Shown: positions 1-64,000 of the stretch, piece by piece | Layout of the letters: each line of letters starts with the position of its first letter | Numbering within the stretch: the stretch's first letter is position 1 | Assembly (NCBI RefSeq): GCF_902713425.1 | Contig: NC_081214.1 | Coordinates: forward strand, 10,880,641 to 10,944,640 | Length of the DNA: 64,000 bases | Direction of reading: 5' to 3' | From: Acipenser ruthenus | Lineage: Eukaryota | Made by a program: the position numbers and the translations under genes | The notes under the pieces: model-generated | Databases searched by the model: none | What the model was told of the DNA's origin: nothing | Seen by the model: the letters and a program-made list of their open reading frames with translations, nothing else

Positions 1-13
1 TCAAGATAGCACA

Positions 14-55
14 ATGGCAAACGGAGCAAGATTTTCTGAAGCAAAGATTCCTCAA
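14..55 (+). other. Possible coding exon end (MANGARFSEAKIPQ) with strong splice donor caag|gtaaga at 55/56; speculative
   Basis: ATG at 14, open frame into a consensus GT donor (AAG|GTAAGA); no homology recognised. Confidence 0.15.
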
Positions 56-65
56 GGTAAGAACC

Positions 66-458
66 ATGCCTGGCACACGGCATCTCCACTTCTTTCAACC
101 AGTTTCCAAAGCAAAAGTCCTTGCACGAGAGTTCTCCCAGTCAACAAAGCAAAGAGAAAAATCAATCACAGTCAAAGAGGTTGTCCTACCATTTGACCAA
201 GTGAAAGAATATGTTACTGTTCAGTATGACAGTCACTGGTGGCTCGGGCTGGTGGTGTCTGCTGATCAGAAGAAACAGGAGGCTGAAATTAACTTCCTGC
301 ACCCGAATGGACCAGCACAATCTTTCCGTTTCTCACACCGTCCAGATCAATTTATTGTAGACATGGGGGATGTGCTGACATCAGTGGAGCCAACAATTGT
401 AACAGGAAGGACATACACCCTGAGAGACAAGGAGATGCCAAAGCATCAAAAGCCTTGA
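66..458 (+). other. Unassigned 130-aa ORF with a Tudor/chromo-barrel-like motif (YDSHWWLGLVV...INFLHPNGP); probably TE-derived or an intronic relic
   Basis: Uninterrupted ORF in AT-rich context; it lies just after a splice-donor-like site; no confident family assignment. Confidence 0.2.
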
Positions 459-1289
459 CAGAGTGGCAACGAAGGAAAAGGGCAACTTAAGCATAGGTGA
501 GTGGTAAACTGTGTTGCATGCAGAATTATAAGGACAGAGACCTGAAAATGAAATATCTATATTTCTACCACTTCTAACAAAACATTTTCTTTTCCAGGCT
601 CAGTGATTCATTGGATTTGAACAGTGGTAATTACAGCTCCTGGAGAAGCATCACTTAAAATACCAAACATGTGCTGACAGACGTACCACTGGTGGGGACA
701 AAATTAAATGTGCACAATTCAGAATTGATTTATATTTAATTCACCTTTATTTGTTTGTTTCAGCCAATTGTGTAAATATGGAACCTTGGTTAATTTGTTA
801 ATATATTAATAGCTGTTACAGAAGCACCAGTTCACTGCAGCTTCAATTTAACAGGTGAGGAGAGTATACTCGATTGCAAATAAATATATTTGTTGTATAG
901 GTGTGTAATCGCTTCACTTAGAAGATTCACCTGACATTCAACTCTGTGCTGTGTATCAACCAATGGCAGGCACAAAATGAAACTTGCAGGAAATGTAGAT
1001 AAGGGTCTAGGCTACAATCTATCAAAAACTGACAAAAAAACACAGTTACACGATTTGACCTGGGTGAGGTCAAAGGTCACAGATACACACAACTTTTTTT
1101 TAATCTTGTATTTCACATCAATTGAATGGATGGTCCTATTTGAGAGCTTTAAATCGACACCAGCACCAGCTTTCTATGTCAATTCTGGAGGAAGTCATGA
1201 CCATGTAAAGGTAGGGTGGGTGTCCAAATCAGGTCAAGCTTTGATGACCGGTATCTTATGAATGGGAGGTTCACTCAGGATTACAATTC

Positions 1290-1625
1290 ACAGTGTAACC
1301 ATGTGCAAAAGTTTACCACAATCAGAGGAGGTCAAGTGAAAAACGTCAGTTTTTTTTATTGATTTCATATGGAATGACCCTTTCCTTACAGTGCTAGGCA
1401 GGTCATTCCATAATTTAGGGGCTTTATTGATGTGTTTTTTTCTGAGTTTTGGGAATATGAAGTAACTCTGCATCCTGTGATCGGAGTGAGTGTCTAGGAA
1501 CATATGGGGTTAAAAGATCATTTAATAAGATGGGGCAAGGCCATTTAAAGCCTTGTAGGCCTTCAAATCTAAACCGAACAGGAAGCCAGTGCAAAGATGC
1601 TAGCACAGGGGTAACGTGTTCTTGT
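1290..1625 (-). mobile_element. L2-clade LINE 3'-terminal fragment (ORF2 C-terminus)
   Basis: Minus-strand translation gives LPVRFRxEFKxLLLTFKAL..L.P.YL.DLL.PY.P.R.LRS followed by APKLWNDLP..VR...S...FKS.LKT..F; this is the conserved C-terminal signature of fish L2/Maui-type LINE ORF2. Confidence 0.7.
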
Positions 1626-2259
1626 CTCTTAGGTTAAAAGGTCAAAATAACTATTTTGTACAAGCTGCAGACAAGAAATAACATGACTATGTACCAGAGA
1701 AAAGGGCATTACAGTAATCAATCCTTGAAGATACAAAAGCATGCATCAGTTTCTCAGCATCTGGTCAGGAAAGAATACTTTTCAATTTGGCGATATTTCT
1801 TTGATGAAAGAAAGAGATTTTGGTAACATTTCTAATGTGCAGTTCAAAAAAAGATCTGGGTCAAAGGTCACTCCTAAGTAGGTCTGTCAAACGATTAAAA
1901 AAATGTACCTTGGTTTTAATCGCATATTTAATTGATACAATTACTGCATCCATCTCAAACATGGCAAACCAGGGTAAACTGGTCCTACTTGTATGATACA
2001 TAATAAAGATCAAATGGTTGCTCTTTCTGTTAAAAGACAAACCTTAAATGAGACAGGGAGACTACGTAATGATACCGACTATAAAATCCACTTACTCTTC
2101 ATTCAAGAACCACTTGGTGAACTCCAGTGAAGTGTGTTGTGTGGTCTTGTACCACGACACAAATGATACATACCGCTATTCCGATACGATGTATCATGTA
2201 CCTAAAGTATTCATCAATACACAATGAATCATTACACCCCTTTTCAAAACATAACTTAC

Positions 2260-2413
2260 CTTTAAACCCCTCTTCATCCACAATAATGGTATAGTCCTCC
2301 GGTGTTTCTGTCAGAGTGAAGAATTTACACCTATGAGAACGGGAGAGAGTTTTTACAAAAGCTATCGCTAAGTATTTATCAACTTTCAGCAAAAATGTGG
2401 CCCACTCAAGCAT
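2260..2413 (-). CDS. CASTOR/GATS-like (cytosolic arginine sensor family; closest to CASTOR2) first coding exon
   Basis: Minus-strand ORF starts with M and encodes ...RCKFFTLTETPEDYTIIVDEEGFK, matching the conserved N-terminal ACT region of CASTOR1/2 (CKFFSLTETPEDYTIIVDEEGF). Homology stops exactly at a consensus donor (AAG|GTAAGT on the minus strand, about 2259/2260). Confidence 0.5.
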
Positions 2414-2449
2414 TTGTAAATACTGATTTACACCAAGAAGATCGATGCC

Positions 2450-2668
2450 ACTATTATTAATTTCTTAGCAGACACCCTTATCCAGGGCGACAATTGTTAC
2501 AAGATATCACATTATTTTTACATACAATTACCCATTTATACAGTTGGGTTTTTACTGGAGCAATCTAGGTAAAGTACCTTGCTCAAGGGTACAGCAGCAG
2601 TGTCCACCACCTGGGATTGAACCCACGACCCTCCGGTCAAGAGTCCAGAGCCCTAACCACTACTCCAC
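2450..2668 (-). mobile_element. tRNA-derived SINE, family A (conserved tail gtcgccctggataagggtgtctgctaag + (AAT)n), copy A1
   Basis: The reverse complement carries a tRNA-like head (tagtggttagggctctggactcttgaccggagggtcgtgggttcaatccc, A and B boxes) and the conserved fish SINE 3' domain; it is about 95% identical to the copy at 7661-7925. Confidence 0.85.
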
Positions 2669-5101
2669 ACTGCTGCCTAATGTGCTGAAACAACCTAATG
2701 TGCTGCTAGGGTGCAATTTTAGAGTTAGTCAGGGATAATGTAGCTGCCCCTCCCAGTATACCCTGATGGCATTTGAGCACGAAAATAAGGAAGTTATAAT
2801 CCCACCCACCCAGAACCGCCAAAGCCGTCAGTTTGACTGCCTTTTACAATACATGTTTTTATTTTGAATATAACCTACAATAGTCTATTTTATTTTTAAA
2901 TACACGCCTGTTGTTATCTCTACTGGACCTGGCAGCCATCAATTCCTTTGTTTTGTACAAGGAATGCCCTGGGTAAAATATCAGTAGGAGAGATTTCATC
3001 TTGAAGCTAGCCACAGCGCTTCAGCAGAAACATTTTGATCAGCTCAACCTGGACTCTGTGCTGCACCGAGTGACACACACGCAAGAGAAAACATGTTACT
3101 TTCGTTTTAAGTTTTGTACGTACATATACCTGTTTACACACTAGTTTCTTTTGAAATGTTTATTTTATTATAGTTTTTCATTTTTTGAAGCACTGCTTTA
3201 TATGTGTTTATAAGTTAGAAAATAAACTTATGTTTAATTTAAATACGGCGTTTCGGCTTTGAAGATGTTTGATATGATGTGCTTGAATAAAACTTTGGAG
3301 TTGTATCCAATAGTTTGTCTTTCATTTTAATATTGATGTTGTTTAAAATGTACTGTGATAATGGCTGCCGGCAGTGGTTTTAGGTATGAGTATAACCGCG
3401 GCAGTTCTAGTGTTAAACTCATTCCATTGAAAGCCAGAATAACAACAATTAAAAAAAAAACACTGACTACTGTATCTTCATAGGACACAAGCTATGACTA
3501 ATGTGCATAACATATACTGTATGATTTTTCACACCCTGATTACAAAGCGAAATCTGTGCCATTAACAAATACAAAATGAACAGGACTGTATAATAGTTTG
3601 ACTCAGAGTAGTGAACCATTATAGTTGGTCGTGTACAAGTACGGTATCAGTAGTATAAATACATATTTACATTAATAAGGACACTGCAGATCGTTTCAGA
3701 TTTTTGGTGGATTAATCGTCTCCTGTACGCTTAAAAAGGGTGCGAGTTCTGTGGGGTATTTATACTTGCAAGCACTTTTTACACAGCCTGCTACATTGAT
3801 TTTAGTAAAATAACTATAACTCCTCCCGTTTGAACAACCTTGTGTGAACAATCAGTTAACATCAGAGCATAACTCCAAACCACGTGCAGTTTAGCAGCGC
3901 TCTGACAAAACGCATGACTGTCTTTAAAGCCTCTTTAAATCCAGAGTTCCCTGCTTTTTTGTTTAATGCATTTTCTGCTTTCTTTCGCCACCTGTTGGAT
4001 AGACTAATGAAGCGCAGATAATTCAATGCTGTCAGAAAAAAAAAGGATTTCAAACCTGCAACATTTTTGCTTTATCTCATGACAGGTGAATAGCTGGCTT
4101 TGGCTACCACTGTATGTACAAACTGAACACAGTTACAATGCTTCTGTGCATAAACATATCACTCCTGGGAAAATATTCAAATATTCAAACATGCCTGAAA
4201 TGTAATCCAAGATGACCATGTTTATATTACATATAACAGTATTTATAAATGACTATCAAAAAAGATGCAAAGGAAACCAATGCATACATGATTCAATAAC
4301 ACCCATCCCATTCAACTGCACAGAAGAGGGCTTCTCACCTTTCTGCAGTATGTCATTTGATTAATTTTACTCCTGAGAGTACAAATTATAGAATATTCGT
4401 TACAATTCTGAAAGACTATCTGAGCATGAAAATATTTTTTTAAGGCTTGGTATATTCTTTAGGAGGAGGTAAACGAACTGGAAAGACAACAAGGCATTGA
4501 TTCTTATGATGTAGAAGGCACAGAAGGGTTAACTATTGGCTCATTCTAGCTCAAGTCTATGGAATTGTTGAAATAAACCATGGACACTGATTCCAGGGAG
4601 AAATCTAGGTCTTTCAAGTGGCTCACGTGAGGCCCCTACCCTAGGTTAAAACTCAGCTGTGTTTCAAAATGTACTATAGCAATGCCCAAACAAACTGGAC
4701 TTAAAGTAAGCATGGGCTTGAAACCTGATACAGTCTCCTGTATGAATCAAATATGCTTTAACAAATCATGTATTTCTCTATGCAAATAAACCGTGTTGTT
4801 GTATTGCTCTTGGAGGGCACCGCATTGTGATTGAACCATTCATTTATATAGGAGGTGGGTCAGCGATATTCTGTTTAATTTAGTCAGCCATGGCGGGACC
4901 ACAGTGACAAAGAGTACAAATCCCTACTCCCTGATAGTGGCCCGCTCTGCACTCTGAGGGTAAGGTTTAGGAATAAAGGAGTGGTTGCTTTTTGTGTTCG
5001 GGCTTCACAACTGAGGAACTCTGCCGATCATGTCGTAGGTTAGCCCACAGTGGCTACTTTTAAATCAAGGCTTAAGGCTTATGTCATGGTTATTTTAACT
5101 G

Positions 5102-5104
<3 letters not shown>

Positions 5105-5150
<46 letters not shown>
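5105..5150. repeat. (ATT)n microsatellite
   Basis: Perfect trinucleotide run. Confidence 0.95.
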
Positions 5151-5153
<3 letters not shown>

Positions 5154-5264
5154 TTCATTTTATGAGTATTTTTGTCCTCTGTTAGTGTTTAATAATAGCT
5201 GCCTGTTATTTTAACTTGTGTGAAATGCCTTAAACCTCACGGCATGAAAGGCACTCTATAAACA

Positions 5265-5267
<3 letters not shown>

Positions 5268-5350
<83 letters not shown>
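5268..5350. repeat. (ATT)n that switches to (AAT)n; palindromic microsatellite
   Basis: Direct reading; the ATT run flips to its complement AAT at about 5318. Confidence 0.95.
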
Positions 5351-5362
<12 letters not shown>

Positions 5363-7039
5363 TATAAAACCTGACGTAAATCCTTATAGCGTAGTCAGCA
5401 TTCCATTAATAAACCCCAACTGTTTTGACACCCATTACTAGCGTGTTTATTTAGCAAAACACAGTCCCTTTTTTAAAACAAGCAAACAAATGACATGCAT
5501 TCTGTATTTAAATATTCTTCGCGTTTCCAAAAATGAACACTGGGGGCCGGTATTTCAAAGCCCCGCCCCCTCATAAAACACATTAAGAAGCATTTTTATT
5601 GCATATCAGCAACATAGAGAACGAAGTTATTAATTATTCGCACTGTTGACACTGTATCCGGGAACTTGTGACAAATTCGACTTTAGTAACTCTATTTGCA
5701 AATCACTTGGTTCGCATTTAATCGCTGCATTTTTTGATGTTTTTCAATGTTCTGCTTACCTTGTTTTGGAGGGCAGGAAGGCGAGTTTGATTAATCCGTG
5801 TGTGAAAAACTGGATCCCTTCTTTTGCTATGCTAGCTACTTTTAAACTGTGCTCTAAAATATGCAGCTCCATCTTTTACGTCTTCTCATTTGCATATATC
5901 TAAAATCCTGGATATCAATTTTTAATGTATTTATATTATATTTGTATTTATATTGCTAAAATAAAGCTTTGAAAAGCTAGTGACTGGAGTGAAAAAAAAG
6001 TTCTCGGTTAAGGGAGAAACGGAAAGAGCAGTAACAAGTGGAGAAAAAGAAAAAGCGGAGTTAGGAAAATAGCAAAGAAAAAAGAGAAAGAGAGAGAGAC
6101 AGTCCCCGTGTTTTCTCTGCTGAGAGAGTTGGAATAGTCCAGCAGCTGGGTACAGTGTACAAACAACATGTCATTCAAACCCAGGGAGGGCGGTCCAAGT
6201 ATGGTCTCATACACTGATGCATGATGGGACTTGTAGTTTTTTTTAAAAAATCTCTGTCTATCCTACATGTAGTTTAACAACAATCTGTTATAATCGTGTT
6301 AGTGGTGATGGTGAACAATACAAAAGTACACTTACCTGTAATTTATTGATGTTTGTTACAGCCAAAAACAAATATTATATTCTCTTACATTGTACTTACA
6401 GTAAAGGGGTTGTAGCTAACAAAATAATTCCCTAAATCTTACCTGTTGTCACTTCCATTCGTTACAGGCCTCAATTGTACAGTTTTGAAAGACACCCATG
6501 TTATAGTAACCATGTGTTGTTATTTAAAATGTGACAGCTGGTACTATACTAGGTTCATTACATACTTCTGCAAGCTATTCTTTCAAATGGTGTTGTACTT
6601 CATTGGTAATTTCTCCAATCATTGAATTGCTTCTTTCCTGTCAGTAACCCACCAGACATGCTGTCAGCCAGCAGCATGACCCAGAAGACACTGCTGAGGT
6701 GAAATGATCCAGGAAGTGCAAGTGTAACACATTTCCTCAGAGTAAAGCATGGTAATTAAGAGCTTTCTTTAACCTAATGTATCAAATATCAAGTTTTAAA
6801 ATGAAAATACATGTTTGTTATACTGATAATGGGGATTGCTGCTTAAATGGGATACAGCTCTGGGAGACGGTTTTCTCCAATGCTATTTATGTCGTTTAAT
6901 TGAGACGTCACTTTGTTTAATTGGGATACAGTATTTTCAAATGATGAATGGAGATTGCTTTTCAGAGCGGTGCAGTGAGTCTGTGATTACGCTGTGACTT
7001 GTGTAATTGTGTAAACCAGTGGTTTTTGCCTCGTCTCGC

Positions 7040-7160
7040 GGCTGTCATCATGGCTGAGAAGTGAAAACGAGTTGATTTGTCTCTGGCTCAGAAGTTTGAA
7101 CTGCTGAAGGAACTGGAGTCTCCTGTGGTTTCTCAGGCTGCTGTGGCAAAGAAATTATGA
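7040..7160 (+). mobile_element. Possible pogo/Tigger-like transposase N-terminal (CENP-B/psq HTH) relic
   Basis: Translation KRVDLSLAQKFELLKELESPVVSQAAVAKKL resembles the HTH_psq/CENPB-N motif of Tigger/pogo transposases; it is interrupted by stops. Confidence 0.25.
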
Positions 7161-7387
7161 CATTGAAATTGCTGGCAAACTTACCAGTGCTGAGCTTTTG
7201 GAGGCTGCAAATGACAGGAAGCATGTCAAAGTTAAAACATCAGGGTGAGATTCTGATTCTGATGATGACAGTGCACCATCACCTCTCACCTTAGCCCAGA
7301 AGTTGCAAACGGTGGACCATCTTAGACAAATCATGCAGAACATTGAATGCATGCTGTGCTGCCCCTTCTGAGGACAGGGGAAGACAA

Positions 7388-7570
7388 AGTTCATAAGAAC
7401 ATAAGAAAGGTTACAAACAAGAGGAGGCCATTTGGCCCATCTTGCTCGTTTGGTTGTTAGTAGCTTATTGATCCCAGAATCTCATCAAGTAGCTTCTTGA
7501 AGGATCCCAGGGGGTCAGCTTCAACAACATTACTGGGGAGTTGGTTCCAGACTCCCACAATTCTCTGAAG
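7388..7570 (-). mobile_element. CR1-like LINE 3'-UTR fragment (5'-truncated copy)
   Basis: Reverse complement of the 3' end of the CR1 copy at about 31900-32060, including the cttatgtt octamer tail. Confidence 0.8.
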
Positions 7571-7660
7571 CAGCTGAGTCACGGAAACAGCGCACAACTG
7601 ACTCTTATTTCAAATGACGCATTTAACATTTCCAGGTACTGGAAGCAAGTGTGGCAGCAA

Positions 7661-7925
7661 GTGTGGAGTAGTGGTTAGGGCTCTGGACTCTTGACCGGAG
7701 GGTCGTGGGTTCAATCCCAAGTGGGGACACTGCTGCTGTGCCCTTGAGCAAGGTACTTTACCTAGATTGCTCCAGTAAAAACCCAACTGTATAAATGGGT
7801 AATTGTATGTAAAAATAATGTGTAAAAAATAATGTAATTGTATGTAAAAATAATGTGATATCTTGTAACAATTGTAAGTCGCCCTGGATAAGGGTGTCTG
7901 CTAAGAAATAAATAATAATAATAAT
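7661..7925 (+). mobile_element. tRNA-derived SINE, family A, copy A2
   Basis: tRNA-like head gtgtggagtagtggttagggctctgg...gggttcaatcccaag; tail tgtaagtcgccctggataagggtgtctgctaagaaataaat(aat)n. Confidence 0.9.
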
Positions 7926-8607
7926 ACTGCAGTACTGTTTATATTCATGAGAAATAAAAAAATACTTCTCCTCTCTTGTGCATGTTGTAAATGATGAATA
8001 TAAGTGTGACTAGGGTCCTTTTAAATGCCTCTCAGTTAATTGGGACAGCCGGTCATTCAGGATATTTTTCCTTCTGTCGAGGTGTCCCTATTAAGCGGTG
8101 CTGACTGTAATACGTTTATTTCATAACTGCACACAGGTGCTAATGGAAGACCAAAACACGTTACATTCAATTATTTGAATCAATTTACACTTTTATATAT
8201 TTAACAGAGGGTGCAAATATCCTTAGGGAATGTAAACAAACTAGATAACCAACAAGGTGAAGATTGTGTAGAAGAACAACGCACAGGAGGGTGAACAATG
8301 TAGGCACCTTCAGCAGCTTCTCGTCATGTTCTTTTCCCCTCTATATGGTGTTTGCCATCATTCTGAATGGTTCTGGGTTTTGCTGTCCAATACTGAGCTC
8401 TTATCATTTCATCTTCAAATCCACTTGAACCTGCTTTGAGCTTCTCTGGAGAAGAGCTGGCACTTAACAGCCTTCCTTCCAAATCACCTGACACTATGAA
8501 CTTTCAGCTTCTGAGCCCCTCTTACTCTGCATGTATAGAGAACAATAAGAACATACCAGCATTTATTTATTTTTACTATTTTTTTCTTTTCTTTCTTTTT
8601 TTTAAAT

Positions 8608-9068
8608 ATAGTCGTTGCCAATTTTTACCCCAGTTTTCTCCCCAATTTGGAATCACCAATTGAGTTATTATTAATCCCCCGTTCACCACTGCAACCCCCG
8701 GCGACTCGGGAAATGAAGGCTGAAACACGTGTCCCCCTAAACGTCTTCCTGCCAAGCTGTCATTTTTTGCACTGCAGATCCACAGAGAAGCCAGCAGACC
8801 CATAGTGCCGGAGGACAACACAGATCTGAATGGCTCCACTGCCCTATCAGCCACAGGGGTCGCTGCTGTGCAGTGAACTGTGGATTGCCCTGCCGACCTA
8901 AGCCCTCCCTACCCAGGCGGTGCTCGGCCAATTGTGCGCCGCCCACTGGGAACCCCCAGTCATGGTCGGCAATGGCATAGCCTGGATTCAAATTTGTGAT
9001 CTCCAGGCTATAAGGCGCATCCTGCACTCCACGTGGAGCATCTTTACTGGATGCACCACTCGGGAGCC
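8608..9068 (-). mobile_element. Long tRNA-related SINE, family B (head ggctcccgagtggcgcatcc), copy B1
   Basis: About 85-90% identical, in reverse orientation, to the copies at 42305-42826 and 52350-52886; it ends ...cactcgggagcc, the reverse complement of the tRNA-like head. Confidence 0.85.
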
Positions 9069-9659
9069 TTGCATGCATTTTCATCTTGTCTGTCACTATC
9101 TTCTTTTCTTTTGGAATTGGAAATGGAATACTGTTTGAATGTACCTGAAGTTTATAGATAAGCTTCAAGTTCATGTTTGTGGATGTTGTTTTTCACTTTG
9201 ATAGAAGCCGTGATCTGGATTATAGAGCCGGTGTAGTGTTAGAAAGTGTTACATTGTCAGAATGTGGTATGTGTACCACAACTTGTAATAGCAGAAAGTG
9301 GTACGATGTCAGATTGCACTGTTGTGCACTGTTATATTTTGGTAAATGTGCAATCAATTGTGATCTGATGGGTGTTTTCCTTTTGTCTAAAGAGGTACAT
9401 TTACCATTAATTATACTTTATTTTTTGCAAACTTAAACTGGCAACAGACAATTAATTTCTTTAAAATGAAAAACAATTCACGAGAAGTCCACTGCAAAGT
9501 TGCACAAGTAAATAAAAATGTACAAGAACCAATGTATTGGATATGATAAATATTTATCATATGCTATTTTCTCAATGGTGGAAAATATGATAAATTACAT
9601 TAAAAATGACGTAAAAGACTAGAAAATCTGAGAAATTCAATTTAAAAAATGTAGAAGAC

Positions 9660-11340
9660 TAAAAACAGCATAACCTACCATATTTGAATGGGTGCTTCCC
9701 TGGTTTCAGTCTGGGAAGGCAGAGAAGTCCGCGGATCCTGGTCGGACCACTGGACGTCCCTGCATATAAACATGCTGGAGCTGCAGGCGGTCTCCCTTGC
9801 TCTCCACCATTTCCTCCCAGTGCTATGAGGTACACATGTGTTGGTATGGACGGACAACGTAACAGTGATGGCATATGTCAACCACCAGGATGGCCTACGA
9901 TCCCCGAGGTTGCATCGCATGGCCTTCAGGCTTTTGATGTGGGCTCAGAGGAACTTGCTGTCCCTGCGAGTGACGCACATTCCCGGAGCGGTGAACTGGG
10001 CAGCGGACCTCCTCTTGAGGGAGGATCCCCTTTCATCAGAGTGGCGACTCCACCCTCAGGTAGTGGAGCGCATTTGGGAACGATTCGCAGGTCGATCTCT
10101 TTGCCTTGGTGGAGACGACACACTGCCCCCTGTGGTATTCCCTCCATCGCTTAGGCGGTCCACTCACGAATGGCCCAAAACGTTTTTGTATGCTTTCCCG
10201 CCAATACCGCTGCTCCCGGCCTTTCTCGAAAAAATCTGGTTAGAGGAGGCGTCAGTTCTCCTAATGGCCCCCAGTTGGCCAAGGATAATCTGGTTCTCGA
10301 CCCTCTGCGCATGGATCTCCTGAGTCAGACGAGAGGCACTGTTTGGCACCTGGAACCGGGCAGGTTCCGGCTATGGGTCTGGCCCATGAAAGGGACCGCT
10401 GGTTAGCCCTAGGGCTATTAGATGCGGTTGTGGGTACTTTGCAGAACGCTAGGGCAGACTCCACTAGGTCTTTGTACACCTACAAGTGGAGGTATTTTCA
10501 AGCTTGGTGTCATGACCCAATCTCTTGCCCTATGCCGGTTATCTTACAGTTTCTGCATGAACTGCTTGATGCTGGTAGGTCACCTTCCACTTTGAAGGTG
10601 TATTTAGCGGCTATTTCTGATTCGGTGTCTCCAGGTGCGCATTTCTTGGCTACCCGATTTCTTAAAGATACTCTGCGATTACGCCCTCCCAGGAGACTGT
10701 TCTCCCCGAATGGAGCCTTGATATTGTACTGGAGGTTTTCACAAAGGCCCCGTTTGAGCCCATATACTCTATAGAGTTGAAGCATCTGTCTATGAAGACA
10801 GCCTTCCTCGTGGCTATCACCTCCGCTAAGCGGGTCAGTGAGCTGCAGACGCTGTCTGTGCACAGCTCCTGCATGCGCATTTGGGAGGATGGCAGCAGGG
10901 TGTCTCTGCGCACCAACACTGCTTTCCTCTCTAAGGTGATCACAGCCTTCCACATTAATCAGTCTGTGGAACTGGAGTCCTTCCATCCACCCCTGTTAGC
11001 TTCTACGGAGGATGAGAGATTGAGATTGGTCCCTCATATGCTGCCGTTCCTTCTCCCTTGCAATGGCTCTAGTATACATTATCCCATACATAATGTCTTT
11101 GGTGGTCGTCTTTGAATTGAAAATTGAATTGAATTGAATGTTAGGTTACTTACCGTAACCCTGGTTTTAATCCCTCTGTGGACGGGACCGAGAGCGTCAT
11201 CCCAGGAAGGGGCCTATCGGCAACTCTGGTATAGAGAGCTCAGCAATTACCTACCCAATGGGCAGGCATATCCTATACATAATGTTGTTGGTGGTCGTCT
11301 CTTTTAGGGAACCAGGGTTACGGTAAGTAACCTAATGTTT
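9660..11340 (+). mobile_element. DIRS-like (tyrosine-recombinase) retrotransposon, 5'-truncated: RNase H, YR domain and terminal inverted-repeat (ICR-like) structure
   Basis: ORFs 9838-10323 (RNase H: TDNVTVMAYVNHQ...HIPGAVNWAADLL; then YAFPP...LLMAPSWP), 10343-10774 (YR core-binding: STRSLYTYKWRYFQAWC) and 10777-11115 (YR catalytic: ITSAKRVSELQ). Exact 23-bp inverted arms ggttacttaccgtaaccctggtt at 11143-11165 and aaccagggttacggtaagtaacc at 11311-11333, each preceded by a catacataatgt(c/t)t(t/g)ttggtggtcgtct direct repeat. Confidence 0.75.
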
Positions 11341-12477
11341 TATTAATGTATTTCTACAGTGCTTAAAAATCTTACAACACAGTTTAAAGTAGTAAAGACA
11401 AATAAGTATTTACTTGTTTACCATGCTGACATAATTTACTTCTTATAGAACTTAATGCAAAAGATGAAAAGCAAACTTGGTCTGCAATAGTTGCAGATGG
11501 GTTTGTGGGTGTTTACCAGTTGGATTTGTGTTGGAGGTGTTTACGCTGCAACCTAACTCGCTTCCAATTTCTTATTCTTATTCTTACTATGATTGGCTGC
11601 AAAGACAACAGGGCTAACCAGTGATTGGATAATGTTTTGTTGGGTGGGTTTTTATTGTTAGTAACTGTAATATGATTTGCACAATAGAAAATAAAAAAGG
11701 ACTTGTCGTTAATATCTCAGGTCACGGAGCCCAAACGTTCGACTCTGCGTCATACAAATTGTTTTACCCAAAAAGCAAGACAAATAGTTTACTGGGTGAA
11801 TTATCACTGCTAACACAGTGCAGGTGTATTTAATTACCAAGTCAGTTGTAAATATGTTTTTATAGAAATTACATTACAAGACAGGTACTTCACAGGATAT
11901 TATTGTTAAAAACCTGTCCCACTAAACACAATACATAAAATAGGCTAAAATCAGGGACGTTTCTCTACAGTGAGGAATGAAAACTAAAATAAACAAACAA
12001 AGCCCTACTCTACAGAACGCCAGGCTGTCGGGGATTACACCGTATACCAAGCCTGTGTGTCACTTTACAAGCAGCTGGTCACAGTAAACTTGCTTAGTTT
12101 TGAACAGTACATTTCACTAGTCACTTCCTTTAAATAATCACTGCCAACAACCAGCTACAGCTGTAGCTAAATTACCAAATATTATATCCAAATCGGTTTA
12201 CTCACGCCCTCTCATAATTCTGAGAATACTTTGACAACTACTCGTAGATCTCACAAAGGCTGGTTTACAATCGTACACTTGCAAAATTATAACAGCCGTC
12301 AGATTCTTTTTTGAAGAAAGTTACACAACACTAGTGCCGGTGTTCTGAAAATCGGAGCCTCCCCCCTCCAAATGGGCCTCCCGTAGCACAGGTTTTCAGA
12401 CTAGTCTGATAAGTAGTGCCACCCCTCTAAATTAGCTACCTAAATCAAACAATGGAAGGAAGTTAATTTGGAGAAAC

Positions 12478-13137
12478 AGAAATGACAGCTCCAAATGGGC
12501 TACCCTGTGTTTTGACTGAAATGTACACTGTTGCAGCAGCAAAGGTAATTCAAAATGATCTAGACAGCATTCAGAACTGGGCAGACACATGGCAAATGAC
12601 ATTTAATATAGAAAAGTGTAAGGTACTGCACGCAGGCAATAGAAATGTGCATTATAAATACCATATGGGAGACACTGAAATTCAAGAAGGAATCTATGAA
12701 AAAGATCTAGGAGTTTATGTTGACTCAGAAATGTCTTCATCTAGACAATATGAAAATAAAAAAAGGCTAACAAAATGCTCTGACATATTGTGAGAAGTGT
12801 TGAATTTAAATCAAGGGAAGTAATGTTAAAACTTTACAATGCATTAGTAAGACCTCATCTAGAATATTGTGTTCAGTTGTGGTCACCTCGTTACAAAAAG
12901 GATATTGCTGCTCGAGAAAGAGTGCAAAGAAGAGCAACCAGAATTATCCCTGGTTTAAAATGCATGTCATATGCAGACAGGCTAAAACAATTGAATATTT
13001 TCAGTCTTGGACAAAGAAGACTACGTGGTGATCTGATTCAAGCATTCAAAATTCTAAAACGTATTGACAATGTTGACCCAAGGGACTTTTTCTACTTGAA
13101 AAAAGAAACAAGTGGAGATTAGATAAAGGGGCATTGT
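12478..13137 (+). mobile_element. CR1-like LINE fragment (RT C-terminal region)
   Basis: ORFs 12482-12793 and 12790-13122 encode VIQNDLDSIQNWADTWQM.FN..KCKVLH and LRPHLEYCVQLWSP...RRATRIIPGL...RLRGDLIQAFKI. These are about 85-90% identical to the reference copy at 31230-31850. Confidence 0.85.
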
Positions 13138-13485
13138 CTAGATGAAGATATTTCTGAGTCAACATAAACTCCTAGGTCTTTTTAATAGATTCCTTCTTCA
13201 ATTTCAGTATCTCCCATATGGTATTTATAATGCACATTTTTATTGACTGCATGCAGTACCTTACTCTATTAAATGTAATTTGCCATGTGTCTTTCCAGTT
13301 CTGAATTCTGTCTAGATCATTTTGGATGACCTTTACTGCTTTTTTTTGTGTCGTCTGCAAATTTTACAAGTTTGCTTACTATACCAGAATTCAAGTCATT
13401 AATGTAGATTAGGAATAGCAGAGGACCTAATACTGATCCCTGTGGTACACCACTGGTTACCTCACTCCATTTTGAGGTTTCACCT
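13138..13485 (-). mobile_element. CR1-like LINE, inverted copy, part 1 (interrupted by the LTR element insertion)
   Basis: Reverse complement of the CR1 RT region (ORF 13172-13360 minus: [22 protein letters not shown]). It abuts the plus-strand CR1 fragment at about 13137, an inverted junction. Confidence 0.8.
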
Positions 13486-13930
13486 TGTGACGGGGTACTG
13501 CCCCGTCTTTATGATAATGGTTGGGACTGGCAGGGAGGGGGTTAAAATTCCTCCCTGCCAGGAAAACATGTGAGAATGTGGCTGGAGCCCTAATTGACTA
13601 ATTAGCAATTATTGATTCATTGGGCTCCAGCCACAGGGGATAAAAGCCAGGGGAGAGGCCCTGGCTAGTAGGAGAGAGAGTAGGAGAAAGAGAGTTCCAG
13701 AAGAGGAGTGTTTTGTTTGTGCTGTGTCTTTGTAAGTTTTTGGTTCCAGTGAAGGCAACGCCCAGCCTGGAAACTTTATTTTGTAAGTTTTGTTTTGTGT
13801 TTGTATTTTGTGTTTGAAACCTTTTTGTTTGGCCCTCGTGCTGGTTTATTTTGTATTTTTGTTTATTAAAACTTTATTTTTGAACTTTAAAACTGTCTCT
13901 GAGTCTCAAACCTCGGTCCATCCTGTCACA
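13486..13930 (+). repeat. 5' LTR (445 bp, TGTGACGG...CCTGTCACA)
   Basis: Direct repeat of 15830-16274; TG...CA termini. Confidence 0.85.
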
Positions 13931-14027
13931 GTTGGTGGTCAGAAGTAGGATAGCGCCACCTGGAGGCTCAGAGCAGTAATTTTTTTTTTTTCTTGAATTT
14001 TGGGAGTTTTTTTTTTTTTTTTGGAAA

Positions 14028-14195
14028 ATGGGGAAGAGCAGACAGCGGCAAAGGCAGGAGAAGCAGCAGCCGAAGAAATGTAGGCTGCTGCAACAACAGC
14101 CACCCCAGCTGGAGGACCCAGCCAGTCTTTTCCCCTGGTGCTCCTGGTGCGGGAAGGAGGATCATCGGTGGAGGTCCTGTCCAGATGGGCTACCA
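14028..14195 (+). pseudogene. gag/nucleocapsid remnant with CCHC zinc knuckle (C-X2-C-X4-H-X4-C at 14139-14180)
   Basis: MGKSRQRQRQEKQQPKKCRLL...PWCSWCGKEDHRWRSCP; runs directly into the 36-bp repeat array. Confidence 0.6.
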
Positions 14196-15360
14196 GAGAC
14201 GAGCTGCCGTTCCCGCCTCCGCCAGCAGAGGGAGACGAGCTGCCGTTCCCGCCTCCGCCAGCAGAGGGAGACGAGCTGCCGTTCCCGCCTCCGCCAGCAG
14301 AGGGAGACGAGCTGCCGTTCCCGCCTCCGCCAGCAGAGGGAGACGAGCTGCCGTTCCCGCCTCCGCCAGCAGAGGGAGACGAGCTGCCGTTCCCGCCTCC
14401 GCCACTAGAGGGAGAGGGGCCGCCGTTCCCGCCTCCGCCAGCAGAGGGAGACGAGTTGCCGTTTCTGCCACTAGAGGGAGAGGGGCCGCCGTTCCCGCCT
14501 CCGCCACTAGAGGGAGAGGGGCCGCCGTTCCCGCCTCCGCCAGCAGAGGGAGACGAGCTGCCGTTCCCGCCTCCGCCAGCAGAGGGAGACGAGCTGCCGT
14601 TCCCGCCTCCGCCAGCAGAGGGAGACGAGCTGCCGTTCCCGCCTCCGCCAGCAGAGGGAGACGAGCTGCCGTTCCCGCCTCCGCCAGCAGAGGGAGACAA
14701 GCTGCCGTTCCCGCCTCCGCCAGCAGAGGGAGACGAGTTGCCGTTCCCGCCTCCACCAGCAGAGGGAGACGAGCCGCCGTTCCCGCCTCCGCCAGCAGAG
14801 GGAGACGAGCCGCCGTTCCCGCCTCCGCCAGCAGAGGGAGACGAGCCGCCGTTCCCGCCTCCGCCAGCAGAGGGAGCCGGGCTGCCGTTCCCGTCTCCGC
14901 CAGCAGAGGGAGCCGGGCCGCCGTTCCCGTCTCCGCCAGCAGAGGGAGCCGGGCCGCCGTTCCCGCCTCCGCCAGCAGATGGAGACGAGCCGCCGTTCCC
15001 GCCTCCGCCAGCAGAGGGAGACGAGCCGCCGTTCCCGCCTCCGCCAGCAGAGGGAGCCGGGCCGCCGTTCCCGCCTCCGCCAGCAGAGGGAGCCGGGCCG
15101 CGGTTCCCGCCTCCGCCAGCAGAGGGAGCCGGGCCGCGGTTCCCGCCTCCGCCAGCAGAGGGAGCCGGGCCGCCGTTCCCGTCTCCGCCAGCAGAGGGAG
15201 CCGGGCCGCCGTTCCCGTCTCCGCCAGCAGAGGGAGCCGGGCCGCCGTTCCCGTCTCCGCCAGCAGAGGGAGCCGGGCCGCCGTTCCCGTCTCCGCCACC
15301 AGAGGGAGCCGGGCCGCCGTTCCTGCCTCCGCCACCAGAGGGAGCCGGGCCGCCGTTCCC
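14195..15360 (+). repeat. 36-bp minisatellite (about 32 copies; unit about gagacgagctgccgttcccgcctccgccagcagagg) inside the LTR element
   Basis: Highly homogeneous tandem array. It is open in several frames (GDELPFPPPPAE / RRAAVPASASRG), so the 381-626-aa track ORFs across it are low-complexity artefacts. Confidence 0.95.
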
Positions 15361-15366
15361 GTCTCC

Positions 15367-15516
15367 GCCTCCCGAGGGTCCGCTGCTGCTGCCGTCGCCT
15401 CCCGAGGGTCCGCTGCTGCTGCCGTCGCCTCCCGAGGGTCCGCTGCTGCTGCCGTCGCCTCCCGAGGGTCCGCTGCTGCTGCCGTCGCCTCCCGAGGGTC
15501 CGCTGCTGCTGCCGTC
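15367..15516 (+). repeat. 30-bp minisatellite x5 (cctcccgagggtccgctgctgctgccgtcg)
   Basis: Direct reading; adjacent to the 36-bp array. Confidence 0.95.
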
Positions 15517-15817
15517 GCCTGGGGTTGCCAGGGATCCTGCTTCGCCTGGGGTCGCTACACTATGGCCGGAGCCCCACGGAGGGGAGTTGCTGACCATGAA
15601 GAGGGGGAGGGAGGTCAGGAGACCAGCTCCCCCAGCGGCACTGTCGCGGCAAGATAGTGTGTGGCCGGAGCCCCGGAAGAGGGAGCTGCTGGCCACGAAG
15701 AATTGGGTGGTGCCGGACGTCCCACCATGGCCACCCCCATGGACACTGTGCTTCCCCCTCTTCCGGGACTGAGACTGAGGGGGGAGGTGGCCATTTAGGC
15801 CATGTTGTGCTTGGCAC

Positions 15818-15829
15818 AAGGGGGGGATA
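15818..15829 (+). promoter_or_regulatory. Polypurine tract (aagggggggata) of the LTR element
   Basis: Purine run immediately upstream of the 3' LTR start TGTGACGG. Confidence 0.6.
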
Positions 15830-16274
15830 TGTGACGGGGTACTGCCCCGTCTTTATGATAATGGTTGGGACTGGCAGGGAGGGGGTTAAAATTCCTCCCT
15901 GCCAGGAAAACATGTGAGAATGTGGCTGGAGCCCTAATTGACTAATTAGCAATTATTGATTCATTGGGCTCCAGCCACAGGGGATAAAAGCCAGGGGAGA
16001 GGCCCTGGCTAGTAGGAGAGAGAGTAGGAGAAAGAGAGTTCCAGAAGAGGAGTGTTTTGTTTGTGCTGTGTCTTTGTAAGTTTTTGGTTCCAGTGAAGGC
16101 AACGCCCAGTCTGGAAACTTTATTTTGTAAGTTTTGTTTTGTGTTTGTATTTTGTGTTTGAAACCTTTTTGTTTGGCCCTCGTGCTGGTTTATTTTGTAT
16201 TTTTGTTTATTAAAACTTTATTTTTGAACTTTAAAACTGTCTCTGAGTCTCAAACCTCGGTCCATCCTGTCACA
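15830..16274 (+). repeat. 3' LTR (445 bp)
   Basis: Direct repeat of 13486-13930. Confidence 0.85.
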
Positions 16275-18118
16275 CACCTCTAATCAGTACTTTCTGTTTT
16301 CTGCATGTTAACCACTCCCTAATCCATGTGCATGCATTTCCTTGAATCCCTATTGCGTTCAGTTTGATTAATCTTTTAATGCGGGACTTTGTCAAAAGCT
16401 TTCTGGAAATCTAAATAAACCATGTCATATGCTTTGCAATTATCCATTGTTGATGTTGCATCCTCAAAAAAATCAAGCAGTTTAGTTAGACACGATCTCC
16501 CTTTCCTAAAACCATGCTGACTTTCCCAGGATACTGTTACCATATAGGTAATTTTCCATTTTAGATCTTTATTATAGTTTCCATATGTTCACATATAATA
16601 GAAGTCAGGCTTATTGGTCTGTACTTACCTGGTTCGGTTTTGTCTCCCTTTTTGTGGATTGGTATTACGTTTGCAATTCTCCAGTCTGTCGGTACAACCC
16701 CTGTCTCAAGAGACTGTTGTATGATCTTGGTTAGTGGTTTAGAAATAACTTCTTTCATTTCTTTCAGTAATTTTGGGAGGATCTCATCTGGCCCAGGGGA
16801 TTTGTTTATTTTAAGAGCTCATAGTCCCTTTAATACTTCTGCCTGTGTTATGCTAAAGTTATTTAAAACTGGATAGGAACAGGTTGACATTGGGGCATGT
16901 TGTCCGTATCCTCCTTTGTAAAAACTTGTGAAAAGTAATCATTTAATATATTTGCTATTTTTTTCTCTTGGTCTATGATTTTGCCATTTATATCTCTTAG
17001 ACATTTAACCTCCACTTTGAATGTTCTCTTGCTGTTATAATATTGGAAAAACTTTGTGGAATTGGTTTTATGCCCCCTAGCAATGTTCATTTCTATCTCT
17101 CTTTTGGCCTTTATAACTTCCTTTTTGACTTGTGTTTGCAGTTCCAAGTACTCTTTCTGTGTACTTTGTTCTTGGTCCCTTTTAAACGCTCTGTAAAATG
17201 CCTTTTTTCGCTGAATATTGTTTTAATTGATCTATTAAACCATTTTGGCCATTTTGTTTCAGATTTAGATTGGTCTACTTTTGGGATGTAATTGTTTTGC
17301 GCCACTAGTACTACATTTTTAAAAAACAGCCATCCTTTTTCTGTGGATGTTTTCTCTATTTACTCCAATCTACTTCTGTTAGTCTCTGTTTCATACCTTT
17401 ATAATTTGCCTTGTTTTTTGGGGGTTTTTAAAATCACTTAAAATGAGACCATGTTGTGGTCTGAGTTTGCCAATGGTTCTCTGACCTCTGTTTTAGTTAT
17501 TCTGTCTTTGTTATTAGAAAAGACTAAATCTAGTCGGTGCCTTGACAAATTGTGTTAGGAAGCAGTCGTGCCCCCCATCGGGTTTTCCCATTTTATACGG
17601 GGGAAGTTGAAATCCCCCATTAGTATGGCTTCTCCTTTTCTACACGTATTTCTAATGTCATTGTATAAGATTATTTTGCTCGGTGTCTGAATTTGGCGAT
17701 CTATAGCATGCTTCTATTATTATGCCCTTTGAATTTTTGTCCATTATTCTGACCCATATTGATTCAGCGTTGTTTTCTTCGTCTAGATTTAACACTTGGG
17801 CTTCAAGACTATTTCTTATGTATAGCGCTACCCCTCTGCCTCTTCTGTCCTGCCTGTCTTTCCTATATAGTGTGTACCCACTAATATTATATTCGTCTCC
17901 ATTACTCTCAGATAACCAAGTTTCTGTAACACCTATCACATCGTAGTTACTTGTTAGTACAGTAGCTTCAAGTTCTAACATTTTGTTTCTAATACTTTTA
18001 GCATTTAGATAAATACATTTAATGGCTGTCTTACCTGAGTTGTTGCCCTTGTTTTGATGTGGTCTCCCTTCTGTTTTTTTGTTGATTTCACCCCCCTTCA
18101 TTTATAGTTTAAATGTCA
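16275..18118 (-). mobile_element. CR1-like LINE, inverted copy, part 2 (APE endonuclease and RT N-terminal regions)
   Basis: Minus ORFs 17658-18101 (APE: NKKTEGRPHQNKGNN...IGVTETWLSESNGDEYNISGY...ALYIRNSLE) and 16561-16758 (RT: VVPTDWRIANVIPIHKKGDKTEPGKYRPISLTSI). It continues the 13138-13485 segment across the LTR insertion. Confidence 0.85.
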
Positions 18119-18409
18119 CGTTGCTACTAGTAACACCTTCTCCAAACCTTTGGGAAACTTCCAGCAACATCACCTATTGATACTCTAGTTGCATAATTAA
18201 TGACTTATTCAATTTGTTTGATGTATATCATGAAGTGTAATTAAGTTTCATTATTTAATTTATTTAATTTATCACAATGTATCACACATGGGGATAGCAT
18301 TTATTTGCAGTCCATTATAACATCATTTTAATTTTTAAACTTCCTATGGTTAGTGTCTGGATTATCAGACTATACAGAGTCAGTTTGACGTAATTGTTGA
18401 ACATTAACT

Positions 18410-19160
18410 TTTGAGATGTTTCAGAGGTGGTAGAAGGAGGAGATGTGGGCATCAAAGGAGAAGTTACCAAGGCTTCGTACTGTGGGGGAAGGCAACAGCA
18501 GACAGTTTCCGAGGTTCAAGGCAGCAATATTGAGATTCTTGCGTTGAGTTTTCGATCCTACTAGAAGTTCAGATTTGTGTTCAGCTAAAGAAAATTGCCA
18601 GACATCCAGGTCTCAATGTCTTGGATGCTAGCTGAGAGCCGGACCATGGCAGAGGGACATCCAGGGTCTAGTTTTAGTTAGAGCTGGGTGTCATCAGCAT
18701 AGGAGTGAAACATGAGGCTGTGTTGGCGGATGAGGTGACCCAAGGGAAGCATGTAGATGTTGAAGAAAAGAGGCCCAAGAACAGACCCTTAAGGGACACC
18801 ACAGGTGACCGGGTTTGTGTCAGCACTGCTTCCATCATAGAAGACAGACTGCATGCATCCAGATAGGTAAGAGGACAGCCAGGAGAGACAGGTTCCAGAG
18901 ATCCCAGCATACTTCTGAAGGCGGTCAAGAAGAATGTCATGATCTATGGTGTCAAAAGCAGCTGTTAGGTCAAGGAGGACAAGCACAGAGGGAGCTGCAG
19001 CATCAGCATTAAGCAAGAGATCATTTACAATCCAGAGCAGAGCAGTTTCGGTACTGTGATGCAGCCGGAAGCCAGACTGCAGAGATTCAAGCAGATTGTT
19101 ATCTGTGAGATGTTTCGTCAGCTGGCTGGCTACAGCCCTTTCCAGAGTTTTGGCGAGAAG
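18410..19160 (-). mobile_element. L2-clade LINE RT fragment
   Basis: Minus ORF 18789-19016: VLVLLDLTAAFDTIDHDILLDRLQKYAGISGTCLSWLSSYL...[10 protein letters not shown]; this is the canonical fish L2 RT motif set. Confidence 0.8.
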
Positions 19161-19185
19161 ATATATCGATTAATTAATTAATTTA

Positions 19186-19362
19186 TTTCTGTGAGTAACA
19201 CTTTTAAATAAGTGTCTGTAATTCATGATGAATTATGTATGAACTCATTTATCAGCTTGATAAAATAGGAGTTCATGATGAATATGCTTCTAATTCTAAT
19301 AATGTAATTCCGTGTCTGCAATTCAGATGAACAGACTCTTATTTTAAAGTGTTACCAATTAT
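19186..19362. repeat. MITE-like hairpin element (inverted arms gtaacacttttaaataagtgtctg / cagactcttattttaaagtgttac)
   Basis: Roughly 24-bp near-perfect inverted repeats about 130 bp apart, AT-rich interior. Confidence 0.4.
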
Positions 19363-19539
19363 TTAATACAGCGTTGGGGAGGCTGTTCACCCTTCTTTGC
19401 ATAAAGATAACATGGGGGCAGCAGTATTGGCAGATCAGTCGTGATCTCTGTATCGTCTCTTTGGTTCACAGCCGCAGCCAGCACCCCGCAGATACTTTTC
19501 TGCGCAGGGCTGTGCTGGATCTGCACAGGTTTTTGAGGG

Positions 19540-20160
19540 TGGAGCTTTGTGACGTCACGCTGTATACCTCGTAGAACTGGATTCTGTGTAGAATTGTGCA
19601 GAACTCTGGAAATCTGTGCTACAAGAACGCACCTACACTGCCGCGGATCCTAAGACTAAATATAGAAGGATAGGACAGTCAATCCCGTGATTCAGTTCGG
19701 TACTCAATTACAGGCGCCATTTGTGGAGCCCACTCAGTACTGAATACATTGCGGCGATGCTGTGGCAGCGCCAGGATATACCAGTATTTTTTTTAATAAC
19801 AATACAAAATATCGTTAATATAAAGTGACTGACTGTTATTTATGCGAATTAACGCTTGATTATGTCAAGAAACATTTTGCCAGTGCGAGCGCGAATACGT
19901 TAAAAATCATTGCGAGTGCGCTGTGTTTAAGTGCTCTACGGGCTCCAGAAATGCTGCACTGTTTACTAACTCTGCCCACTTGTGACGTCATTCTACTATC
20001 CTTCTTTATATAGTCCTATCTTGGATCCAGGAAGTACTATAGAACTGTTGCTGAAGATCGAGTTCTTCCAATGCGCACTGTATGTTGTTGTATATTGTTG
20101 TGGTTTGTTCCTTTCTTTACGAACACCAAGAGTGCCAGGTTGTAAGCATTTGCAATTCCG
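19540..20160 (+). promoter_or_regulatory. Candidate promoter / first-exon region: two perfect CRE palindromes TGACGTCA (19548-19555, 19983-19990), TATA-like tttatatag at about 20005, local CpG enrichment, donor ccag|gtaagg at about 20159
   Basis: Motifs read directly; it lies about 5 kb upstream of the first recognisable PARP4-like exon, in the same orientation. Function not demonstrated. Confidence 0.2.
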
Positions 20161-21924
20161 GTAAGGACCTAACTTGTCTTTAAATCGTACTTTATTGTCA
20201 TCAGATCCTATCGTTGAGATTGTACAATAAACACGAATTCCTGTCGAGTTATATTTGCAGTGATATTTGATAGAAAGCAAAGATTAGCGAAATAATAAGT
20301 ACATTTGTATAAGTACATGTGTATTGTGAGATCTGCTTTATTAAAAAAAACAATAATAATAAATGTGGGTCTCTCTTAATGACCCTATCAGTGGTGAACC
20401 AATAGCACAGCCAGCACTCACATATCCGACCCAATCGCTTTTTTTAACTTGAGTGACGTTTAAAAGAGTGTGATGCATATCTGATTATTTCATTTTGGCC
20501 TTCTCAAACCCTTGTCTACTTCTCAGAAACCATTTTTAAACAAAGAAGAAAAGCACACACAGTCTGACAAAGCACTCTCTTGCTCTCAACTGCCTGAAAC
20601 CTTCTCTCAAGCTCTTTTGAATCTCTAGTCTAACTCTGTAGGGTGATAATGCTGCATAACAGAAAATAATAAAAATAAATGGCTGGCAGTTTATTAACTT
20701 ATTCAATATAACATAATACAAGAAAGAATGGCAACCTGAAACAAAATATTATAAAAATAATTGTTCGTAATTAATAATGATTTTTTTATACTCTTTTGTT
20801 TCAGGTTACCATTCTTGTATGACTTTTCTTTTAATAATTACTAATTACTAAGTCAAATGTAATACAAGAAATAGTAATTTGAAAGATTTTGTTTATTATT
20901 AAAAAAAAAAAGTAATTTCTTAACCTGCCTCGCTGATTAAACTAAAATGAGAAACCGAGTCAACAATAACAGATACCTACAACTGAAAGTCCCAGTAAAA
21001 CAGTACAATAACTTTGGGTAGGTGTGGCAAAGTGGTTTGTTGTGCACAGGTGTAGAGGTGATGCAGTGCTCAGGAATGATTTGAAACAACACAGTTCACG
21101 GTTAAACAGCTCTTATTTGCTGGTAAATAATAATAACTGGCTCTACACACCAAGCTGTATCGCTCAGTTAAACCACGGGATTTAATCCAGAAATATGTAG
21201 TAATAATAACACACAACACAGACATGATCACTTATCCAAACAGTGAGTGCTCTTTGTGCAGATGGTGCTATACAACAGTTGTGAAACACAGTGGTGCAGT
21301 GTAGTCCGGGTTCAATGCTGGCCTTTAGCGACAGCCCCTGGCTGACACGAAACACTCACAGTTATATCTGTAATCATTTTACTGGTCTGTCCTTGGCCAT
21401 AACAAAGGAACAGATCGCTTGGCCACATCCCATGATCTACCTTCAGTCACGCCCCCTTTGGTAGCGAGTGCAGTTACGTCTCCTCCAATCCATGACTGAC
21501 ACATCGCCTACCGCAGTAAGGCGCTGACTTCTAGTATTGTGGCTTCTCCCCCTTTCTGGATGGCCGACTTCCGACTGACCCTGGAATGAACTGTCAAACC
21601 ATCCAGTCCGGGGCACACTGTTCCTGTTATACAGCACCCTCACAGGTCGGGAGTGAGATTGTTGACTCGGATTCATTCACTCTCTGTCACAGTAGGTCAC
21701 TTATAAATACATATTTATATCAACATCCATGAACCTTCGGTTTCAAGGGTGATTAATCTGACATGGACATATCATTTAATGTCTGCCGCTTTTGTCTTGC
21801 TGAATGAAACGACATTAATTAGGTTATTGATAAGTAAAGAAAATAAAAATAGTTTGTATTCATGAACTTACAGTATTTCAACACTTGCTCACCTTCATTC
21901 TCTGACAAGTATTTATAACGAAGA

Positions 21925-24806
21925 TCTGATACTGCGCTACGCTGCCTGTGTGTAGAGTTCTGATACTGCGCTACCCTGCCTTTGTGAAGAGTTCTGATAC
22001 TGTGCTACGCTGCCTGTGTGAAGAGTTTTGATACTGCGCTGCCTGTGTGTAGAGTTCTGATACTGCGCTACCCTGCCTGTGTGAAGAGTTCTGATACTGC
22101 GCTACCCTGCCTGTATGAAGAGTTCTGATACTGCGCTACGCTGCCTGTGTGTAGAGTTCTGATACTGCGCTACGCTGCCTGTGTGAAGAGTTCTGATACT
22201 GCGCTACCCTGCCTGTATGAAGAGTTCTGATACTGCGCTACCCTGCCTGTATGAAGAGTTCTGATACTGCGCTACGCTGCCTGTGTGTAGAGTTCTGATA
22301 CTGCGCTACGCTGCCTGTGTGAAGAGTTCTGATACTGCGCTACCCTGCCTGTATGAAGAGTTCTAATACTGTGCTACGCTGCCTGTGTGAAGAGTTCTGA
22401 TACTGCGCTGCCTGTGTGAAGAGTTCTGATACTGCGCTACGCTGCCTGTGTGTAGAGTTCTGATACTGCGCAACGCTGCCTGTGTGAAGAGTTCTGATAC
22501 TGCGCTACCCTGCCTGTATGAAGAGTTCTGATACTGCGCTACGCTGCCTGTGTGTAGAGTTCTGATACTACGCTGCCTGTGTGTAGAGTTCTGATACTGC
22601 GCTACCCTGCCTTTGTGAAGAGTTCTGATACTGTGCTACGCTGCCTGTGTGAAGAGTTTTGATACTGCGCTGCCTGTGTGTAGAGTTCTGATACTGCGCT
22701 ACGCTGCCTGTGTGAAGAGTTCTGATACTGCGCTACCCTGCCTGTATGAAGAGTTCTAATACTGCGCTACGCTGCCTGTGTGAAGAGTTCTGATACTGCG
22801 CTGCCTGTGTGAAGAGTTCTGATACTGCGCTACCCTGCCTTTGTGAAGAGTTCTGATACTGTGCTACGCTGCCTGTGTGAAGAGTTTTGATACTGCGCTG
22901 CCTGTGTGTAGAGTTCTGATACTGCGCTACGCTGCCTGTGTGAAGAGTTCTGATACTGCGCTACCCTGCCTGTATGAAGAGTTCTGATACTGCGCTACGC
23001 TGCCTGTGTGAAGAGTTCTGATACTGCGCTACGCTGCCTGTGTGTAGAGTTCTGATACTACGCTGCCTGTGTGTAGAGTTCTGATACTGCGCTACCCTGC
23101 CTTTGTGTAGAGTTCTGATACTGTGCTACGCTGCCTGTGTGAAGAGTTTTGATACTGCGCTGCCTGTGTGTAGAGTTCTGATACTGCGCTACGCTGCCTG
23201 TGTGAAGAGTTCTGATACTGCGCTACCCTGCCTGTATGAAGAGTTCTAATACTGCGCTACGCTGCCTGTGTGAAGAGTTCTGATACTGCGCTGCCTGTGT
23301 GAAGAGTTCTGATACTGCGCTACCCTGCCTGTATGAAGAGTTCTGATACTGCGCTACGCTGCCTGTGTGTAGAGTTCTGATACTACGCTGCCTGTGTGTA
23401 GAGTTCTGATACTGCGCTACCCTGCCTTTGTGAAGAGTTCTGATACTGTGCTACGCTGCCTGTGTGAAGAGTTTTGATACTGCGCTGCCTGTGTGTAGAG
23501 TTCTGATACTGCGCTACGCTGCCTGTGTGAAGAGTTCTGATACTGCGCTACCCTGCCTGTATGAAGAGTTCTAATACTGCGCTACGCTGCCTGTGTGAAG
23601 AGTTCTGATACTGCGCTGCCTGTGTGAAGAGTTCTGATACTGCGCTACCCTGCCTTTGTGAAGAGTTCTGATACTGTGCTACGCTGCCTGTGTGAAGAGT
23701 TTTGATACTGCGCTGCCTGTGTGTAGAGTTCTGATACTGCGCTACGCTGCCTGTGTGAAGAGTTCTGATACTGCGCTACCCTGCCTGTATGAAGAGTTCT
23801 AATACTGCGCTACGCTGCCTGTGTGAAGAGTTCTGATACTGCGCTGCCTGTGTGAAGAGTTCTGATACTGCGCTACCCTGCCTGTATGAAGAGTTCTGAT
23901 ACTGCGCTACGCTGCCTGTGTGTAGAGTTCTGATACTGCGCTACCCTGCCTGTATGAAGAGTTCTGATACTGCGCTACACTGCCTGTGTGGAGTTCTGAT
24001 ACTGTGCTATGCTGCCTGTGTGAAGAGTTCTGATACTGCGCTGCCTGTGTGAAGAGTTCTGATACTGCGCTACGCTGCCTGTGTGTAGAGTTCTGATACT
24101 GCGCAACGCTGCCTGTGTGAAGAGTTCTGATACTGCGCTACCCTGCCTGTATGAAGAGTTCTGATACTGCGCTACGCTGCCTGTGTGAAGAGTTCTGATA
24201 CTGCGCTACACTGCCTGTGTGAAGAGTTCTGATACTGCGCTACGCTGCCTGTGTGTAGAGTTCTGATACTGCGCAACGCTGCCTGTGTGTAGAGTTCTGA
24301 TACTGCACAACGCTGCCTGTGTGAAGAGTTCTGAAACTGCGCTACGCTGCCTGTGTGAAGAGTTCTAATACTGCGCTACGCTGCCTGTGTGAAGAGTTCT
24401 GATACTGCGCTACGCTGCCTGTGTGGAGTTCTGATACTGCGCTGCCTTTGTGAAGAGTTCTGATACTGCGCTACGCTGCCTGTGTGTAGAGTTCTGATAC
24501 TGCGCTACGCTGCCTGTGTGAAGAGTTCTAATACTGCGCTACGCTGCCTGTGTGGAGTTCTGATACTGCGCTACGCTGCCTGTATGAAGAGTTCTGATCC
24601 TGCGCTGCCTTTGTGAAGAGTTCTGATACTGCGCTACGCTGCCTGTGTGGAGTTCTGATACTGCGCTACGCTGCCTGTGTGAAGAGTTCTGATACTGCAC
24701 TACGCTGCCTGTATGAAGAGTTCTGATACTGCGCTGCCTGTATGAAGAGTTCTGATACTGTGCTGCCTGTATGAAGAGTTCTGATACTGCGCTACACTGC
24801 CTGTAT
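21925..24806. repeat. 34-bp minisatellite/satellite array, about 2.9 kb, about 85 units (ctgatactgcgctacgctgcctgtgtg[t/a]agagtt) with 30-bp deleted-unit variants
   Basis: Direct reading; recurring multi-unit blocks suggest higher-order periodicity. Confidence 0.95.
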
Positions 24807-25584
24807 GGTTTTGTGACACCGACGCCATTTTGTACGCATTATGGGAGCTTTAACAGGAGGACGGGGCTCGAGGTTAATCCAAAGTGCTGGAATGCGGAAG
24901 TAACTTTTTTATGATGAGTGACCATAATAAAGACATGAAGTTTTATAATATAATAATCAATTGAAATTGTGCAGTTTATTAATCGTTGGAAGTCAGTTTC
25001 GGTATTTAATTTAAGAATCGGTAATTAACCGTATTTTTGATTAATCGCTCATCACTAGCGCCCGTAAAATTTGGAGTACAAACATGCAGAATTACAAACG
25101 TCGATTCCATTTACACTCTACATATCGTAATGCTTTTTATATTTTTGCCAACATACAATTGCCATTGTTATTGCAAATGTATGGATTTTAGTACTGATTA
25201 ATTCTATATTAGAAATATTAATTAATATTTGGAGATATGAATTTGGTTTGCAATACAATCCACAGAGAGCTTGTTTGTTTTGATGCAGTATTTACAGGTA
25301 GGGTACTCTACTTTGATGCAATGTTTACAGGGAGGGTACCCTATTAGTGGTTGGTTGTGTGGGAAAGGAGGAAACACTGCCTAATTTAGGAAAGCCACAA
25401 GAACAACCTGTGCTTTAGGCCAATGATTACCAGCTGTATATTTTCATGTATAAAGAAAGGAATAATCCCATTAAAAGGAAGAAATGGTGAACATACTTGA
25501 AAATAAATGCTAGTCAGTTAACCCCACAATTTCTTTTGCAGGTGATGTAGAAGTGGAAAGACTTGATATTTGCCCCCACTTCAG

Positions 25585-25700
25585 AGGAAGCTGTAAAGGC
25601 CTATGAGCTTTTTATAAAGGATCTTCAAGATAAGGATTTCCAGCAGCAGACAAAATTGTCAGCAGAACTGAATCTTTTAGCTTCTGAGAAAGTTAAGAAG
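25585..25700 (+). CDS. parp4: PARP4-like exon (regulatory/helical region; ...EEAVKAYELFIKDLQDKDFQQQTKLSAELNLLASEKVKK)
   Basis: Acceptor cacttcag|, donor aag|gtctgc; resembles vertebrate PARP4 DASEYFENYIEELKKQGF...QLASEQLQ (alignment from memory). Confidence 0.5.
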
Positions 25701-26315
25701 GTCTGCATTAGAATACAAGTTAGACATGCTTGACATTCTAAGCAAATCATACCTAATTATAATGTAAGAAGTTGGGGGAGGGGGGGAACGTAGTTGGACT
25801 GGCCATGGGGGGAGGAGGGGTGGAGTGGAGTTGGACTGTACAATGTTATATTGATAATGACAAACAGGCCATCTTTTGGCTGAGATCTTTAGGCCACCCA
25901 ATTGTCAAGAAATTGGCTTTTTCAGCCCTTTCAAAAGGCGGTAGGATTAGCACTGAAACTTGGTATGCAGTAGAAGGGCTTTAAAATAGAGGCTGGCATG
26001 TATGCCGTTGTAGTAAAAAGCTTTGAAAGCCAACCTCACTGGAAAATTATTATTAGCCTGGATGAAGCCATCTTGCCCCTCTCTTACAAACTGAACATTC
26101 TGTCTAATGTGAGGCAAATGTATTCATTGTGTTTTATGAGGTTTTCAGTTGTCCACCACAAATACAGGTATTGAAAGTATTTTAGTGGGATCGACATTTC
26201 TTACCCAGTTGTGAACATACTGTATATTTGTACTTCCAACATGTGAGACATTGTACTTCTAGAATGGCTCAATTTAACAGTATCTTCATGCCTGGGGTTC
26301 CACTCAGTGCTTGAG

Positions 26316-26510
26316 CGTGCTTGTTTAATAGATAGAACATGCTTGTTTAATAGATAGAGCGTGCTTGTTTAATAGATAGAGTGTGCTTGTTTAATAGATA
26401 GAGCGTGCTTGTTTAATAGATAGAGCGTGCTTGTTTAATAGATAGAGCGTGCTTGTTTAATAGATAGAGCGTGCTTGTTTAATAGATAGAGCGTGCTTGT
26501 TTAATAGATA
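26316..26510. repeat. 22-bp tandem repeat x9 (gcttgtttaatagatagagcgt)
   Basis: Direct reading. Confidence 0.95.
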
Positions 26511-27775
26511 AAGAAAAAGAATCGACTACTCGAAGTTACTTTTTGTTTATTCGGAAGCTACTTTTGCACAAAAAAAAACTACAAGATATGAGCAATACTT
26601 TCAGAAACATCTTAAACGTAAACTATCACCTGCCCATGTTTCGACAACAAATATCTTAAAGAATTTAAACTGCTTAATGGCTGCTTTTGTATTATGTATA
26701 TACTGTTTAAATATTTAAATGGTCTGATTGTGGCAGTTGTATGTGTGACATGTGTGACAGACAAGTAAGTGGGGGAGACCCAAAAACCGGAGATCCAGAC
26801 AGGAGTTTCTCAAAGAATGGACTGTATGGTCCAGGTAAGTTTATTATTTACACAAAAAATAAACAAACAAACAAAAAAATAATATGCCTAGCCCTGTTCG
26901 GGCCTAACTGACTTTCTTCTTTGTCCCCCTCTACACAGTGAAATCAACAAACACCGCTCCACAAGGTCCAACACTTCCTGCGTTGCTGAGATGATCGTTC
27001 CAGACCTCCCAGATGTGAAGAAGGCGGGCTTTCTGGTTTCCCCACCAGAAATAGTGTTCAACAAAATAAAGTTTCTTTTTTAAAGTCTCTCACGTGTCCG
27101 TGTGGTTATTTTTATATTCAATCACATGCCTTCAGGTTTACCTCTCACTCCCACTCGTTATATTAGTTTAACTTTCCCACACTGTAGCAAATTAACATTG
27201 GCGATTTCATTCCCCCGCCAATTTAACTAAAAAAAAAACAAATTGCATAAACTGCAGCAGTCCTGAATCACATACCCCTTTCAAGCTTGCAACAGGCTGT
27301 GGTATTCCAGTTTTATTCCAAGCAAACTGGAGTCTGGAGTCTGTTCCCTGCGGCAACCTCCCACAAACTGCCCTGACTCCCTCAGCTTGCCTCCTTATAT
27401 ACCCAGGAGTGCCCGCCCATCCTGTCTCTGCCACGGAGGCTCCTGGGACATGTAGTTTTTTTTCTTTTTTTTTTTTTTTACTCTCGGACAGCCATTTTAA
27501 AAAGCAACAAAGTCTAGCTTCATCACACATGCTGTACAAATGCATTGTGGTTTGTTCTTTTTTCTGCTATGTACTGCACAGTGCTTTGCAATACTTTTGT
27601 TTAAAAAGCGCTATATAACTGCAATAAATAAAATAAATAAAATAGTACAGAACTAAGGACAAAGTGTTCCTTTGTCTAACAAGACCAGACAGACCTGTAT
27701 AATAATATAATAGGTGAAAATCAACTCTTAACTCTTTTGCCAAGTTACCAGTAATTCCTATTGTCTTTAATGTGG

Positions 27776-27916
27776 CAACTACTTCTTGAAGAAGCTCTGA
27801 GCAGCAGCAGCATCTCCCAGGAAGTCGCTGTTTTTGTGGAGCTGATCTGGACTGAAGCCCTTGGTTGCTTTGATGATGTGCTTGCCAGTCCTGTCAATAG
27901 CATCAGTCCCAATGAT
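27776..27916 (+). CDS. parp4: PARP4-like exon (QLLLEEALSSSSISQEVAVFVELIWTEALGCFDDVLASPVNSISPND); 5' boundary unresolved
   Basis: Matches PARP4 ALLLEEVMNSSTLSQEVSDLVEMIWAEALGHLEHMLLKPVNRISLND. Donor gat|gtaagt at 27916/17. No canonical in-frame AG acceptor was found upstream (in-frame TAA at 27752-27754). Confidence 0.5.
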
Positions 27917-28334
27917 GTAAGTTTACTCTATATACTATACTTCCATAGTTCTGTGAGTAATGACAATTCTAAACATAACTTGGCTTTAATAGTAAGATCT
28001 ATCTGTAAAAAGCCTGAATGGCAAAGTGTAAAATTCATTCAGAATTTATTTTGAAATAATGTGAAACGAATACGTTAGCATGTCTCTACAGTTATACTAT
28101 CTGTTATGGTATCCATCTACATATCAGCACATGCTTTTGTTTTGTGACTCTCCCTAATGTTCAGTTCAGTTGCTATGCTCTCTGTTTATGTGCCTATTAA
28201 TTTTGTCCATTGATTGTTTTCCTCTTGGTATGGCAATAGAAGATGTATGGGAATGTTTATGAGTTTGACGCTTTGAGGTGGATAGTGTTTCAAAGCAGGG
28301 CTTTCTACACACAGTGTGTCATACCCCTCCTCAG

Positions 28335-28533
28335 GTGAGCAGGGCCGAAGGCATTCTCTTGCAGGCACGGAAAGCCATGGATGAAGGAGTTGATCAGAAC
28401 GGGTTAAGAGGCATCATGTTCGAGTTCTACACAATCCTGCAACATAAACACGGGATGGACTTTACCTTTACATTACATTACTTTACTTTACATTACCAAG
28501 AAGATGATCTCTACAAAACATGACCTCTGCCAG
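28335..28533 (+). CDS. parp4: PARP4-like exon (VSRAEGILLQARKAMDEGVDQNGLRGIMFEFYTILQHKHG...KKMISTKHDLCQ) with internal +1 frame disruption
   Basis: Acceptor ctcag|, donor gccag|gtacat. The 5' part matches VSKAEGILLLVKAALKNGETAEQLQKMMTEFYRLIPHKG. The 3' end matches ...KKADLCQ only in the +1 frame. The exon is 199 nt and carries about 22 extra nt of a tttac/attac pentamer run at about 28460-28495. Confidence 0.55.
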
Positions 28534-28642
28534 GTACATTTTTCTCCTGATTGGCCGGACAAAAAGCTGTTATAAAGACTGAATCCAATTACCAGACCTC
28601 TTTTTAAGAGTAGATACAATGAAACAATCTTGAAAATGTAAC

Positions 28643-29057
28643 ATTGATCAGACTCCTTCTCTTCTTGTATGTGCTGAGCAGTATTGATCAGACTTCTTCT
28701 CTTCTTGTATGTGCTGAGCAGTATTGATCAGACTCATCCTCTTCTTGTATGTGCTTAGCAGTATTGATCAGACTCATCCTCTTGTATGTGCTGAGCGGTA
28801 TTGATCAGACTCCTTCTCTTCTTGTATGTGCTGAGCAGTATTGATCAGACTCCTTCTCTTCTTGTATGTACTGAGCAGTATTGATCAGACTCCTTCTCTT
28901 CTTGTATGTGCTGAGCAGTATTGATCAGACTCATCCTCTTCTTGTATCTGCTGAGCAGTATTGATCAGACTCCTTCTCTTCTTGTATGTGCTGAGCAGTA
29001 TTGATCAGACTCCTTCTCTTCTTGTATGTGCTGAGCAGTATTGATCAGACTCCTTCT
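28643..29057. repeat. 40-bp minisatellite (cagtattgatcagactccttctcttcttgtatgtgctgag), 5' part; split by the CR1 insertion
   Basis: About 10 tandem units; the same array resumes at 32091. Confidence 0.95.
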
Positions 29058-29402
29058 GGAAATACAAAATCAAAATGCATGGCTGAAATCGTGGTGCACA
29101 CAGGAAGGCTTCACCTTTCTTGAACATTGGAGCACTTTCTACAACAAGGACTATCTATACAGGTGGGACGGACTGCACTTAAACAGAAAGGGAACCAATC
29201 TACTCGGAGAAAGGATCCTTCATGCGGTCCAGAAGCATTTAAACTAGAAAGGAAGGGGGGAGAAAACAAAAAAACAGAAGGGAGACCACATCAAAACAAG
29301 GGCAACAATAAGACCACTATTAAATGTATCTATCTTAATGCTAGAAGTCTCAGAAACAAAATGTGAGAACTTGAAGCTACTGCACTAACAAGTAACTACG
29401 AT

Positions 29403-29789
29403 GTGATAGGTGTTACAGAAACTTGGTTGTCTGAGAGTGATGGAGACGAATATAATATTAGTGGGTACAAACTATATAGGAAAGACAGGCAGGACAGAAG
29501 AGGCGGAGGGGTAGCGCTATACATAAGAAATAGTCTTGAAGACCAGGTGTTAAATCTGGACAAAGAAAACAATGCAGAATCAATATGGGTCAGAAAAATG
29601 GACACAAATTCAAAGGGCATAATAATAGGAGCATGTTATAGACCGCCAAATTCAGACACCGAGCAAAATAATCTGTTATACAATGACATTCGAAATACGT
29701 GTAGAAAAGGAGAAGCCATACTAATGGGGGATTTCAACCTCCCCCGTATAAAATGGGAAAACCCGATGGGGGGCACGACTGCTTCCTAA
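29403..29789 (+). pseudogene. CR1 ORF2 apurinic-endonuclease domain (frameshifted relative to RT)
   Basis: IGVTETWLSESDGDEYNISGYKLYRKDRQDRRGGGVALYIRNSLE...MGDFNLP. Confidence 0.8.
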
Positions 29790-30450
29790 CACAATTTGTC
29801 AAGGCACCGAGTAGAGGGGAGGCATGCCTTGATTTAGTCTTTTCAAATAATGAAGACAGAATAACTAAAACAGAGGTCAGAGAGCCATTGGCAAACTCAG
29901 ACCACAACATGGTCTAATTTGAAATATTTTTAAAAACCCCAAAAGTAATGACTAAAGCTAAGGTTTACAATTTTAGAAAAGCAAACTATGAAGGTATGAA
30001 ATGGAGACTAACAGAAGTAGATTGGAGTAAAATAGAGAAAACATCCACAGAAAAAGGATGGCTGTTTTTTAAAAATGTAGTACTAGAGGCACAAAACAAT
30101 TACATCCCAAAAGTAGACAAATCTAAATCTAAAACAAAATGGCCAAAATGGTTTAATAGATCAATTAAAAAAATATTCAGCATAAAAAGGCACTTTACAG
30201 AGCATTTAAAAGGGACCAAAAACAAAGTACACAGAAAGAGTACTTGGAACTGCAAACACAAGTCAAAAAGGAAGTTAGAAAGGCCAAGAGAGAGAGATAG
30301 AAATCAATATTGCTAAGGGGGCTAAAACCAATTCGAAAATATTTTTCCAATATTATAACAGCAAGAGAACATTCAAAGAGGAGGTTAAATGTCTAAGAGA
30401 CACAAATGGCAAAATCATAGATGAAGAAAAAAAAATAGCAAATATATTAA

Positions 30451-31842
30451 ATGATTACTTTTCACAGGTTTTTACAAAGGAGGACACGGACAACATGCCC
30501 GACATGTCGACATGTCGGTCTAGGAGCTCTTAAAATAAACAAATCCCCTGGGCCAGATGAGATCCTCCCAATAGTACTCAAAGAAATGAAAGAAGTTATT
30601 TACAAACCGCTAACCAAGATCATGCAACAGTCTCTTGACACAGGGGTTGTACCGACAGACTGGAAAATAGCAAACGTAATTCCGATCCACAAAAAGGGAG
30701 ACAAAACCGAACCAGGTAACTACAGACCAATAAGCCTGACTTCTATTATATGTAAACTTATGGAAACTATAATAAGATCCAAAATGGAAAATTACCTGTA
30801 TGGTAACAATATCCTGGGAGACAGCCAGCATGGTTTTAGGAAAGGGAGATCGTGTCTAACTAACCTACTGGACTTTTTTGAGGATGCAACATTGAAAATG
30901 GATAACTGCAAAGCATACAACATGGTTTATTTAGATTTCCAGAAAGCTTTTGACAAAGTCCCGCACAAAAGATTAATTCTCAAACTGAACGCAGTAGGGA
31001 TTCAAGGAAATGCATGCACATGGATTAGGGAGTGGTTAACAGGTAGAAAACAGAAAGTACTGATTAGAGGAGAAACCTCAAAATGGAGTGAGGTAACCAG
31101 TGGTGTACCACAGGGATCAGTATTAGGTCCTCTGCTATTCCTAATCTACATTAATGATTTAGATTCTGGTATAGTAAGCAAACTCGTTAAATTTGCAGAC
31201 GACACAAAAATAGGAGGAGTGGCAAACACTGCTGAAGCAGCAAAGGTCATTCAAAATGATCTAGACAGCATTCAGAATTGGGCAGACACATGGCAAATTA
31301 AATTTAATAGAGAAAAGTGTAAAGTATTGCATGCGGGCAATAAAAATGTGCATTATAAATATCATATGGGAGATAGTGAAATTGAAGAAGGGAACCATGA
31401 AAAAGGCCTAGGAGTTTATGTTGACTCAGAAATGTCTTCATCTAGACAATGTGGGGAAGCTATAGAAAAGGCTAACAAGATGCTTGGATATATTGTGAGA
31501 AGTGATGAATTTAAATCAACAGAAGTAATGTTAAAACTCTACAATGCATTAGTAAGACCTCACCTAGAATATTGTGTTCAGTTCTGGTCACCTCGTTACA
31601 AAAAGGATATTGCTGCTCTAGAAAGAAAGAGAGTGCAAAGAAGAGCAACCAGAATTATCCCGGGTTTAAAAGGCATGTCGTATGCAGACAGGCTAAAAGA
31701 ATTGAGTCTATTCAGTCTTGAACAAAGAAGACTACGCGGTGATCTGATTCAAACATTCAAAATCCTAAACGGTATAGACAATATCAACCCAGGGGACTTC
31801 TTTGACCTGAAAAAAGAAACAAGGACCAGGGGTCACAAATAG
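30451..31842 (+). pseudogene. CR1 ORF2 reverse transcriptase domain, 463-aa open segment
   Basis: RT motifs as above; the upstream in-frame region is interrupted. Confidence 0.85.
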
Positions 31843-32090
31843 AGATTATATAAAGGGGCATTCAGAACAGAAAATAGGAGGCACTTTTTTACACATAGAA
31901 TTGTGAGGGTCTGGAACCAACTCCCCAGTAATGTTGTTGAAGCTGACATCCTGGGATCCTTCAAGAAGCTGCTTGATGAGATTCTGAGATCAATAAGCTA
32001 CTAACAACCAAACGAGCAAGATGGGCTAAATGGCCTCCTCTCGTTTGTAAACTGTCTTATGTTCTTATGTTCTTATGTTCTTATGTTCTT

Positions 32091-32386
32091 TCTCTTCTTG
32101 TATGTGCTGAGCAGTATTGATCAGACTCCTTCTTGTATGTGATGAGCAGTATTGATCAGACTCCTTCTCTTGTATGTGCTGAGCAGTATTGATCAGACTC
32201 CTTCTCTTCTTGTATGTGCTGAGCAGTATTGATCAGACTCCTCCTCTTCTTGTATGTGCTGAGCAGTATTGATCAGACTCATCCTCTTCTTGTATGTGCT
32301 GAGCAGTATTGATCAGACTCATCCTTTTCTTGTATGTGCTGAGCAGTATTGATCAGACTCCTTCTCTTCTTGTATGTGCTGAGCAG
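32091..32386. repeat. 40-bp minisatellite, 3' part (continuation after the CR1 insertion)
   Basis: Same unit as 28643-29057. Confidence 0.95.
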
Positions 32387-32447
32387 TTATTTTACTGTGC
32401 ATTGCATTCTATGATCTTGTCTATCTTTGCCCTGTGCTTTCCTGTAG

Positions 32448-32608
32448 TTAATTCGAGACATTGTCAATGCAAGTGAAGCCACTCTATGGAGCCTCACACC
32501 GTCTTCGCTTGCTAAATACCAGGCCCTGAGGTGCAGTGTGGAGCATGTAGCCCCAAACATTGAAGAGTTTTCTACCATTAAGGTGCTTCTAATGCATAGG
32601 AATGAAAG
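32448..32608 (+). CDS. parp4: PARP4-like exon (LIRDIVNASEATLWSLTPSSLAKYQALRCSVEHVAPNIEEFSTIKVLLMHRNE)
   Basis: Acceptor cctgtag|, donor gaaag|gtaaag; matches PARP4 LIRDMVNVCETNLSKPNPPSLAKYRALRCKIEHVEQNTEEFLRVRKEVLQNHHSK; ends in phase 2. Confidence 0.7.
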
Positions 32609-32648
32609 GTAAAGTGAATATATTTTCCAAACATATATTATATCTACA

Positions 32649-32649
<1 letters not shown>

Positions 32650-32685
<36 letters not shown>

Positions 32686-32690
32686 AAAGG
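32650..32690. repeat. (GT)n(AT)n compound microsatellite
   Basis: Direct reading. Confidence 0.9.
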
Positions 32691-32699
32691 GCAATCCCA

Positions 32700-33500
32700 A
32701 AGGGTCTAGGAATAAGAATACGAAGAATATGCTCAAAAGAAAGTGACTATGTAAACAAAGAAATGTATTAAAAACAAATCTTAAAAAAAGAGGATACAAA
32801 GAAAGAATTATAGAGACGGAGTTAAGAAAAGTGGATAAACTAAAAAGAGATGATCTACTAGATTATAAAAATAGAGATAAAAAGGTCAAAAGAGTCCCAT
32901 TAATAATGACTTACTCTAAACTTTTGCCCAATATTTCTAAAATAGTTTGGAAACACATGCGGATTCTACATAATTCAGAAAAATTAAAAAAGTATTTCTT
33001 AAGGCCCCAGTTGTAGCATTCAAAAGAGAAGCTAATTTAGGTGGTATTTTAGTTCACAGTAAACATAAAAGAATAATTGACAAAATAGGTTCTACGAACA
33101 TGTGCACTGTAGATGTAAAGTGTACATAGACAAAAGTAAAAATATAATTAAACATAAGAACACCACATATCCACTAAAAACTAATACCTACTGTAAAAAT
33201 AGCAATGTTGTTTATGGAATAGCCTGTGAAAAATGTGATGAAATCAAATATGTTGGAGAGACTGGAACTACTTTATATAAAAGAATTGAGAACCACCTTT
33301 CATTAATTAGAAATAAAAAAAATGAATGAACCAATAGTACAGCACTTCACCAGTCAGGGACATGACATAAATGATGTAAAGTTTGTAGTATTAGAACAGC
33401 TCAAATTAGACAATGCGACATATAGAAGAATAAAAGAAAGTAAATGGATAAATAGACTGAACACGATTATGCCAGCGGGACTCAACAGAAAAGAATGAAC
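32700..33500 (+). mobile_element. Penelope-like element (PLE) 3' fragment with GIY-YIG endonuclease domain
   Basis: ORF 33102-33329: ...NVVYGIACEKCDEIKYVGETGTTLYKRIENHLSLIR (GIY-YIG), followed by HFTSQGHDINDVKFVVLEQ...KWINRLNTIMPAGLN (PLE EN C-terminus). Confidence 0.7.
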
Positions 33501-34139
33501 TAATTAACTTCAATAAATATATAACATTTAAATAAATAAACAAAATTAATTCAAAAGTTGTGCATACTGATGCGCTGAGGAGGCCAAATCTAGACTGATC
33601 CTCAGAGCCAGCATTGCATGATATAATAAAAATATAAGTTTATATAAAGTAGTGTTAATTAGAATTAATACAGATTCAAAGATAGAAGTAAAAATGATGT
33701 CACAATGTATAGAACACCATTACATCATGTAAGAATAAATCATGGATTTGAATGTAAACAATAACAAGTAGTTGTCATGCCGTCAAAAACCTATAAATAC
33801 CTCCAATGTTTTGATTCAAACACAGGCTCCCTTGAGAAAGATATGTACAACATATTGAAACGTTGGGCAGCTGGCTCTTTGAGCTAAAATATATATATAT
33901 ATAATTCCATGTTACCATGGAAACAGAATATAATGAACAAATATATATATAAACATGCAATCTTCATGTACATACATAGGTATGGGCAAAAAATATATTC
34001 CTACATCATGACTAGGACCCTACCTAATTTACTGTCCATTTTTTGTAAATTTCACAGGCATAATATTTTAAAAAATCTTGGATTTCACGGTTTGAGCTAC
34101 TTAAATCTCAAATTTCACGGTGGTGTTAAAACGGCAAAA

Positions 34140-34560
34140 TAGTTCTGCCGTTACACAGCCCCCCCGCCCCCCCCCCTTAGTCTTCCTTGTCCCCAAGGAG
34201 GATAGCAAAGTCTCAAATGGTGGGAGGCCTCTGTTGTCGCAGCACCCGGGGGTAACATGTCCTGGCCAGGCTAGCTGAGAACTGGAGGGAACAGCTGGGG
34301 AAAGTGTCCCTGAAAGCAGGGAAGGTGTTATCCTGATGACAGTGGCTCCCCAGGCAGGGGGAGTTGGGGACCCCAGTTCCCCGGCGGACGCTGTTCTGCC
34401 CTTGAACCCTGTCAATCACCTCCCCAGCTGCTCGAGCACTCGAGAGGGTCCCATCCAAGTGTTGTCGAGTTGAGGGCAGCGACCACGTTTACGTGGGAGG
34501 TGGTACTCCCACACCATCTCCCCAGCAATAAAGGGCCTTCCCCTCACCTGAATATCATAA
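34140..34560. repeat. GC-rich unassigned element (C14/G-rich start, ends with aataaag) in an AT-rich intron; possible solo LTR or unknown repeat
   Basis: Sharp compositional island; polyadenylation-signal-like aataaag at about 34520; no coding signal. Confidence 0.25.
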
Positions 34561-35268
34561 TGCCAGATATTATTGTGTGATAATAACCTAAGAAATCCAC
34601 TACACTAGATTTGGTTTAGATTAGCTGTCTCAGTTGTTGCTACTGTGAGGTGTGACACACTGGGAATGTGATAATCAATCCCAGCAGATATATCAGTCCT
34701 GTGTGTGTGTGATTTTTTTCAGCTCATAAACAGAACAAAACCACAACAGTGAAATAGCTTGCTTTTAGTTTGCATTTAAAACCGTTATAAACAGAAATGG
34801 ATGATCGTGAGCAAGCAAAAAGTTGGCAGTCAGCAATCTTCATTTTGTTTTGTAAACTGCTTGGTCTTTCCCATGATCCTAGCATTTTTTTGCTTGCTCA
34901 TCATTGAAGATGAGGATTATAATAACTGGTCCAAGGATGAAGATGCTGCTGCATTCAGAGGAATCCCTTTTATAATTAGACGTCTTTCCCACTTCTTCAG
35001 TTGTTCAAACCTCATAAACCATTTCAGATACGGACTTCATATTTTTAATGTTAATGGAAATTCTTCTTGCAAAATCTAATAGTTCCCTTCACTTAAACTT
35101 GAGGTCATGTGACTTTTTATGCCACACACTTTACATTGGGTACACTGCTGTCTTCTGTTTCCCTCATACTCTTTCGTGTTGAATGCTTCTACACATTATA
35201 TAGACTAACTTTTATGTTTGATTCAAAATGATGGTGTAAAAGACGCCATCAATATTATTTCCGGTCAG

Positions 35269-35406
35269 TCTGACTTCAGTGAGGATCCATCAGATATTCC
35301 GCATTGGCAGAGTGAATGAGATGTTAGACTTCCAGAGCCAGCTTGGCAATGTCCAGCCACTGTTCCACGCCACCTCTGCTAGCAGCTTCGTTGGTATTCT
35401 TTCCAG
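35269..35406 (+). CDS. parp4: PARP4-like exon (SLTSVRIHQIFRIGRVNEMLDFQSQLGNVQPLFHATSASSFVGILS)
   Basis: Acceptor ccggtcag|, donor ttccag|gtgagt; matches SPVDVLQIFRVGRVNETTEFLSKLGNVRPLLHGSPVQNIVGILCR; phase consistent with its neighbours. Confidence 0.7.
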
Positions 35407-35640
35407 GTGAGTGCAGTCTTCTCATAACCTCCTGCCAGGAATCCCCCATGTACAGTATATGGCTGTTTTTGGAATTCAAACAAAATACCAACCACACATA
35501 GAAAATTGCTAAAATGAAAAAGGTAATTTTTAGTATTCTGTCTTTATTGAAACATTTATCTATTTATTAACTTCAGTTGCTTTGTGTGTCCAGCCCCTGA
35601 AAACATGTTGTTTTATTAAGCAGTATAATAAGAAGAAGAA

Positions 35641-35696
35641 ACTATATATCTATATATCTATATCTATATATCTATATCTATCTATCTATCTATCTA

Positions 35697-35758
<62 letters not shown>
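35641..35758. repeat. (TATC)n/(TA)n compound microsatellite flanking the Tc1 insertion
   Basis: Direct reading. Confidence 0.95.
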
Positions 35759-35761
<3 letters not shown>

Positions 35762-37338
35762 TACTGTGCAAAAGTTTTAGGCAGGTGTGAAAAAATGCTG
35801 TAAAGTAAGAATGCTTTCAAAAATAGACATGTTAATAGATTATATTTATCAATTAACTAAATGCAAAGTGAGTGAACAGAAGAAAAATCTAAATCAAATC
35901 CATATTTGGTGTGACCACCCTTTGCCTTCAAAACAGCATCAATTCTTCTAGGTACATTTGCACAAAGTCAGGGATTTTGTAGGCATATAGTCAGGTGTAT
36001 GATTAAACAATTATACCAAACAGGTGCTAATGATCATCAATTCAATATGTAGGTTGAAACACAATCATTAACTGAAACAGAAACAGCTGTGTAGAAGGAA
36101 TAAAACTGGGTGAGGAACAGCCAAACTCAGCTAACAAGGTGAGGTTGCTGAAGACAGTTTACTGTCAAAAGCCATATACCATGGCAAGACTGAGCACAGC
36201 AACAAGACACAAGGTAGTTATGCTGCATCAGCAAGGTCTCTCCCAGGCAGAAATTTCAAGGCAGACGGGGGTTTCCAGATGTGCTGTCCAAGCTCTTTTG
36301 AAGAAGCACAAAGAAACGGGCAACGTTGAGGACTGTAGACGCAGTGGTCTGCCAAGGAAACTTACTGCAGCAGATGAAAGACACATCATGCTTACTTCCC
36401 TTCGCAATCGGAAGATGTCCAGCAGTGCCATCAGCTCAGAATTGGCAGAAAACAGGGGACCCTGGTACACCCATCTACTGTCCGGAGAAGTCTGGTCAGA
36501 AGTGGCCTTCATGGAAGACTTGCTGCCAAAAAGCCATACCTCCGACGTGGAAACAAGGCCAAGCGACTCAACTATGCACGAAAACACAGGAACTGGGGTG
36601 CAGCAAAGTGGCAGCAGGTGCTCTGGACTGATGAGTCAAAATTTGAAATATTTGGCTGTAGCAGAAGGCAGTTTGTTCGCCGAAGGGCTGGAGAGCACTA
36701 CACGAATGAGTGTCTGCAGGCAACAGTGAAGCATGGTGGAGGTTCCTTGCAAGTTTGGGGCTGCATTTCTGCAAATGGAGTTGGGGATTTGGTCAGAATT
36801 AATGGTCTCCTCAATGCTGAGAAGTACAGGCAGATACTTATCCATCATGCAATACCATCAGGGAGGCATCTGATTGGCCCCAAATTTATTCTGCAGCATG
36901 ACAACGACCCCAAACATACAGCAAAAGTCATTAAGAACTATCTTCAGCGTAAAGAAGAACAAGGAGTCCTGGAAGTGATGGTATGGCCCCCACAGAGTCC
37001 TGATCTCAACATCATCGAGTCTGTCTGGGATTACATGAAGAGAAAGAAGCAACTGAGGCTGCCTAAATCCACAGAAGAACTGTGGTTAGTTCTCCAAGAT
37101 GTTTGGGCCAACCTACCTGTCGAGTTCCTTCAAAAACTGTGTGCAAGTGTACCTAGAAGAATTGATGCCGTTTTGAAGGCAAAGGGTGGTCACACCAAAT
37201 ATTGATTTGATGTAGATTTTTCTTCTGTTCACTCACTTTGCATTTTGTTAATTGATAAATATAAACTATTAACATGTCTATTTTTGAAAGCATTCTTACT
37301 TTACAGCATTTTTTCACACCTGCCTAAAACTTTTGCAC

Positions 37339-37344
<6 letters not shown>
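35759..37344 (+). mobile_element. Tc1-like DNA transposon, family 1, copy a (about 1.59 kb, long terminal inverted repeats, TA target)
   Basis: Termini cagtactgtgcaaaagttttaggcaggtgtgaaaaaatgctgtaaag... / ...ctttacagcattttttcacacctgcctaaaacttttgcacagtact; transposase ORFs 36139-36729 and 36618-37205 (DDE: DESK..., DNDPKH, SPDLNIIE). Confidence 0.9.
36181..37205 (+). pseudogene. Tc1 transposase (frameshifted into 196-aa and 195-aa ORFs)
   Basis: N-terminal paired-like DBD MARLSTATRHKVVMLHQQGLSQAEISRQTGVSR...; C-terminal DD34E domain intact in the second ORF. Confidence 0.85.

Positions 37345-37415
<71 letters not shown>
37345..37415. repeat. (TA)n microsatellite between the two adjacent Tc1 elements
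   Basis: Direct reading. Confidence 0.95.
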
Positions 37416-37420
<5 letters not shown>

Positions 37421-39029
37421 TGCCTTGCAAAAGTATTCAGACCCCTGACCAATTCTCTCATATTACTGAATTACAAATGGTACATTGAAATTTCGTTCTG
37501 TTTGTTATTTTATTTTAAAACACTGAAACTCCAAAATCAATTATTGTAAGGTGACATTGGTTTTATGTTGGGAAATATTTTTAAGAAAAATAAAAAAAAC
37601 TGAAATATCTTGCTTGCATAAGTATTCAACCCCTGTGCTGTGGAAGCTCCCAGTTTACACCAATGAAAGAAATTGCCCTAATGAGGACACAATTACCTTA
37701 CCATTGGCCTCCACCTGTGAACCATTAAAGTTGCTGTCACATTTTCTGGATAAAAACCCCACTGTTGAAGGATCATTGGTCAGGCTGTGAATCTGAAGGA
37801 AAATGAAGACCAAAGAGCATTCTACAGAAGTTAGAGATAAAATAATACAAATGCATAGATTAGGGAAAGGGTACAAAATAATATCCAAGTGTTTGGATAT
37901 CCCAGTGAGCACAGTTGGATCAGTAATCAGGAAGTGGAAGCTGCATCACACCACCCAGGCACTGCCAAGAAAAGGCCGTCCATCAAAGCTCAGCGCTCAA
38001 ACAAGAAGGAGACTTGTGAGAGAAGCCACAGAGAGGCCAACAATCACTTTGAAGGAGCTACAGAGTTCAGTGGCTGGGAGTGGAATAATGGTGCACCAGT
38101 CAACCATATAAAGAGCTCTGCATAACACTGGCCTATATGGGAGGGTGGCAAGAAAGAAGCCGTTACTCAAAAAGTACCATCTGAAAGCACGTCTGGAGTT
38201 TGCCAGAAAGCATGAGAGTGACCCAGCTGCGATGTGGGAAAAGGTTTTGTGGTCAGATGAGACCAAGATAGAGCTTTTTGGCCAAAACTCAAAGTGCTAT
38301 GTGTGGCGCAAACCTAACACTGCCCATGCCTCAAGACACACCATCCCTACTGTGAAGTATGGTGGTGGCAGCATCATGCTGTGGGGATGCTTCTCATCAG
38401 CAGGGACTGGGCATCTTGTTAAAATTGAAGGAAGAATGGATGGAGCAACATACAGGGAAATACTGCAAGAGAACCTGCTTCAGTCTGCTAAAAAACTGAA
38501 GCTTGGGAGGAAATTCACCTTTCAGCAGGACAATGATCCCAAGCACAAGGCCAAAGCAACATTGGAGTGGCTGAAGAACAAAAAGGTGAATGTCCTACAG
38601 TGGCCCAGTCAAAGTCCTGATCTCAATCCCATTGAGAATCTGTGGCACTATTTGAAAATTGCGGTCCACAAGTGTCGTCCAACCAACATGAACAACCTGG
38701 AGCAAATCTGCCAAGATGAATGGGCCAAAATCACTCCGACACTGTGTGCAAAGCTGGTACATACTTACCCCAAAAGACTTAAAACTGTTATTGCAACGAA
38801 AGGTGGCTCTACCAAATATTAATGTGTGGGGGTTGAATACTTATGCAAGCAAGATATTTCAGTTTTTTATTTTTCTTAAATATTTCCCAACATAAAACCA
38901 ATGTCACCTTACAATAATTGATTTTGAGTTTCAGTGTTTTAAAATAAAATATCAAACAGAAGGAAATTTCAATGTACCATTTGTAGTTCAGTAATATGAG
39001 AAAATTGGTCAGGGGTCTTTTGCAAGGCA

Positions 39030-39033
<4 letters not shown>
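37416..39033 (+). mobile_element. Tc1-like DNA transposon, family 2 (Sleeping Beauty-like), about 1.62 kb, TA target-site duplication
   Basis: TIRs cacagtgccttgcaaaagtattcagacccctgaccaat / attggtcaggggtcttttgcaaggcactgtg; contains a 340-codon transposase frame. Confidence 0.9.
37803..38822 (+). pseudogene. SB-like Tc1 transposase, 340 codons, single in-frame TAA (38112-38114), otherwise intact
   Basis: Same frame throughout: ...GIMVHQSTI*RALHNTGLYGRVARKKPLLKKYHLKARLEFA...WSDETKIELFG...FQQDNDPKHKAK...WPSQSPDLNPIENLW...KGGSTKY; about 55% identity to SB10 from memory; DDE triad present. Confidence 0.85.

Positions 39034-39102
<69 letters not shown>
39034..39102. repeat. (TA)n microsatellite
   Basis: Direct reading. 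Confidence 0.95.
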
Positions 39103-39105
<3 letters not shown>

Positions 39106-39129
39106 GCACGTATTTCTTTATTTTTACAG

Positions 39130-39228
39130 GGGACTTCTTTTGCCAAAAGTTGCGATTGAACAACACGGCATTGATAGGACGGATATTGGTAACCTTGGAT
39201 GTGGCATTTACTTCAGCAATGCATTGAG
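39130..39228 (+). CDS. parp4: PARP4-like exon, PARP catalytic domain (GLLLPKVAIEQHGIDRTDIGNLGCGIYFSNAL)
   Basis: Acceptor ttacag|, donor ttgag|gtctgg; matches GLLLPKVVEDRGVQRTDVGNLGSGIYFSDSL. Confidence 0.8.
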
Positions 39229-39322
39229 GTCTGGAATTATTATCATTTTTTTAATTGGTATATTTTCTTGGTCATATTTCTGTTAGTTTCTCATTGTTAT
39301 TTTTTTTAATGATTTCTTACAG

Positions 39323-39506
39323 CACAATTCTCAAGTATTCAAAGCCTAGTGAAAGTGATGGCACGCGGCTCCTGGTGGTTTGTGACATCGCTCTCGGTGA
39401 GTGCAAGCACCTGCACAAGAAAGATTTCACCTTGGCATCTGCGCCAGCCGGGTACAGCAGTGTGCTCGGAGTGCGGCAGACTGCAGACGTTGCTTCGGAA
39501 TTCCAG
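39323..39506 (+). CDS. parp4: PARP4-like exon, PARP catalytic domain (TILKYSKPSESDGTRLLVVCDIALGECKHLHKKDFTLASAPAGYSSVLGVRQTADVASEFQ)
   Basis: Acceptor cttacag|, donor ttccag|gtactg; matches IKYSHPGETDGTRLLLICDVALGKCMDLHEKDFSLTEAPPGYDSVHGVSQTASVTTDFE. Confidence 0.85.
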
Positions 39507-40263
39507 GTACTGTAATCAACGTACCTTAGAAGAATTAGTTTTTTATGGTAATTTATTTAAAGCTGTTCATTGCAATGCTACGCTTCCTGTAAACTCAGAG
39601 ATGCCGCTTGAAGGAGCAATGTCCCCATTTAAAATAAGGCAGTCATAGGAAAAGCAGTGATTGGTACTCAGATGCGAGCCAATGTGTCTGGCTTCTGGGA
39701 GGGAGTTCTTTAAAAGAAAATACATGGCAAACATTTGGAATGTTTTGTTTTTAAAGTTTTGGTTTTTTTTCTGGAGAAATGTATATTTAAAAAAAGTGCT
39801 TGGGAAGAGTCCTTGTCTAAAAAAATTAAGCATTTAGAAACTCTCAAACTTTCAGAAGCAACTCCTCTGTATCGGATGCATTGCTTCAGTGGGATGTGCA
39901 GCATAGGAAAGAGTGCAAAAGACTGGCACCAGTTTTATTGTTTACAAATACCATTAAAAATCAAATACACGTATAACATAATGTTTGCATTTCTCATATA
40001 GAAATGCGTGATATCTACATAGTGATGGGAATACATATTAGATACGAATTACTGGAATTGGTTGTTCGCACTGTCACTTCAATTACTGCTCTTGTCTTGT
40101 GCCTCATCAGTGTCTTGAGATGCAGTGGAAACAAATCTGAACATCAATACATAAATTGCTACTTAAATCTATTCCACCTATCATAGATATTACCTCAATT
40201 TTTAATCAGTTCTGATAATGACCTTTACTGAGTTGAACTGATTAAGAATGGGATCATCTTAGA

Positions 40264-40380
40264 GTGAATGATTAGGAAGAACCTCATTGTGGATTTATAT
40301 GATGATGGAGTCTTACGAATAGTATTATCTGACTGCTGTGTGGATTTATATGACAGTGGAGTCTTACGAATAGTATTATC
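40264..40380. repeat. About 57-bp tandem duplication (ggatttatatga..gtggagtcttacgaatagtattatc x2)
   Basis: Direct reading. Confidence 0.85.
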
Positions 40381-41261
40381 CTACTCATGAATGAGCCACC
40401 CTTAAAACTTTTACCACAAGTTTACTCAGTAAAAGTGTAGCAAACTGTAATAAAGCATAGGAAAGCATTGTAAAGCCCAGAGAGGTATGGTAAATAATAT
40501 TGAAAAACATGGTAAACTGTGGTAAATGCATAGTATAACCTTGGGGGGGATAAACATGGAAAAAATTATTACCATACCATTACCATGCATTTTTATAATG
40601 ATGATCAGAGCAACTCAGCTGAATTCTGGCTTTTTACCTTTTAAGACTAGGCAGCTATTTCTCTCATGGATTCATATTTTCAATACATTCATTTAAACAA
40701 AATCCTCAAAATCCTCATCTACGGCACCTCATTCAAGAAGTTATTTTTTTGTGTGACATTTTTACATGCAGTATTGTAACATTTAAAACCAATGATATAT
40801 TAATGGGTTATAATATTTATTTATTTACATTTTTATAGAGCTTTTATAGAGGGGTATCTCAAAGCACTGTAGAAAACACAGCAAAGAGAATGATACATTA
40901 AGATAAAACCATACATTAGTATAACAATACATATACATCTACCACTGTCGGATCATAAGACAGATTAATAACAGTGTAGAATAATAATGTAAATGAAATA
41001 AGTACATATAAATACAGGTGCCAATGTAGACATACATATATCCACTTTTACATAATAGTACTACTAATTAAAAAAGAAAATCTTAAGATAAAATGCAATG
41101 ATGCAATAATAGCACAATAAAAGCATCAATTAAAACCCATTCAAACCCATTAAGATAAAAAGGCCAGTTAAACATTGATAACAGCATTCAGAGGCAGTTC
41201 TCTCTCGTGTTCTGTTGGTTAGAAGTGTTTCTTGTAGCCGATCTCTGAAAATGTTTCTTTT

Positions 41262-41491
41262 GTTATTATTATTATTATTTGTTTATTTAGCAGACGCCTT
41301 TATCCAAGGCGACTTACAGAGACTAGGGTGTGTGAACTATGCATCATCTGCAGAGTCACTTACAACTACGTCTCACCCGAAAGTCAGAGCACAAGGAGGT
41401 TAAGTGACTTGCTCAGGGTCACACAATGAGTCAGTGGCTCAGGTGGGATTTGAACTGGGGACCTCCTGGTTATAAACCACTGGACCACACA
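41262..41491 (-). mobile_element. tRNA-derived SINE, family A-related subfamily (different tRNA head, same conserved tail), copy A3; about 40 bp upstream of an exon acceptor
   Basis: Reverse complement: head ctgtgtggtccagtggtttataaccaggaggtccccagttcaaatcccacc..., tail tgtaagtcgccttggataaaggcgtctgctaaataaacaaat(aat)n. Confidence 0.85.
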
Positions 41492-41529
41492 GTTTCTTTT
41501 GTATTGAGTTGTTCGATCCTTTTCTTTAG

Positions 41530-41677
41530 GATGATGAGTATGTCGTATACAACCCCAGCCAGGTTCAAATAAAGTATGTTGTCCAGTTCTGCGTGGGAGA
41601 AGACCAGGTGAATAGTTTTCAGCCCACTGTTAATGTTACCAATGAAGAAACCCCAGCAGGTCTGTCAGACCCCCCAG
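41530..41677 (+). CDS. parp4: PARP4-like exon, end of catalytic domain (DDEYVVYNPSQVQIKYVVQFCVGEDQVNSFQPTVNVTNEETPAGLSDPP)
   Basis: Acceptor ctttag|, donor ccccag|gtgagt; matches DDEFVVYKTNQVKMKYIIKF; catalytic Glu retained. Confidence 0.8.
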
Positions 41678-42304
41678 GTGAGTGGCACTCCTGCTAGCCA
41701 ACTAGAGCTCTGTGCTTCATGCACAGGGACAGCATTGCTTTCTGTATACATGGTGCCAGCATTTGTTTCTGCCAGCGGGTGCTTTGTATGTGCTGAGGGG
41801 ATGGGGAGCGGGGGCTGGTTTGTGAAGTTGGAGGTTACAGCCTCTGATTAAATAACTTTGAATTACTACAATAACTCATGTACTCATGTACACACGCAGT
41901 CTTCACTAATGTCCTAATTTAAAGACATCATATCTCCCTTTTAGCCCTCTGGATGAAATTGCTAAAAACTGCAACAAAGTTATCAGCTTCAGCAATGAAA
42001 TCCTTGCCTGCATGTTCCTTGCTTGCTGACAGAAGAGCACATACATGGTCTTATTTCTCAGATGCAGATACACAGCAGTGTGATGCAAAGGGGATGACAA
42101 CCTTTCTACAGCTTTGTTCCATGAGCACAAAACGTTACTCACAAAACACATTGGCCATTCTTTGTCCCTAATTGTTGATTGCTGGGGATGTCCAGCAGTA
42201 TGGGAATGTTCTTTTGTTACATTTTGTATTATGTATATCTCATTTCTCAACTAAAAATTTGATCACAAAAAAAAATAATAAAAAACGCTAAAATAATTCA
42301 GTCT

Positions 42305-42826
42305 CGGGGGCTCCCGAGTGGCGCATCCAGTGAAGGCGCTCCATGTGGAGTGCAGGATGCGCTCTATAGTGTGGACGTCACGAGTTCGAGTCCAGGATAT
42401 TCCACAGCCGACCGTGGATGGGAGCTCCCAGGGGGTGGTGCACAATTGGCCGAGCGTCGCTCGGGGGGAGGGAGGGTTATGTCGGCCAGGGTGTCCTCGG
42501 CTCACCGCGCACCAGCGACCCCTGTAATCTGGCCGGGCACCTGCGGGCTTGCCTGTAAGCTGCCCTAGAGCTGCGTTGTCCTCCGACGCTGTAGCTCTTG
42601 GGTGGCTGCATGGTGAGTCCGCAGTGTGAAAAAAAGCGGTCGGCTGACGGCACACACTTCGGAGGACAGTGTGTGTTCGTCTTTGCCCTCCCGAGTCAGC
42701 GCATTGGTGGTAGCGGTGAGCTGAGCTTAAAAAAATAATTGGCCATTCTAAATTGGGAGAAAATAATAAAAATAATTGGCAACGACTAAATTTTATAAAA
42801 AAAATAAATAAAAATAATAATAATTT
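42305..42826 (+). mobile_element. Long tRNA-related SINE, family B, copy B2, with a probable 11-13-bp TSD (aattcagtctc / aatttagtctc)
   Basis: tRNA-like head gggggctcccgagtggcgcatccagtgaaggcgctccatgtggagtgcaggatgcgc...gttcgagtccagg; tail ...ggcaacgactaaatt + A/AAT-rich. Confidence 0.85.
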
Positions 42827-43127
42827 AGTCTCCATTTAAAAAATAATAAAAATAAAACAAAACTAACAATGGAGAGTAAGAAAAAGAAAGAGGACAGCTG
42901 GTGTGGCTTTGGGTTTGCAAACTTATACAACTCCCCTAATGGGGCTACTTAGTAACAGCAGTTGCTATCACAGTTTAAATGATGACCCTGGAGAAAAATT
43001 AATACAATATAGAACTGATAACAAGAGTGCCGTGGTGTGTACTTGACAAGATCCCCACAGTTCTAGAATTCCAGGCTGTCCTCTTCCATGTGATTTGAAG
43101 CGGTTGCTGTTTTTTGTTTCTTTGCAG

Positions 43128-43254
43128 CAGTGACTGATGCCGATTCCAATGAGGAATACACAAACCCTTTGGACTCTGTAACAGAGGGCCTCCAGGACAG
43201 CTCTGGGAATAAGATCCCCCTGTGAAGGGCCGAATGGTAGATCTTTTAGCACAG
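43128..43254 (+). CDS. parp4: PARP4-like exon (AVTDADSNEEYTNPLDSVTEGLQDSSGNKIPL / VKGRMVDLLAQ) with internal frame disruption
   Basis: Acceptor tttgcag|, donor cacag|gtgagg. The first part matches ...KAGLQDASGNLVPL in the expected phase. The last part matches (I)KGRIIDTVAQ only after a -1 shift. The expected EDVHI codons are replaced by 2 nt (cccctg-tg-aagggc), giving an in-frame TGA. Confidence 0.55.
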
Positions 43255-43867
43255 GTGAGGATGGGAAAGTGAGACTGCAATTGAATTAATTTCTGGTTAG
43301 CACATTACCAAAAGCACATTGTGTAGAGTTCAGTGTAGAGCAATCAGGGCTTAAAGGAAAAAGCTATAACGTTAGGTGAACTGAAATGATTAGTGGGGAA
43401 TTCACTGAAGTGTTTAAAATTAAGAGGAGTTGACAAAGTGAACCCTAATCAATGCTGTAAGCACAGCACAGGGGTCAGGACCACAGGACCAGACCCAACT
43501 TGACAATATTTTGTGATTTAACCAGCTACTATGAACTGAACAAGCATCGGTGGGCTGACTGGCCTCATCTGGTTCATAGTTCTTGTGTAAATGGAGACAT
43601 TTTGAACCAGAGGGAATGCATAATACAGGGTAACTAAAATAGACTTAAGACACTATCAGCTGGTTTCACAGACCTTGACTAGCACCAGTGCTGGACTACC
43701 TTACCTAAAATAGTGGGTCTGTGAAACCAGCCGTTTATTTAATATGAACAGTACTTCTGGTAAAATAAGTGATGTCACAAAATTCAAATAGAGTTCAAAT
43801 AGAGTCAAATAGAGTTGAGTGATCCACTGTGTTGTATAATCTGCTTTTCTTTCTCTTTATTTTAGAG

Positions 43868-43951
43868 GCCAAGTATGTCTTTCCTTTGGATGAAACAGCA
43901 GCTGTATGTGGGTTTGAAGCTTTTATTAATGGAAAACATGTAGTGGGTGAG
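43868..43951 (+). CDS. parp4: PARP4-like exon, VIT domain start (AKYVFPLDETAAVCGFEAFINGKHVVGE)
   Basis: Acceptor ttttagag|, donor gag|gtaagt; near-identical to PARP4/ITIH VIT motif AKYIFPLDDKAAVCGFEAFINGKHIVGE. Confidence 0.85.
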
Positions 43952-44278
43952 GTAAGTGAATATTAGAAATAAAAATAAAAAAAAAACAATATGACTTTTG
44001 TTTGTTTTGTAAAATCTGCAATACTATTTCTTATTAAAGGGTTAGTTTTTTATGTGCATGAGCTGGTAGCTCATGCATTACGTTGTGTGGATGTTTGTTT
44101 TTTAGTAATATATCTTCCAACACATTACATCAAAAGGGTCCCAAGAAAAACACACATTTTTTGTTTTATTACATACATATATTGTCGGCTGCGTATCAAA
44201 GTCAGTCTGATCCAAATTAAGGAATTGAACCATCAGTATCTGTGTCTGTCTGTAAAGCTTTTAACATTCGTCTTTCAG

Positions 44279-44365
44279 GTGAAGGAAGAGGAGAAAGCAA
44301 GACAAGACCACAGGCAGGCGATTCAGGAGGGACACAGGGCCTACCTCATGGATCAAGAAGCACCA
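44279..44365 (+). CDS. parp4: PARP4-like exon, VIT (VKEEEKARQDHRQAIQEGHRAYLMDQEAP)
   Basis: Acceptor tctttcag|, donor cca|gtaagt; matches IKEKEEAQQEYLEAVTQGHGAYLMSQDAP. Confidence 0.85.
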
Positions 44366-44587
44366 GTAAGTTTCATAACACTTCCGCTTCTATATTCACC
44401 ACACACATTGATGAACACTTTTTTTTTGTAAACCTATTGCAATGCACCTTAAACTACATCAAAAAATAAGTATGTATACTTAAAGCATAATGAATATCTT
44501 CCATAAAACTGTCACAAGATTTGAATGTATTGTCATCTAAAATTCATTTGTTAACACCTATTTATTTTTTTGTTTTTAAACTTCTAG

Positions 44588-44752
44588 GATGTTTTTACCA
44601 TTAGTGTTGGAAACCTTCCTCCAAGTGCCACTGTCCTGATTAAAATCACCTACGTGACTGAGCTTGCTACTGAATTTGGATCTATAGTCTTCCGGCTGCC
44701 TGGCAGTGTGGCACCATGGCAACAGAGCAAAGCATTGAATGAGAGGACACAG
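44588..44752 (+). CDS. parp4: PARP4-like exon, VIT (DVFTISVGNLPPSATVLIKITYVTELATEFGSIVFRLPGSVAPWQQSKALNERTQ)
   Basis: Acceptor ttctag|, donor cacag|gtctga; matches DVFTVSVGNLPPKAKVLIKITYITEL...ATVAPWQQDKALNENLQ. Confidence 0.85.
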
Positions 44753-45485
44753 GTCTGACTGCATTTATTTTACATCTTAGCAAGAGGTTACTTTCAATTA
44801 ATAAATTAAGGCACCACAATTTTGGAGGACCGATAATACAATTTTGCTTTAAAACTCAGTAAAATGCTTTCAATAATGAATGCAGTTTTTTTTTATGTTA
44901 AAAACTTTTTGCGTTTTGATTTTATCAAGGTCTTTACACCAAAACATTTTTTTTTCGCATTTTTAGTTAATTAACAGGAACTGTTACTATAAAAATAGTA
45001 AAAAATACCTTTGTTTATCTTAAATTAAACTTCAAGGTAGTTTTCGCTAGTTTAATATTCAGATGGAAAATATGGTGCAAATTGCATTTTAATTGCACCT
45101 TTAAATTTGGCCCAGGAAGCTTTGTAAAAGAAGTTTCCTCTGTGATGCTGTGGTTTGCCCATTTCATTGACCACCATGCAAAAAAAAAACATTTTGCTGC
45201 TCTGGAGCCTTATCTTTCATCCCAGTGAAATAGCTGTAATATATGAGCATTGTAATTGTACTTCAGTCCAATCTAGTGCCATATAAAGAGGCCTGTATGA
45301 AGCTGGTGAAGATGCTGTTTTATTGAATTTTTTAAATAGAAATGCCAGTATAATTATCATTCGGTACTATAGTTTTATAAAGCTATAAGTATTCAGGTCA
45401 TTTACATCAGCTTTTCAAAGAGAGGTGAATCAAGAAGCATACCCAACTTATTTATATCACACTTATTTCTTTAAATGTATTTCAG

Positions 45486-45529
45486 GACACAGTAGAGAAG
45501 ATCTGTGTGAATGAAATGGAGGAAACTGG
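45486..45529 (+). CDS. parp4: PARP4-like short exon (DTVEKICVNEMEET-)
   Basis: Acceptor tttcag|, donor actgg|gtgcgt; matches DTVEKICIKEIGTK; phase continues correctly into the next exon. Confidence 0.6.
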
Positions 45530-45853
45530 GTGCGTGCTCATTCAAGAATACTTTTAATGCAGTGTAGTTTAAGAGCAATATAAGAGCAAACTGGGTTCTG
45601 TTTTGTAGATATAGGTCATCTGTGCTAGTCTGAGATTAATCTGAGAAGACTGGGATGCTCAGAGAACACAGGCTTTATTTTATATAAATGAGAATCTCTC
45701 TACCTTCATTTCTTTCCATCACAGCAAATGTTTGCATTTAAGTAAAAAGAGAAACGTTTGTTTTCAATGCTTTAGAGCTAGTAACATTGGGGATACTGTA
45801 AGATTTTGTTCAGCTGTAATTATAAAAACTGAATCTGTGTTTTTTTGAAGTAG

Positions 45854-45935
45854 TGGATTTGCCTTGGATATGTCGGTTGAAATGCCACATGAGATCACAC
45901 GCATTTGGTCTGGAACCCACAAAATCAAAGTCAAG
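45854..45935 (+). CDS. parp4: PARP4-like exon (GFALDMSVEMPHEITRIWSGTHKIKVK)
   Basis: Acceptor gaagtag|, donor caag|gtattc; matches SFSLTMSIEMPYVIEFIFSDTHELKQK. Confidence 0.7.
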
Positions 45936-46802
45936 GTATTCCCCATTTGTTGTTTGTATAATGATTCATATGTTTGTATAATGATTCATGTGTTTTTATT
46001 ATATATATTTTTTAAATTTTGTCCACCCACTGGAATCCCCTTGATGTTTGTCATGCCCACAAACAGGACATTGGAATTAGAAGCTCCCAGCAGATCACGT
46101 GATTCATTCATTTGAAAAACTGGTAGCTCTAAACCCTACTACACAGTTGGGGAGCCCAACTTTCAAAACAGAACCTTACATTTAATTGTTATATAAAGTT
46201 TAATTCCCCACATCTGTTGATAGGTTTGACCCTCCAGAATAGATTTATCATGTATACCTTTACTTTATGTACAGGTACAAAGTACTATATATTATTTTTG
46301 TTAAATTATTGATAAAAAAATAATAATAAAACAGACCTACATATCTGTAAATATGCTGTAACTATGCTTCCTGGGCAACCAAAATAATGTACCCAGCTAA
46401 GTCCTATGAGATTGGTATACTTAGTAAAATGTTCATAGTCTGCTATGTTTAACAGCACTTTCAGCTTCTTGTGCTGGCCAGGCCAATCATGTTTATCTAC
46501 CAAGCTCTGATTAGAATTTACAAGTACTTTGCACTTGGAAGACAAACTAATGAAATCAAATACTGTATACACATTCCCAGACAGCGAAAACAAGCTGATT
46601 TTGGTTCCTCTTGTTTTTTAATGATTAATTAAGTTTCTCCCTAGACTCCCCAGGATGTATTTCTAGCATACCAGTTGTGGCTGATACTCCAACCAGACTC
46701 ATAGCAGTTAAGGAGACACTTTAATTTAATCCTGCAGCCACTCCTGGTTTGTGGCTGTTGGAAAATAAAGTAATAGATCTAAAAATCACATTTTTATTTC
46801 AG

Positions 46803-46940
46803 AAAACTCAATGTAAAGCAGTTGTAATCACGGAAGAGAACAGCTCTTTAGGACCGGGTGGATTCAGCCTTACTATTGACTTGTCTGAAGTGTACCTGCC
46901 CAGGATGTGGGTTGAGAAGCACCCGGACAAAGACAGCCAG
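46803..46940 (+). CDS. parp4: PARP4-like exon (KTQCKAVVITEENSSLGPGGFSLTIDLSEVYLPRMWVEKHPDKDSQ)
   Basis: Acceptor tatttcag|, donor gccag|gtgagc; matches RTDCKAVISTMEGSSLDSSGFSLHIGLSAAYLPRMWVEKHPEKESE. Confidence 0.8.
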
Positions 46941-47146
46941 GTGAGCACCGAGAACAAGGACATGCTGTTGAGATGATTGTCTTATTATGTAAAGCTTGCC
47001 ATTTAGATTTAGCAGAATATGTACATGTTTTTCTACCACATATACTGGGCTGATCTTTACTATAAATACAGGTAAGTCCTTGTTTTTGGACCACAGTAAA
47101 GACTGGTGCCCTAGAACAGTGGTCCTGCACAGTGTGGGGCGCGGAG

Positions 47147-47865
47147 AGTCAGTAAGGAGGGCGCGACTATGACAAAAGAGTCAGCTCTGTGAAAATCTGT
47201 ATTGTATATATTGTAATAAAGTGATTCAAGGGCACTATATAATCTTGAGGATGGAAAGAGCTTTATGCCCTGTGATTTCACTCTACAACCACTAGAGGTC
47301 TTGGCCTGACTACAAGGGAGTCAGGAAGAAACTACATTGCCCAGAAGGCCACAGGGTTTGGCTTGTTGGCCCAGTTAATTGATTTATTGTTGGCAGGTGG
47401 ACTTAAATCAAGTAATTACAAGCCCTTTAAAAAGGGACAGGTTCAACCCGTCTAAGGGAGGAGTATGGAAGAAAGGTACGTGTGTGTGGAGCTGGAGAGA
47501 AAAACTAAAGAGAACAAAACGCGTCATTGAAGAAATTAAGTTTAATATTTGTTTTGTTACGGGTAAATGGCTAGCCGTCCTGTGGTTAGATCGGGCTTCC
47601 TTACAAAAGTTAAGTTAGTGCTCCTTGCCGGAGTTAGGCTTTTGTTTTGTTTGTTTGTTTGTTTGTTTGTTTTGTTATAGCGAATTAAGAATAAATAAAT
47701 AAAGAACACCAAGAGTGTTGTTGAACTGCAATTCAAGTCTCCTACCTGTGTTTCACTACAAGACCTACTACACCTCAGGGTCACGTCATCACAATATATA
47801 TAACAAGAGAGTCAGTAAGGAGGGCGCGGCTATGACTAAAGAGGCAGCTCTGTGAATATTATATA
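47147..47865. repeat. Pair of about 60-bp direct repeats (gagtcagtaaggagggcgcg[a/g]ctatgac.aaagag.cagctctgtgaa) at 47147-47210 and 47800-47865, bracketing about 590 bp; unassigned
   Basis: Direct reading; the interior contains aataaataaataaag; no coding signal. Confidence 0.3.
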
Positions 47866-49875
47866 TATATATAAATAGTTTGAGGCTACACAGTTCGAGG
47901 CTACTGCACGGCCATTGAATCACAGGCAGGCGCTGAGGGAGAGTTTTGGAGAGCGTCTGCTTTGCAGGAACTACCCTAAAAACCCTTCAACTGCAAGACG
48001 GTGTCCAGCCAGGACCATCGGAACAGCCCGGAGTCGCTGGGAGACCAGGACTTTGGAAATAATAGAACAGAAGTAGGTCAGTTTAGGGGATGTTGATCCC
48101 AACACAGTATAGAGAGGGTTACGTAGAGCAGCGGGGTTCTGGAGCAGGACGTTCCTGTTAGTGGGACTAGCGCTCCCCATTTTGTGCGGCAAACATTTAT
48201 TTTTAGCTTTGTTTTTGTTTAGTTTCTTTATTAAATCTGCACGCCTGTTTGGTGTGTCCATACCAGTGCGCTGTGTCTGTCTCAGGGTCTTCCAGTGACT
48301 ACCCACACACGTAACACACAGCGTGTTATAAGCTCTCATTATGTTTTATTTTATAGGTGTCTAATTTGATTGAACTACTTTAATTTTACCTGACTGTTAT
48401 TATCTAAACAATCAAAACAGTGTTTTAAAATGACTCGGTAGCCCAGTGGAGCTCTCCATATGGTTTCTTTTGAAAATGTTGTCATTTCAGATAAAAAAAA
48501 AAACCTTTAAGAAGGGTTTCTTGCTGTCACAAAGCAGTCTTTCTTTATTCTAGTCTGGTGCTGATCGGGTCTGCAAAACCTGTTTTCTAAAAAGTGGTAG
48601 TTCACCTCTTCCTATGATTTATGAGAATATTAAACGTCTAGAAACAGACTTTCTTTCACTTAAAAAAAAAAAACAAAAAAAACAGTGATTAGACAAACAT
48701 GGTTGCAGCAGTACAATAAAACATATTACAATACAAACATACAAAAATAAAATATATTTAAAACACAGACAAGTTCTACTCAATACAATAAACAATCAGT
48801 TAGTGACATCAATTAGTGACAGGTGTAATCAACTACTTAAAACAAGCACAAAATGAGTGCGATCTAAGACTGTAGTTACTACAAGTGACTGTAAAGTATT
48901 CATGTATATATAGAGGTATATGTGTCCCCATAATCAATTTGTGGTAGAAATATACAAGCAATTAGCCTTTTTTTTGTAACTACAGAAAAACAAGATTTGA
49001 ATCTACAGAAAAATTTCAATTTTTTTGCAATATGGTTAATATGGGCCTTGAAATCAAGATTACTGTCCAGCCAAATACCCAGCTACTTATAGTTGTCAAC
49101 TAACTCAATGGCTTTGCTATCTAAAGTAACTAGTTGAATCAACAGTAGTTTAATTAAAAAGTAGCATTTGTTCTTGTAGCAGAGAATACCATAGCTTACT
49201 ACAGTTTAAAAGAAGCTTTAAAATACTTAAAGCTCTTTGAATGGAGTCAAAATCAGATTGTCGATTGCCAAAGAGGGGAGGGATTACATGAATATAAAAT
49301 TACATTAGATTTTTTTTTTAAAGTAACAAAAATGCTTATTCACTGCCAAACAAGAACTACTTTGGATGTGTAATGACTGCAGTATAGGATACTGACCTTA
49401 AGGTTAGGGTTTCGGTGTAGGGAGAAGATTATTTTTATTCAGAGTGCAGTGTCCTGACAGGAGAATTTTGTGTTAGCTTTGTAAGGACAGCCACTTCTGT
49501 GTATATGAAAGAGTGCTTTGAGTATGTTGATGCGATAATGATTATTGCAGCACCTGAAAAAAAACACGGGCGCTGATGGGCGTTCTAGTAATTTACAGGA
49601 CGGGTGCTGACATGCGTTGTGGGGTTTAGAGGATTAACTAGTATATTCTTGGTTGTTTAGATTAATGTATATGTTAAGTCTGAAGTCGGCCAATGACATC
49701 AATGACCAGGCACTGTTGCCAGAGCCCAAAAGCAAGGGCCAATGACAGCATTGTTCAATTTTGTCAGTCAATGTCGTCATAAAGATCTAAATAACAAGAT
49801 TGGCTGGGCAAGGACGACATTGCCCAGTACTAGGTGGTCAATGTTGAAACAATCGTAAATACAACTACTAACATA

Positions 49876-51462
49876 CAGTACTGTGCAAAAGTTTTAGGCA
49901 GGTGTGAAAAAATGCTGTAAAGTAAGAATGCTTTCAAAAATAGACATGTTAATAGTTTATATTTATCAATTAACAAAATGCAAAGTGAGTGAACAGAAGA
50001 AAAATTTACATAAAATCAATATTTGGTGTGACCACCCTTTGCCTTCAAAACAGCATCAATTCTTCTAGGTACACTTGCACACAGTTTTTGAAGGAACTCG
50101 GCAGGTAGGTTGGCCCAAACATCTTGGAGAACTAACCACAGTTCTTCTGTGGATTTAGGCAGCCTCAGTTGCTTCTTTCTCTTCATGTAATCCCAGACAG
50201 ACTCGATGATGTTGAGATCAGGGCTCTGTGGGGGCCATACCATCACTTCCAGGACTCCTTGTTCTTCTTTACGCTGAAGATAGTTCTTAATGACTTTCGC
50301 TGTATGTTTGGGGTCGTTGTCATGCTGCAGAATAAATTTGGGGCCAATCAGATGCCTCCCTGATGGTATTGCATGATGGATAAGTATCTGCCTGTACTTC
50401 TCAGCATTGAGGAGACCATTAATTCTGACCAAATCCCCAGCTCCATTTGCAGAAATGCAGCCCCAAACTTGCAAGGAACCTCCACCATGCTTCACTGTTG
50501 CCTGCAGACACTCATTCGTGTAGCGCTCTCCAGCCCTTCGGCGAACAAACTGCCTTCTGCTACAGCCAAATATTTCAAATTTTGACTCATCAGTCCAGAG
50601 CACCTGCTGCCATTTTGCTGCACCCCAGTTCCTGTGTTTTCGTGCATAGTTGAGTCGCTTGGCCTTGTTTCCACGTCGGAGGTATGGCTTTTTGGCAGCA
50701 AGTCTTCCATGAAGGCCACTTCTGACCAGACTTCTCCGGACAGTAGATGGGTGTACCAGGGTCCCCTGTTTTCTGCCAATTCTGAGCTGATGGCACTGCT
50801 GGACATCTTCCGATTGCGAAGGGAATTAAGCATGATGTGTCTTTCATCTGCTGCAGTAAGTTTCCTTGGCCGACCACTGCGTCTACGGTCCTCAACGTTG
50901 CCCGTTTCTTTGTGCTTCTTCAAAAGAGCTTGGACAGCACATCTGGAAACCCCTGTCTGCCTTGACATTTCTGCCTGGGAGAGACCTTGCTGATGCAGTA
51001 TAACTACCTTGTGTCTTGTTGCTGTGCTCAGTCTTGCCATGGTGTATGACTTTTGACAGTAAACTGTCTTCAGCAACCTCATCTTGTTAGCTGAATTTGG
51101 CTGTTCCTCACCCAGTTTTATTCCTCCTACACAGCTGTTCCTGTTTCAGTTAATGATTGTGTTTCAACCTACATATTGAATTGATGATCATTAGCACCTG
51201 TTTGGTATAATTGTTTAGTCATACACCTGACTATGTGCCTACAAAATCCCTGACTTTGTGCAAGTGTACCTAGAAGAATTGATGCTGTTTTGAAGACAAA
51301 GGGTGGTCACACCAAATATGGATTTGATTTAGATTTTTCTTCTGTTCACTCACTTTGCATTTAGTTAATTGATAAATATAATCTATTAACATGTCTATTT
51401 TTGAAAGCATTCTTACTTTACAGCATTTTTTCACACCTGCCTAAAACTTTTGCACAGTACTG
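49876..51462 (-). mobile_element. Tc1-like DNA transposon, family 1, copy c (about 98% identical to copy a), TA TSD
   Basis: Perfect termini cagtactgtgcaaaagttttaggcaggtgtg...cacacctgcctaaaacttttgcacagtactg flanked by TA; transposase ORFs 50016-50603 and 50492-51082 on the minus strand, split in the same way as copy a. Confidence 0.9.
50016..51043 (-). pseudogene. Tc1 transposase (same two shared frameshifts as copy a)
   Basis: MARLSTATRHKVVILHQQGLSQAEMSRQ... / MLWTDESKFEIFGCSRRQFVRRRAGERYTNECL...KAKGGHTKY. Confidence 0.85.
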
Positions 51463-51877
51463 TATACTGGAGGAAAAGAAAATAAACAACGCCTGTATAT
51501 TTTCAAATACTTCATTGCTTTATTCAACAAAATGTATTCAATATTTAAGAGAATCAACAATACAGATTTAAATTAACAACAATGCAGGCGCCATTTTAGA
51601 AACTATTGACTATCAATTTATAACAAACAGCTTTATAAATCAAATACATTCTCAACTATTTCCCAGACAGCGAAAATATACACGACTAAAAATAGAACAA
51701 CTGCTTAATAGCAAATATGAAACAGGAAAATGTATCAAACTCAAAAGATTTATTTACACAACATTTTCAAATGCTCAGAATGAAAAGAACGAGAAAAGTA
51801 ACAAAAACAAGTATATGCTTTGAAACGCAAAACCAGTACAATGGTAATAACAAATTACTAGCAGATGAGTCAATTTT

Positions 51878-51900
51878 GGGGGGGGGGGGGGGGGGGGGAA
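51878..51900. repeat. Poly(G) homopolymer (about 23 nt)
   Basis: Direct reading. Confidence 0.9.
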
Positions 51901-52349
51901 TAATAATAATAGTCCCGAAAATCGAAATGCTGTATAAAAATATCCAAAATATCCAGTCCCCCAAAAATATATTTTTAATCCAAAAAAGTAACTGCGGGGG
52001 AAAAAAAACCAAACAATGCAAAACAAAAAAGCTCGGTCTCCCTGGTAATCCAAATTGAGAAGGCTGATTCTTCAGAGATAATATTCTTGCTGATCATGGC
52101 TTAGGAATGAAGATCCGCAGCAGGGCATGGCGTACACAGTAATAACACAGCTGCATTGGAGTTTTGTGGTTGTTATTTATAACTTTTTTGTATCTTTCCA
52201 TAAGCTATACTGACTGAACTACAATGGATTACAAACTTTACAAGCAACTCCATTTCAAAATGTGCACAACCCAGGATGTCTTTTTTTTTTAAAGGGATAC
52301 ACTCCTACAATGGGCTAATTTTTTTTCTTTCTGCGTACCTTTTTCTTAA

Positions 52350-52886
52350 TTTTTTTAAATTTTATTATTATTATTATTATTATTATTTTTTTTTTTAATT
52401 TAGTCTCGCCAATTTTTCGCCAATTTTTTTTACCCCGGTTTTCTCCCCAGTTTAGTATGCCCAATTATTATCTGTATCCTCGGCTCACCGCTCGCAACCC
52501 CCCCGCCGACTCGGGGAAACGGCGGCTGGAACACACGTCCTCCGAAACGTGCTCCTGCCAAGCCGTCATTTTTCGCAATGCAGATCAACAGCAATGCCAC
52601 CAGACCTATAGTGCCGGAGGACTACACAGATCTGGCGGCTCCACTGCAGAACCACAGATGCCCTATCGGCCACAGGGATCGCTGATGCGCGGTGAGCCAT
52701 GGATTCCCCTGCCGACCTAAGCCCTCCCTACCCGGGCAACGCTCAGCTAATTGTGCGCCGCCCCCTAGGAACTCCCGGTCACGGTCGGCTGTGACATAGC
52801 CTGGATTCGAACCTGCGATCTCCAGGCTATAGGGCACATCCTGCACTCCGCGCGGAGCGCCTTTACTGGGCCACTCGGGAGCTCTC
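52350..52886 (-). mobile_element. Long tRNA-related SINE, family B, copy B3, with a clean 17-bp target-site duplication
   Basis: TSD gcgtacctttttcttaa at 52333-52349 and 52887-52903; (AAT)n/A-rich tail at the low-coordinate end; head ...cactcgggagc at the high-coordinate end. Confidence 0.9.
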
Positions 52887-53514
52887 GCGTACCTTTTTCT
52901 TAAAAAAAAATAGCGTTGCCAGGCCAGGCTTACTGCTGCTAAATATAAGAGACAGCAGGTGGAACGCTTATTGTCCGACGTTATAAGGTATTTGCTACAG
53001 ATTGGCATAGTTACATACATTGCCCGAGACTCGCTGGGAATTGTTGACAATGGCCGGTTAATGTCCGAAGTACTCTACATTTATGTTAAGAAAACAACAT
53101 TGGCCAAAGTGAGCGGCTATTGATGTCAGTGAACGGCACTGCTGTCAGAGCCCAAGAGCAACGGTCATTGACAGCATTGGCCAATTTTCAGTCTGGCCGT
53201 AACAGACACATTTCTGTTTTGGTTATCACATCCTACAGAGTTTTTGTTTTTTAAAGGGTCTTGAACATGTCCTCTATCTACAGTAGGTAGTCCAGCTAAC
53301 ACAAGAGTGTAAACATTAACCTACTCCCTTCCACTCTAGTGGATGCAAGAAATGCAACCGTAATATTCCAGTATGTTTTTGTGGGCCAAACAAGTCTTAA
53401 TTCCACTTCTTTATAAAGCAATGTGCTGGTGAATGTACTGCATCAGTATGTGTTTACTGACAAATCATGCATTTTCAATATGGTCAAGTGTGTTTTCTTT
53501 TCTTATGTTTTCAG

Positions 53515-53698
53515 GCTTGCATGTTGGTGTTTTGCCCAGAGTTTGCTCCTAGTAGTTTTCCAGAGGACTGTGAGGTTGTGATTTTCTTGGACAGTTCCAA
53601 TTCCATGAGGGGGGCAGTGCTGCAGGAAGCCAGAAAGATTGCTCTGCGGCTGCTGAATTCACTGCATTGCAAGCTCAATGTTGTCATATTTGGTACAG
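53515..53698 (+). CDS. parp4: PARP4-like exon, vWA domain with MIDAS motif (ACMLVFCPEFAPSSFPEDCEVVIFLDSSNSMRGAVLQEARKIALRLLNSLHCKLNVVIFGT)
   Basis: Acceptor ttttcag|, donor acag|gtaggt; matches ACMLVFQPDL...SEVIICLDCSSSMEGVTFLQAKQIALHALSLVGEKQKVNIIQFGT. Confidence 0.85.
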
Positions 53699-54090
53699 GT
53701 AGGTCATGGTTAAAAAATATGAATCTCTTTTTTTCCTGCATAATCATTTTCATTACATTTGGAAGGAAATATTACTACGTTTTGTGTAAATCTCTGGGTA
53801 ATGTCACAGATAAAATTTGGTGGCCATTAGTTTGCAGAACTTAGTTTAAGACACTAATTGCATAGCAGTTGAATCCATTCCAGGTTTTTATGTGAACGTA
53901 CAGGAGATGAATGGTGTGTCTAGTTAAGCTCAGCTATGCCTAATAACCTGACATGGCTCCATTGCAAAGGGAGTCTTGTATTTGAGGTAAAGTATGTGTC
54001 TTTATGCAATTCAAGGTATTTTTCAGACTTTTGCTACCTAACCTCTAATACCAAACTTTATTTATTTTTTCAATGCTTTGTAATGTGCAG

Positions 54091-54155
54091 ACTGTAAGGA
54101 ATTGTTCCCCTGCCCACAAGATTATGTCTTGGAAGCTGCAAAGCAGTTTATAATG
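54091..54155 (+). CDS. parp4: PARP4-like exon ((G)DCKELFPCPQDYVLEAAKQFIM)
   Basis: Acceptor gtgcag|, donor aatg|gtaagt; matches GYKELFSYPKHITSNTMAAEFIMSA. Confidence 0.7.
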
Positions 54156-54255
54156 GTAAGTGTTTGCTTGTACTGGGTACGATACAGGCATCTCTTTAAG
54201 TGTTGAACAGTTATTAGCTCTGAATATTTCTTCTTACTTCTCTATCTTTTTAAAG

Positions 54256-54443
54256 TTTTCGCCACTATTAATGGGCAACACTGATCTTTGGAGACCTTTA
54301 CGCAGTTTAAGCTTGCTGGCTCCTTCTAAAGGTGTCCGTAACATCCTCTTAATTTCGGACGGACACATTCAGAGTGAAGGTTTGATCCTGCGGCTATTGA
54401 AAGAGAACGCTCATCATACCAGGATTTTCACTTGTGGAGTTGG
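54256..54443 (+). CDS. parp4: PARP4-like exon, vWA (FSPLLMGNTDLWRPLRSLSLLAPSKGVRNILLISDGHIQSEGLILRLLKENAHHTRIFTCGVG)
   Basis: Acceptor tttaaag|, donor gttgg|gtgagt; matches TPTMGNTDFWKTLRYLSLLYPARGSRNILLVSDGHLQDESLTLQLVKRSRPHTRLFACGIG. Confidence 0.85.
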
Positions 54444-54597
54444 GTGAGTTTTTTTTATTTTGTTTGCTTACAATGGAAATGCATCATTGCTTGTTAATAT
54501 TTTGATCTATTGTTCTACTGTATCTGCTGAAGAATGTCTATAAACTGATGCCTAGGATGATGCTGCTTCTTATAATAATGGGATCTCTCCAATTTAG

Positions 54598-54697
54598 CCA
54601 TACAGCAAATCGACACATGTTGAGGTCCTTGGCACAGTCTGGAGGTGGAGCTTATGAGTTTTTTGACATGAAAACAAAACACAACTGGAGAGAAAAG
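54598..54697 (+). CDS. parp4: PARP4-like exon (HTANRHMLRSLAQSGGGAYEFFDMKTKHNWREK), probable GC donor
   Basis: Acceptor aatttag|. Only ending at aag|GCAAGG (54697/98) gives phase 0 into the next exon; the GT donors at 54703 and 54727 give the wrong phase. Matches STANRHVLRILSQCGAGVFEYFNAKSKHSWRKQ. Confidence 0.6.
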
Positions 54698-55261
54698 GCA
54701 AGGTTATTTGAAGACGGCTCATACAGGTCAATAATACGCTTTCTGATACTCATCATGATAACCCAAAGCGCAGTGAAGCTAAAAGGCAAAAAATAGTCAC
54801 ATCTCAATAGTCACCAAGTGTCACTGCTTTTAAAACAAGATTAAAAACACACTTTTATAATGTACTAAAATGATGTTCCTTTTATTCTCTGCCTTGTTTT
54901 ACTGTTCTATGTGTTTATTTTGTTTTTATTGCTTTTATTGCATTCCTTTATTAATATTCATGTGAAGTGCTTTGCGGCAATTTTTATTGTGAAAGGCGCT
55001 ATATTAAAAATAAAGATTATTATTATTATAGCATTATTATGTAGCAGATCGGAATGTTTGAACAGTGATTGTTGGGAGTTCTGTGTGACAAAGTAAATTA
55101 AAACCTTATCTGATCCACTGTGTCTGGTGAAATGAGTTTATTTACAATGCCTATCTGACAAAATGACAGGGACATTGTCCGATAATATAAAACAATTGTA
55201 ATTAGTGCCTGGTATAAACTGCAGCCTGGGTTACGTGCTTCCCTTTGGTTTTCTTTGTCAG

Positions 55262-55432
55262 ATTGCCTTGCAGGTGATACAGATGGTCTTGCCGGACTGC
55301 AGCTCTGTCTCTGTGAAGTGGCAGCAGTTCAACCCCAACGCCTCCCAGCCTGTCCAGGCCCTGGCACAGCTGCACTCTGTGTTTAGTGACAATCAGCTTC
55401 TTGTTTACGGATTTGTGCCTCACTGTACACAG
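55262..55432 (+). CDS. parp4: PARP4-like exon (IALQVIQMVLPDCSSVSVKWQQFNPNASQPVQALAQLHSVFSDNQLLVYGFVPHCTQ)
   Basis: Acceptor tttgtcag|, donor acacag|gtaagc; matches IEDQMTRLCSPSCHSVSVKWQQLNPDVPEALQAPAQVPSLFLNDRLLVYGFIPHCTQ. Confidence 0.8.
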
Positions 55433-56863
55433 GTAAGCCTCAATTTACTAACCTTTCAACAGCACTGTTTCGCTGCTGTGTGTTTGATGCCAGCCATAAA
55501 TAAGTTATTCCATTACATTCTTCAGTCAGATTTCTGATATGTTAACCAATGCAGCAGGTTGACACTCTGTTGTTTGCTACGTTTTGACTGGATACATTCA
55601 GCCTGATTTTCAGAAGGTGCATTTTTAGAGGTGCATTTTCAGAAGGTGCATTTTCAACAGGGGCAGGTCCATTTCTTGTACTCGCAAAGCCCTTTGCGAC
55701 TCCTGCTTATGATCGAACAACAATTGATTTTCAGGTTCATTAACAAGCCAATTAGTCACATTTCAATAGCTGGACTAACATTTAACTGGAAAACGAGGCA
55801 GAGCACATGCAGTCACAACAATTGGGAAAAAAGAGAAGAGAAATACATTCTTAGCCACCCAAGTTGAGCTTTTGCTCGATTGATATTTTAGCACATCAAA
55901 CTGTTCTTTTTGGCAAAAGCAGACCTGCTAACCTCCGCTACGCTACGCATTTTGAGTTGGTAATACGTGGGTACGCTTTTATCAGAGATGATATGCAATA
56001 ATACGTAATCCATATTTCGCTCATCGTCTATGATGTTGCTTGTAGTTCGAGAAAGTGTTGCATCTAACGTCAGGGCCGGCTTTAGGGCAAGGCAAGATAG
56101 ATTAAATAATCAGGTTTTGAGTTTAGTTACGTGATAGAATAACCAATCACCTTTTGAGTTTAGTTGACGATCCAACCTCCGTTTAAAAAAAAAAAAAAAA
56201 AAAGTTTTCGTGAGTTGACTGACAGAAATTCCTACCACCCAGTTTCTTTGTATAATCACTGACATTCTGCTGTAGCCTATCAGGCTTTGTTGAGCTGACT
56301 CGCTTGTGTTTCAACTGCCAGTTTCGGACACATTGGAGGGAGTGTGAAGTACTGTGACTTGTGAGGAAATTATTTATTTCAAACTGGCTACGGTACCGTT
56401 GTTTTTTAATTAATGCATTAGTTATGCATTCATTTTTGTCTGGGGAAAAAACCCACTTGCGTTAAAAAAAAATAAAAAAAACGTGCTCGGTTTAGATAAC
56501 TGCATCGCATGAAAAGAAAATACAGCTGAATGAGGATTTTACAAAAATGGCGAGGGAGTAAAGCCGGGCTTACACTGCACGATTTTTGCTGATCGCCGAC
56601 AAGCTGAGGAGTCGGCGACTAATTTCTTAAAATCTGGGACAAAATGAGGTTGTCGGGGACAAAATTGTCTGTAAGTGTGAGAGGGTCTACGATGCCCCGA
56701 TAATGGCTTCTGCGATCTCCCGACGCTCTTACGACATCCCGACAAATTTCTAACATGTCAGAAAACTTTAGTCCTCGACAAAGCAGTTTGTGAAATGTGT
56801 GAGGGGCTACGGGCCGATTTATTGACGAATCCTGCCAATAGCCAATAGGACAAGCTAGCAACA

Positions 56864-57052
56864 GTGGCGACGAAGAGAAAGGTTGTGCCCCGCAAGGTGT
56901 GGAGCCTCGAAATTGAGGAAAGGATGGTGGAGATGTGGCCGGAACACCCTTGTCTCTTTGACATAAGTGACATTTCCTGTCATGATCGCGCATTGAAGGA
57001 ACAAAGATGGAGGGAAATTGCTTGCAACTTCAGGTACCTGGTAAGTAAATAA
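56864..57052 (+). pseudogene. MADF-domain (Harbinger Myb-like DNA-binding protein) first exon remnant
   Basis: MATKRKVVPRKVWSLEIEERMVEMWPEHPCLFDISDISCHDRALKEQRWREIACNFRYL, followed by donor gtaagt. The W...E..LIE.W...P.L.D......Y.DR..KE..W.EIA pattern is typical of MADF. Confidence 0.55.
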
Positions 57053-57307
57053 CTGTTATAACTTATTAACGCCGAAGCAGATACTGTGTGTGGTAGTGTG
57101 TGCTCTCATGGCAATCAGTTTCTACAGTCATTCATATTCGGTATCCCTTTCAAACCCCTACTGTATGCTTGTATTGCTCATTTAATCAAAATACGAGGAG
57201 GGGTCTGTGTGTGTGAGAAATAGAGAGAATGTAGATTATGTTGTTGCATATTTAAACCTATGACAAACTTGCAGTAGCCTACTATTAAAGTTGTATTCTA
57301 GTCTGTT

Positions 57308-57474
57308 CAAAAGCGCAACACTCGCTCGTAGTACAAAATATTTATTAGTTTAAAAGTCTTCAAATTATTCATCAGAATTTGGTATTCTGATGAAGATCGC
57401 TTGACGGCCAATCTCCCACGCCAATCTTTTAATCTAATAAATATTTTGTACTACGGGCGAGTGTTGCGCTTTTT
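57308..57474. mobile_element. MITE (about 167 bp) with about 40-bp terminal inverted repeats, nested inside the Harbinger element
   Basis: aaaagcgcaacactcgctcgtagtacaaaatatttattag ... ctaataaatattttgtactacgggcgagtgttgcgcttttt (1 mismatch); internal hairpin tcatcagaatttggtattctgatga. Confidence 0.7.
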
Positions 57475-58384
57475 AAACAGATTAGATTTTATATATTTGG
57501 ATACACCTCGACTTGCGTTGGTTCAGAGCACAGACGTCAAGGAAATAAATATTGACATTGCTATAATGTTATAACTGTTATAAACGTTTTTTATCGCAAT
57601 ATTGAACATGTGTGCAGTCTATGGCCCTGAAGTGTAAGTTTGCATGCAGGAATTTGCATGAAATTAGCAATATCCACGGTCCTATTACACACATAGTACA
57701 CGTTTTCTTCTTTTTTTCTGTGCAAAACAATGCACAGACAACAGCGATCGCCTCCTCGCTTGAGTCCATGATTCTCCCGAATGATGTCTACGATTCTGCA
57801 ATGAAAATAGGCGCAGTCCGCGACAAGATGTCTCGTGTAGTGTGTGTAGCTTGCAATCCCCGATCTACAGTGAGAAATCGTAGCTCAATCGGTTAGTGTG
57901 AGTGGCGCTGCGTCTCCCGATTGCAAAAGTCGTGCAGTGTAAGCCCGGCTTAAGTACAAACATTTATTATAATAATGTAGTACAATATTTAACTTTAATA
58001 TTCTGTTTTTGGCTCGTTGTCCCGTTTTTCACAAATGCCTGTTACCATACAGGGATGTCAGTACAATTCGATTTTATAAAAATGAGCACAGCATTAACAT
58101 TATTAATGTGGGTTAAGGTAAGGCTTCTGTTTACTTTGCAAGTAGCGTACAATTACATTGTAGATAAATGCCGTTTCATTGTGCTTTAAACAAGTCAGAA
58201 ACGGCTGGTTTGTGCTTTTATGTTGACATTCAGTAAGATCATTAATGTAGCATTATGGATTTTGTTAACGGTAAAAAAAAATTTTTATGTACGGTCTGAG
58301 AATCACTGACCGCATAAGTGTAATGCTGTTTAACTGTATAGCTAAATATTTATGAAAAAAACGGCCATATAAGTAAGCGTGTTA

Positions 58385-59035
58385 AAGTGGGACGTAATAC
58401 TACTACTACACCCTCCACTTCCTCGCCCTCGTCTCCCGCCGAGACACCGCTTGGCGGGAGACCCTCCGACCACCAGAGGGCATCGGTCCCCAGTGGGAGG
58501 CCCTGTACTCCCCGCTGGTCTCCAGGGGAGCTGGGGACTTGGGATGGAGGGTCCTGCACGGAGCGCTCGCGTCAGGAGAGATCCTGCATCACTTTACCGA
58601 CTCGGACGCCGCATGCCCTTTCTGCGGTCAGTCCGAGTCGGTAAGCCACATTTATTTTATTTGCGCCAGGCTGCAGCCATTTTTCCTGCTGCTGAGGAAT
58701 CTGTTGCTGCAGTTCTGGCTGCACTTTTCACCCACCCTCCTCATTTTTGGGCACCCTGTTCGTGGCTCCACCAAGAAGAGGGACCTCCTCGTGAATCTGC
58801 TCCTGGCTCTTGCTAAACTGGCCATCTACAAGACCAGGAAGCGTAAGATGATCGGGGAGGGTCTCTTTGACTGTGGGGCCATGTTCAGGGCCCTCGTCCG
58901 TTCACGGATTAATTTAGAGCACGCCCACGCGGAGTCCGCTGGCGACATGGCTACTTTTGTCGACCAGTGGGCTCTAGGGGGCGTGCTCTGTACCACCTCC
59001 CCTTTCGTTTTGCTTATTTAATTTACAGTCCTTTT
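58385..59035 (+). mobile_element. L1/Tx1-like LINE 3' fragment (ORF2 C-terminal zf-RVT region), GC-rich
   Basis: ORF 58539-59021: WRVLHGALASGEILHHF..SDAACPFCGQSESVSHIYFICARLQPFF...; matches the Cx2C...H...C zinc-binding tail of Tx1/L1-type ORF2. Begins abruptly, so 5'-truncated. Confidence 0.6.
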
Positions 59036-59984
59036 TTCTGGTCTTTTCATTTTATTAGTTAAGGCCTAGTTCTTGTTGGCACCCCTATTTTAGGGGTGCT
59101 AAATTGAATTTTTTCTCCGGCCGCCACTGGGCAGTCGGTGTAGTCGGGCCATTAGGCCTTAAATAGGACTACTAATAATAACGTAATATCAGAACTATCA
59201 ATATATGCTTACTGATATTAACTTTTTATGAAGCGCTCACTACAAATGAATGGGTCCAGTCTTTTTCAGTTTTTTTATTCTCTTTTAATCGCTGAAATCC
59301 ATTTTACCCTCCTGTGTGGATCAGCAGGATTCCTGTAGAAGGAAACTTTATATTTCTGTCCAGAAGAAAGAATCGGGCATTACTGTAATGTTACTGCGCT
59401 AGGCATTTTGGGCATCTTCCACAGTAATGCTGACTGTAAAAAACAAAACCCAACACAGAGCCAGCCTGAGCACAGAATGCTAAGTTCACTGGTAACGCAC
59501 AAAGTCATGATGTCATGACCTTTAGTGACACCTTGCTCAGGAAAGCCAAATCAGCCACCTATGAAGCTAAACATTCAAGATCTGAAAGTGCAGTTTGACC
59601 TGTTGGATTCCTTTCTGTTCCAAACAACTCACTTTGTGGATAGCTATTACATTTGGTGCTGATTCAGTGACTATTTACAAGTTCCTTTTTTGAAAGTGCT
59701 TTGTTTCTCTGTTTTTAGAAGCTTATACATTTCAATTTGTTATGTTTTGACAGTAAATAAAATACAAACATACCACAAAAATGGCTATTTTCTGTACTTG
59801 AAATAATTCAGTTGGTATAAATTAAAAAGGTTTCATCTATACTAAGGTAAACACAATTAAATTTAAACTGAAACAATCATAGCTAATCTCATTAATTTTT
59901 TATTTACTGAAAAATTCATACTCAAAACTCACAAGAGTGTAGCATTTAGCTGTTTTATATCCTAAAACCTGGGGGGAAGCCCTC

Positions 59985-60008
59985 GGACGCCCCCCCCCCC
60001 CCCCCCGG
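59985..60008. repeat. Poly(C) homopolymer (about 22 nt)
   Basis: Direct reading. Confidence 0.9.
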
Positions 60009-60029
60009 AATGTCCGCTACTCAAAAAAA

Positions 60030-60870
60030 AATGTCAAGGTTGGCAGGTCTGCAAAAGGTCCAGAGCCACTGCTAAATTTAAAATATGGAAGGATGTAACT
60101 GAAAAAATAAATGCAACCTGTTCCATAAAAAGGTCAAAAAGAAGTCCAAAAAAGATTTTGGGACCTAAAGTTGTGATGCACCCTTTAGTCTCTAATTGGC
60201 TTTGGATAAAAGCATCTGCCAACCTCCACTTATAAGCCTCTGGTTGAGTTTTCTGAACAAGGCACTGTTCTCCATGATAAATGAGTCGTGGCATGAGCCA
60301 GGGTACTTGGCAACTGCATCCATGATAATACATTGAGCATCACATAAAACTTGCACAGGTAAACAATGATGATGTTTTCATTCCTTGAATCTGGGGATAT
60401 TGCAACATGTGTGCAATCATTACACCGAGCACGTTTGGGAAGCCATACAACTGATAATGTTTGTGTTTGGTTTTATTTAGTTCCACATCCCCAACTGGAA
60501 GTAGTATATACCCTTGCCCTACAGAAAAGTGCATCTGTGACATCAGTCAGTATTTTGCCTGATCTGTCCCCAGCTGTTGTCTGGATAGCACCCGTTGCAT
60601 GAAAATGAAGTAACCTTTACAGGTACAGGTATGGCGTGACTGCGGGCTGTTTGTGATTTCTAAATCAAACTTAAGCAGATCACACAGCTCTGTTATAGTG
60701 CCTATATCCAATCTGTATCTACGCATAACTTGTTTTAGAGTTAGATCTAGAAATGTCTGATGGGGACAAAATATTCTGGGTTTAGTGTAGGGACGTTTTT
60801 TCCTCATCCCTTCCCTCTCGTGCTGCAGTTGAAGAATTGGAAGTGCTTCAATATTCTCCATTGTAGATTA
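60030..60870 (-). pseudogene. Harbinger/PIF (HARBI1-like, DDE_Tnp_4) transposase remnant, three frame-shifted pieces
   Basis: Minus ORF 60547-60861: PRIFCPHQTFLDLTLKQVMRRYRLDIGTITELCDLLKFDLE..NSPQSRHT, the characteristic Harbinger N-terminal HTH region. ORF 60340-60543: FPNVLGVMIAHMLQYPQ, a degenerate GxIDGTHIxIxxP motif. Confidence 0.5.
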
Positions 60871-61740
60871 CAGCTTGGTAGCCCTGTCAGCGATCGCAGT
60901 TCAAGACACGAGAGGGGGGCGTGTCTCAATTACAGAGTGTATTTTGGTGTTTTACACCTTTTTAAAATAAGGTGTTATTTGAAAAACAGAACCAATTATG
61001 AATTTCTGTTGCTTAACAAGCGGTAATGCGAATGTATCTTCAAAAAAGCGCAAAGCCTAAAATTCCATTGCGTCTGCACTGACTACATTAAAATAACTAA
61101 ATGACTAAATACATTTTGCAACTTTTATCTGGAGTCGCAAAGGTGTTTTACGATCTGTTTTTCCCTCTGCCCCTTTTGAAAGTCAGGCTGATTGTGATTT
61201 CTATATAAACCTTAAATGTACTGTTTGAAAGAAGTTCTCCCACTGGGCCACTCTGTCTGGTGTGGTCAGCAATCAGGAGATTCAAACAATGGTTTCAACC
61301 ACCGAGCTCCAGAAGACTAAAGGCACAGTAATGGATTTATCTAGAATCTAATGGCACTTGTTAGAGAGTTCCTTAGGGTAGCACCCAGCAGTAGAAAACA
61401 TACCTGCGAGTACATATGTCACATACTTACATACTCACATTTTTATATTCAGTTTATATAGTTGATTCCATTATAATGACATTTGGCAAGGATTTATTTA
61501 GCACCAGTAATACAGTGAATCAGGTTGTATCTCTGCCCCTCTGGAAGTATATACATCAGTATGTCTCGCTTCATCTGTACAACTGATACTGACAACTTAT
61601 ACTTTTCTTCTTGTTGCACCAGAAGAATTGAAGAAAAATTCTTTAGAAAAAGCAATTGTACATAGAAATAAGAGTATACCTAATCCGGTTACCAATTCTT
61701 TAAGATTTTCTTGAGGATAAATACTTTAAATGAAACACTT

Positions 61741-64000
61741 CACTGATATGACCATACCCACAGTTGAGTAACATTACCCTACCCATGATTGAGCAACATG
61801 ACCATAGCCACGGTTGAGTAACATTACCCTACCCATGATTGAGCAACATGACCATAGCCACGGTTGAGTAACATGACCATAGCCAATATTGAGCAACATG
61901 ACCATAGCCACGGTTGAGTAACATGACCATAGCTACGATTCAGCAACATGACCATAGCCACGGTTGAGCAACATGACCATAGCCACGATTCAGAGACACG
62001 ACCATAGCCACGATTCACTGACATGACCATAGCCATGGTTGAGTAACATGACCACAGTCACGATTCAATAACATGACCATAGCCATGACTGAGTAACGTG
62101 ACCATAGCCACGATTCATTGACATGACCATAACCACGATTCAGCAACATGCCCATAGCCACGATTGAGTAACATGACCATAGCCACGATTCAGTAACATG
62201 ACTGTAGCCACAGTTGAATAACATGACCATAGGCATGGTTGAGTAACATGACCATAGCCACGATTCAGTAACATGACCATAGCCACGATTCAGAGACACG
62301 ACCATAGCCACGATTCACTGACATGACCATAGACACGATTCAGTAACATGACCATAGCCACGGTTGAGCAACATGACCATTGCCACGATGCATTGACATG
62401 ACCATAGCCACGATTCATTGACATGACCATATCCACGATTCAGCAACATGCCCATATCCACGATTCAGTAACATGACCATAGCCACGATTCAGTAACAAC
62501 ATGACCATAGCCACAATTCACTGACATGACCATAGCCACGGTTGAGCAACATGACCATAGCCACGATTCAGAGATACGACCATAGCCCCGATTCACTGAC
62601 ATGACCATAGCCATGGTTGAGTAACATGACCACAGTCACGATTCAATAACATGACCATAGCCATGACTGAGTAACGTGACCATAGCCACGATTCATTGAC
62701 ACGACTATAGCCACGATTCATTGACATGACCATAACCACGATTCAGCAACATGCCCATAGCCACGATTCAGTAACATGACCATAGCAACGGTTGAGCAAC
62801 ATGACCATAGCCACGATTGAGTAACATGACCATAGCCACGATACATTGACATGACCATAGCCACGATTCAGTAACATGACTGTAGCCACAGTTGAATAAC
62901 ATGACCATAGGCACGGTTGAGTAACATGACCATAGCCACGATTCAGTAACATGACCATAGCCACGATTCAGTAACATGACCATAGCCACAATTCACTGAC
63001 ATGACCATAGCCACGGTTGAGTAACATGACATTAGCCATGATTCACTGACACGACCATAGCCACGGTTGAGCAACATGACCATAGCCACGATTCAGTATC
63101 ATGACAATAGCCACGATTCAGTAACATGACCATAGCCATGATACAGTAACATGACCATAGCCACGATTCAGTAACATGACCATAGCCACAATTCAGTAAC
63201 ATGACCATAACCACAATTCACTGATATGACCATAGCCACAGTTGAGTAACATTACCCTAGCCATGATTGAGCAACATGTCCATAGCCACGGTTGAGTAAC
63301 ATGACCATAGCCACTATTGAGCAACATGACCATAGCCACGGTTGAGTGACATGACCATAACTACGATTCAGTAACATGACCATAGCCACGGCTGAGCAAC
63401 ATGACCATAGCCATGATTCAGCGACACGACCATAGCCACGATTCACTGACATGACCAAAGCCACGGTTGAGTAACATGACCACAGTCACGATTCAATAAC
63501 ATGACCATAGCCACGATTCAGTAACATGTCCATAGCCACGATTCAGCGACATGACCATAGCCACGATTCACTGACATGACCATAGCCACGATTCACTGAC
63601 ATGACCATAGCCACGATTCATTGACATGACCATAGCCATGATTCAGTAACATGACCATAGCGACAATTCAGCAGCATGACCATAGCCACAATTCAGTAAC
63701 ATGACCATTGCCACGGTTGAGTAACATGACCACAGTCAGGACTCAATAACATGACCATAGCCACGATTCAGTAACATGTCCATAGCCACGATTCAGCGAT
63801 ATGACGATAGCCACGATTCACTGACATGACCATAGCCACGATTCACTGACATGACCATAGCCACGATTCACTGACATGACCATAGCCGCGATTCATTGAC
63901 ATGACCATTGCCACGGTTGAGTAACATGACCACAGTCAGGACTCAATAACATGACCATAGCCACGATTCAGTAACATGACCATAGCCACGATTCAGCGAC
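61741..64000. repeat. 25-bp satellite (acatgaccatagccacgattcagta; variants ggttgagca/attcactga), about 90 units, starting with a 62-bp higher-order dimer; runs off the window end
   Basis: Direct reading; the many 60-100-aa minus-strand ORFs (MAMVMLLNRGYGHV...) are translations of this array. Confidence 0.95.

Follow-up and report, generated by a model that had tools for sequence, protein, structure and literature searches.

A young LTR insertion in Acipenser ruthenus, very probably a defective copy of a pol-less sturgeon and paddlefish family, with ORF1 deleted and the 36-bp repeat expanded in this copy

Results

The window analyzed here, a 64-kb stretch of Acipenser ruthenus DNA, contains a 2789-bp element with an interior of approximately 1.90 kb that lies antisense within a host LINE. 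The element has the components of an LTR retrotransposon, i.e., direct repeats with TG...CA ends, a 5-bp target-site duplication (TSD), a primer-binding site (PBS), and a polypurine tract (PPT). Its boundaries and insertion site comprise the following features:

13086..13485, minus strand: host LINE, part to the left of the insertion, with the element antisense to it
13481..13485, plus strand: left TSD, CACCT, read in the sequence; a single 5-mer in paralogous empty sites
13486..13930, plus strand: 5' LTR, 445 bp, TGTGAC...GTCACA, 444/445 identity with the 3' LTR
13865..13870, plus strand: putative polyadenylation signal ATTAAA in the R/U5 region of the LTR, its role assigned by position
15830..16274, plus strand: 3' LTR, 445 bp, from alignment to the 5' LTR
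16275..16279, plus strand: right TSD, CACCT, read in the sequence
16280..16956, minus strand: host LINE, part to the right of the insertion, from comparison with a LINE paralogue

A sequence-only reading of this DNA had described 445-bp LTRs with TG...CA ends, a single difference between them in the segments compared, and a CACCT duplication, and each of these observations was borne out; alignment of the LTRs over their full 445 bp identified a C/T difference at 13776/16120 as the sole mismatch. Because the LTRs differ at only 1 of 445 positions, the antisense insertion into the LINE occurred very recently. Identity to the LTRs of relatives in A. sinensis ranges from 82 to 93%, and no second LTR or interior copy was found within the 64-kb window.

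When the two flanks are joined via one CACCT, they are collinear over 788 bp, at 89% identity, with window positions 31451-30666, a second host LINE copy that reads GGTTTCTCCTCTAATC and contains the 5-mer once; the host LINE paralogue at 30451-31842 bears an RVT_1 ORF. A second uninterrupted LINE paralogue of the insertion site (94-95% identity) is present at positions 4778-5117 of L005, one of the loci with relatives of the element. L005 was also considered as an orthologous empty site and rejected; both flanks match at 94-95%, but collinearity ends at the LINE borders, which identifies a paralogue. Together, the TSD and the two paralogous uninterrupted LINE sites show that the CACCT duplication is genuine and confirm the insertion. 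An origin of the direct repeats through segmental duplication or recombination instead of transposition, which the sequence-only reading had proposed to check at homologous loci, is refuted by these empty-site alignments and is extremely improbable, as the repeats stop exactly at TG...CA, two paralogous LINE copies have the 5-bp site only once, the PBS and the PPT abut the repeats, and relatives inserted at unrelated loci are flanked by 5-bp duplications of their own (ATGAC and GTGCC).

Candidate cis-acting signals are found in U3 and at both ends of the interior:

13527..13561, plus strand: U3 palindrome (hairpin 1), CTGGCAGGGAGG...CCTCCCTGCCAG, an inverted repeat with a fold of -26.5 kcal/mol (z = -5.9)
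13578..13634, plus strand: U3 palindrome (hairpin 2), 13-nt arms GTGGCTGGAGCCC/GGGCTCCAGCCAC and a 31-nt AT-rich loop (z = -7.1)
13933..13951, plus strand: PBS, TGGTGGTCAGAAGTAGGAT, 2 nt past the 5' LTR, complementary to the 3' end of tRNA-Leu-CAA
13980..14027, plus strand: T-rich 5' untranslated leader, with T-rich leaders equivalently placed in L002, L003, and L008
15818..15827, plus strand: PPT, AAGGGGGGGA, two bases ahead of the 3' LTR

Hairpin 1 is shared with L003 and L008. Hairpin 2 ends 4 nt upstream of the TATA-like sequence GATAAAAG (13639-13646), and its architecture recurs in two other LTR subfamilies (L002/L005 and L001) with unrelated arm sequences. The PPT had already been noted by the sequence-only reading, and purine-rich tracts occupy the equivalent position in L001, L002, L003, and L008. 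Since no tRNA genes were found with ARAGORN in the window or in eight relative loci, a human tRNA-Leu table (PMC10359600) served as the reference for the PBS. Comparison with tRNA 3' ends, also suggested by the earlier reading, pointed to tRNA-Leu-CAA, with 17 of 18 matches and a 1-nt insertion relative to the complement of the human 3' end (TGGTGTCAGAAGTGGGAT; PMC10359600), from which sturgeon tRNA-Leu may differ. The majority form of the PBS in six family copies, TGGTGTCAG(A)AGTGGGAT, is the complement of the human tRNA-Leu-CAA/CAG 3' end, and none of the six carries a perfect 18-nt PBS. An Rfam scan of the window found nothing.

The interior is fully explained by the untranslated leader, a 56-codon stub of an ORF that we call ORF1, two tandem arrays, and a unique 3' part:

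14028..14195, plus strand: authentic N-terminal 56 codons of the family ORF1 (MGKSRQ...CPDGLP), identified through homologous proteins
14028..14408, plus strand: ORF that the copy itself encodes from its ATG, 126 aa, i.e., 56 authentic residues and 70 out-of-frame array residues, (RETSCRSRLRQQ)n, with the stop TAG in a variant unit
14138..15772, plus strand: canonical frame 2, open for 544 codons over the 36-bp and 30-bp arrays and the 3' unique part and lacking an in-frame ATG close to its beginning, frame assigned via L002
14139..14180, plus strand: CCHC knuckle 1, CSWCGKEDHRWRSC, inside the ATG ORF 14028-14408
14196..15369, plus strand: 36-bp array, 32.8 copies with 94% matches by repeat detection, canonical reading PFPPPPAEG(DEL/DEP/AGP) in frame 2
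15366..15520, plus strand: 30-bp array, 5.2 units with 100% matches by repeat detection, canonical reading SPPEGPLLLP
15521..15817, plus strand: 3' unique part of ORF1 (92-93% identity to L003/L008, 86% to L001), with two related blocks of approximately 40 nt (15563-15602 and 15662-15701) 99 bp apart

The canonical frame ends with a TGA at 15770-15772, and interior accounting gives 309 bp for the 3' unique part. As had been stated from the letters alone, the element lacks pol; no Pfam match to reverse transcriptase (RT), integrase (IN), or protease (PR) was found in any interior frame.

Homologues of ORF1 place the element in a family. With the 57-aa N-terminus as query, 30 representative homologues were found at E <= 1e-3 (best 4.6e-20), and query residue 3 aligns to residue 4 of the homologues, indicating that the start of ORF1 is conserved. 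A profile search with ORF1 retrieved 77 proteins (89-315 aa), which, apart from one ENA record, come from A. sinensis, A. ruthenus, or Polyodon spathula, while a search with the frame-2 ORF retrieved 44 proteins, 42 of which are named A. sinensis or A. ruthenus. As far as databases show, the family thus appears to be restricted to sturgeons and paddlefish. About seven relatives were read at the DNA level, all reached via gene models of a single draft annotation and biased to short single-exon models, and five complete relatives were recovered. Family members measure 2.6-3.5 kb, with 410-630-bp LTRs, a tRNA-Leu-type PBS, a PPT, 5-bp TSDs, and a single ORF1. For example, L002 is a 2.6-kb element with 412-bp LTRs (97% identity) and the TSD ATGAC, and L003 has the TSD GTGCC and a 57-bp tandem duplication within an LTR; further relatives with DNA are found in L001, L005, and L008, and L005 additionally contains a solo LTR.

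The family ORF1 combines a basic N-terminus and two N-terminal CCHC knuckles with a four-helix domain of approximately 60 residues and a long Pro/Glu-rich tandem-repeat tail, which is probably disordered. The C, C, H, and C residues of knuckle 1 are invariant across an eight-sequence family alignment. At E <= 1 the window ORF has no Pfam match to zf-CCHC (PF00098), and knuckles of the relatives match zf-CCHC_4 and zf-CCHC_6 below threshold. Among eight family proteins, Pfam searches found no Gag, RT, IN, or PR and only these sub-threshold knuckles; a formin FH1 match was dismissed as spurious and due to proline richness. Top Foldseek matches of ORF1 were weak (Lin28 knuckles, E about 2), no known fold was matched by the four-helix domain, and neither Pfam nor the fold search recognized a capsid, so that the knuckles are the sole ground for labeling ORF1 "gag-like". 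The sequence-only reading had recognized the CCHC knuckle at 14139-14180 correctly and had termed it a gag remnant; it is indeed a remnant, namely the first of two N-terminal ORF1 knuckles and not a leftover of a gag C-terminus. The N-terminal part of ORF1 is under purifying selection, with dN/dS of 0.22-0.30 between subfamilies (164-171 codons).

None of the 77 ORF1-family proteins contains an RT, IN, or PR domain, all five complete relatives lack pol, and no autonomous partner was found among the family proteins and relative loci. Two candidates for a pol-bearing interior were rejected: the stretch of approximately 8.5 kb that separates two LTR-PBS-ORF1 starts in L007 is mostly an N-gap of about 7 kb with an assembly-duplicated flank, and a tandem LTR-interior-LTR pattern in L003 reflects assembly duplication with gaps. 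It is nevertheless conceivable that the family is not truly pol-less, i.e., that autonomous members use ORF1 as their gag and the retrieved copies represent the commonest deletion derivatives. The A. ruthenus gene model P0040, the only family-like protein found with RVT_1, has family repeats (PPPPAEGE... and the 30-bp array in another frame) ahead of this domain (E = 5e-11), and the sample of relatives is small and skewed to short single-exon gene models. Gene models of the P0040 type, however, are often chimeric (P0003 is joined with adenylate kinase; P0004 and P0049 continue into unrelated sequence that is DIRS-like by eye), and the absence of RT, IN, and PR from the 77 proteins, the size of the five complete relatives (all 2.6-3.5 kb), and the continuity of the L002 ORF1 up to the 3' LTR argue against pol-bearing members, which we therefore consider unlikely.

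The arrays are the family's own in-frame coding repeats and not a captured satellite. In the near-intact L002, a single frame extends from the ATG up to the 3' LTR, translating the 36-bp array as (GPPFPPPPPPEGA)n and broken by one CGA-to-TGA stop, and it is this reading through the repeats that identifies the arrays as coding. All array periods inside the elements are divisible by 3 (approximately 10 distinct types: 27, 30, 36, 39, 42, and 99), as compared to 3 of 13 arrays outside the elements at the same loci. The open reading frame in the window copy was rejected as coding evidence, since openness is uninformative in an interior of 69% GC in which five of six frames are open over most or all of its length. 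The description of the element as satellite-carrying consequently does not hold, as the arrays are not foreign cargo. The suggestion that it could seed minisatellites around the genome likewise found no support, as the only large satellite beside a relative (6.9 kb in L005, with a 50-bp unit, cutting the 3' LTR of that element) has no sequence relation to the LTR or the arrays.

Jointly, the two arrays occupy about 1.33 kb of the 1.90-kb interior, in agreement with the earlier estimate of 1.3 of 1.9 kb. The 36-bp array was also correctly called expanded, with 33 units in the window copy against 6-7 in L002, L005, and L008 and one in L003; L003 and L008 have 2-3 copies of the 30-bp unit and L001 has one, and copy numbers of every array differ largely among relatives. 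"Homogeneous", as the 36-bp array had been called, is only roughly correct, as its 33 units fall into 15 variants in the order AAAAABCDBAAAAECFGGHIIJGKKLLIIIMNO, with one unit shortened to 30 bp. DEL-type and AGP-type units are also found in A. sinensis copies. Array length, and possibly the deletion described below, might be an artefact of mis-collapsed or mis-expanded reads; in the A. sinensis draft, L003 and L007 adjoin N-gaps and duplicated flanks exactly at arrays. The window, by contrast, contains no N, its flanks and LTRs are coherent on both sides, and 33 non-periodic, ordered units including a short one of 30 bp are unlike a collapsed or consensus-polished repeat, making an assembly artefact very unlikely.

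The window copy has lost most of ORF1 through a deletion. DNA homology to L003 stops at 14195/14196, and the frame changes across this junction from 0 (authentic ORF1) to 2 (canonical array); as the deletion shifted the frame, the copy no longer encodes ORF1. The copy derives from an L008-like progenitor, in which the deletion fused codon 56, directly after knuckle 1, to the 36-bp repeat and so took out the arrays upstream of it together with knuckle 2 and the helical domain, and the 36-bp repeat expanded to 33 units from a number like the 1-7 seen in relatives. With regard to the order of events, the 15 unit variants set against one substitution in both LTRs, along with the DEL and AGP units in A. 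sinensis, favor array expansion before insertion.

Alternatively, an intact ORF1-bearing element may have inserted and then undergone deletion and expansion to 33 units in place, through replication slippage or unequal exchange among its own repeats. Consistent with this sequence of events, the interior is built of slippage-prone repeats, array copy numbers vary widely among relatives, the 57-bp duplication in an L003 LTR documents tandem duplication, and no A. sinensis gene model shares the 14195/14196 junction in a search with the 126-aa junction-spanning ORF. On the other hand, 15 variants in ordered blocks, against a single substitution in 890 bp of LTR, exceed what the LTR clock allows unless most were inherited, and relatives hold at most 7 units to inherit. 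In-place rearrangement is thus possible, though doubtful.

Discussion

Taken together, the feature is very probably a recent, defective copy of a pol-less LTR family of sturgeons and paddlefish; in this copy, ORF1 was deleted and the 36-bp repeat expanded, and its mobilization would have occurred in trans. Transcription would start from the 5' LTR, and some autonomous LTR element would provide in trans the enzymes for reverse transcription of the RNA and for integration; lacking pol, the window copy would have had to be mobilized in this way. ORF1 is probably the family's own RNA-binding or packaging protein, and the window copy most probably moved already rearranged, complemented in trans for ORF1 as well as for the enzymes. 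The proposal of a very young insertion mobilized in trans is thus well supported by LTR identity, the TSD with its empty sites, the PBS and PPT, and the relatives, with the trans step suggested by this anatomy.

Literature searches on sturgeon non-autonomous LTR elements yielded only general reviews. TR-GAG elements, i.e., terminal-repeat retrotransposons with a GAG domain, have been described in Coffea, Arabidopsis, and Triticeae (PMC13570524). The sturgeon family resembles them in that its members are short and have LTRs, a PBS, a PPT, one structural ORF under purifying selection, and no pol, presumably mobilized in trans and in this sense "semi-autonomous". While LTRs, PBS, PPT, and a single ORF without pol are all present in the family, a recognizable GAG ORF is not; the plant ORF is a recognizable Ty1 or Ty3 GAG, whereas knuckles, a four-helix domain that lacks a fold match, and a tail of repeats make up the sturgeon ORF1. 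In addition, the host is a vertebrate, and the ORF of the window copy itself is broken by a frame-shifting deletion. TRIM (<1-1.5 kb) and LARD (>4 kb) elements both have a non-coding interior (PMC13570524). The window element shares LTRs, PBS, PPT, TSD, the lack of enzymes, and a probable mobilization in trans with these classes; however, with 2789 bp and an interior derived from a coding ORF, it falls outside both. Since every recovered family member lacks pol, the element is closer to a TR-GAG-type lineage than to LARD or TRIM, and the label LARD/TRIM-like given by the sequence-only reading is not retained.

Among vertebrate elements, the mammal-specific MaLRs (ORR1, MT, and THE1) are non-autonomous partners of ERV-L that measure 2-3 kb, with 350-450-bp LTRs and no pol, and the ERV-L group is characterized by a tRNA-Leu PBS and 5-bp TSDs. 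The window element resembles MaLR/ERV-L in size, Leu PBS, and 5-bp TSD, a likeness of general description; to our knowledge, the MaLR interior contains no selected zinc-knuckle ORF. The mouse minisatellites Ms6-hm and Hm-2 arose from MaLR LTRs, and mobile elements bearing tandem arrays include Ogre with PisTR-A, soybean Gmr9 with a minisatellite, and SVA (reviewed in PMC9659126). Like these array-bearing elements, the sturgeon elements contain a variable tandem array whose length differs from copy to copy. In Ogre and Gmr9, however, autonomous elements bear the array in their 3' UTR, and SVA is a non-LTR composite, whereas the sturgeon arrays are in-frame parts of an ORF with periods all divisible by 3. 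In barley, BARE-2 is a parasitic LTR element that relies on proteins of a partner, with structural proteins complemented in trans. BARE-2 has kept pol and is missing a functional gag start, which is the reverse of the arrangement in the sturgeon family.

As a tentative interpretation, one that we put forward with considerable reservation, the family may represent a long-lived acipenseriform "semi-autonomous" LTR lineage without pol and capsid, with a selected knuckle protein whose four-helix domain would be new and whose in-frame repeat tail would be evolvable, and with a TATA-adjacent hairpin whose arms co-vary between subfamilies. The hairpin and ORF1 might then be the handles by which the RT and IN of an unrelated element are hijacked, and the window copy, its ORF1 destroyed but its LTRs 99.8% identical, would be a parasite of a parasite and would demonstrate that ORF1 acts in trans.

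Conclusions

The window element belongs to an ordinary type, although its family shows some unusual traits. The copy itself is a young transposon insertion that behaves as expected and can serve as a marker, both for the insertion and as a VNTR. With regard to genome resources, the ORF1 of this family has been incorporated into dozens of chimeric A. sinensis gene models, which calls for caution in annotation, and the family contributes to the repetitive fraction at which sturgeon assemblies break. In vertebrates, the family would correspond to the plant TR-GAG elements; because its structural protein is not a recognizable Gag and its repeat domain varies in length from copy to copy yet stays in frame, it would provide a natural system for asking which minimal cis signals and trans proteins allow an element to be copied by the enzymes of another, as well as a route to studying the evolution of coding minisatellites inside mobile DNA.

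Structure and insertion site of the window element

The LTR retroelement at 13486-16274 (the window element) carries the following features:

13481-13485 and 16275-16279, CACCT 5-mers directly outside both LTRs
13486-13930 and 15830-16274, 5' LTR and 3' LTR, 445 bp each, by direct reading
13527-13561 and 15871-15905, U3 palindrome with a perfect stem, CTGGCAGGGAGG...CCTCCCTGCCAG
13578-13634 (3' LTR: 15922-15978), 57-nt U3 inverted repeat just upstream of the TATA-like GATAAAAG
2 bases past the 5' LTR, primer-binding site (PBS) TGGTGGTCAGAAGTAGGAT
14196-15369, 36-bp array, 32.8 copies, 94% matches (Tandem Repeats Finder)
15366-15520, 30-bp array, 5.2 copies, 100% matches (Tandem Repeats Finder)
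15818-15827, polypurine tract AAGGGGGGGA, 2 bases upstream of the 3' LTR

Base-by-base alignment of the two LTRs, which start with TGTGAC and finish with GTCACA, identified one mismatch (C13776 vs T16120), bearing out the single difference claimed by the sequence-only reading. The TG...CA ends, the polypurine tract and a CCHC knuckle (CX2CX4HX4C, CSWCGKEDHRWRSC, within the ATG ORF 14028-14408) were all read in the sequence, as that reading had described them, and Tandem Repeats Finder reported both the 36-bp array and the 30-bp array that follows it. Pfam searches of all frames of the interior (i.e., the sequence between the LTRs) gave no matches to reverse transcriptase (RT), integrase, protease or Gag families, in agreement with the proposed absence of pol, and no sequence similar to the LTR or the interior was found in the rest of the window. 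The window element has all the structural characteristics that define an LTR retrotransposon and lacks autonomy.

When both flanks were joined with one CACCT and aligned as an empty-site test, they were collinear over 788 bp (89%) with window 31451-30666, where the host repeat is present a second time. This uninterrupted paralogue reads GGTTTCTCCTCTAATC at the junction and contains the CACCT 5-mer only once, which establishes CACCT as a real target-site duplication (TSD), as had been proposed. Because a 463-aa ORF in the paralogue carries an RVT_1 domain, the window element can be placed as an antisense insertion inside a LINE fragment. Another unbroken LINE copy (94-95% identity) lies at 4778-5117 of the A. 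sinensis locus L005; it was rejected as an orthologous empty locus, since collinearity ends at the LINE borders and it is thus a paralogue. The outcomes that the sequence-only reading had named as able to undo it (many LTR mismatches, a non-duplicated TSD, a larger segmental duplication) were all resolved in favor of the element. K for the LTR pair is about 0.2% (one difference in 445 bp), and the insertion age is of the order of a million years if typical vertebrate neutral rates are assumed, with very wide uncertainty. The window copy represents an ordinary, recent insertion of a non-autonomous LTR element, and the earlier reading was essentially right.

Just upstream of the insertion, the LINE fragment contains an inverted duplication (12535-12749 vs 13133-13340; arms of 157 nt and 83 nt, 88-89% complementary). 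Other features of the window are:

9684-10323, overlapping ORFs, by eye a DIRS-type retroelement fragment (9838-10323 without Pfam match)
22000-25000, GC about 0.50 and strong negative AT skew (-0.20 to -0.29)
36139-37205 (+) and 50016-51082 (-), near-identical Tc1/mariner-type transposases (DDE_3), 13 kb apart in opposite orientation, with an identical pair of overlapping ORFs in both
38145-38822, a third, more distant Tc1-like ORF

Distribution and relatives of the element family

A search with the 544-aa frame-2 ORF of the window element retrieved 44 proteins, 42 of them labeled Acipenser sinensis or A. ruthenus and the other two being JGI and NCBI records without organism name. The 57-aa N-terminus retrieved 30 cluster representatives (E <= 1e-3, best 4.6e-20); as query residue 3 aligns with residue 4 of the matches, the ATG of the window ORF is the conserved start of the family. 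With a profile built from ~170 N-terminal residues of ORF1, the single ORF of the family, 77 proteins (89-315 aa) were matched. One is an unnamed ENA record; the others belong to A. sinensis, A. ruthenus or Polyodon spathula, and RT, integrase and protease domains are absent from all 77. These searches identify the window as DNA of acipenseriform origin and the family as multicopy in this group. Relatives were located in A. sinensis (GCA_050626445.1) and on one Polyodon contig (L006).

Relatives of the window element, in locus coordinates
L001, 27264-30627, LTR unalignable to that of the window element by BLAST; 3' unique part in common (86%); arrays of 39, 27 and 99 bp
L002, 9497-12117, 2.6 kb; LTRs of 412 bp, 97% identical; TSD ATGAC; PBS TGGTTTAAGAAGTGGGAT
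L003, 9306-12839, LTRs 86-93% like those of the window element; TSD GTGCC; PBS TGGTGTCAGAAACGGGAT; interrupted by N-gaps and an assembly duplication
L005, ~9494-12224, family element; PBS TGGTGTCAGAGTGGGAT, as in L007
L005, 3168-3591, minus strand, solo LTR of the window element's LTR family
L006 (paddlefish), 28702-28920, ORF1 fragment, 73% amino-acid identity
L008, 8001-12349, 36-bp array x6.8, 30-bp array x3.1, 3' unique part 92.5% identical, polypurine tract and LTR, a 3' architecture as in the window element; PBS TGGTGTAAGAGTGGGAT

Every complete relative is 2.6-3.5 kb long and without pol. The majority PBS, TGGTGTCAG(A)AGTGGGAT, is complementary to the 18 nt at the 3' end of tRNA-Leu-CAA (...ATCCCACTTCTGACACCA) and one base off tRNA-Leu-CAG, in both cases with reference to the human tRNA sequences as printed in PMC10359600. 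No copy has a perfect PBS; the comparison with tRNA 3' ends suggested by the earlier reading gave, for the window element, 17/18 matches to human tRNA-Leu-CAA plus a one-base insertion.

Minisatellites were generally plentiful in the sampled sturgeon loci. At L005, 6.9 kb of 50-bp satellite units (12224-19123), unrelated in sequence to the element, truncate the 3' LTR of the family element, and the solo LTR is embedded in a 41-bp satellite (2483-3959). N-gaps and duplicated flanks in the A. sinensis draft coincide with elements at L003 9560-9621 and 11116-11229 and at L007 ~10570-17460, and the arrays of the family appear to break or confuse this assembly.

ORF1 and its coding repeats

In L002, one frame with a single stop (CGA-to-TGA) extends over 568 codons from the ATG (10001) to the 3' LTR. 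Its translation begins with a basic N-terminus, followed by two CCHC knuckles and a conserved segment (SQEIWDWLMHPE...NYLAVDMG); next come (REPEGEELxS)n, encoded by a 30-bp array, then (EPERPQPxREE)n, then (GPPFPPPPPPEGA)n, encoded by the 36-bp array, and finally a C-terminal unique part. As this frame reads through the repeats, both the 36-bp and the 30-bp array are coding sequence that belongs to the family itself. Roughly ten different types of array were collected from the interiors of the window element and of the elements at L001, L002, L003, L007 and L008; their periods (27, 30, 30, 27, 36, 30, 99, 39, 27 and 42) are all divisible by 3, for which the chance probability is about (1/3)^10, as compared to 3/13 arrays outside elements at the same loci (other periods there include 44, 50, 53, 22, 40, 71, 32, 41 and 38).

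Between subfamilies, dN/dS over the N-terminal 164-171 codons was 0.22-0.30, indicating that ORF1 is, or recently was, a selected protein. Pfam searches of ORF1 relatives gave sub-threshold knuckle models and nothing more. An AlphaFold model based on 30 family sequences predicted a confident four-helix domain (residues ~95-156, pLDDT 81-90); Foldseek found no match in the PDB below E = 1, Lin28 knuckles being the weak top matches. By profile and predicted fold, ORF1 is not a recognizable Gag.

History of the window copy's interior

The N-terminus of the window copy (MGKSRQRQRQEKQQPKKCRLLQQQ...) is nearest to the L007/L008 subfamily (MGKKSRQRQRQAMQQPKKCKLLQQQ...). Its DNA is homologous to full-length relatives as far as 14195/14196, just past CPDG(L/P)P, where the 36-bp array starts directly; the copy lacks knuckle 2, the helical domain and the REPEGE-type arrays of 30 bp. 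Translation from the authentic start uses frame 0 and the canonical array reading (PFPPPPAEG...) lies in frame 2, so that the ATG ORF decodes the array in the wrong frame, as (RETSCRSRLRQQ)n, and runs for 126 codons to a TAG within a variant unit. In the canonical frame the open stretch is 544 codons long (14138-15772), with no ATG near its start. The window copy is unable to make ORF1.

The window array has 33 36-bp units, compared to one in L003 and 6-7 in L002, L005 and L008. Its 15 variants form ordered blocks, with DEL-type units toward the 5' end and AGP-type units toward the 3' end; it includes one 30-bp unit, and its last unit is a hybrid grading into the 30-bp repeat. One substitution has accumulated in the 890 bp of both LTRs since insertion, compared to 15 variants in the 1.2-kb array, and DEL-type and AGP-type units are both also present in A. 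sinensis copies; these observations favor an array that predates the insertion. We thus consider it probable that the RNA template copied at insertion would already have held a long and heterogeneous array, and that the rearranged form would itself have moved, with both enzymes and ORF1 supplied in trans. Rearrangement of the window copy in place, after insertion, seems less likely to us; unless most of the variants were inherited, they would have had to arise within the time of one LTR substitution. The window copy's junction did not turn up in any A. sinensis gene model when the junction-spanning ORF was used as the query, an outcome in line with rearrangement in place.

U3 hairpins

The 57-nt U3 inverted repeat has 13-nt arms and an AT-rich loop with TAATT motifs, and folds at -30.3 kcal/mol (z = -7.1). 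Equivalent hairpins were found in the L002/L005 LTRs (arms CAGGTGGG/CCCACCTG, z = -2.4; L002 ~9583-9635) and in the L001 LTR (arms GCAGTTGTACCGAGA/TCTCGGTACAACTGC, z = -9.8; L001 ~30221-30280), such that three LTR subfamilies have hairpin architecture and position in common with unrelated arm sequences. This pattern constitutes structural covariation at the subfamily level and makes the hairpin a candidate cis element, which may act as a palindrome in the promoter or, at the transcript level, as a stem-loop in the 3' U3 RNA. The second U3 palindrome (z = -5.9) recurs in L003 and L008.

Autonomous partner and comparison with known elements

No autonomous partner was found among the retrieved proteins and loci. 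Only one lead emerged, the gene model P0040 of A. ruthenus, in which family repeats are joined to an RVT_1 domain. Chimeras are frequent among such models: P0003 includes a fusion to adenylate kinase, and both P0004 and P0049 continue into unrelated sequence, DIRS-like by eye. The ~8.5 kb separating two LTR-PBS-ORF1 starts at L007 was rejected as a partner, because most of it is an N-gap (~7 kb) whose flanks are duplicated. Dozens of A. sinensis gene models (UNVERIFIED_CONTAM; P0003, P0006, P0015, P0016, P0022 and others) are chimeras that join ORF1 repeats to host adenylate kinase, Ig or kinase domains, and such models are a hazard for annotation.

While the sequence-only reading had called the element LARD/TRIM-like, the size and coding definitions summarized in PMC13570524 place it in neither the TRIM nor the LARD class. 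Plant TR-GAG elements are similar in having one structural ORF and no pol, but their defining recognizable GAG is absent from the sturgeon family. Mammalian MaLR elements resemble the window element in size, Leu-type PBS and 5-bp TSD. There is ample documentation of tandem arrays within LTR elements and of minisatellites that arose from them (PMC9659126); the unusual aspect here is that the arrays are in-frame and embedded in an ORF. No published description of the sturgeon family was found in the searchable literature, and it may already be curated in Repbase or Dfam. The family, which appears to be pol-less and was encountered in these searches in Acipenser and Polyodon alone, is a variant of modest novelty that combines a selected, non-capsid zinc-knuckle/repeat protein with a co-varying U3 hairpin.

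Follow-up and report, generated by a model that had tools for sequence, protein, structure and literature searches.

Several described systems bear on the locus analysed here, which lies in a window of 64,000 nt from the sterlet Acipenser ruthenus (contig NC_081214.1, positions 10,880,641 to 10,944,640 of the forward strand; all coordinates below count from the first letter of this window). One is vertebrate PARP4 itself (vault poly(ADP-ribose) polymerase), represented by human Q9UKK3 and paddlefish XP_041092540.1. Exon 8 of PARP4 has 58 codons in paddlefish and also 58 in human, and the window matches the gene exon by exon. The sterlet copy differs from these proteins in that it lacks the BRCT exons, in that several of its exons are broken, and in that aa 845-1004 of XP_034759163.2, its annotated C-terminus, do not resemble PARP4.

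The second system is the pseudogenised duplicate left by whole-genome duplication. The sterlet has an anciently tetraploid genome, and of its duplicate pairs about 70% were retained and about 30% lost one member (Du et al. 2020, PMC7269910). Like such a duplicate, the sterlet copy still has its introns and is collinear in position with the PARP4-like locus of paddlefish, and deletions, a nonsense codon, the loss of a splice site and frameshifts have built up in it. It differs in that the partner copy is not in evidence here, and a copy without a working partner is conceivable.

The third is the frameshift caused by slippage in a coding microsatellite. As in that system, the sterlet exon has gained whole 5-nt units from a two-unit ancestral stretch, the added length is not a multiple of three, and a stop is exposed. 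Unlike a simple slippage product, the sterlet tract is imperfect, with mixed CTTTA/CATTA units, a 15-nt period and one 6-nt unit. Neither the pseudogene nor the frameshift through a coding short tandem repeat is out of the ordinary in kind. We hold with high confidence that the locus is a genuine, degenerating copy of PARP4, that is, a pseudogene.

Identity of the locus and comparison material

We used a human PARP4 sequence, serving as a probe only, in a tblastn search of the window; the matches form a collinear run of PARP4 exons that extends on the + strand from roughly 25.5 to 61.3 kb. Human residues ~207-1124 were matched exon by exon, covering the helical region and the catalytic, VIT and vWA domains. 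A translation of the window matched the Pfam PARP family PF00644 (E = 1.8e-31), and the precomputed Pfam domains of XP_034759163.2 (a 1004-aa 'PARP4-like' protein of A. ruthenus) include PF08487 (VIT) together with PF13768 and PF00092 (vWA). The domain order of PARP4, an ADP-ribosyltransferase catalytic domain followed by VIT and vWA, is thus present at the locus. The earlier note on this DNA had called the exon PARP4-like from the letters alone, and the collinear tblastn matches together with the PF00644 match uphold that identity.

We found that XP_034759163.2 is encoded in this window by 22 segments at 100% amino-acid identity, and its first 844 residues could be rebuilt from the window, again with 100% identity. 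This sterlet protein is the closest match over the downstream exons, and paddlefish XP_041092540.1 is the closest over exon 8. The N-terminal BRCT domain of PARP4 is absent: exons 1-5 of XP_041092540.1, which encode it (Pfam E = 6e-9), have no counterpart in the window. The C-terminal vault (MVP)-interacting region of PARP4 falls beyond the window. We obtained a match to PARP_reg PF02877 below threshold (E = 4.1e-4; 20.9 bits, cut-off 26.8). It spans aa 49-130 of the peptide translated from the repaired exons 6-9, exon 8 included, and faintly suggests the label 'helical domain' for that exon.

The paddlefish reference locus (CM030290.1, here L001) is collinear with the window. Its PARP4-like model is labelled 'partial', as a 500-N assembly gap (L001 22821-23320) interrupts exon 9 after LIRDIVNASEA, and past the gap lies an unrelated FYVE_2 gene on the minus strand. 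Because of this gap in exon 9 and the unrelated gene that follows it, the comparison with paddlefish stops short of the catalytic, VIT and vWA exons. For the downstream part we used an independent, older sterlet assembly (GCA_004119895.1), whose contig L002 begins at window position 33891. Its main collinear blocks (window 33891 to ~59994) are 99.7-99.9% identical to the window.

The pentamer insertion in exon 8

The features of exon 8 are as follows.

28335 to 28533, + strand: PARP4 exon 8 (helical/regulatory region), 199 nt against 174 expected
28465 to 28489, + strand: 25-nt insertion CCTTTACATTACATTACTTTACTTT, five extra WTTAC units, a single gap against the paddlefish exon
28521 to 28523, + strand: premature TGA exposed by the +1 frameshift, from the frame-1 translation

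Exon 8 is flanked by an AG acceptor at 28333-28334 and a GT donor at 28534-28535; it starts GTG AGC and ends TGC CAG. It had been described as 199 nt long where about 174 was expected, and the paddlefish exon 8 is indeed 174 nt. Pairwise DNA alignment of the two gave one clean 25-nt gap and bears the claim out. The extra sequence had been put at about 22 nt of a pentamer run. Its repeat nature stands; its size does not, as the alignment to paddlefish places exactly 25 nt at 28465-28489, which fits 199 against 174.

Since 25 leaves a remainder of 1 on division by three, the frame of exon 8 shifts by +1. Frame 1 reads VSRAEGILLQARKAMDEGVDQNGLRGIMFEFYTILQHKHGMDFTFTLHYFTLHYQEDDLYKT and then stops at the TGA, 32 nt beyond the end of the insertion, so the frame entering from the previous exon does run into a stop ahead of the sole GT donor, as had been stated. 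The +1 frame ends ITKKMISTKHDLCQ and joins LIRDIVN of exon 9 at 32448; the claim that the end of the exon and the next exon are correct only in this frame therefore holds. When we deleted the 25 nt in silico, the peptide HKHGMDFNITKKMISTKHDLCQ (MDFNITKKMISTKHDLCQ) was restored, which equals that of paddlefish save for one M/I difference there.

We considered whether splicing could rescue the frame. The last internal GT of exon 8 lies at 28424 and the next is the donor at 28534. An internal GT-AG intron was ruled out on this ground, and no alternative donor can rescue the frame because GT is absent between 28424 and 28534.

The repeat tract spans ~28461-28496. Tandem Repeats Finder reported two tracts here, one of period 5 at 28468-28496 (TTACA, 5.8 copies) and one of period 15 at 28466-28496. 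The ancestral sequence GAC-TTTAAC-ATTAC-C, in which the pentamer pair TTTAAC-ATTAC codes for D-F-N-I-T, corresponds in the window to GAC-TTTAC-CTTTAC-ATTAC-ATTAC-TTTAC-TTTAC-ATTAC-C, so that two units have become seven. The insertion is thus an integer number of repeat units (25 nt = 5 x 5) and extends a repeat that was already present in the ancestral coding sequence. The footprint of a dispersed repeat or transposon was rejected as a source, as the 25-mer occurs once in the window (0 expected in shuffles) and is composed of the flanking motif.

Replication slippage would be the likely mechanism. A near-identical ancestral pentamer pair would have grown to seven WTTAC units, adding 25 nt, moving the frame by +1 and exposing the TGA. 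That the units are mixed and show a higher-order period of 15 nt suggests several slippage or duplication steps. The tract neatly illustrates, on a small scale, how two adjacent similar 5-mers in coding sequence can give rise to a new pentamer repeat.

A different explanation is that the five extra units arose artificially, when a low-complexity run was assembled or polished, and that the true exon 8 is 174 nt. The insertion does sit in a short tandem repeat, and exon 8 otherwise looks constrained (dN/dS 0.18). It is known from one sterlet assembly, plus a RefSeq model that had to avoid the same tract; the contig of the older assembly starts past exon 8, and exact look-ups of the two likeliest ORF products across the exon gave no match. 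Typical consensus errors are miscalls of one unit or of a homopolymer. By contrast, the sterlet exon carries 25 nt of imperfect, mixed CTTTA/CATTA units in several variants, which is unlike a simple length miscall. Against an artefact also stands the RefSeq model, which skips the repeat tract, and the copy carries at least five other independent lesions, that of the VIT exon being reproduced exactly in GCA_004119895.1. Because of these other lesions, one of them confirmed by an independent assembly, an intact gene with a single artefact is not the simpler reading. None of the observations calls for an assembly or consensus error, and we regard one as highly improbable.

Other lesions, the annotated protein and the open exons

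We found that this PARP4 copy carries at least six independent disabling lesions, the exon 8 insertion being one. The others are listed here.

20297 to 20301, + strand: junction of a ~7.1 kb deletion of the upstream region and exons 1-4 (start codon, BRCT), from the paddlefish alignment
20437 to 20517, + strand: 81-nt segment in place of ~1.6 kb that includes exon 5, from the paddlefish alignment
25542 to 25700, + strand: exon 6 with a nonsense codon, TAG at 25548-25550 where paddlefish has AAG
27777 to 27778, + strand: 3' splice site of intron 6 lost, AA in place of the paddlefish AG
43128 to 43254, + strand: first VIT-domain exon with a frameshifting deletion at ~43220-43225, reading GNKIPL and then a stop, TGA 43223-43225

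In the alignment, L001 6541-6795 corresponds to window 20023-20296 and L001 13941-14077 to window 20302-20436. Paddlefish L001 6796-13940, which holds exons 1-4 (L001 10001-13931), is replaced by 5 nt, with a 3' breakpoint next to the very end of exon 4. Similarly, L001 14078-15722 (exon 5 at ~15112-15228) has no counterpart, and collinearity resumes from L001 15723 at window 20518. A tblastn search with paddlefish aa 1-199 against the whole window gave no match. Judged from these alignments, exons 1-5 are deleted rather than diverged.

The nonsense codon gives exon 6 the translation VM-stop-KWKDLIF against VMKMWKDLIF in paddlefish (DNA alignment), and at the boundary of intron 6 and exon 7 paddlefish GGCAG/CTGCTT corresponds to GGCAA/CTACTT in the window. 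In the first VIT exon, VKGRMVDLLAQ continues in a different frame after GNKIPL. Orthologues (n=9) read PLQAVHVKCKLMDLLSQVIIFQTYTNxSxVPIEAKY at this exon. The conserved QAVH and the subsequent VIIFQTYTNxSxVPI segment are missing from the sterlet copy, a loss of ~30 conserved residues (a 28-residue gap against the nine orthologues). We searched 43255-43865, ahead of the EAKYVFPL exon, in all frames for a remnant of the VIIFQTYTN segment and found none. The first VIT exon, compared as window 43127-43257, is identical in GCA_004119895.1; exon 8 and the 5' deletions fall outside its contig, which starts at window 33891.

The upstream region and exons 1-5 are lost, exon 6 contains a TAG, the acceptor before exon 7 is dead, and the VIT domain has a frameshift and lacks a segment; no full-length PARP4 is therefore possible. 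The earlier note had offered pseudogenisation by a microsatellite-like insertion as one of its readings. The pseudogene and the frameshifting repeat insertion are borne out; the insertion as single cause is not, given at least six independent lesions. Since the copy is already disabled elsewhere, the repeat expansion is probably a consequence rather than a cause of lost constraint, and the repeat may well have grown after constraint was lost.

Much of the remaining gene is open, as the following exons indicate.

27779 to 27916, + strand: exon 7, frame intact, one Ser codon fewer than in paddlefish
32448 to 32608, + strand: exon 9 (LIRDIVNASEATLWSL...), intact
35284-35406, 39130-39228, 39323-39506 and 41530-41677, + strand: ADP-ribosyltransferase catalytic exons, open frames with GT-AG junctions
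43866-43951, 44279-44365, 44588-44752, 45486-45529, 45854-45935 and 46803-46940, + strand: first six of the remaining VIT/vWA exons, open with canonical junctions
53515-53698, 54091-54155, 54256-54443, 54598-54697, 55262-55432 and 61235-61332, + strand: last six of the remaining VIT/vWA exons, open with canonical junctions

RefSeq lists the locus as protein-coding with no pseudogene flag. Its model starts at an ATG at 27770, in the former intron 6, and exact reconstruction from the window revealed two further features.

28455 to 28491, + strand: 37 nt omitted from the RefSeq CDS to restore the frame
43752 to 43759, + strand: 8-nt micro-exon (part of 'TS') that bridges the VIT frameshift, the sole all-canonical solution giving aa 342-400

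Across exon 8 the annotated protein reads ILQHKHG/ITKKMISTK. The 37-nt gap permits no GT-AG placement; the choices are AT-AC, TG-CA and GG-AT. The 5' end of the interval, ATGGAC, fits neither of the spliceosomal consensus sequences (that of U12 introns is ATATCC). Judged by general knowledge of splice consensus and minimum intron length, the 37-nt interval is not a credible vertebrate intron. At the VIT exon the model uses a donor at 43222 before the micro-exon. Compared with orthologues, XP_034759163.2 lacks 4 conserved residues at the 37-nt skip and 28 at the VIT frameshift. All other junctions of the model are canonical. The acceptor of its last exon lies upstream and adds FSHW; the acceptor of exon 61235-61332 was possibly moved upstream, accounting for these residues. 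The final 160 residues of the model (EELKESYEEKLENTF...) do not resemble PARP4 and fall beyond the window; possibly the gene is also disrupted in its 3' part, or fused there to another gene.

The points against a pseudogene are that most downstream exons are open with canonical splice sites and that RefSeq lists a protein-coding gene. These raise the alternative that a shorter functional protein is still made, either the annotated 1004-aa product by excision of the 37 nt or a product started at ATG 28504. This ATG (28504-28533, MISTKHDLCQ/LIRDIVN) is in frame with exon 9 and could give a catalytic-domain-only product. It is the only obvious route to such a residual product. In favour of a shorter protein, the catalytic exons are open and spliceable, the predicted catalytic domain keeps the H, Y and E catalytic positions, the downstream VIT/vWA exons are open, and RefSeq annotates a coding gene. 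Against it, the AT-AC, TG-CA or GG-AT ends do not make a credible intron and ATGGAC mismatches the U12 consensus; all frames entering the VIT exon reach the TGA at 43223-43225 unless the 8-nt micro-exon is used; the VIT domain lacks ~30 residues that are conserved universally; the copy has lost its promoter and exons 1-5; and the coding differences between assemblies are mostly nonsynonymous. We therefore consider a functional shorter protein very unlikely and retain the reading of the locus as a decaying gene copy.

The main value of these results lies in annotation, as the frame of XP_034759163.2 is open only by way of a 37-nt skip without GT-AG ends and an 8-nt micro-exon. The locus deserves a pseudogene flag, and XP_034759163.2 is unsuitable for PARP-family phylogenies, selection scans and counts of retained duplicates. 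That the locus exists was already known, as RefSeq carries it as a coding gene. In the literature searched we found no paper linking PARP4 with sturgeon, and parp4 is not mentioned in the supplements of two sturgeon genome papers.

Selective constraint, duplicate status and neighbouring sequence

Against paddlefish, dN/dS was 1.23 for exon 6, 0.14 for exon 7 and 0.18 for exon 8, and 0.31 over all 504 nt (dS 0.15). Taken together, these values indicate that the copy was constrained for most of the time since the split from paddlefish and that its inactivation is comparatively recent. Given the low values of exons 7 and 8, either the copy must have been inactivated late compared with that split, or it may still yield a shorter product.

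Between the two sterlet assemblies we counted 9 coding differences in 2092 nt (0.43%), 6 of them nonsynonymous and 3 synonymous; these are small counts. The exons are no less variable than the introns in this comparison (main collinear blocks 99.7-99.9% identity). The differences fit a neutral-like pattern, as expected without constraint, with the numbers being small.

The copy is probably a redundant duplicate left by the sturgeon whole-genome duplication. Since about 30% of sterlet duplicate pairs lost one member (PMC7269910), decay of such a duplicate is the simplest context. It would be an example of single-gene decay in a genome whose duplicate loss was described mainly as segmental.

A protein search with the catalytic/VIT/vWA query returned two sterlet proteins, XP_034759163.2 and P0016 (contig L002), both of which are the window locus; the search has imperfect recall. 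With the full paddlefish N-terminal protein as query, only proteins of distant species came back. One query missed XP_034759163.2 despite exact shared peptides, and no PARP4 protein match exceeded 1029 aa; full-length PARP4 proteins may be missing from the protein database. Because of this length limit and the imperfect recall, the absence of a second sterlet copy among the matches carries no weight.

It is also conceivable that this is the only PARP4 locus in the sterlet. The vault-associated PARP would then have been lost, perhaps in sturgeons generally, or a catalytic fragment would be made only from ATG 28504. We consider this unlikely. If it were true, and no intact partner existed, the sterlet would be a vertebrate in which PARP4 has been knocked out naturally.

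The window is rich in repeats. A 40-bp minisatellite at 28643-29057 and 32090-32387 fills much of intron 8, nearly to the exon 9 acceptor, and is common to paddlefish (L001 22485-22820). The sterlet minisatellite is split by a ~3 kb non-LTR retrotransposon at 29058-32089; this element contains a fragment of an endonuclease at 29367-29786 and, at 30451-31839, an open reverse-transcriptase ORF of 463 codons. The intron upstream of exon 6 contains ~88 copies (2.9 kb) of a 34-nt satellite at 21925-24804, which is found in paddlefish as well (L001 17256-18182, ~82% identity). Upstream of the truncated PARP4, GC-rich tandem arrays occupy 14196-15520, a 36-nt unit repeated 33 times followed by a 30-nt unit repeated 5 times; GC content reaches 69% in 14001-16000. 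A 25-nt satellite of ~90 copies (61748-63996) starts ~400 nt past the last PARP4 exon in the window.

Several long overlapping open frames on the + strand at 9663-11112 (e.g. 9829-10320 and 10289-10771) resemble a mobile element in decay; they had no Pfam match at E <= 0.001. CASTOR1 is a cytosolic arginine sensor for mTORC1. On the minus strand at 2102-2464 an open frame matches Castor1_N (E = 2.3e-14) and probably belongs, as an exon, to a CASTOR-like gene nearby.

Follow-up and report, generated by a model that had tools for sequence, protein, structure and literature searches.

Tc1-like elements account for 16.6% of the repeats in the sterlet (PMC6739705), and one Tc1-like family with DD38E catalytic spacing, Tana1/Intruder, was initially reported from sturgeons (Pujolar, 2013; Gao, 2020, PMC7731502). 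Among the DD34E elements of fish, the Tc1 element Passport is native to plaice and active (Clark et al., 2009, PMC2651795), and Passport-like elements in other species share more than 80% nucleotide identity with the plaice element, PPTN (PMC2651795). Searches of the literature brought up no specific description of a DD34E family from Acipenser or Polyodon. The stretch of sterlet DNA analysed here (64,000 nt, hereafter the window) holds a DD34E element, the only copy of its family in the window. According to the original prediction, this copy would be a Sleeping-Beauty-like Tc1 element that is a single nonsense mutation away from an intact 340-aa transposase and suggests very recent activity. 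The element at 37418-39032 is very probably something else, namely a fixed, non-functional and neutrally decayed copy of an acipenseriform DD34E Tc1 transposon of the IR/DR type (Table 1).

Table 1. Coordinates of the DD34E element, its parts and its neighbours in the window.
Feature	Position	Strand	Basis
DD38E Tc1 element, Tana1/Intruder-like, ~1.59 kb	35759-37345	+	catalytic spacing of 38
(TA)36 microsatellite separating the DD34E element from its DD38E neighbour upstream; insertion target context	37344-37415	.	
Left flanking dinucleotide CA (family: TA)	37416-37417	.	sequence, family alignment
Whole DD34E Tc1-like element, 1615 bp, CAGTGCCTTGCAAAAG... to ...CTTTTGCAAGGCACTG	37418-39032	+	alignment
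Left inverted repeat, 216 bp	37418-37633	+	repeat search, consensus comparison
Left outer direct-repeat core	37424-37444	+	matches family consensus
Left inner direct-repeat core	37613-37633	+	matches family consensus
Transposase frame, 339 sense codons and terminal TAA	37803-38822	+	translation, Pfam, PDB alignment
Internal stop TAA at codon 103, from TCA (Ser)	38109-38111	+	comparison with other copies
Right inverted repeat	38829-39032	-	copy alignment
Right inner direct-repeat core, intact	38829-38849	-	copy alignment
Right outer direct-repeat core, 7 bp deleted	39013-39026	-	copy alignment
Right flanking dinucleotide TG (family: TA)	39033-39034	.	sequence, family alignment
(TA)34 microsatellite, right side of the element	39035-39102	.	
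PARP catalytic-domain exons	39130-39228, ~39323-39490; also ~53570-53700	+	Pfam PARP, E=5.6e-14
DD38E Tc1 element, Tana1/Intruder-like, ~1.59 kb	49876-51462	-	catalytic spacing of 38

The transposase frame of this element is that of a genuine DD34E Tc1-type transposase, because a 340-codon frame with one stop is essentially impossible by chance and the homology E-values decide the matter. Translation of the frame (+ strand) gives exactly one internal stop and no frameshift. With the stop masked, the protein matches the Pfam families HTH_SB (E=5.7e-21), HTH_Tnp_Tc3_2 (E=3.7e-23) and DDE_3 (E=3.6e-13). It aligns without gaps to the catalytic domain of SB100X (5cr4, E=4e-88), and the comparison with PDB structures also yields matches to the PAI (2m8e) and RED (5unk) subdomains of Sleeping Beauty (SB). 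The bipartite paired-like helix-turn-helix domain that is required for the Tc1 family is present at the N-terminus, and the catalytic triad D152/D243/E278, with spacings of 90 and 34, has the distance of 34 that characterizes the DD34E elements. The predicted presence of a complete triad is thus borne out by the gapless alignment to 5cr4, and the frame shows neither an overlooked frameshift nor a lost catalytic residue. The frame is also continuous as predicted, but it was thought to have the length of SB, which is 340 aa, and it encodes 339 aa.

The ends of the element were set by alignment to ten copies from the paddlefish Polyodon spathula (L001-L010, from GCA_016984195.1) and to five further copies (L011-L015), among which L011 stems from Acipenser sinensis, L012 from an ENA metagenome assembly, and L013 and L014 are Logan contigs. 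In this alignment the element starts with CAGTGCC... at 37418 and ends with ...GGCACTG at 39032. Ends of the form CACAGTG...CACTGTG with an outer TA duplication were considered and rejected, because the family consensus ends in CAGTG and the TA is directly adjacent. Paddlefish copies L001-L003, L006 and L008 are flanked by TA on both sides, and the family thus duplicates TA at its target. The window copy is flanked by CA and TG, embedded in (TA)n tracts; a TA on either side is uninformative in such a context, and CA and TG are treated as mutated or as microsatellite variants. Each of the two 216-bp inverted repeats, which are 92.6% alike, contains a direct repeat in two copies, outer and inner, with the 21-nt core CTTGCAAAAGTATTCAGACCC / CTTGCATAAGTATTCAACCCC. 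The two cores of the left repeat are 189 bp apart, and this arrangement is mirrored in the right repeat. This is the IR/DR architecture, a group whose inverted repeats measure ~200-250 bp and carry outer and inner direct repeats.

Contrary to what had been supposed, the inverted repeats are not intact, because the right outer direct repeat has lost 7 bp. The missing sequence, CTGAATA on the + strand, would lie between 39016 and 39017, and with it goes the GTATTCA core that the four direct repeats have in common. Every other copy that spans this site contains the 7 bp, so the deletion is private to the window copy. The set of four intact transposase-binding direct repeats is therefore incomplete in this copy, and judging from work on SB, the deletion would impair binding and mobilisation. 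Assembly errors at 39016 or at the stop position, 38110, could in principle mimic such damage. If the stop, the 7-bp deletion or both were assembly or sequencing errors, the true copy would be intact. Nothing speaks positively for such errors, apart from the general observation that single-base and short-indel errors occur in repeats and the fact that the deletion adjoins an A-run. However, the C>A change at the stop is no typical homopolymer error, and 22 further substitutions are evenly spread over the ORF and the non-coding parts, as would be the case for a diverged copy that was resolved correctly. Errors of this kind are thus a very improbable explanation, and the lesions are treated below as real features of a decayed copy.

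The internal stop itself had been recognized correctly as a TAA, but it occupies the codon one base upstream of the previously assigned position, 38112, and the residue it was said to replace, a lysine in the motif ...STVKR..., is not the ancestral one. This motif is the sequence of SB, in which Lys aligns with the stop; the window reads QSTI*RALH. Codon 103 is TCA in all 15 other DNA copies examined, and Ser103 is found in all other proteins of the family that were examined, including nine further sturgeon-type proteins. The lesion is thus TCA>TAA, caused by C>A at 38110. None of the 15 other DNA copies has AAA or AAG at this codon, the check that had been proposed. An autonomous element needs an uninterrupted ORF, and that of the window copy is closed by the TAA at codon 103, in the final helix of RED, a DNA-binding subdomain. 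The predicted product has 102 aa and lacks the catalytic domain.

A truncated product of this kind, consisting of PAI and most of RED, might have been kept because it represses the family in trans or because it was domesticated as a protein that binds DNA. N-terminal fragments of SB bind direct repeats, and the changes in the first 102 codons are confined to three conservative replacements (V14I, I41V and V95I) and two synonymous substitutions. Such small counts, however, are no different from those in the remainder of the ORF. The stop, moreover, is a private feature, absent from all 15 other loci and from all other proteins examined, and its position inside the last RED helix lies ahead of the nuclear localisation region. 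In exact protein look-ups there was no record of the 102-aa piece, nor of the 225-aa piece of the window ORF. A retained function of the fragment is therefore hardly credible, and simple loss of function in a decaying copy is preferred.

The stop is also far from being the only lesion, as it was believed to be. The intact consensus-type ORF of L013/L014 served as the reference for changes in the window copy, which differs from it at 17 of 1020 sites (K2P 0.017, or 1.7%). Eleven of these differences are non-synonymous (V14I, I41V, V95I, S103*, R165C, K216T, R291C, L296M, E305D, A328T and A332T) and six are synonymous (Nd=11, Sd=6); the stop is thus accompanied by 16 further substitutions in the ORF, ten of which are private missense changes. 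The resulting dN/dS of 0.52 does not depart significantly from 1 (p=0.24 in a binomial test of neutrality). The non-coding parts contain six private substitutions and four private indels: an additional C at 37531, an additional AA at 37592-3, the loss of AA at 38877, and the 7-bp deletion at 39016/39017. Divergence from the paddlefish consensus is even along the element, with 2.1% in the 5' non-coding part, 2.0% in the ORF and 2.7% in the 3' non-coding part. Such a pattern of changes indicates that the window copy underwent neutral decay after its insertion and is not a fresh arrival. With a damaged right outer direct repeat and ten private missense changes besides the stop, the whole element is more than one mutation away from autonomy. 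A repaired ORF might still encode an active enzyme, since the missense changes are for the most part conservative and K216T is the sole one at a residue that is at least 90% conserved in a 12-sequence alignment.

The age of the copy can be bounded from the pace of its host lineage. Genome evolution is slow in sturgeons and other Acipenseriformes (PMC7269910), and Ks of orthologs between sturgeon and paddlefish is below 0.3 (PMC10199039). The sturgeon-paddlefish split has been dated to 81.5 Ma (PMC8042750) or, alternatively, to ~80 My after a whole-genome duplication that took place >200 Ma, i.e. well over 100 Ma (PMC10199039). These values suggest a neutral rate of at most ~1.8e-9 per site per year, at which a divergence of 1.7% would correspond to at least ~9 My. 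An age of at least ~9-10 My, and probably several-fold more, is thus obtained entirely from rate bounds that derive from Ks and split dates. Some of the 17 private differences could come from an unsampled source sub-lineage, in which case the copy would be younger than estimated.

These figures bear directly on the initial idea that the window contains a very young insertion of a currently active family, one point mutation short of an autonomous element. Several features would suit a young insertion: the 339 codons are interrupted by one stop and stay in frame throughout, the consensus is preserved in the left inverted repeat and in the two inner direct repeats, and intact family ORFs are on record from paddlefish (one protein on 21 contigs) and from two Logan contigs that share the sub-type of the window copy. 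However, dN/dS and copy age, the two checks suggested along with this idea, both point the other way. The ORF is 1.7% away from a consensus-type ORF and its ratio of non-synonymous to synonymous changes fits neutrality; four non-coding indels have accumulated, among them the loss in the right outer direct repeat; and the slow acipenseriform rate (PMC7269910, PMC10199039, PMC8042750) would place the insertion at least ~9 My in the past. Moreover, the 'identical' ORFs of paddlefish reside in copies that are ~4.4% diverged in their outer 100 bp, which suggests that their interiors were filled with consensus sequence. A very young insertion is therefore unlikely, and an old copy that decayed neutrally accounts better for the locus.

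The relatives of the window copy are found in paddlefish and in other sturgeon DNA. The closest proteins are annotated as 'TCB1 transposase' of Polyodon spathula and show 95-96% identity (e.g. MBN3270843.1, here P0121, and MBN3286955.1, here P0001). The TCB1 transposase entries form a 140-member cluster at 90% identity, and P0121 (339 aa) is called on 21 contigs of the P. spathula assembly GCA_016984195.1. Partial proteins of Acipenser sinensis, from GCA_050626445.1, reach up to 94% identity to the window transposase. On the nucleotide level, the full element is 96-97% identical to ten paddlefish loci, one A. sinensis locus and one ENA contig. The likeness to the Polyodon and A. sinensis copies extends over both inverted repeats and the four direct repeats, and the length of 339 aa is common to them. 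Judged by these likenesses, the window element belongs to an acipenseriform DD34E IR/DR Tc1 family that is abundant in both paddlefish and sturgeon. Three diagnostic sites, 38422, 38457 and 38474, subdivide this family (T207K, K219E and one synonymous change): the window copy agrees with all non-paddlefish copies, and all paddlefish copies carry the alternative bases. The sturgeon-type consensus protein predicted from these sites (P0121 with T207K and K219E) was found exactly, as P0136, on two Logan contigs, L013 (4 samples) and L014, whose ORFs are intact and identical.

Other database records add to the picture of the family. Nine sturgeon-type proteins from ENA metagenome assemblies (L012, P0029 and P0138-P0144) are all truncated at ~200-245 aa. 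Several of them have in common an in-frame deletion of 18 bp (window equivalent 38371-38388) and the stop TAG at codon 242, which suggests a defective sub-lineage that recurs as host DNA in metagenome samples. A 339-aa protein deposited as 'IS630 family transposase [Escherichia coli]' (P0047) is 61% identical to the window transposase and most likely represents vertebrate Tc1 contamination of a bacterial record.

It had further been suggested that fully active copies may exist elsewhere. Intact 339-aa ORFs are indeed present in public data, but these look like assembly consensus sequences and do not establish that individual copies are intact. Eight cleanly aligned paddlefish loci show 4.4 differences from the consensus per 100 bp and copy in their outermost 100 bp, and zero differences over the central ~1.1 kb. 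The gradient is steep and symmetrical, and the loci contain runs of N. Choosing copies by an identical protein cannot strip synonymous differences, yet the divergence of the interiors is zero; this suggests that the interiors of the repeats were filled with consensus sequence during scaffold assembly. The number of 'intact identical' transposase genes counted in GCA_016984195.1 may thus be inflated. The same caveat applies to the Logan contigs, which were assembled from short reads, and the ENA sturgeon-type proteins apart from P0136, eight in number, are all disrupted near residues 190-245, though not in one uniform manner. On the available sequences, there is a solid case that the consensus ORF of the family is open in both the paddlefish and the sturgeon-type lineage, and the existence of intact individual copies is plausible, not proven. 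Since the consensus ORF is intact, we infer that the family was active in geologically recent times and that some of its members may be active even now; the window copy itself does not show recent activity.

The consensus ORFs of the paddlefish copies (L001-L010) and the non-paddlefish copies (L013/L014) differ at 3 of 1020 sites, one of them synonymous. Set against a host split of at least 80 My, this difference would fit a horizontal transfer followed by recent bursts; the low divergence could reflect either horizontal transfer or a recent common invasion. That the family is a still-active native DD34E transposon, which recently entered, or moved between, sturgeons and paddlefish, is a tentative and on balance doubtful proposition. 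If the family were active, it would be another case of horizontal transfer of a Tc1 element, and its consensus (P0136/P0121) would be a further candidate vector for gene transfer in vertebrates.

In its genomic surroundings, the window copy shares the (TA)36 tract with the DD38E element upstream, which has a (TA)30 tract on its own left side. Two Tc1 elements have thus landed in one (TA)n microsatellite. SB-type transposases prefer TA-rich targets, and two elements in one tract fit this preference. The other DD38E copy in the window, at 49876-51462, has clean TA duplications. Both DD38E copies have the terminal repeat CAGTACTGTGCAAAAGTTTTAGGCAGGTG, and in each of them the transposase frame is split into two overlapping ORFs, a sign of a frameshift. 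Their identity amounts to 98% with a copy from A. sinensis (L011) and to 95% with one from paddlefish (L005); these values and the three diagnostic sites of the DD34E family suggest a sturgeon origin of the window. A DD34E element lies directly beside a DD38E copy in three of 13 loci: the window, L005 (~2590-2620) and L011 (~3340-3543). In the window and in L005, nothing but a (TA)n tract separates the two elements. Orthology of L005 and the window locus was considered and rejected, because the sequences outside both elements do not match and the insertions are thus independent. The pairings seem to be independent events, which perhaps reflect a shared (TA)n hot spot at the ends of the elements.

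Downstream, the first PARP exon begins ~100 bp behind the DD34E element and on the same strand. The transposon and the (TA)34 tract are located directly upstream of a splice acceptor, and a weak match to von Willebrand factor type A is found further on from the PARP exons. The host gene would be consistent with a PARP4-like gene. A protein search with the PARP exons gave a single hit, at 65% identity. Elsewhere in the window, a low-complexity G/C-rich tandem array (13939-15819, both strands) contains ORFs of 380-626 aa in several frames with repeats of the type GGGGNGxSSPSA; the array probably represents a minisatellite rather than a gene. Fragments of non-LTR retrotransposons with endonuclease- and reverse-transcriptase-like ORFs occur at 29403-31842 (+), 17658-18101 (-) and 12790-13122 (+), and they are 89-94% identical to sequences in the paddlefish loci L004 and L010.

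Taken together, the history of the window copy may be outlined by analogy with SB and Tc1. The 339-aa transposase would bind the two direct repeats of each 216-bp inverted repeat through its paired-like PAI and RED subdomains, and the DDE domain would cut the element out, which would then be re-inserted at a TA. The window copy was inserted into an extended (TA)n microsatellite within an intron of the PARP-type gene, beside the DD38E Tc1 element. Neutral decay followed and left the S103 stop, ten missense, six synonymous and six non-coding substitutions and four non-coding indels. As a consequence, the copy presumably yields no transposase, and probably it can no longer be mobilised in trans either. 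The window copy as such is of minor importance: few features of fish genomes are as common as decayed Tc1 copies, and native active Tc1 elements of fish are already known, among them Passport, ZB and Intruder. The useful outcome lies in the corrections, i.e. the ancestral codon, the damaged repeat and the real divergence, and in the caution that consensus artefacts may underlie 'identical intact copies' in assemblies at scaffold level.

In comparison with described systems, the label 'Sleeping-Beauty-like' is apt for the IR/DR architecture, the size and the order of domains, but it overstates the closeness of the two elements. The window transposase aligns with SB without gaps over 338 residues, with the DD34E residues offset by -1, and both elements favour TA or (TA)n targets. 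However, amino-acid identity is only 54%, obtained with an SB10 sequence that was cross-checked against the PDB alignments; the terminal repeat differs (CAGTGCCTTGCAAAAGTATTCAG in the window element); and the residue at the position of the stop is Lys in SB and Ser in the window family. With 54% identity, the element falls outside the SB/salmonid sub-family, and many other fish Tc1 proteins are more similar to it (65-67%). One of these, a transposase of Pleuronectes platessa (P0039), is 65% identical in the multiple alignment and 67% identical over 94% of the query, and thus ranks above SB. Passport, from the same fish, resembles the window family in its IR/DR structure, its DD34E motif and its length (1626 bp, compared to ~1622 bp for the consensus of the window family). 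Compared via the protein P0039 (65-67%) only, the window family would be well under the level of >80% nucleotide identity seen among Passport-like elements. Tana1/Intruder, finally, belongs to the same superfamily and inhabits the same hosts. However, Tana1 has a catalytic spacing of 38 and the window element one of 34, and the latter shares 41.6% identity with its DD38E neighbour over the catalytic region. An identification of the window element as Tana1 was thus rejected, and Tana1 fits the neighbouring DD38E elements instead.

Follow-up and report, generated by a model that had tools for sequence, protein, structure and literature searches.

The window (the whole stretch of 64,000 nucleotides from Acipenser ruthenus that was analysed, with a GC content of ~40%) contains a parp4-like gene. 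The base composition and the wealth of introns indicate a vertebrate. tblastn searches with PARP4 proteins, first the human one and then database entries, placed ~20 collinear exons on the + strand, between ~25.5 kb and 61.3 kb. The exons beside 43128–43254 matched PARP4 with E-values of 1e-9 to 1e-29, which excludes a chance likeness. The nearest database proteins came from A. ruthenus (P0010, 466 residues, named 'Poly [ADP-ribose] polymerase 4') and from the paddlefish Polyodon spathula (P0074, a partial PARP4-like sequence of 369 residues). The best matches were all annotated as PARP4 (sterlet, paddlefish, birds, shark, frog, teleosts), and PARP1/2-type proteins (PF02877, PF05406) ranked far lower. 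Protein identity to the window gene was about 80–90% for the paddlefish protein over the exons in common and 50–60% for PARP4 of bird, shark and mammal; across birds, shark, frog and teleosts it was about 50%. The listed identity of P0010 was only 76% over 68% of the query because its model skips exons; wherever the same exons are covered, it is near-identical to the window.

As reference for the 5' part we used the paddlefish locus (L002, on CM030290.1), which is 92–96% identical in exons and serves for the 5' half only, with a 500-N assembly gap just past the start of exon 9. At this gap (L002 22821–23320) the 'PARP4-like, partial' model of paddlefish comes to its end, and an unrelated FYVE_2-domain gene follows beyond it on the opposite strand. 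The scaffold may be wrongly joined here, or paddlefish parp4 may itself be a truncated copy. Contig SCEB01004359.1 (L001), which encodes P0010, came from an independent sterlet assembly (GCA_004119895.1); loci of catshark (L003) and of the cyprinid Sinocyclocheilus grahami (L004, LCYQ01S003696.1) were used for exon comparison. The features of the gene are as follows:

20296–20302, + strand: deletion junction; ~7.1 kb present in paddlefish (L002 6795–13941, coding exons 1–4) are missing, from collinear blastn blocks
20436–20518, + strand: deletion junction; ~1.6 kb present in paddlefish (L002 14077–15723, coding exon 5) are missing, from collinear blastn blocks
25542–25700, + strand: E6, nonsense codon TAG at 25548–25550 where paddlefish has AAG (alignment with L002 19159–19447; tblastn)
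27777–27916, + strand: E7 (27779–27916) with its acceptor, AA at 27777–27778 where paddlefish has AG (alignment with L002 21550–21820)
28335–28533, + strand: E8, 25-nt microsatellite-like insertion (CCTTTACATTACATTACTTTACTTT) at ~28465–28489 (alignment with L002 22150–22420)
32448–32608, + strand: E9, intact
35269–35406, + strand: E10, intact; the PARP catalytic domain starts here
39130–39228, + strand: E11, PARP catalytic domain, intact, followed by a 94-nt intron
39323–39506, + strand: E12, PARP catalytic domain, intact
41530–41677, + strand: E13, intact; encodes the last part of the PARP domain and a linker, and ends in phase 1
43128–43254, + strand: E14, linker plus first VIT strand, homologous to catshark exon L003 16747–16908
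43220–43227, + strand: junction of a 13-nt deletion in E14, with CTG (Leu) at 43220–43222 and in-frame TGA at 43223–43225
43866–43951, + strand: E15, truncated at its 5' end, with only (E)AKYVFPLDETAAVCGFEAFINGKHVVGE left; identical in L001
44279–44365 and 44588–44752, + strand: E16 and E17, remainder of the VIT domain, intact
45486–45529, 45854–45935 and 46803–46940, + strand: E18, E19 and E20, intact
53515–53698, 54091–54155 and 54256–54443, + strand: E21, E22 and E23, vWA domain, intact
54598–54697 and 55262–55432, + strand: E24 (with a GC donor) and E25, vWA domain, intact
61247–61333, + strand: E26, a probable exon (ATLSGVVSNQEIQTMVSTTELQKTKGTVM) with GG at the place of the acceptor AG; no recognisable parp4 exon follows it in the window

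The introns are retained, with ~20 exons spread over 36 kb and GT-AG boundaries apart from one GC-AG intron. Exon boundaries are common to the window, catshark and a cyprinid, and the introns are collinear with those of paddlefish. A change of frame between 39232 and 39315 in the tblastn output was considered as a lesion and rejected, as it proved to be the normal 94-nt intron. We repaired the translation at four places: the TAG was masked, the 25-nt insertion removed, and padding added to E14 (13 nt) and E15 (46 nt). The result was one open frame of 899 codons from E6 to E25, with canonical splice sites including the one GC-AG intron, and its translation matched the Pfam PARP, VIT and VWA profiles. 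The PARP catalytic domain (PF00644, E = 2.8e-32) covers profile positions 2–198 of 199, and the catalytic H, Y and E positions, read directly in the translation, are retained in LFHAT, GIYFS and DDEYVVY. It is followed by a VIT domain (PF08487, E = 2e-28) that is matched only at profile positions 31–111 of 111, and then by a vWA domain (PF13768, E = 6e-19; PF00092, E = 1.7e-9). Judging from best matches, domain order and common exon boundaries, we assign the gene to the PARP4 lineage.

Several repeats lie in and around the gene. Upstream of the parp4 remnant, at 14196–15520, lies a minisatellite (GC 0.69) in which a 36-nt unit is repeated 33 times and then a 30-nt unit 5 times; the long ORFs that it creates on either strand are spurious. 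A 34-nt satellite of ~88 copies (21925–24804) lies in the intron that precedes E6. A related repeat occurs at the matching position in paddlefish (L002 16658–18520), so the array predates the split of sturgeons and paddlefishes. Directly downstream of the last parp4 exon, ~90 copies of a 25-nt tandem repeat extend over 61748–63996; this array is also found in L001. Two Tc1-like transposons of 1.6 kb (35755–37348 and 49873–51466) that are 98.4% identical and lie in opposite orientation occupy different parp4 introns, and in both copies the transposase ORF is split in two. A more distant Tc1-like transposase ORF is located at 38145–38822 and a reverse-transcriptase ORF at 30451–31842.

We then turn to E14, the exon in which the initial annotation had placed a disruption. 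Its acceptor reads ...tttctttgcag/CAGTGACTG at 43127/43128 and its donor GCACAG/gtgagg at 43254/43255. Both candidate donors of E13 end in phase 1, so that E14 is read as (G)CA GTG ACT ..., that is, A VTDADSNEEYTNPLDSVTEGLQDSSGNKIPL. This in-phase reading ends ...GLQDSSGNKIPL and runs into the TGA. The conserved stretch VKGRMVDLLAQ lies one frame back, from GTG at 43222–43224 to CAG at 43252–43254, and ends at the donor in phase 0. The sequence thus agrees with the claim of an exon that stops in phase and whose conserved frame resumes after a -1 shift; the lesion position of 43225–43235 given with that claim was a few bases off.

We aligned the window copy by MAFFT with catshark, guppy, frog, tinamou and sloth and with a human sequence. 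The pattern PL-(E/Q)x(I/V)x-(I/V)(K/E) is present in six of six reference vertebrates and comprises four residues more than the window copy. E14 measures 127 nt, while 140 nt (2 + 46 codons) are needed to keep the phase. Taken together, the four missing residues and the difference in exon length define the lesion as four codons plus 1 nt, or 13 nt, which is the approximate size that had been proposed. The ancestral sequence at this point is the one deduced from distant vertebrates, as the paddlefish locus reaches its assembly gap before exon 14. In intact orthologues the Pfam VIT profile starts at the L of 'PL', and catshark and frog match profile positions 1–111, compared with 31–111 in the window copy. 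The deletion therefore sits at the N-terminal edge, or first strand, of the VIT domain; the lesion stood up to this comparison, whereas its placement in a linker before the domain did not. A cryptic donor within E14 (CCT/GTGAAG) was rejected, since it is a poor site and its use would skip the conserved KGRxxDxxAQ strand.

Other lesions are found on both sides of E14. In the 5' region, the flanks of the 7.1-kb paddlefish segment align at window positions 20296 and 20302, only six bases apart, and the segment missing between them includes the start ATG as well as the BRCT domain. Paddlefish coding exons 1–5 gave neither protein nor DNA matches anywhere in the window; start codon and BRCT domain are lost. 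E6 follows with its nonsense codon and E7 with its altered acceptor, for which the closest upstream AG would bring in an in-frame TAA. The insertion in E8 is of the TTTAC/ATTAC type and gives a frameshift and a premature stop, and the corresponding switch of frame was seen in tblastn.

E15, downstream of the deletion, encodes only (E)AKYVFPLD...GE. Its first ~46 nt, which would specify VxxFQxYTNxxxxPI(E), a core strand of the VIT domain, are missing. In catshark (L003 17278–17412) and Sinocyclocheilus (L004 6746–6883), these 16 residues share one exon with AKYVFPLD. The VxxFQxYTN segment was not found displaced to another place, neither in a three-frame reading of the 612-nt intron nor in a short-peptide tblastn of the whole window, which returned only chance matches of 5–6 residues. 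Use of the acceptor ag/AG results in a frameshift and use of agag/GCC in an in-frame loss of 16 residues. The lesions in E14 and E15 truncate the N-terminus of the VIT domain, in agreement with a profile match only from position 31. In S. grahami, tblastn did not find the exons that lie between catalytic domain and VIT exon (L004 5268–6743), and the annotated PARP4-like protein of this cavefish carries an unrelated 24-residue N-terminus. This cyprinid genome was duplicated recently, and the locus may be a degraded copy as well.

At the 3' end, PARP4 homology breaks off abruptly past 61333, at ...KTKGTVM. A weak 'ALVREF' (compare ALIRDY) is found in another frame ~20 nt downstream of E26, suggesting one more frameshift. 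The GG acceptor and the break in homology may represent a further, seventh lesion. The raw translation of the concatenated exons is full of stops. This parp4 copy carries at least six independent inactivating events, with the E14 deletion among them. The latter had been counted as the second disruption of the gene; it is a disruption, but at least the fifth or sixth. A full-length PARP4 cannot be produced from the window locus.

It is conceivable that a lesion of this kind is only apparent, the gene being intact in the animal and the reference carrying a local indel error near the C5 run at 43216–43220. The deletion junction does adjoin this CCCCC homopolymer, and one inserted base would restore the downstream frame. 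However, even after such a 1-nt correction, the four conserved VIT residues would still be absent. The initial annotation had itself weighed sequencing errors, and the contig from GCA_004119895.1 answers this point, as over 43050–43330 it matches the window at 100% identity. This assembly is probably the Illumina-only draft of PMC6739705, which cites only the BioProject PRJNA491785, and it stems from another sterlet. Over four blocks totalling 20.4 kb, it is 99.7–99.9% identical to the window and therefore represents the same locus from another assembly of the sterlet or a very close relative. It agrees at every base of exons E12–E18, with the 13-nt deletion junction within L001 16793–16959. 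Elsewhere in the 20.4 kb the two sequences differ by 31 substitutions and 16 gap columns, which indicates that the assemblies are independent. Given this identity at the lesion and the other lesions of the gene, a common error at a single site is not credible, and an error specific to one assembly is very unlikely. Five further lesions of varied types in the same gene cannot all be errors, and we regard an intact gene behind a faulty reference as having a negligible chance. Nor does it seem at all probable that the locus has been remodelled into a shortened functional gene, in which an internal promoter and alternative splicing yield a PARP-VIT-vWA or a vWA-only product. Exons 9–13 and 16–25 are intact with good splice sites, and the alternative acceptor agag/GCC at 43868 would hold E15 in frame. 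However, E14 can neither be read nor skipped in frame (127 nt, TGA in phase), and the lost segments are the most conserved VIT strands, including VxxFQxYTN, which leaves Pfam positions 1–30 unmatched. Upstream, E6 to E8 add a nonsense codon, a lost acceptor and a frameshift, and neither a start codon context nor evidence of a promoter was found for a shortened gene.

How long the copy has been decaying can be judged from what is left of it. Four repairs suffice to restore the 899-codon frame, and exons 6–25 are otherwise open and well conserved, which points to a recent decay. The dN/dS value, which the initial annotation had named as a way of following the decay, was 0.30 against paddlefish (E6–E9, 168 codons, 14 synonymous and 17 non-synonymous differences, dS = 0.15); being a pairwise value over the whole sturgeon-paddlefish divergence, it has little power and by itself shows no relaxation. 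At sites invariant in five other vertebrates, private substitutions amounted to 11.8% in the window copy, compared with 5–13% in other lineages. From these measures we conclude that purifying selection acted on the copy through most of its past and that its inactivation is recent.

The comparison of the two sterlet assemblies bears on the same question. Nine of the 31 substitutions are exonic, although exons account for only 9.8% of the alignment (binomial P = 0.002); non-synonymous changes make up six of these nine. Between 33891 and 59994, the differences are concentrated in and beside E10, E11, E19, E21 and E24. Exonic differences in these proportions are compatible with lost constraint; their clustering looks like patches from a second, diverged copy. 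They could have arisen through relaxed constraint, through gene conversion from a second parp4 copy or through the mixing of paralogous reads in one assembly.

We interpret the locus as an unprocessed parp4 pseudogene in which a genuine 13-nt deletion is one of at least six inactivating events, probably the redundant copy left by a whole-genome duplication (WGD), and give this reading a probability of roughly 0.92. One of the two WGD copies would have been redundant and freed from selection once the copies began to diverge. The six events are the loss of exons 1–5, the nonsense codon, the splice acceptor change, the 25-nt insertion, the 13-nt deletion and the ~46-nt loss. The 13-nt deletion takes out four codons plus one base at the first VIT beta-strand and brings the TGA in frame. 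Any transcript would contain premature stops and would presumably be degraded or give no functional protein. As an object, the locus would be an ordinary unprocessed pseudogene in an anciently duplicated genome. The sterlet genome retains 9,914 duplicate pairs next to 4,175 singletons, which corresponds to 70% retention and 30% single genes (PMC7269910). Its rediploidization is described as segmental and protracted (PMC7269910; see also PMC10199039), which fits a copy that was long constrained and decayed only recently. The proposal of a decaying gene copy is thus supported, with at least five further disabling lesions in the same gene. Its suggested setting in a duplicated genome is documented as far as the sturgeon WGD is concerned (PMC7269910); the origin of this copy as a redundant duplicate is what we infer. 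The window copy would probably be the redundant one from that duplication.

The main competitor to a redundant duplicate is a unitary loss, in which the window locus is the only sturgeon parp4 copy, recently inactivated, so that no functional parp4 is left. PARP4 is dispensable in mice, in line with such a loss. The only annotated sterlet protein of the gene (P0010) is a patchwork that skips damaged exons, and no second sturgeon PARP4 was present among the protein database matches. Queries with the middle of the protein, the paddlefish N-terminus and the segment from the C-terminal part of VIT to vWA gave no sturgeon or paddlefish match other than P0010 and P0074. However, among the PARP4 entries obtained from this database, whatever the species, none exceeded ~810 residues; full-length models thus appear to be out of its reach, and the missing match to a second, intact sturgeon copy is uninformative. 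Moreover, the differences between the assemblies cluster in and beside exons (P = 0.002), as patches from a second copy would, and parp4 has been kept across sharks, teleosts, frogs, birds and mammals. We consider a unitary loss rather unlikely. If true, a vault component would have been knocked out naturally in a basal ray-finned fish that evolves slowly.

With a redundant, decayed duplicate as the preferred reading, the significance of the locus is mainly practical, in that it should carry a pseudogene annotation. The model behind P0010 leaves out E11, E14 and several of the vWA exons and runs from E13 straight into the truncated E15; this 466-aa protein is best regarded as an annotation artefact that stitches together undamaged exons of a pseudogene. 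The locus also offers a clean and datable case of duplicate decay in a rediploidizing genome, with six mutationally varied lesions in an otherwise intact frame of 900 codons. It would have a bearing on vault or PARP4 biology only if an intact partner copy were absent. A full-text literature search for PARP4 together with sturgeon found no prior description.

Vertebrate PARP4 (vault PARP, vPARP) comprises BRCT, WGR-like, PARP catalytic, VIT, vWA and MVP-interaction domains. In the window gene, exons and domains follow the same order between the WGR-like region and vWA; the C-terminal MVP-interaction part would fall past the end of the window. Unlike functional PARP4, the window copy has no BRCT exons and no start codon, contains premature stops and frameshifts, and has the first ~30 positions of its VIT domain destroyed. 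The human PARP4 pseudogenes PARP4P1, PARP4P2 and PARP4P3 arose from segmental duplication in primates. Like them, the window locus is a non-functional partial copy of the PARP4 family, but it is unrelated to them in origin and lineage. Another parallel is given by unprocessed pseudogenes left by duplicate loss after WGD, for example the sterlet hoxd14 copy (PMC7269910). The window copy, whose origin by duplicate loss is probable, resembles such pseudogenes in having kept its introns and its native genomic context and in being disabled through small indels and partial deletions together with a nonsense codon and a splice-site change.
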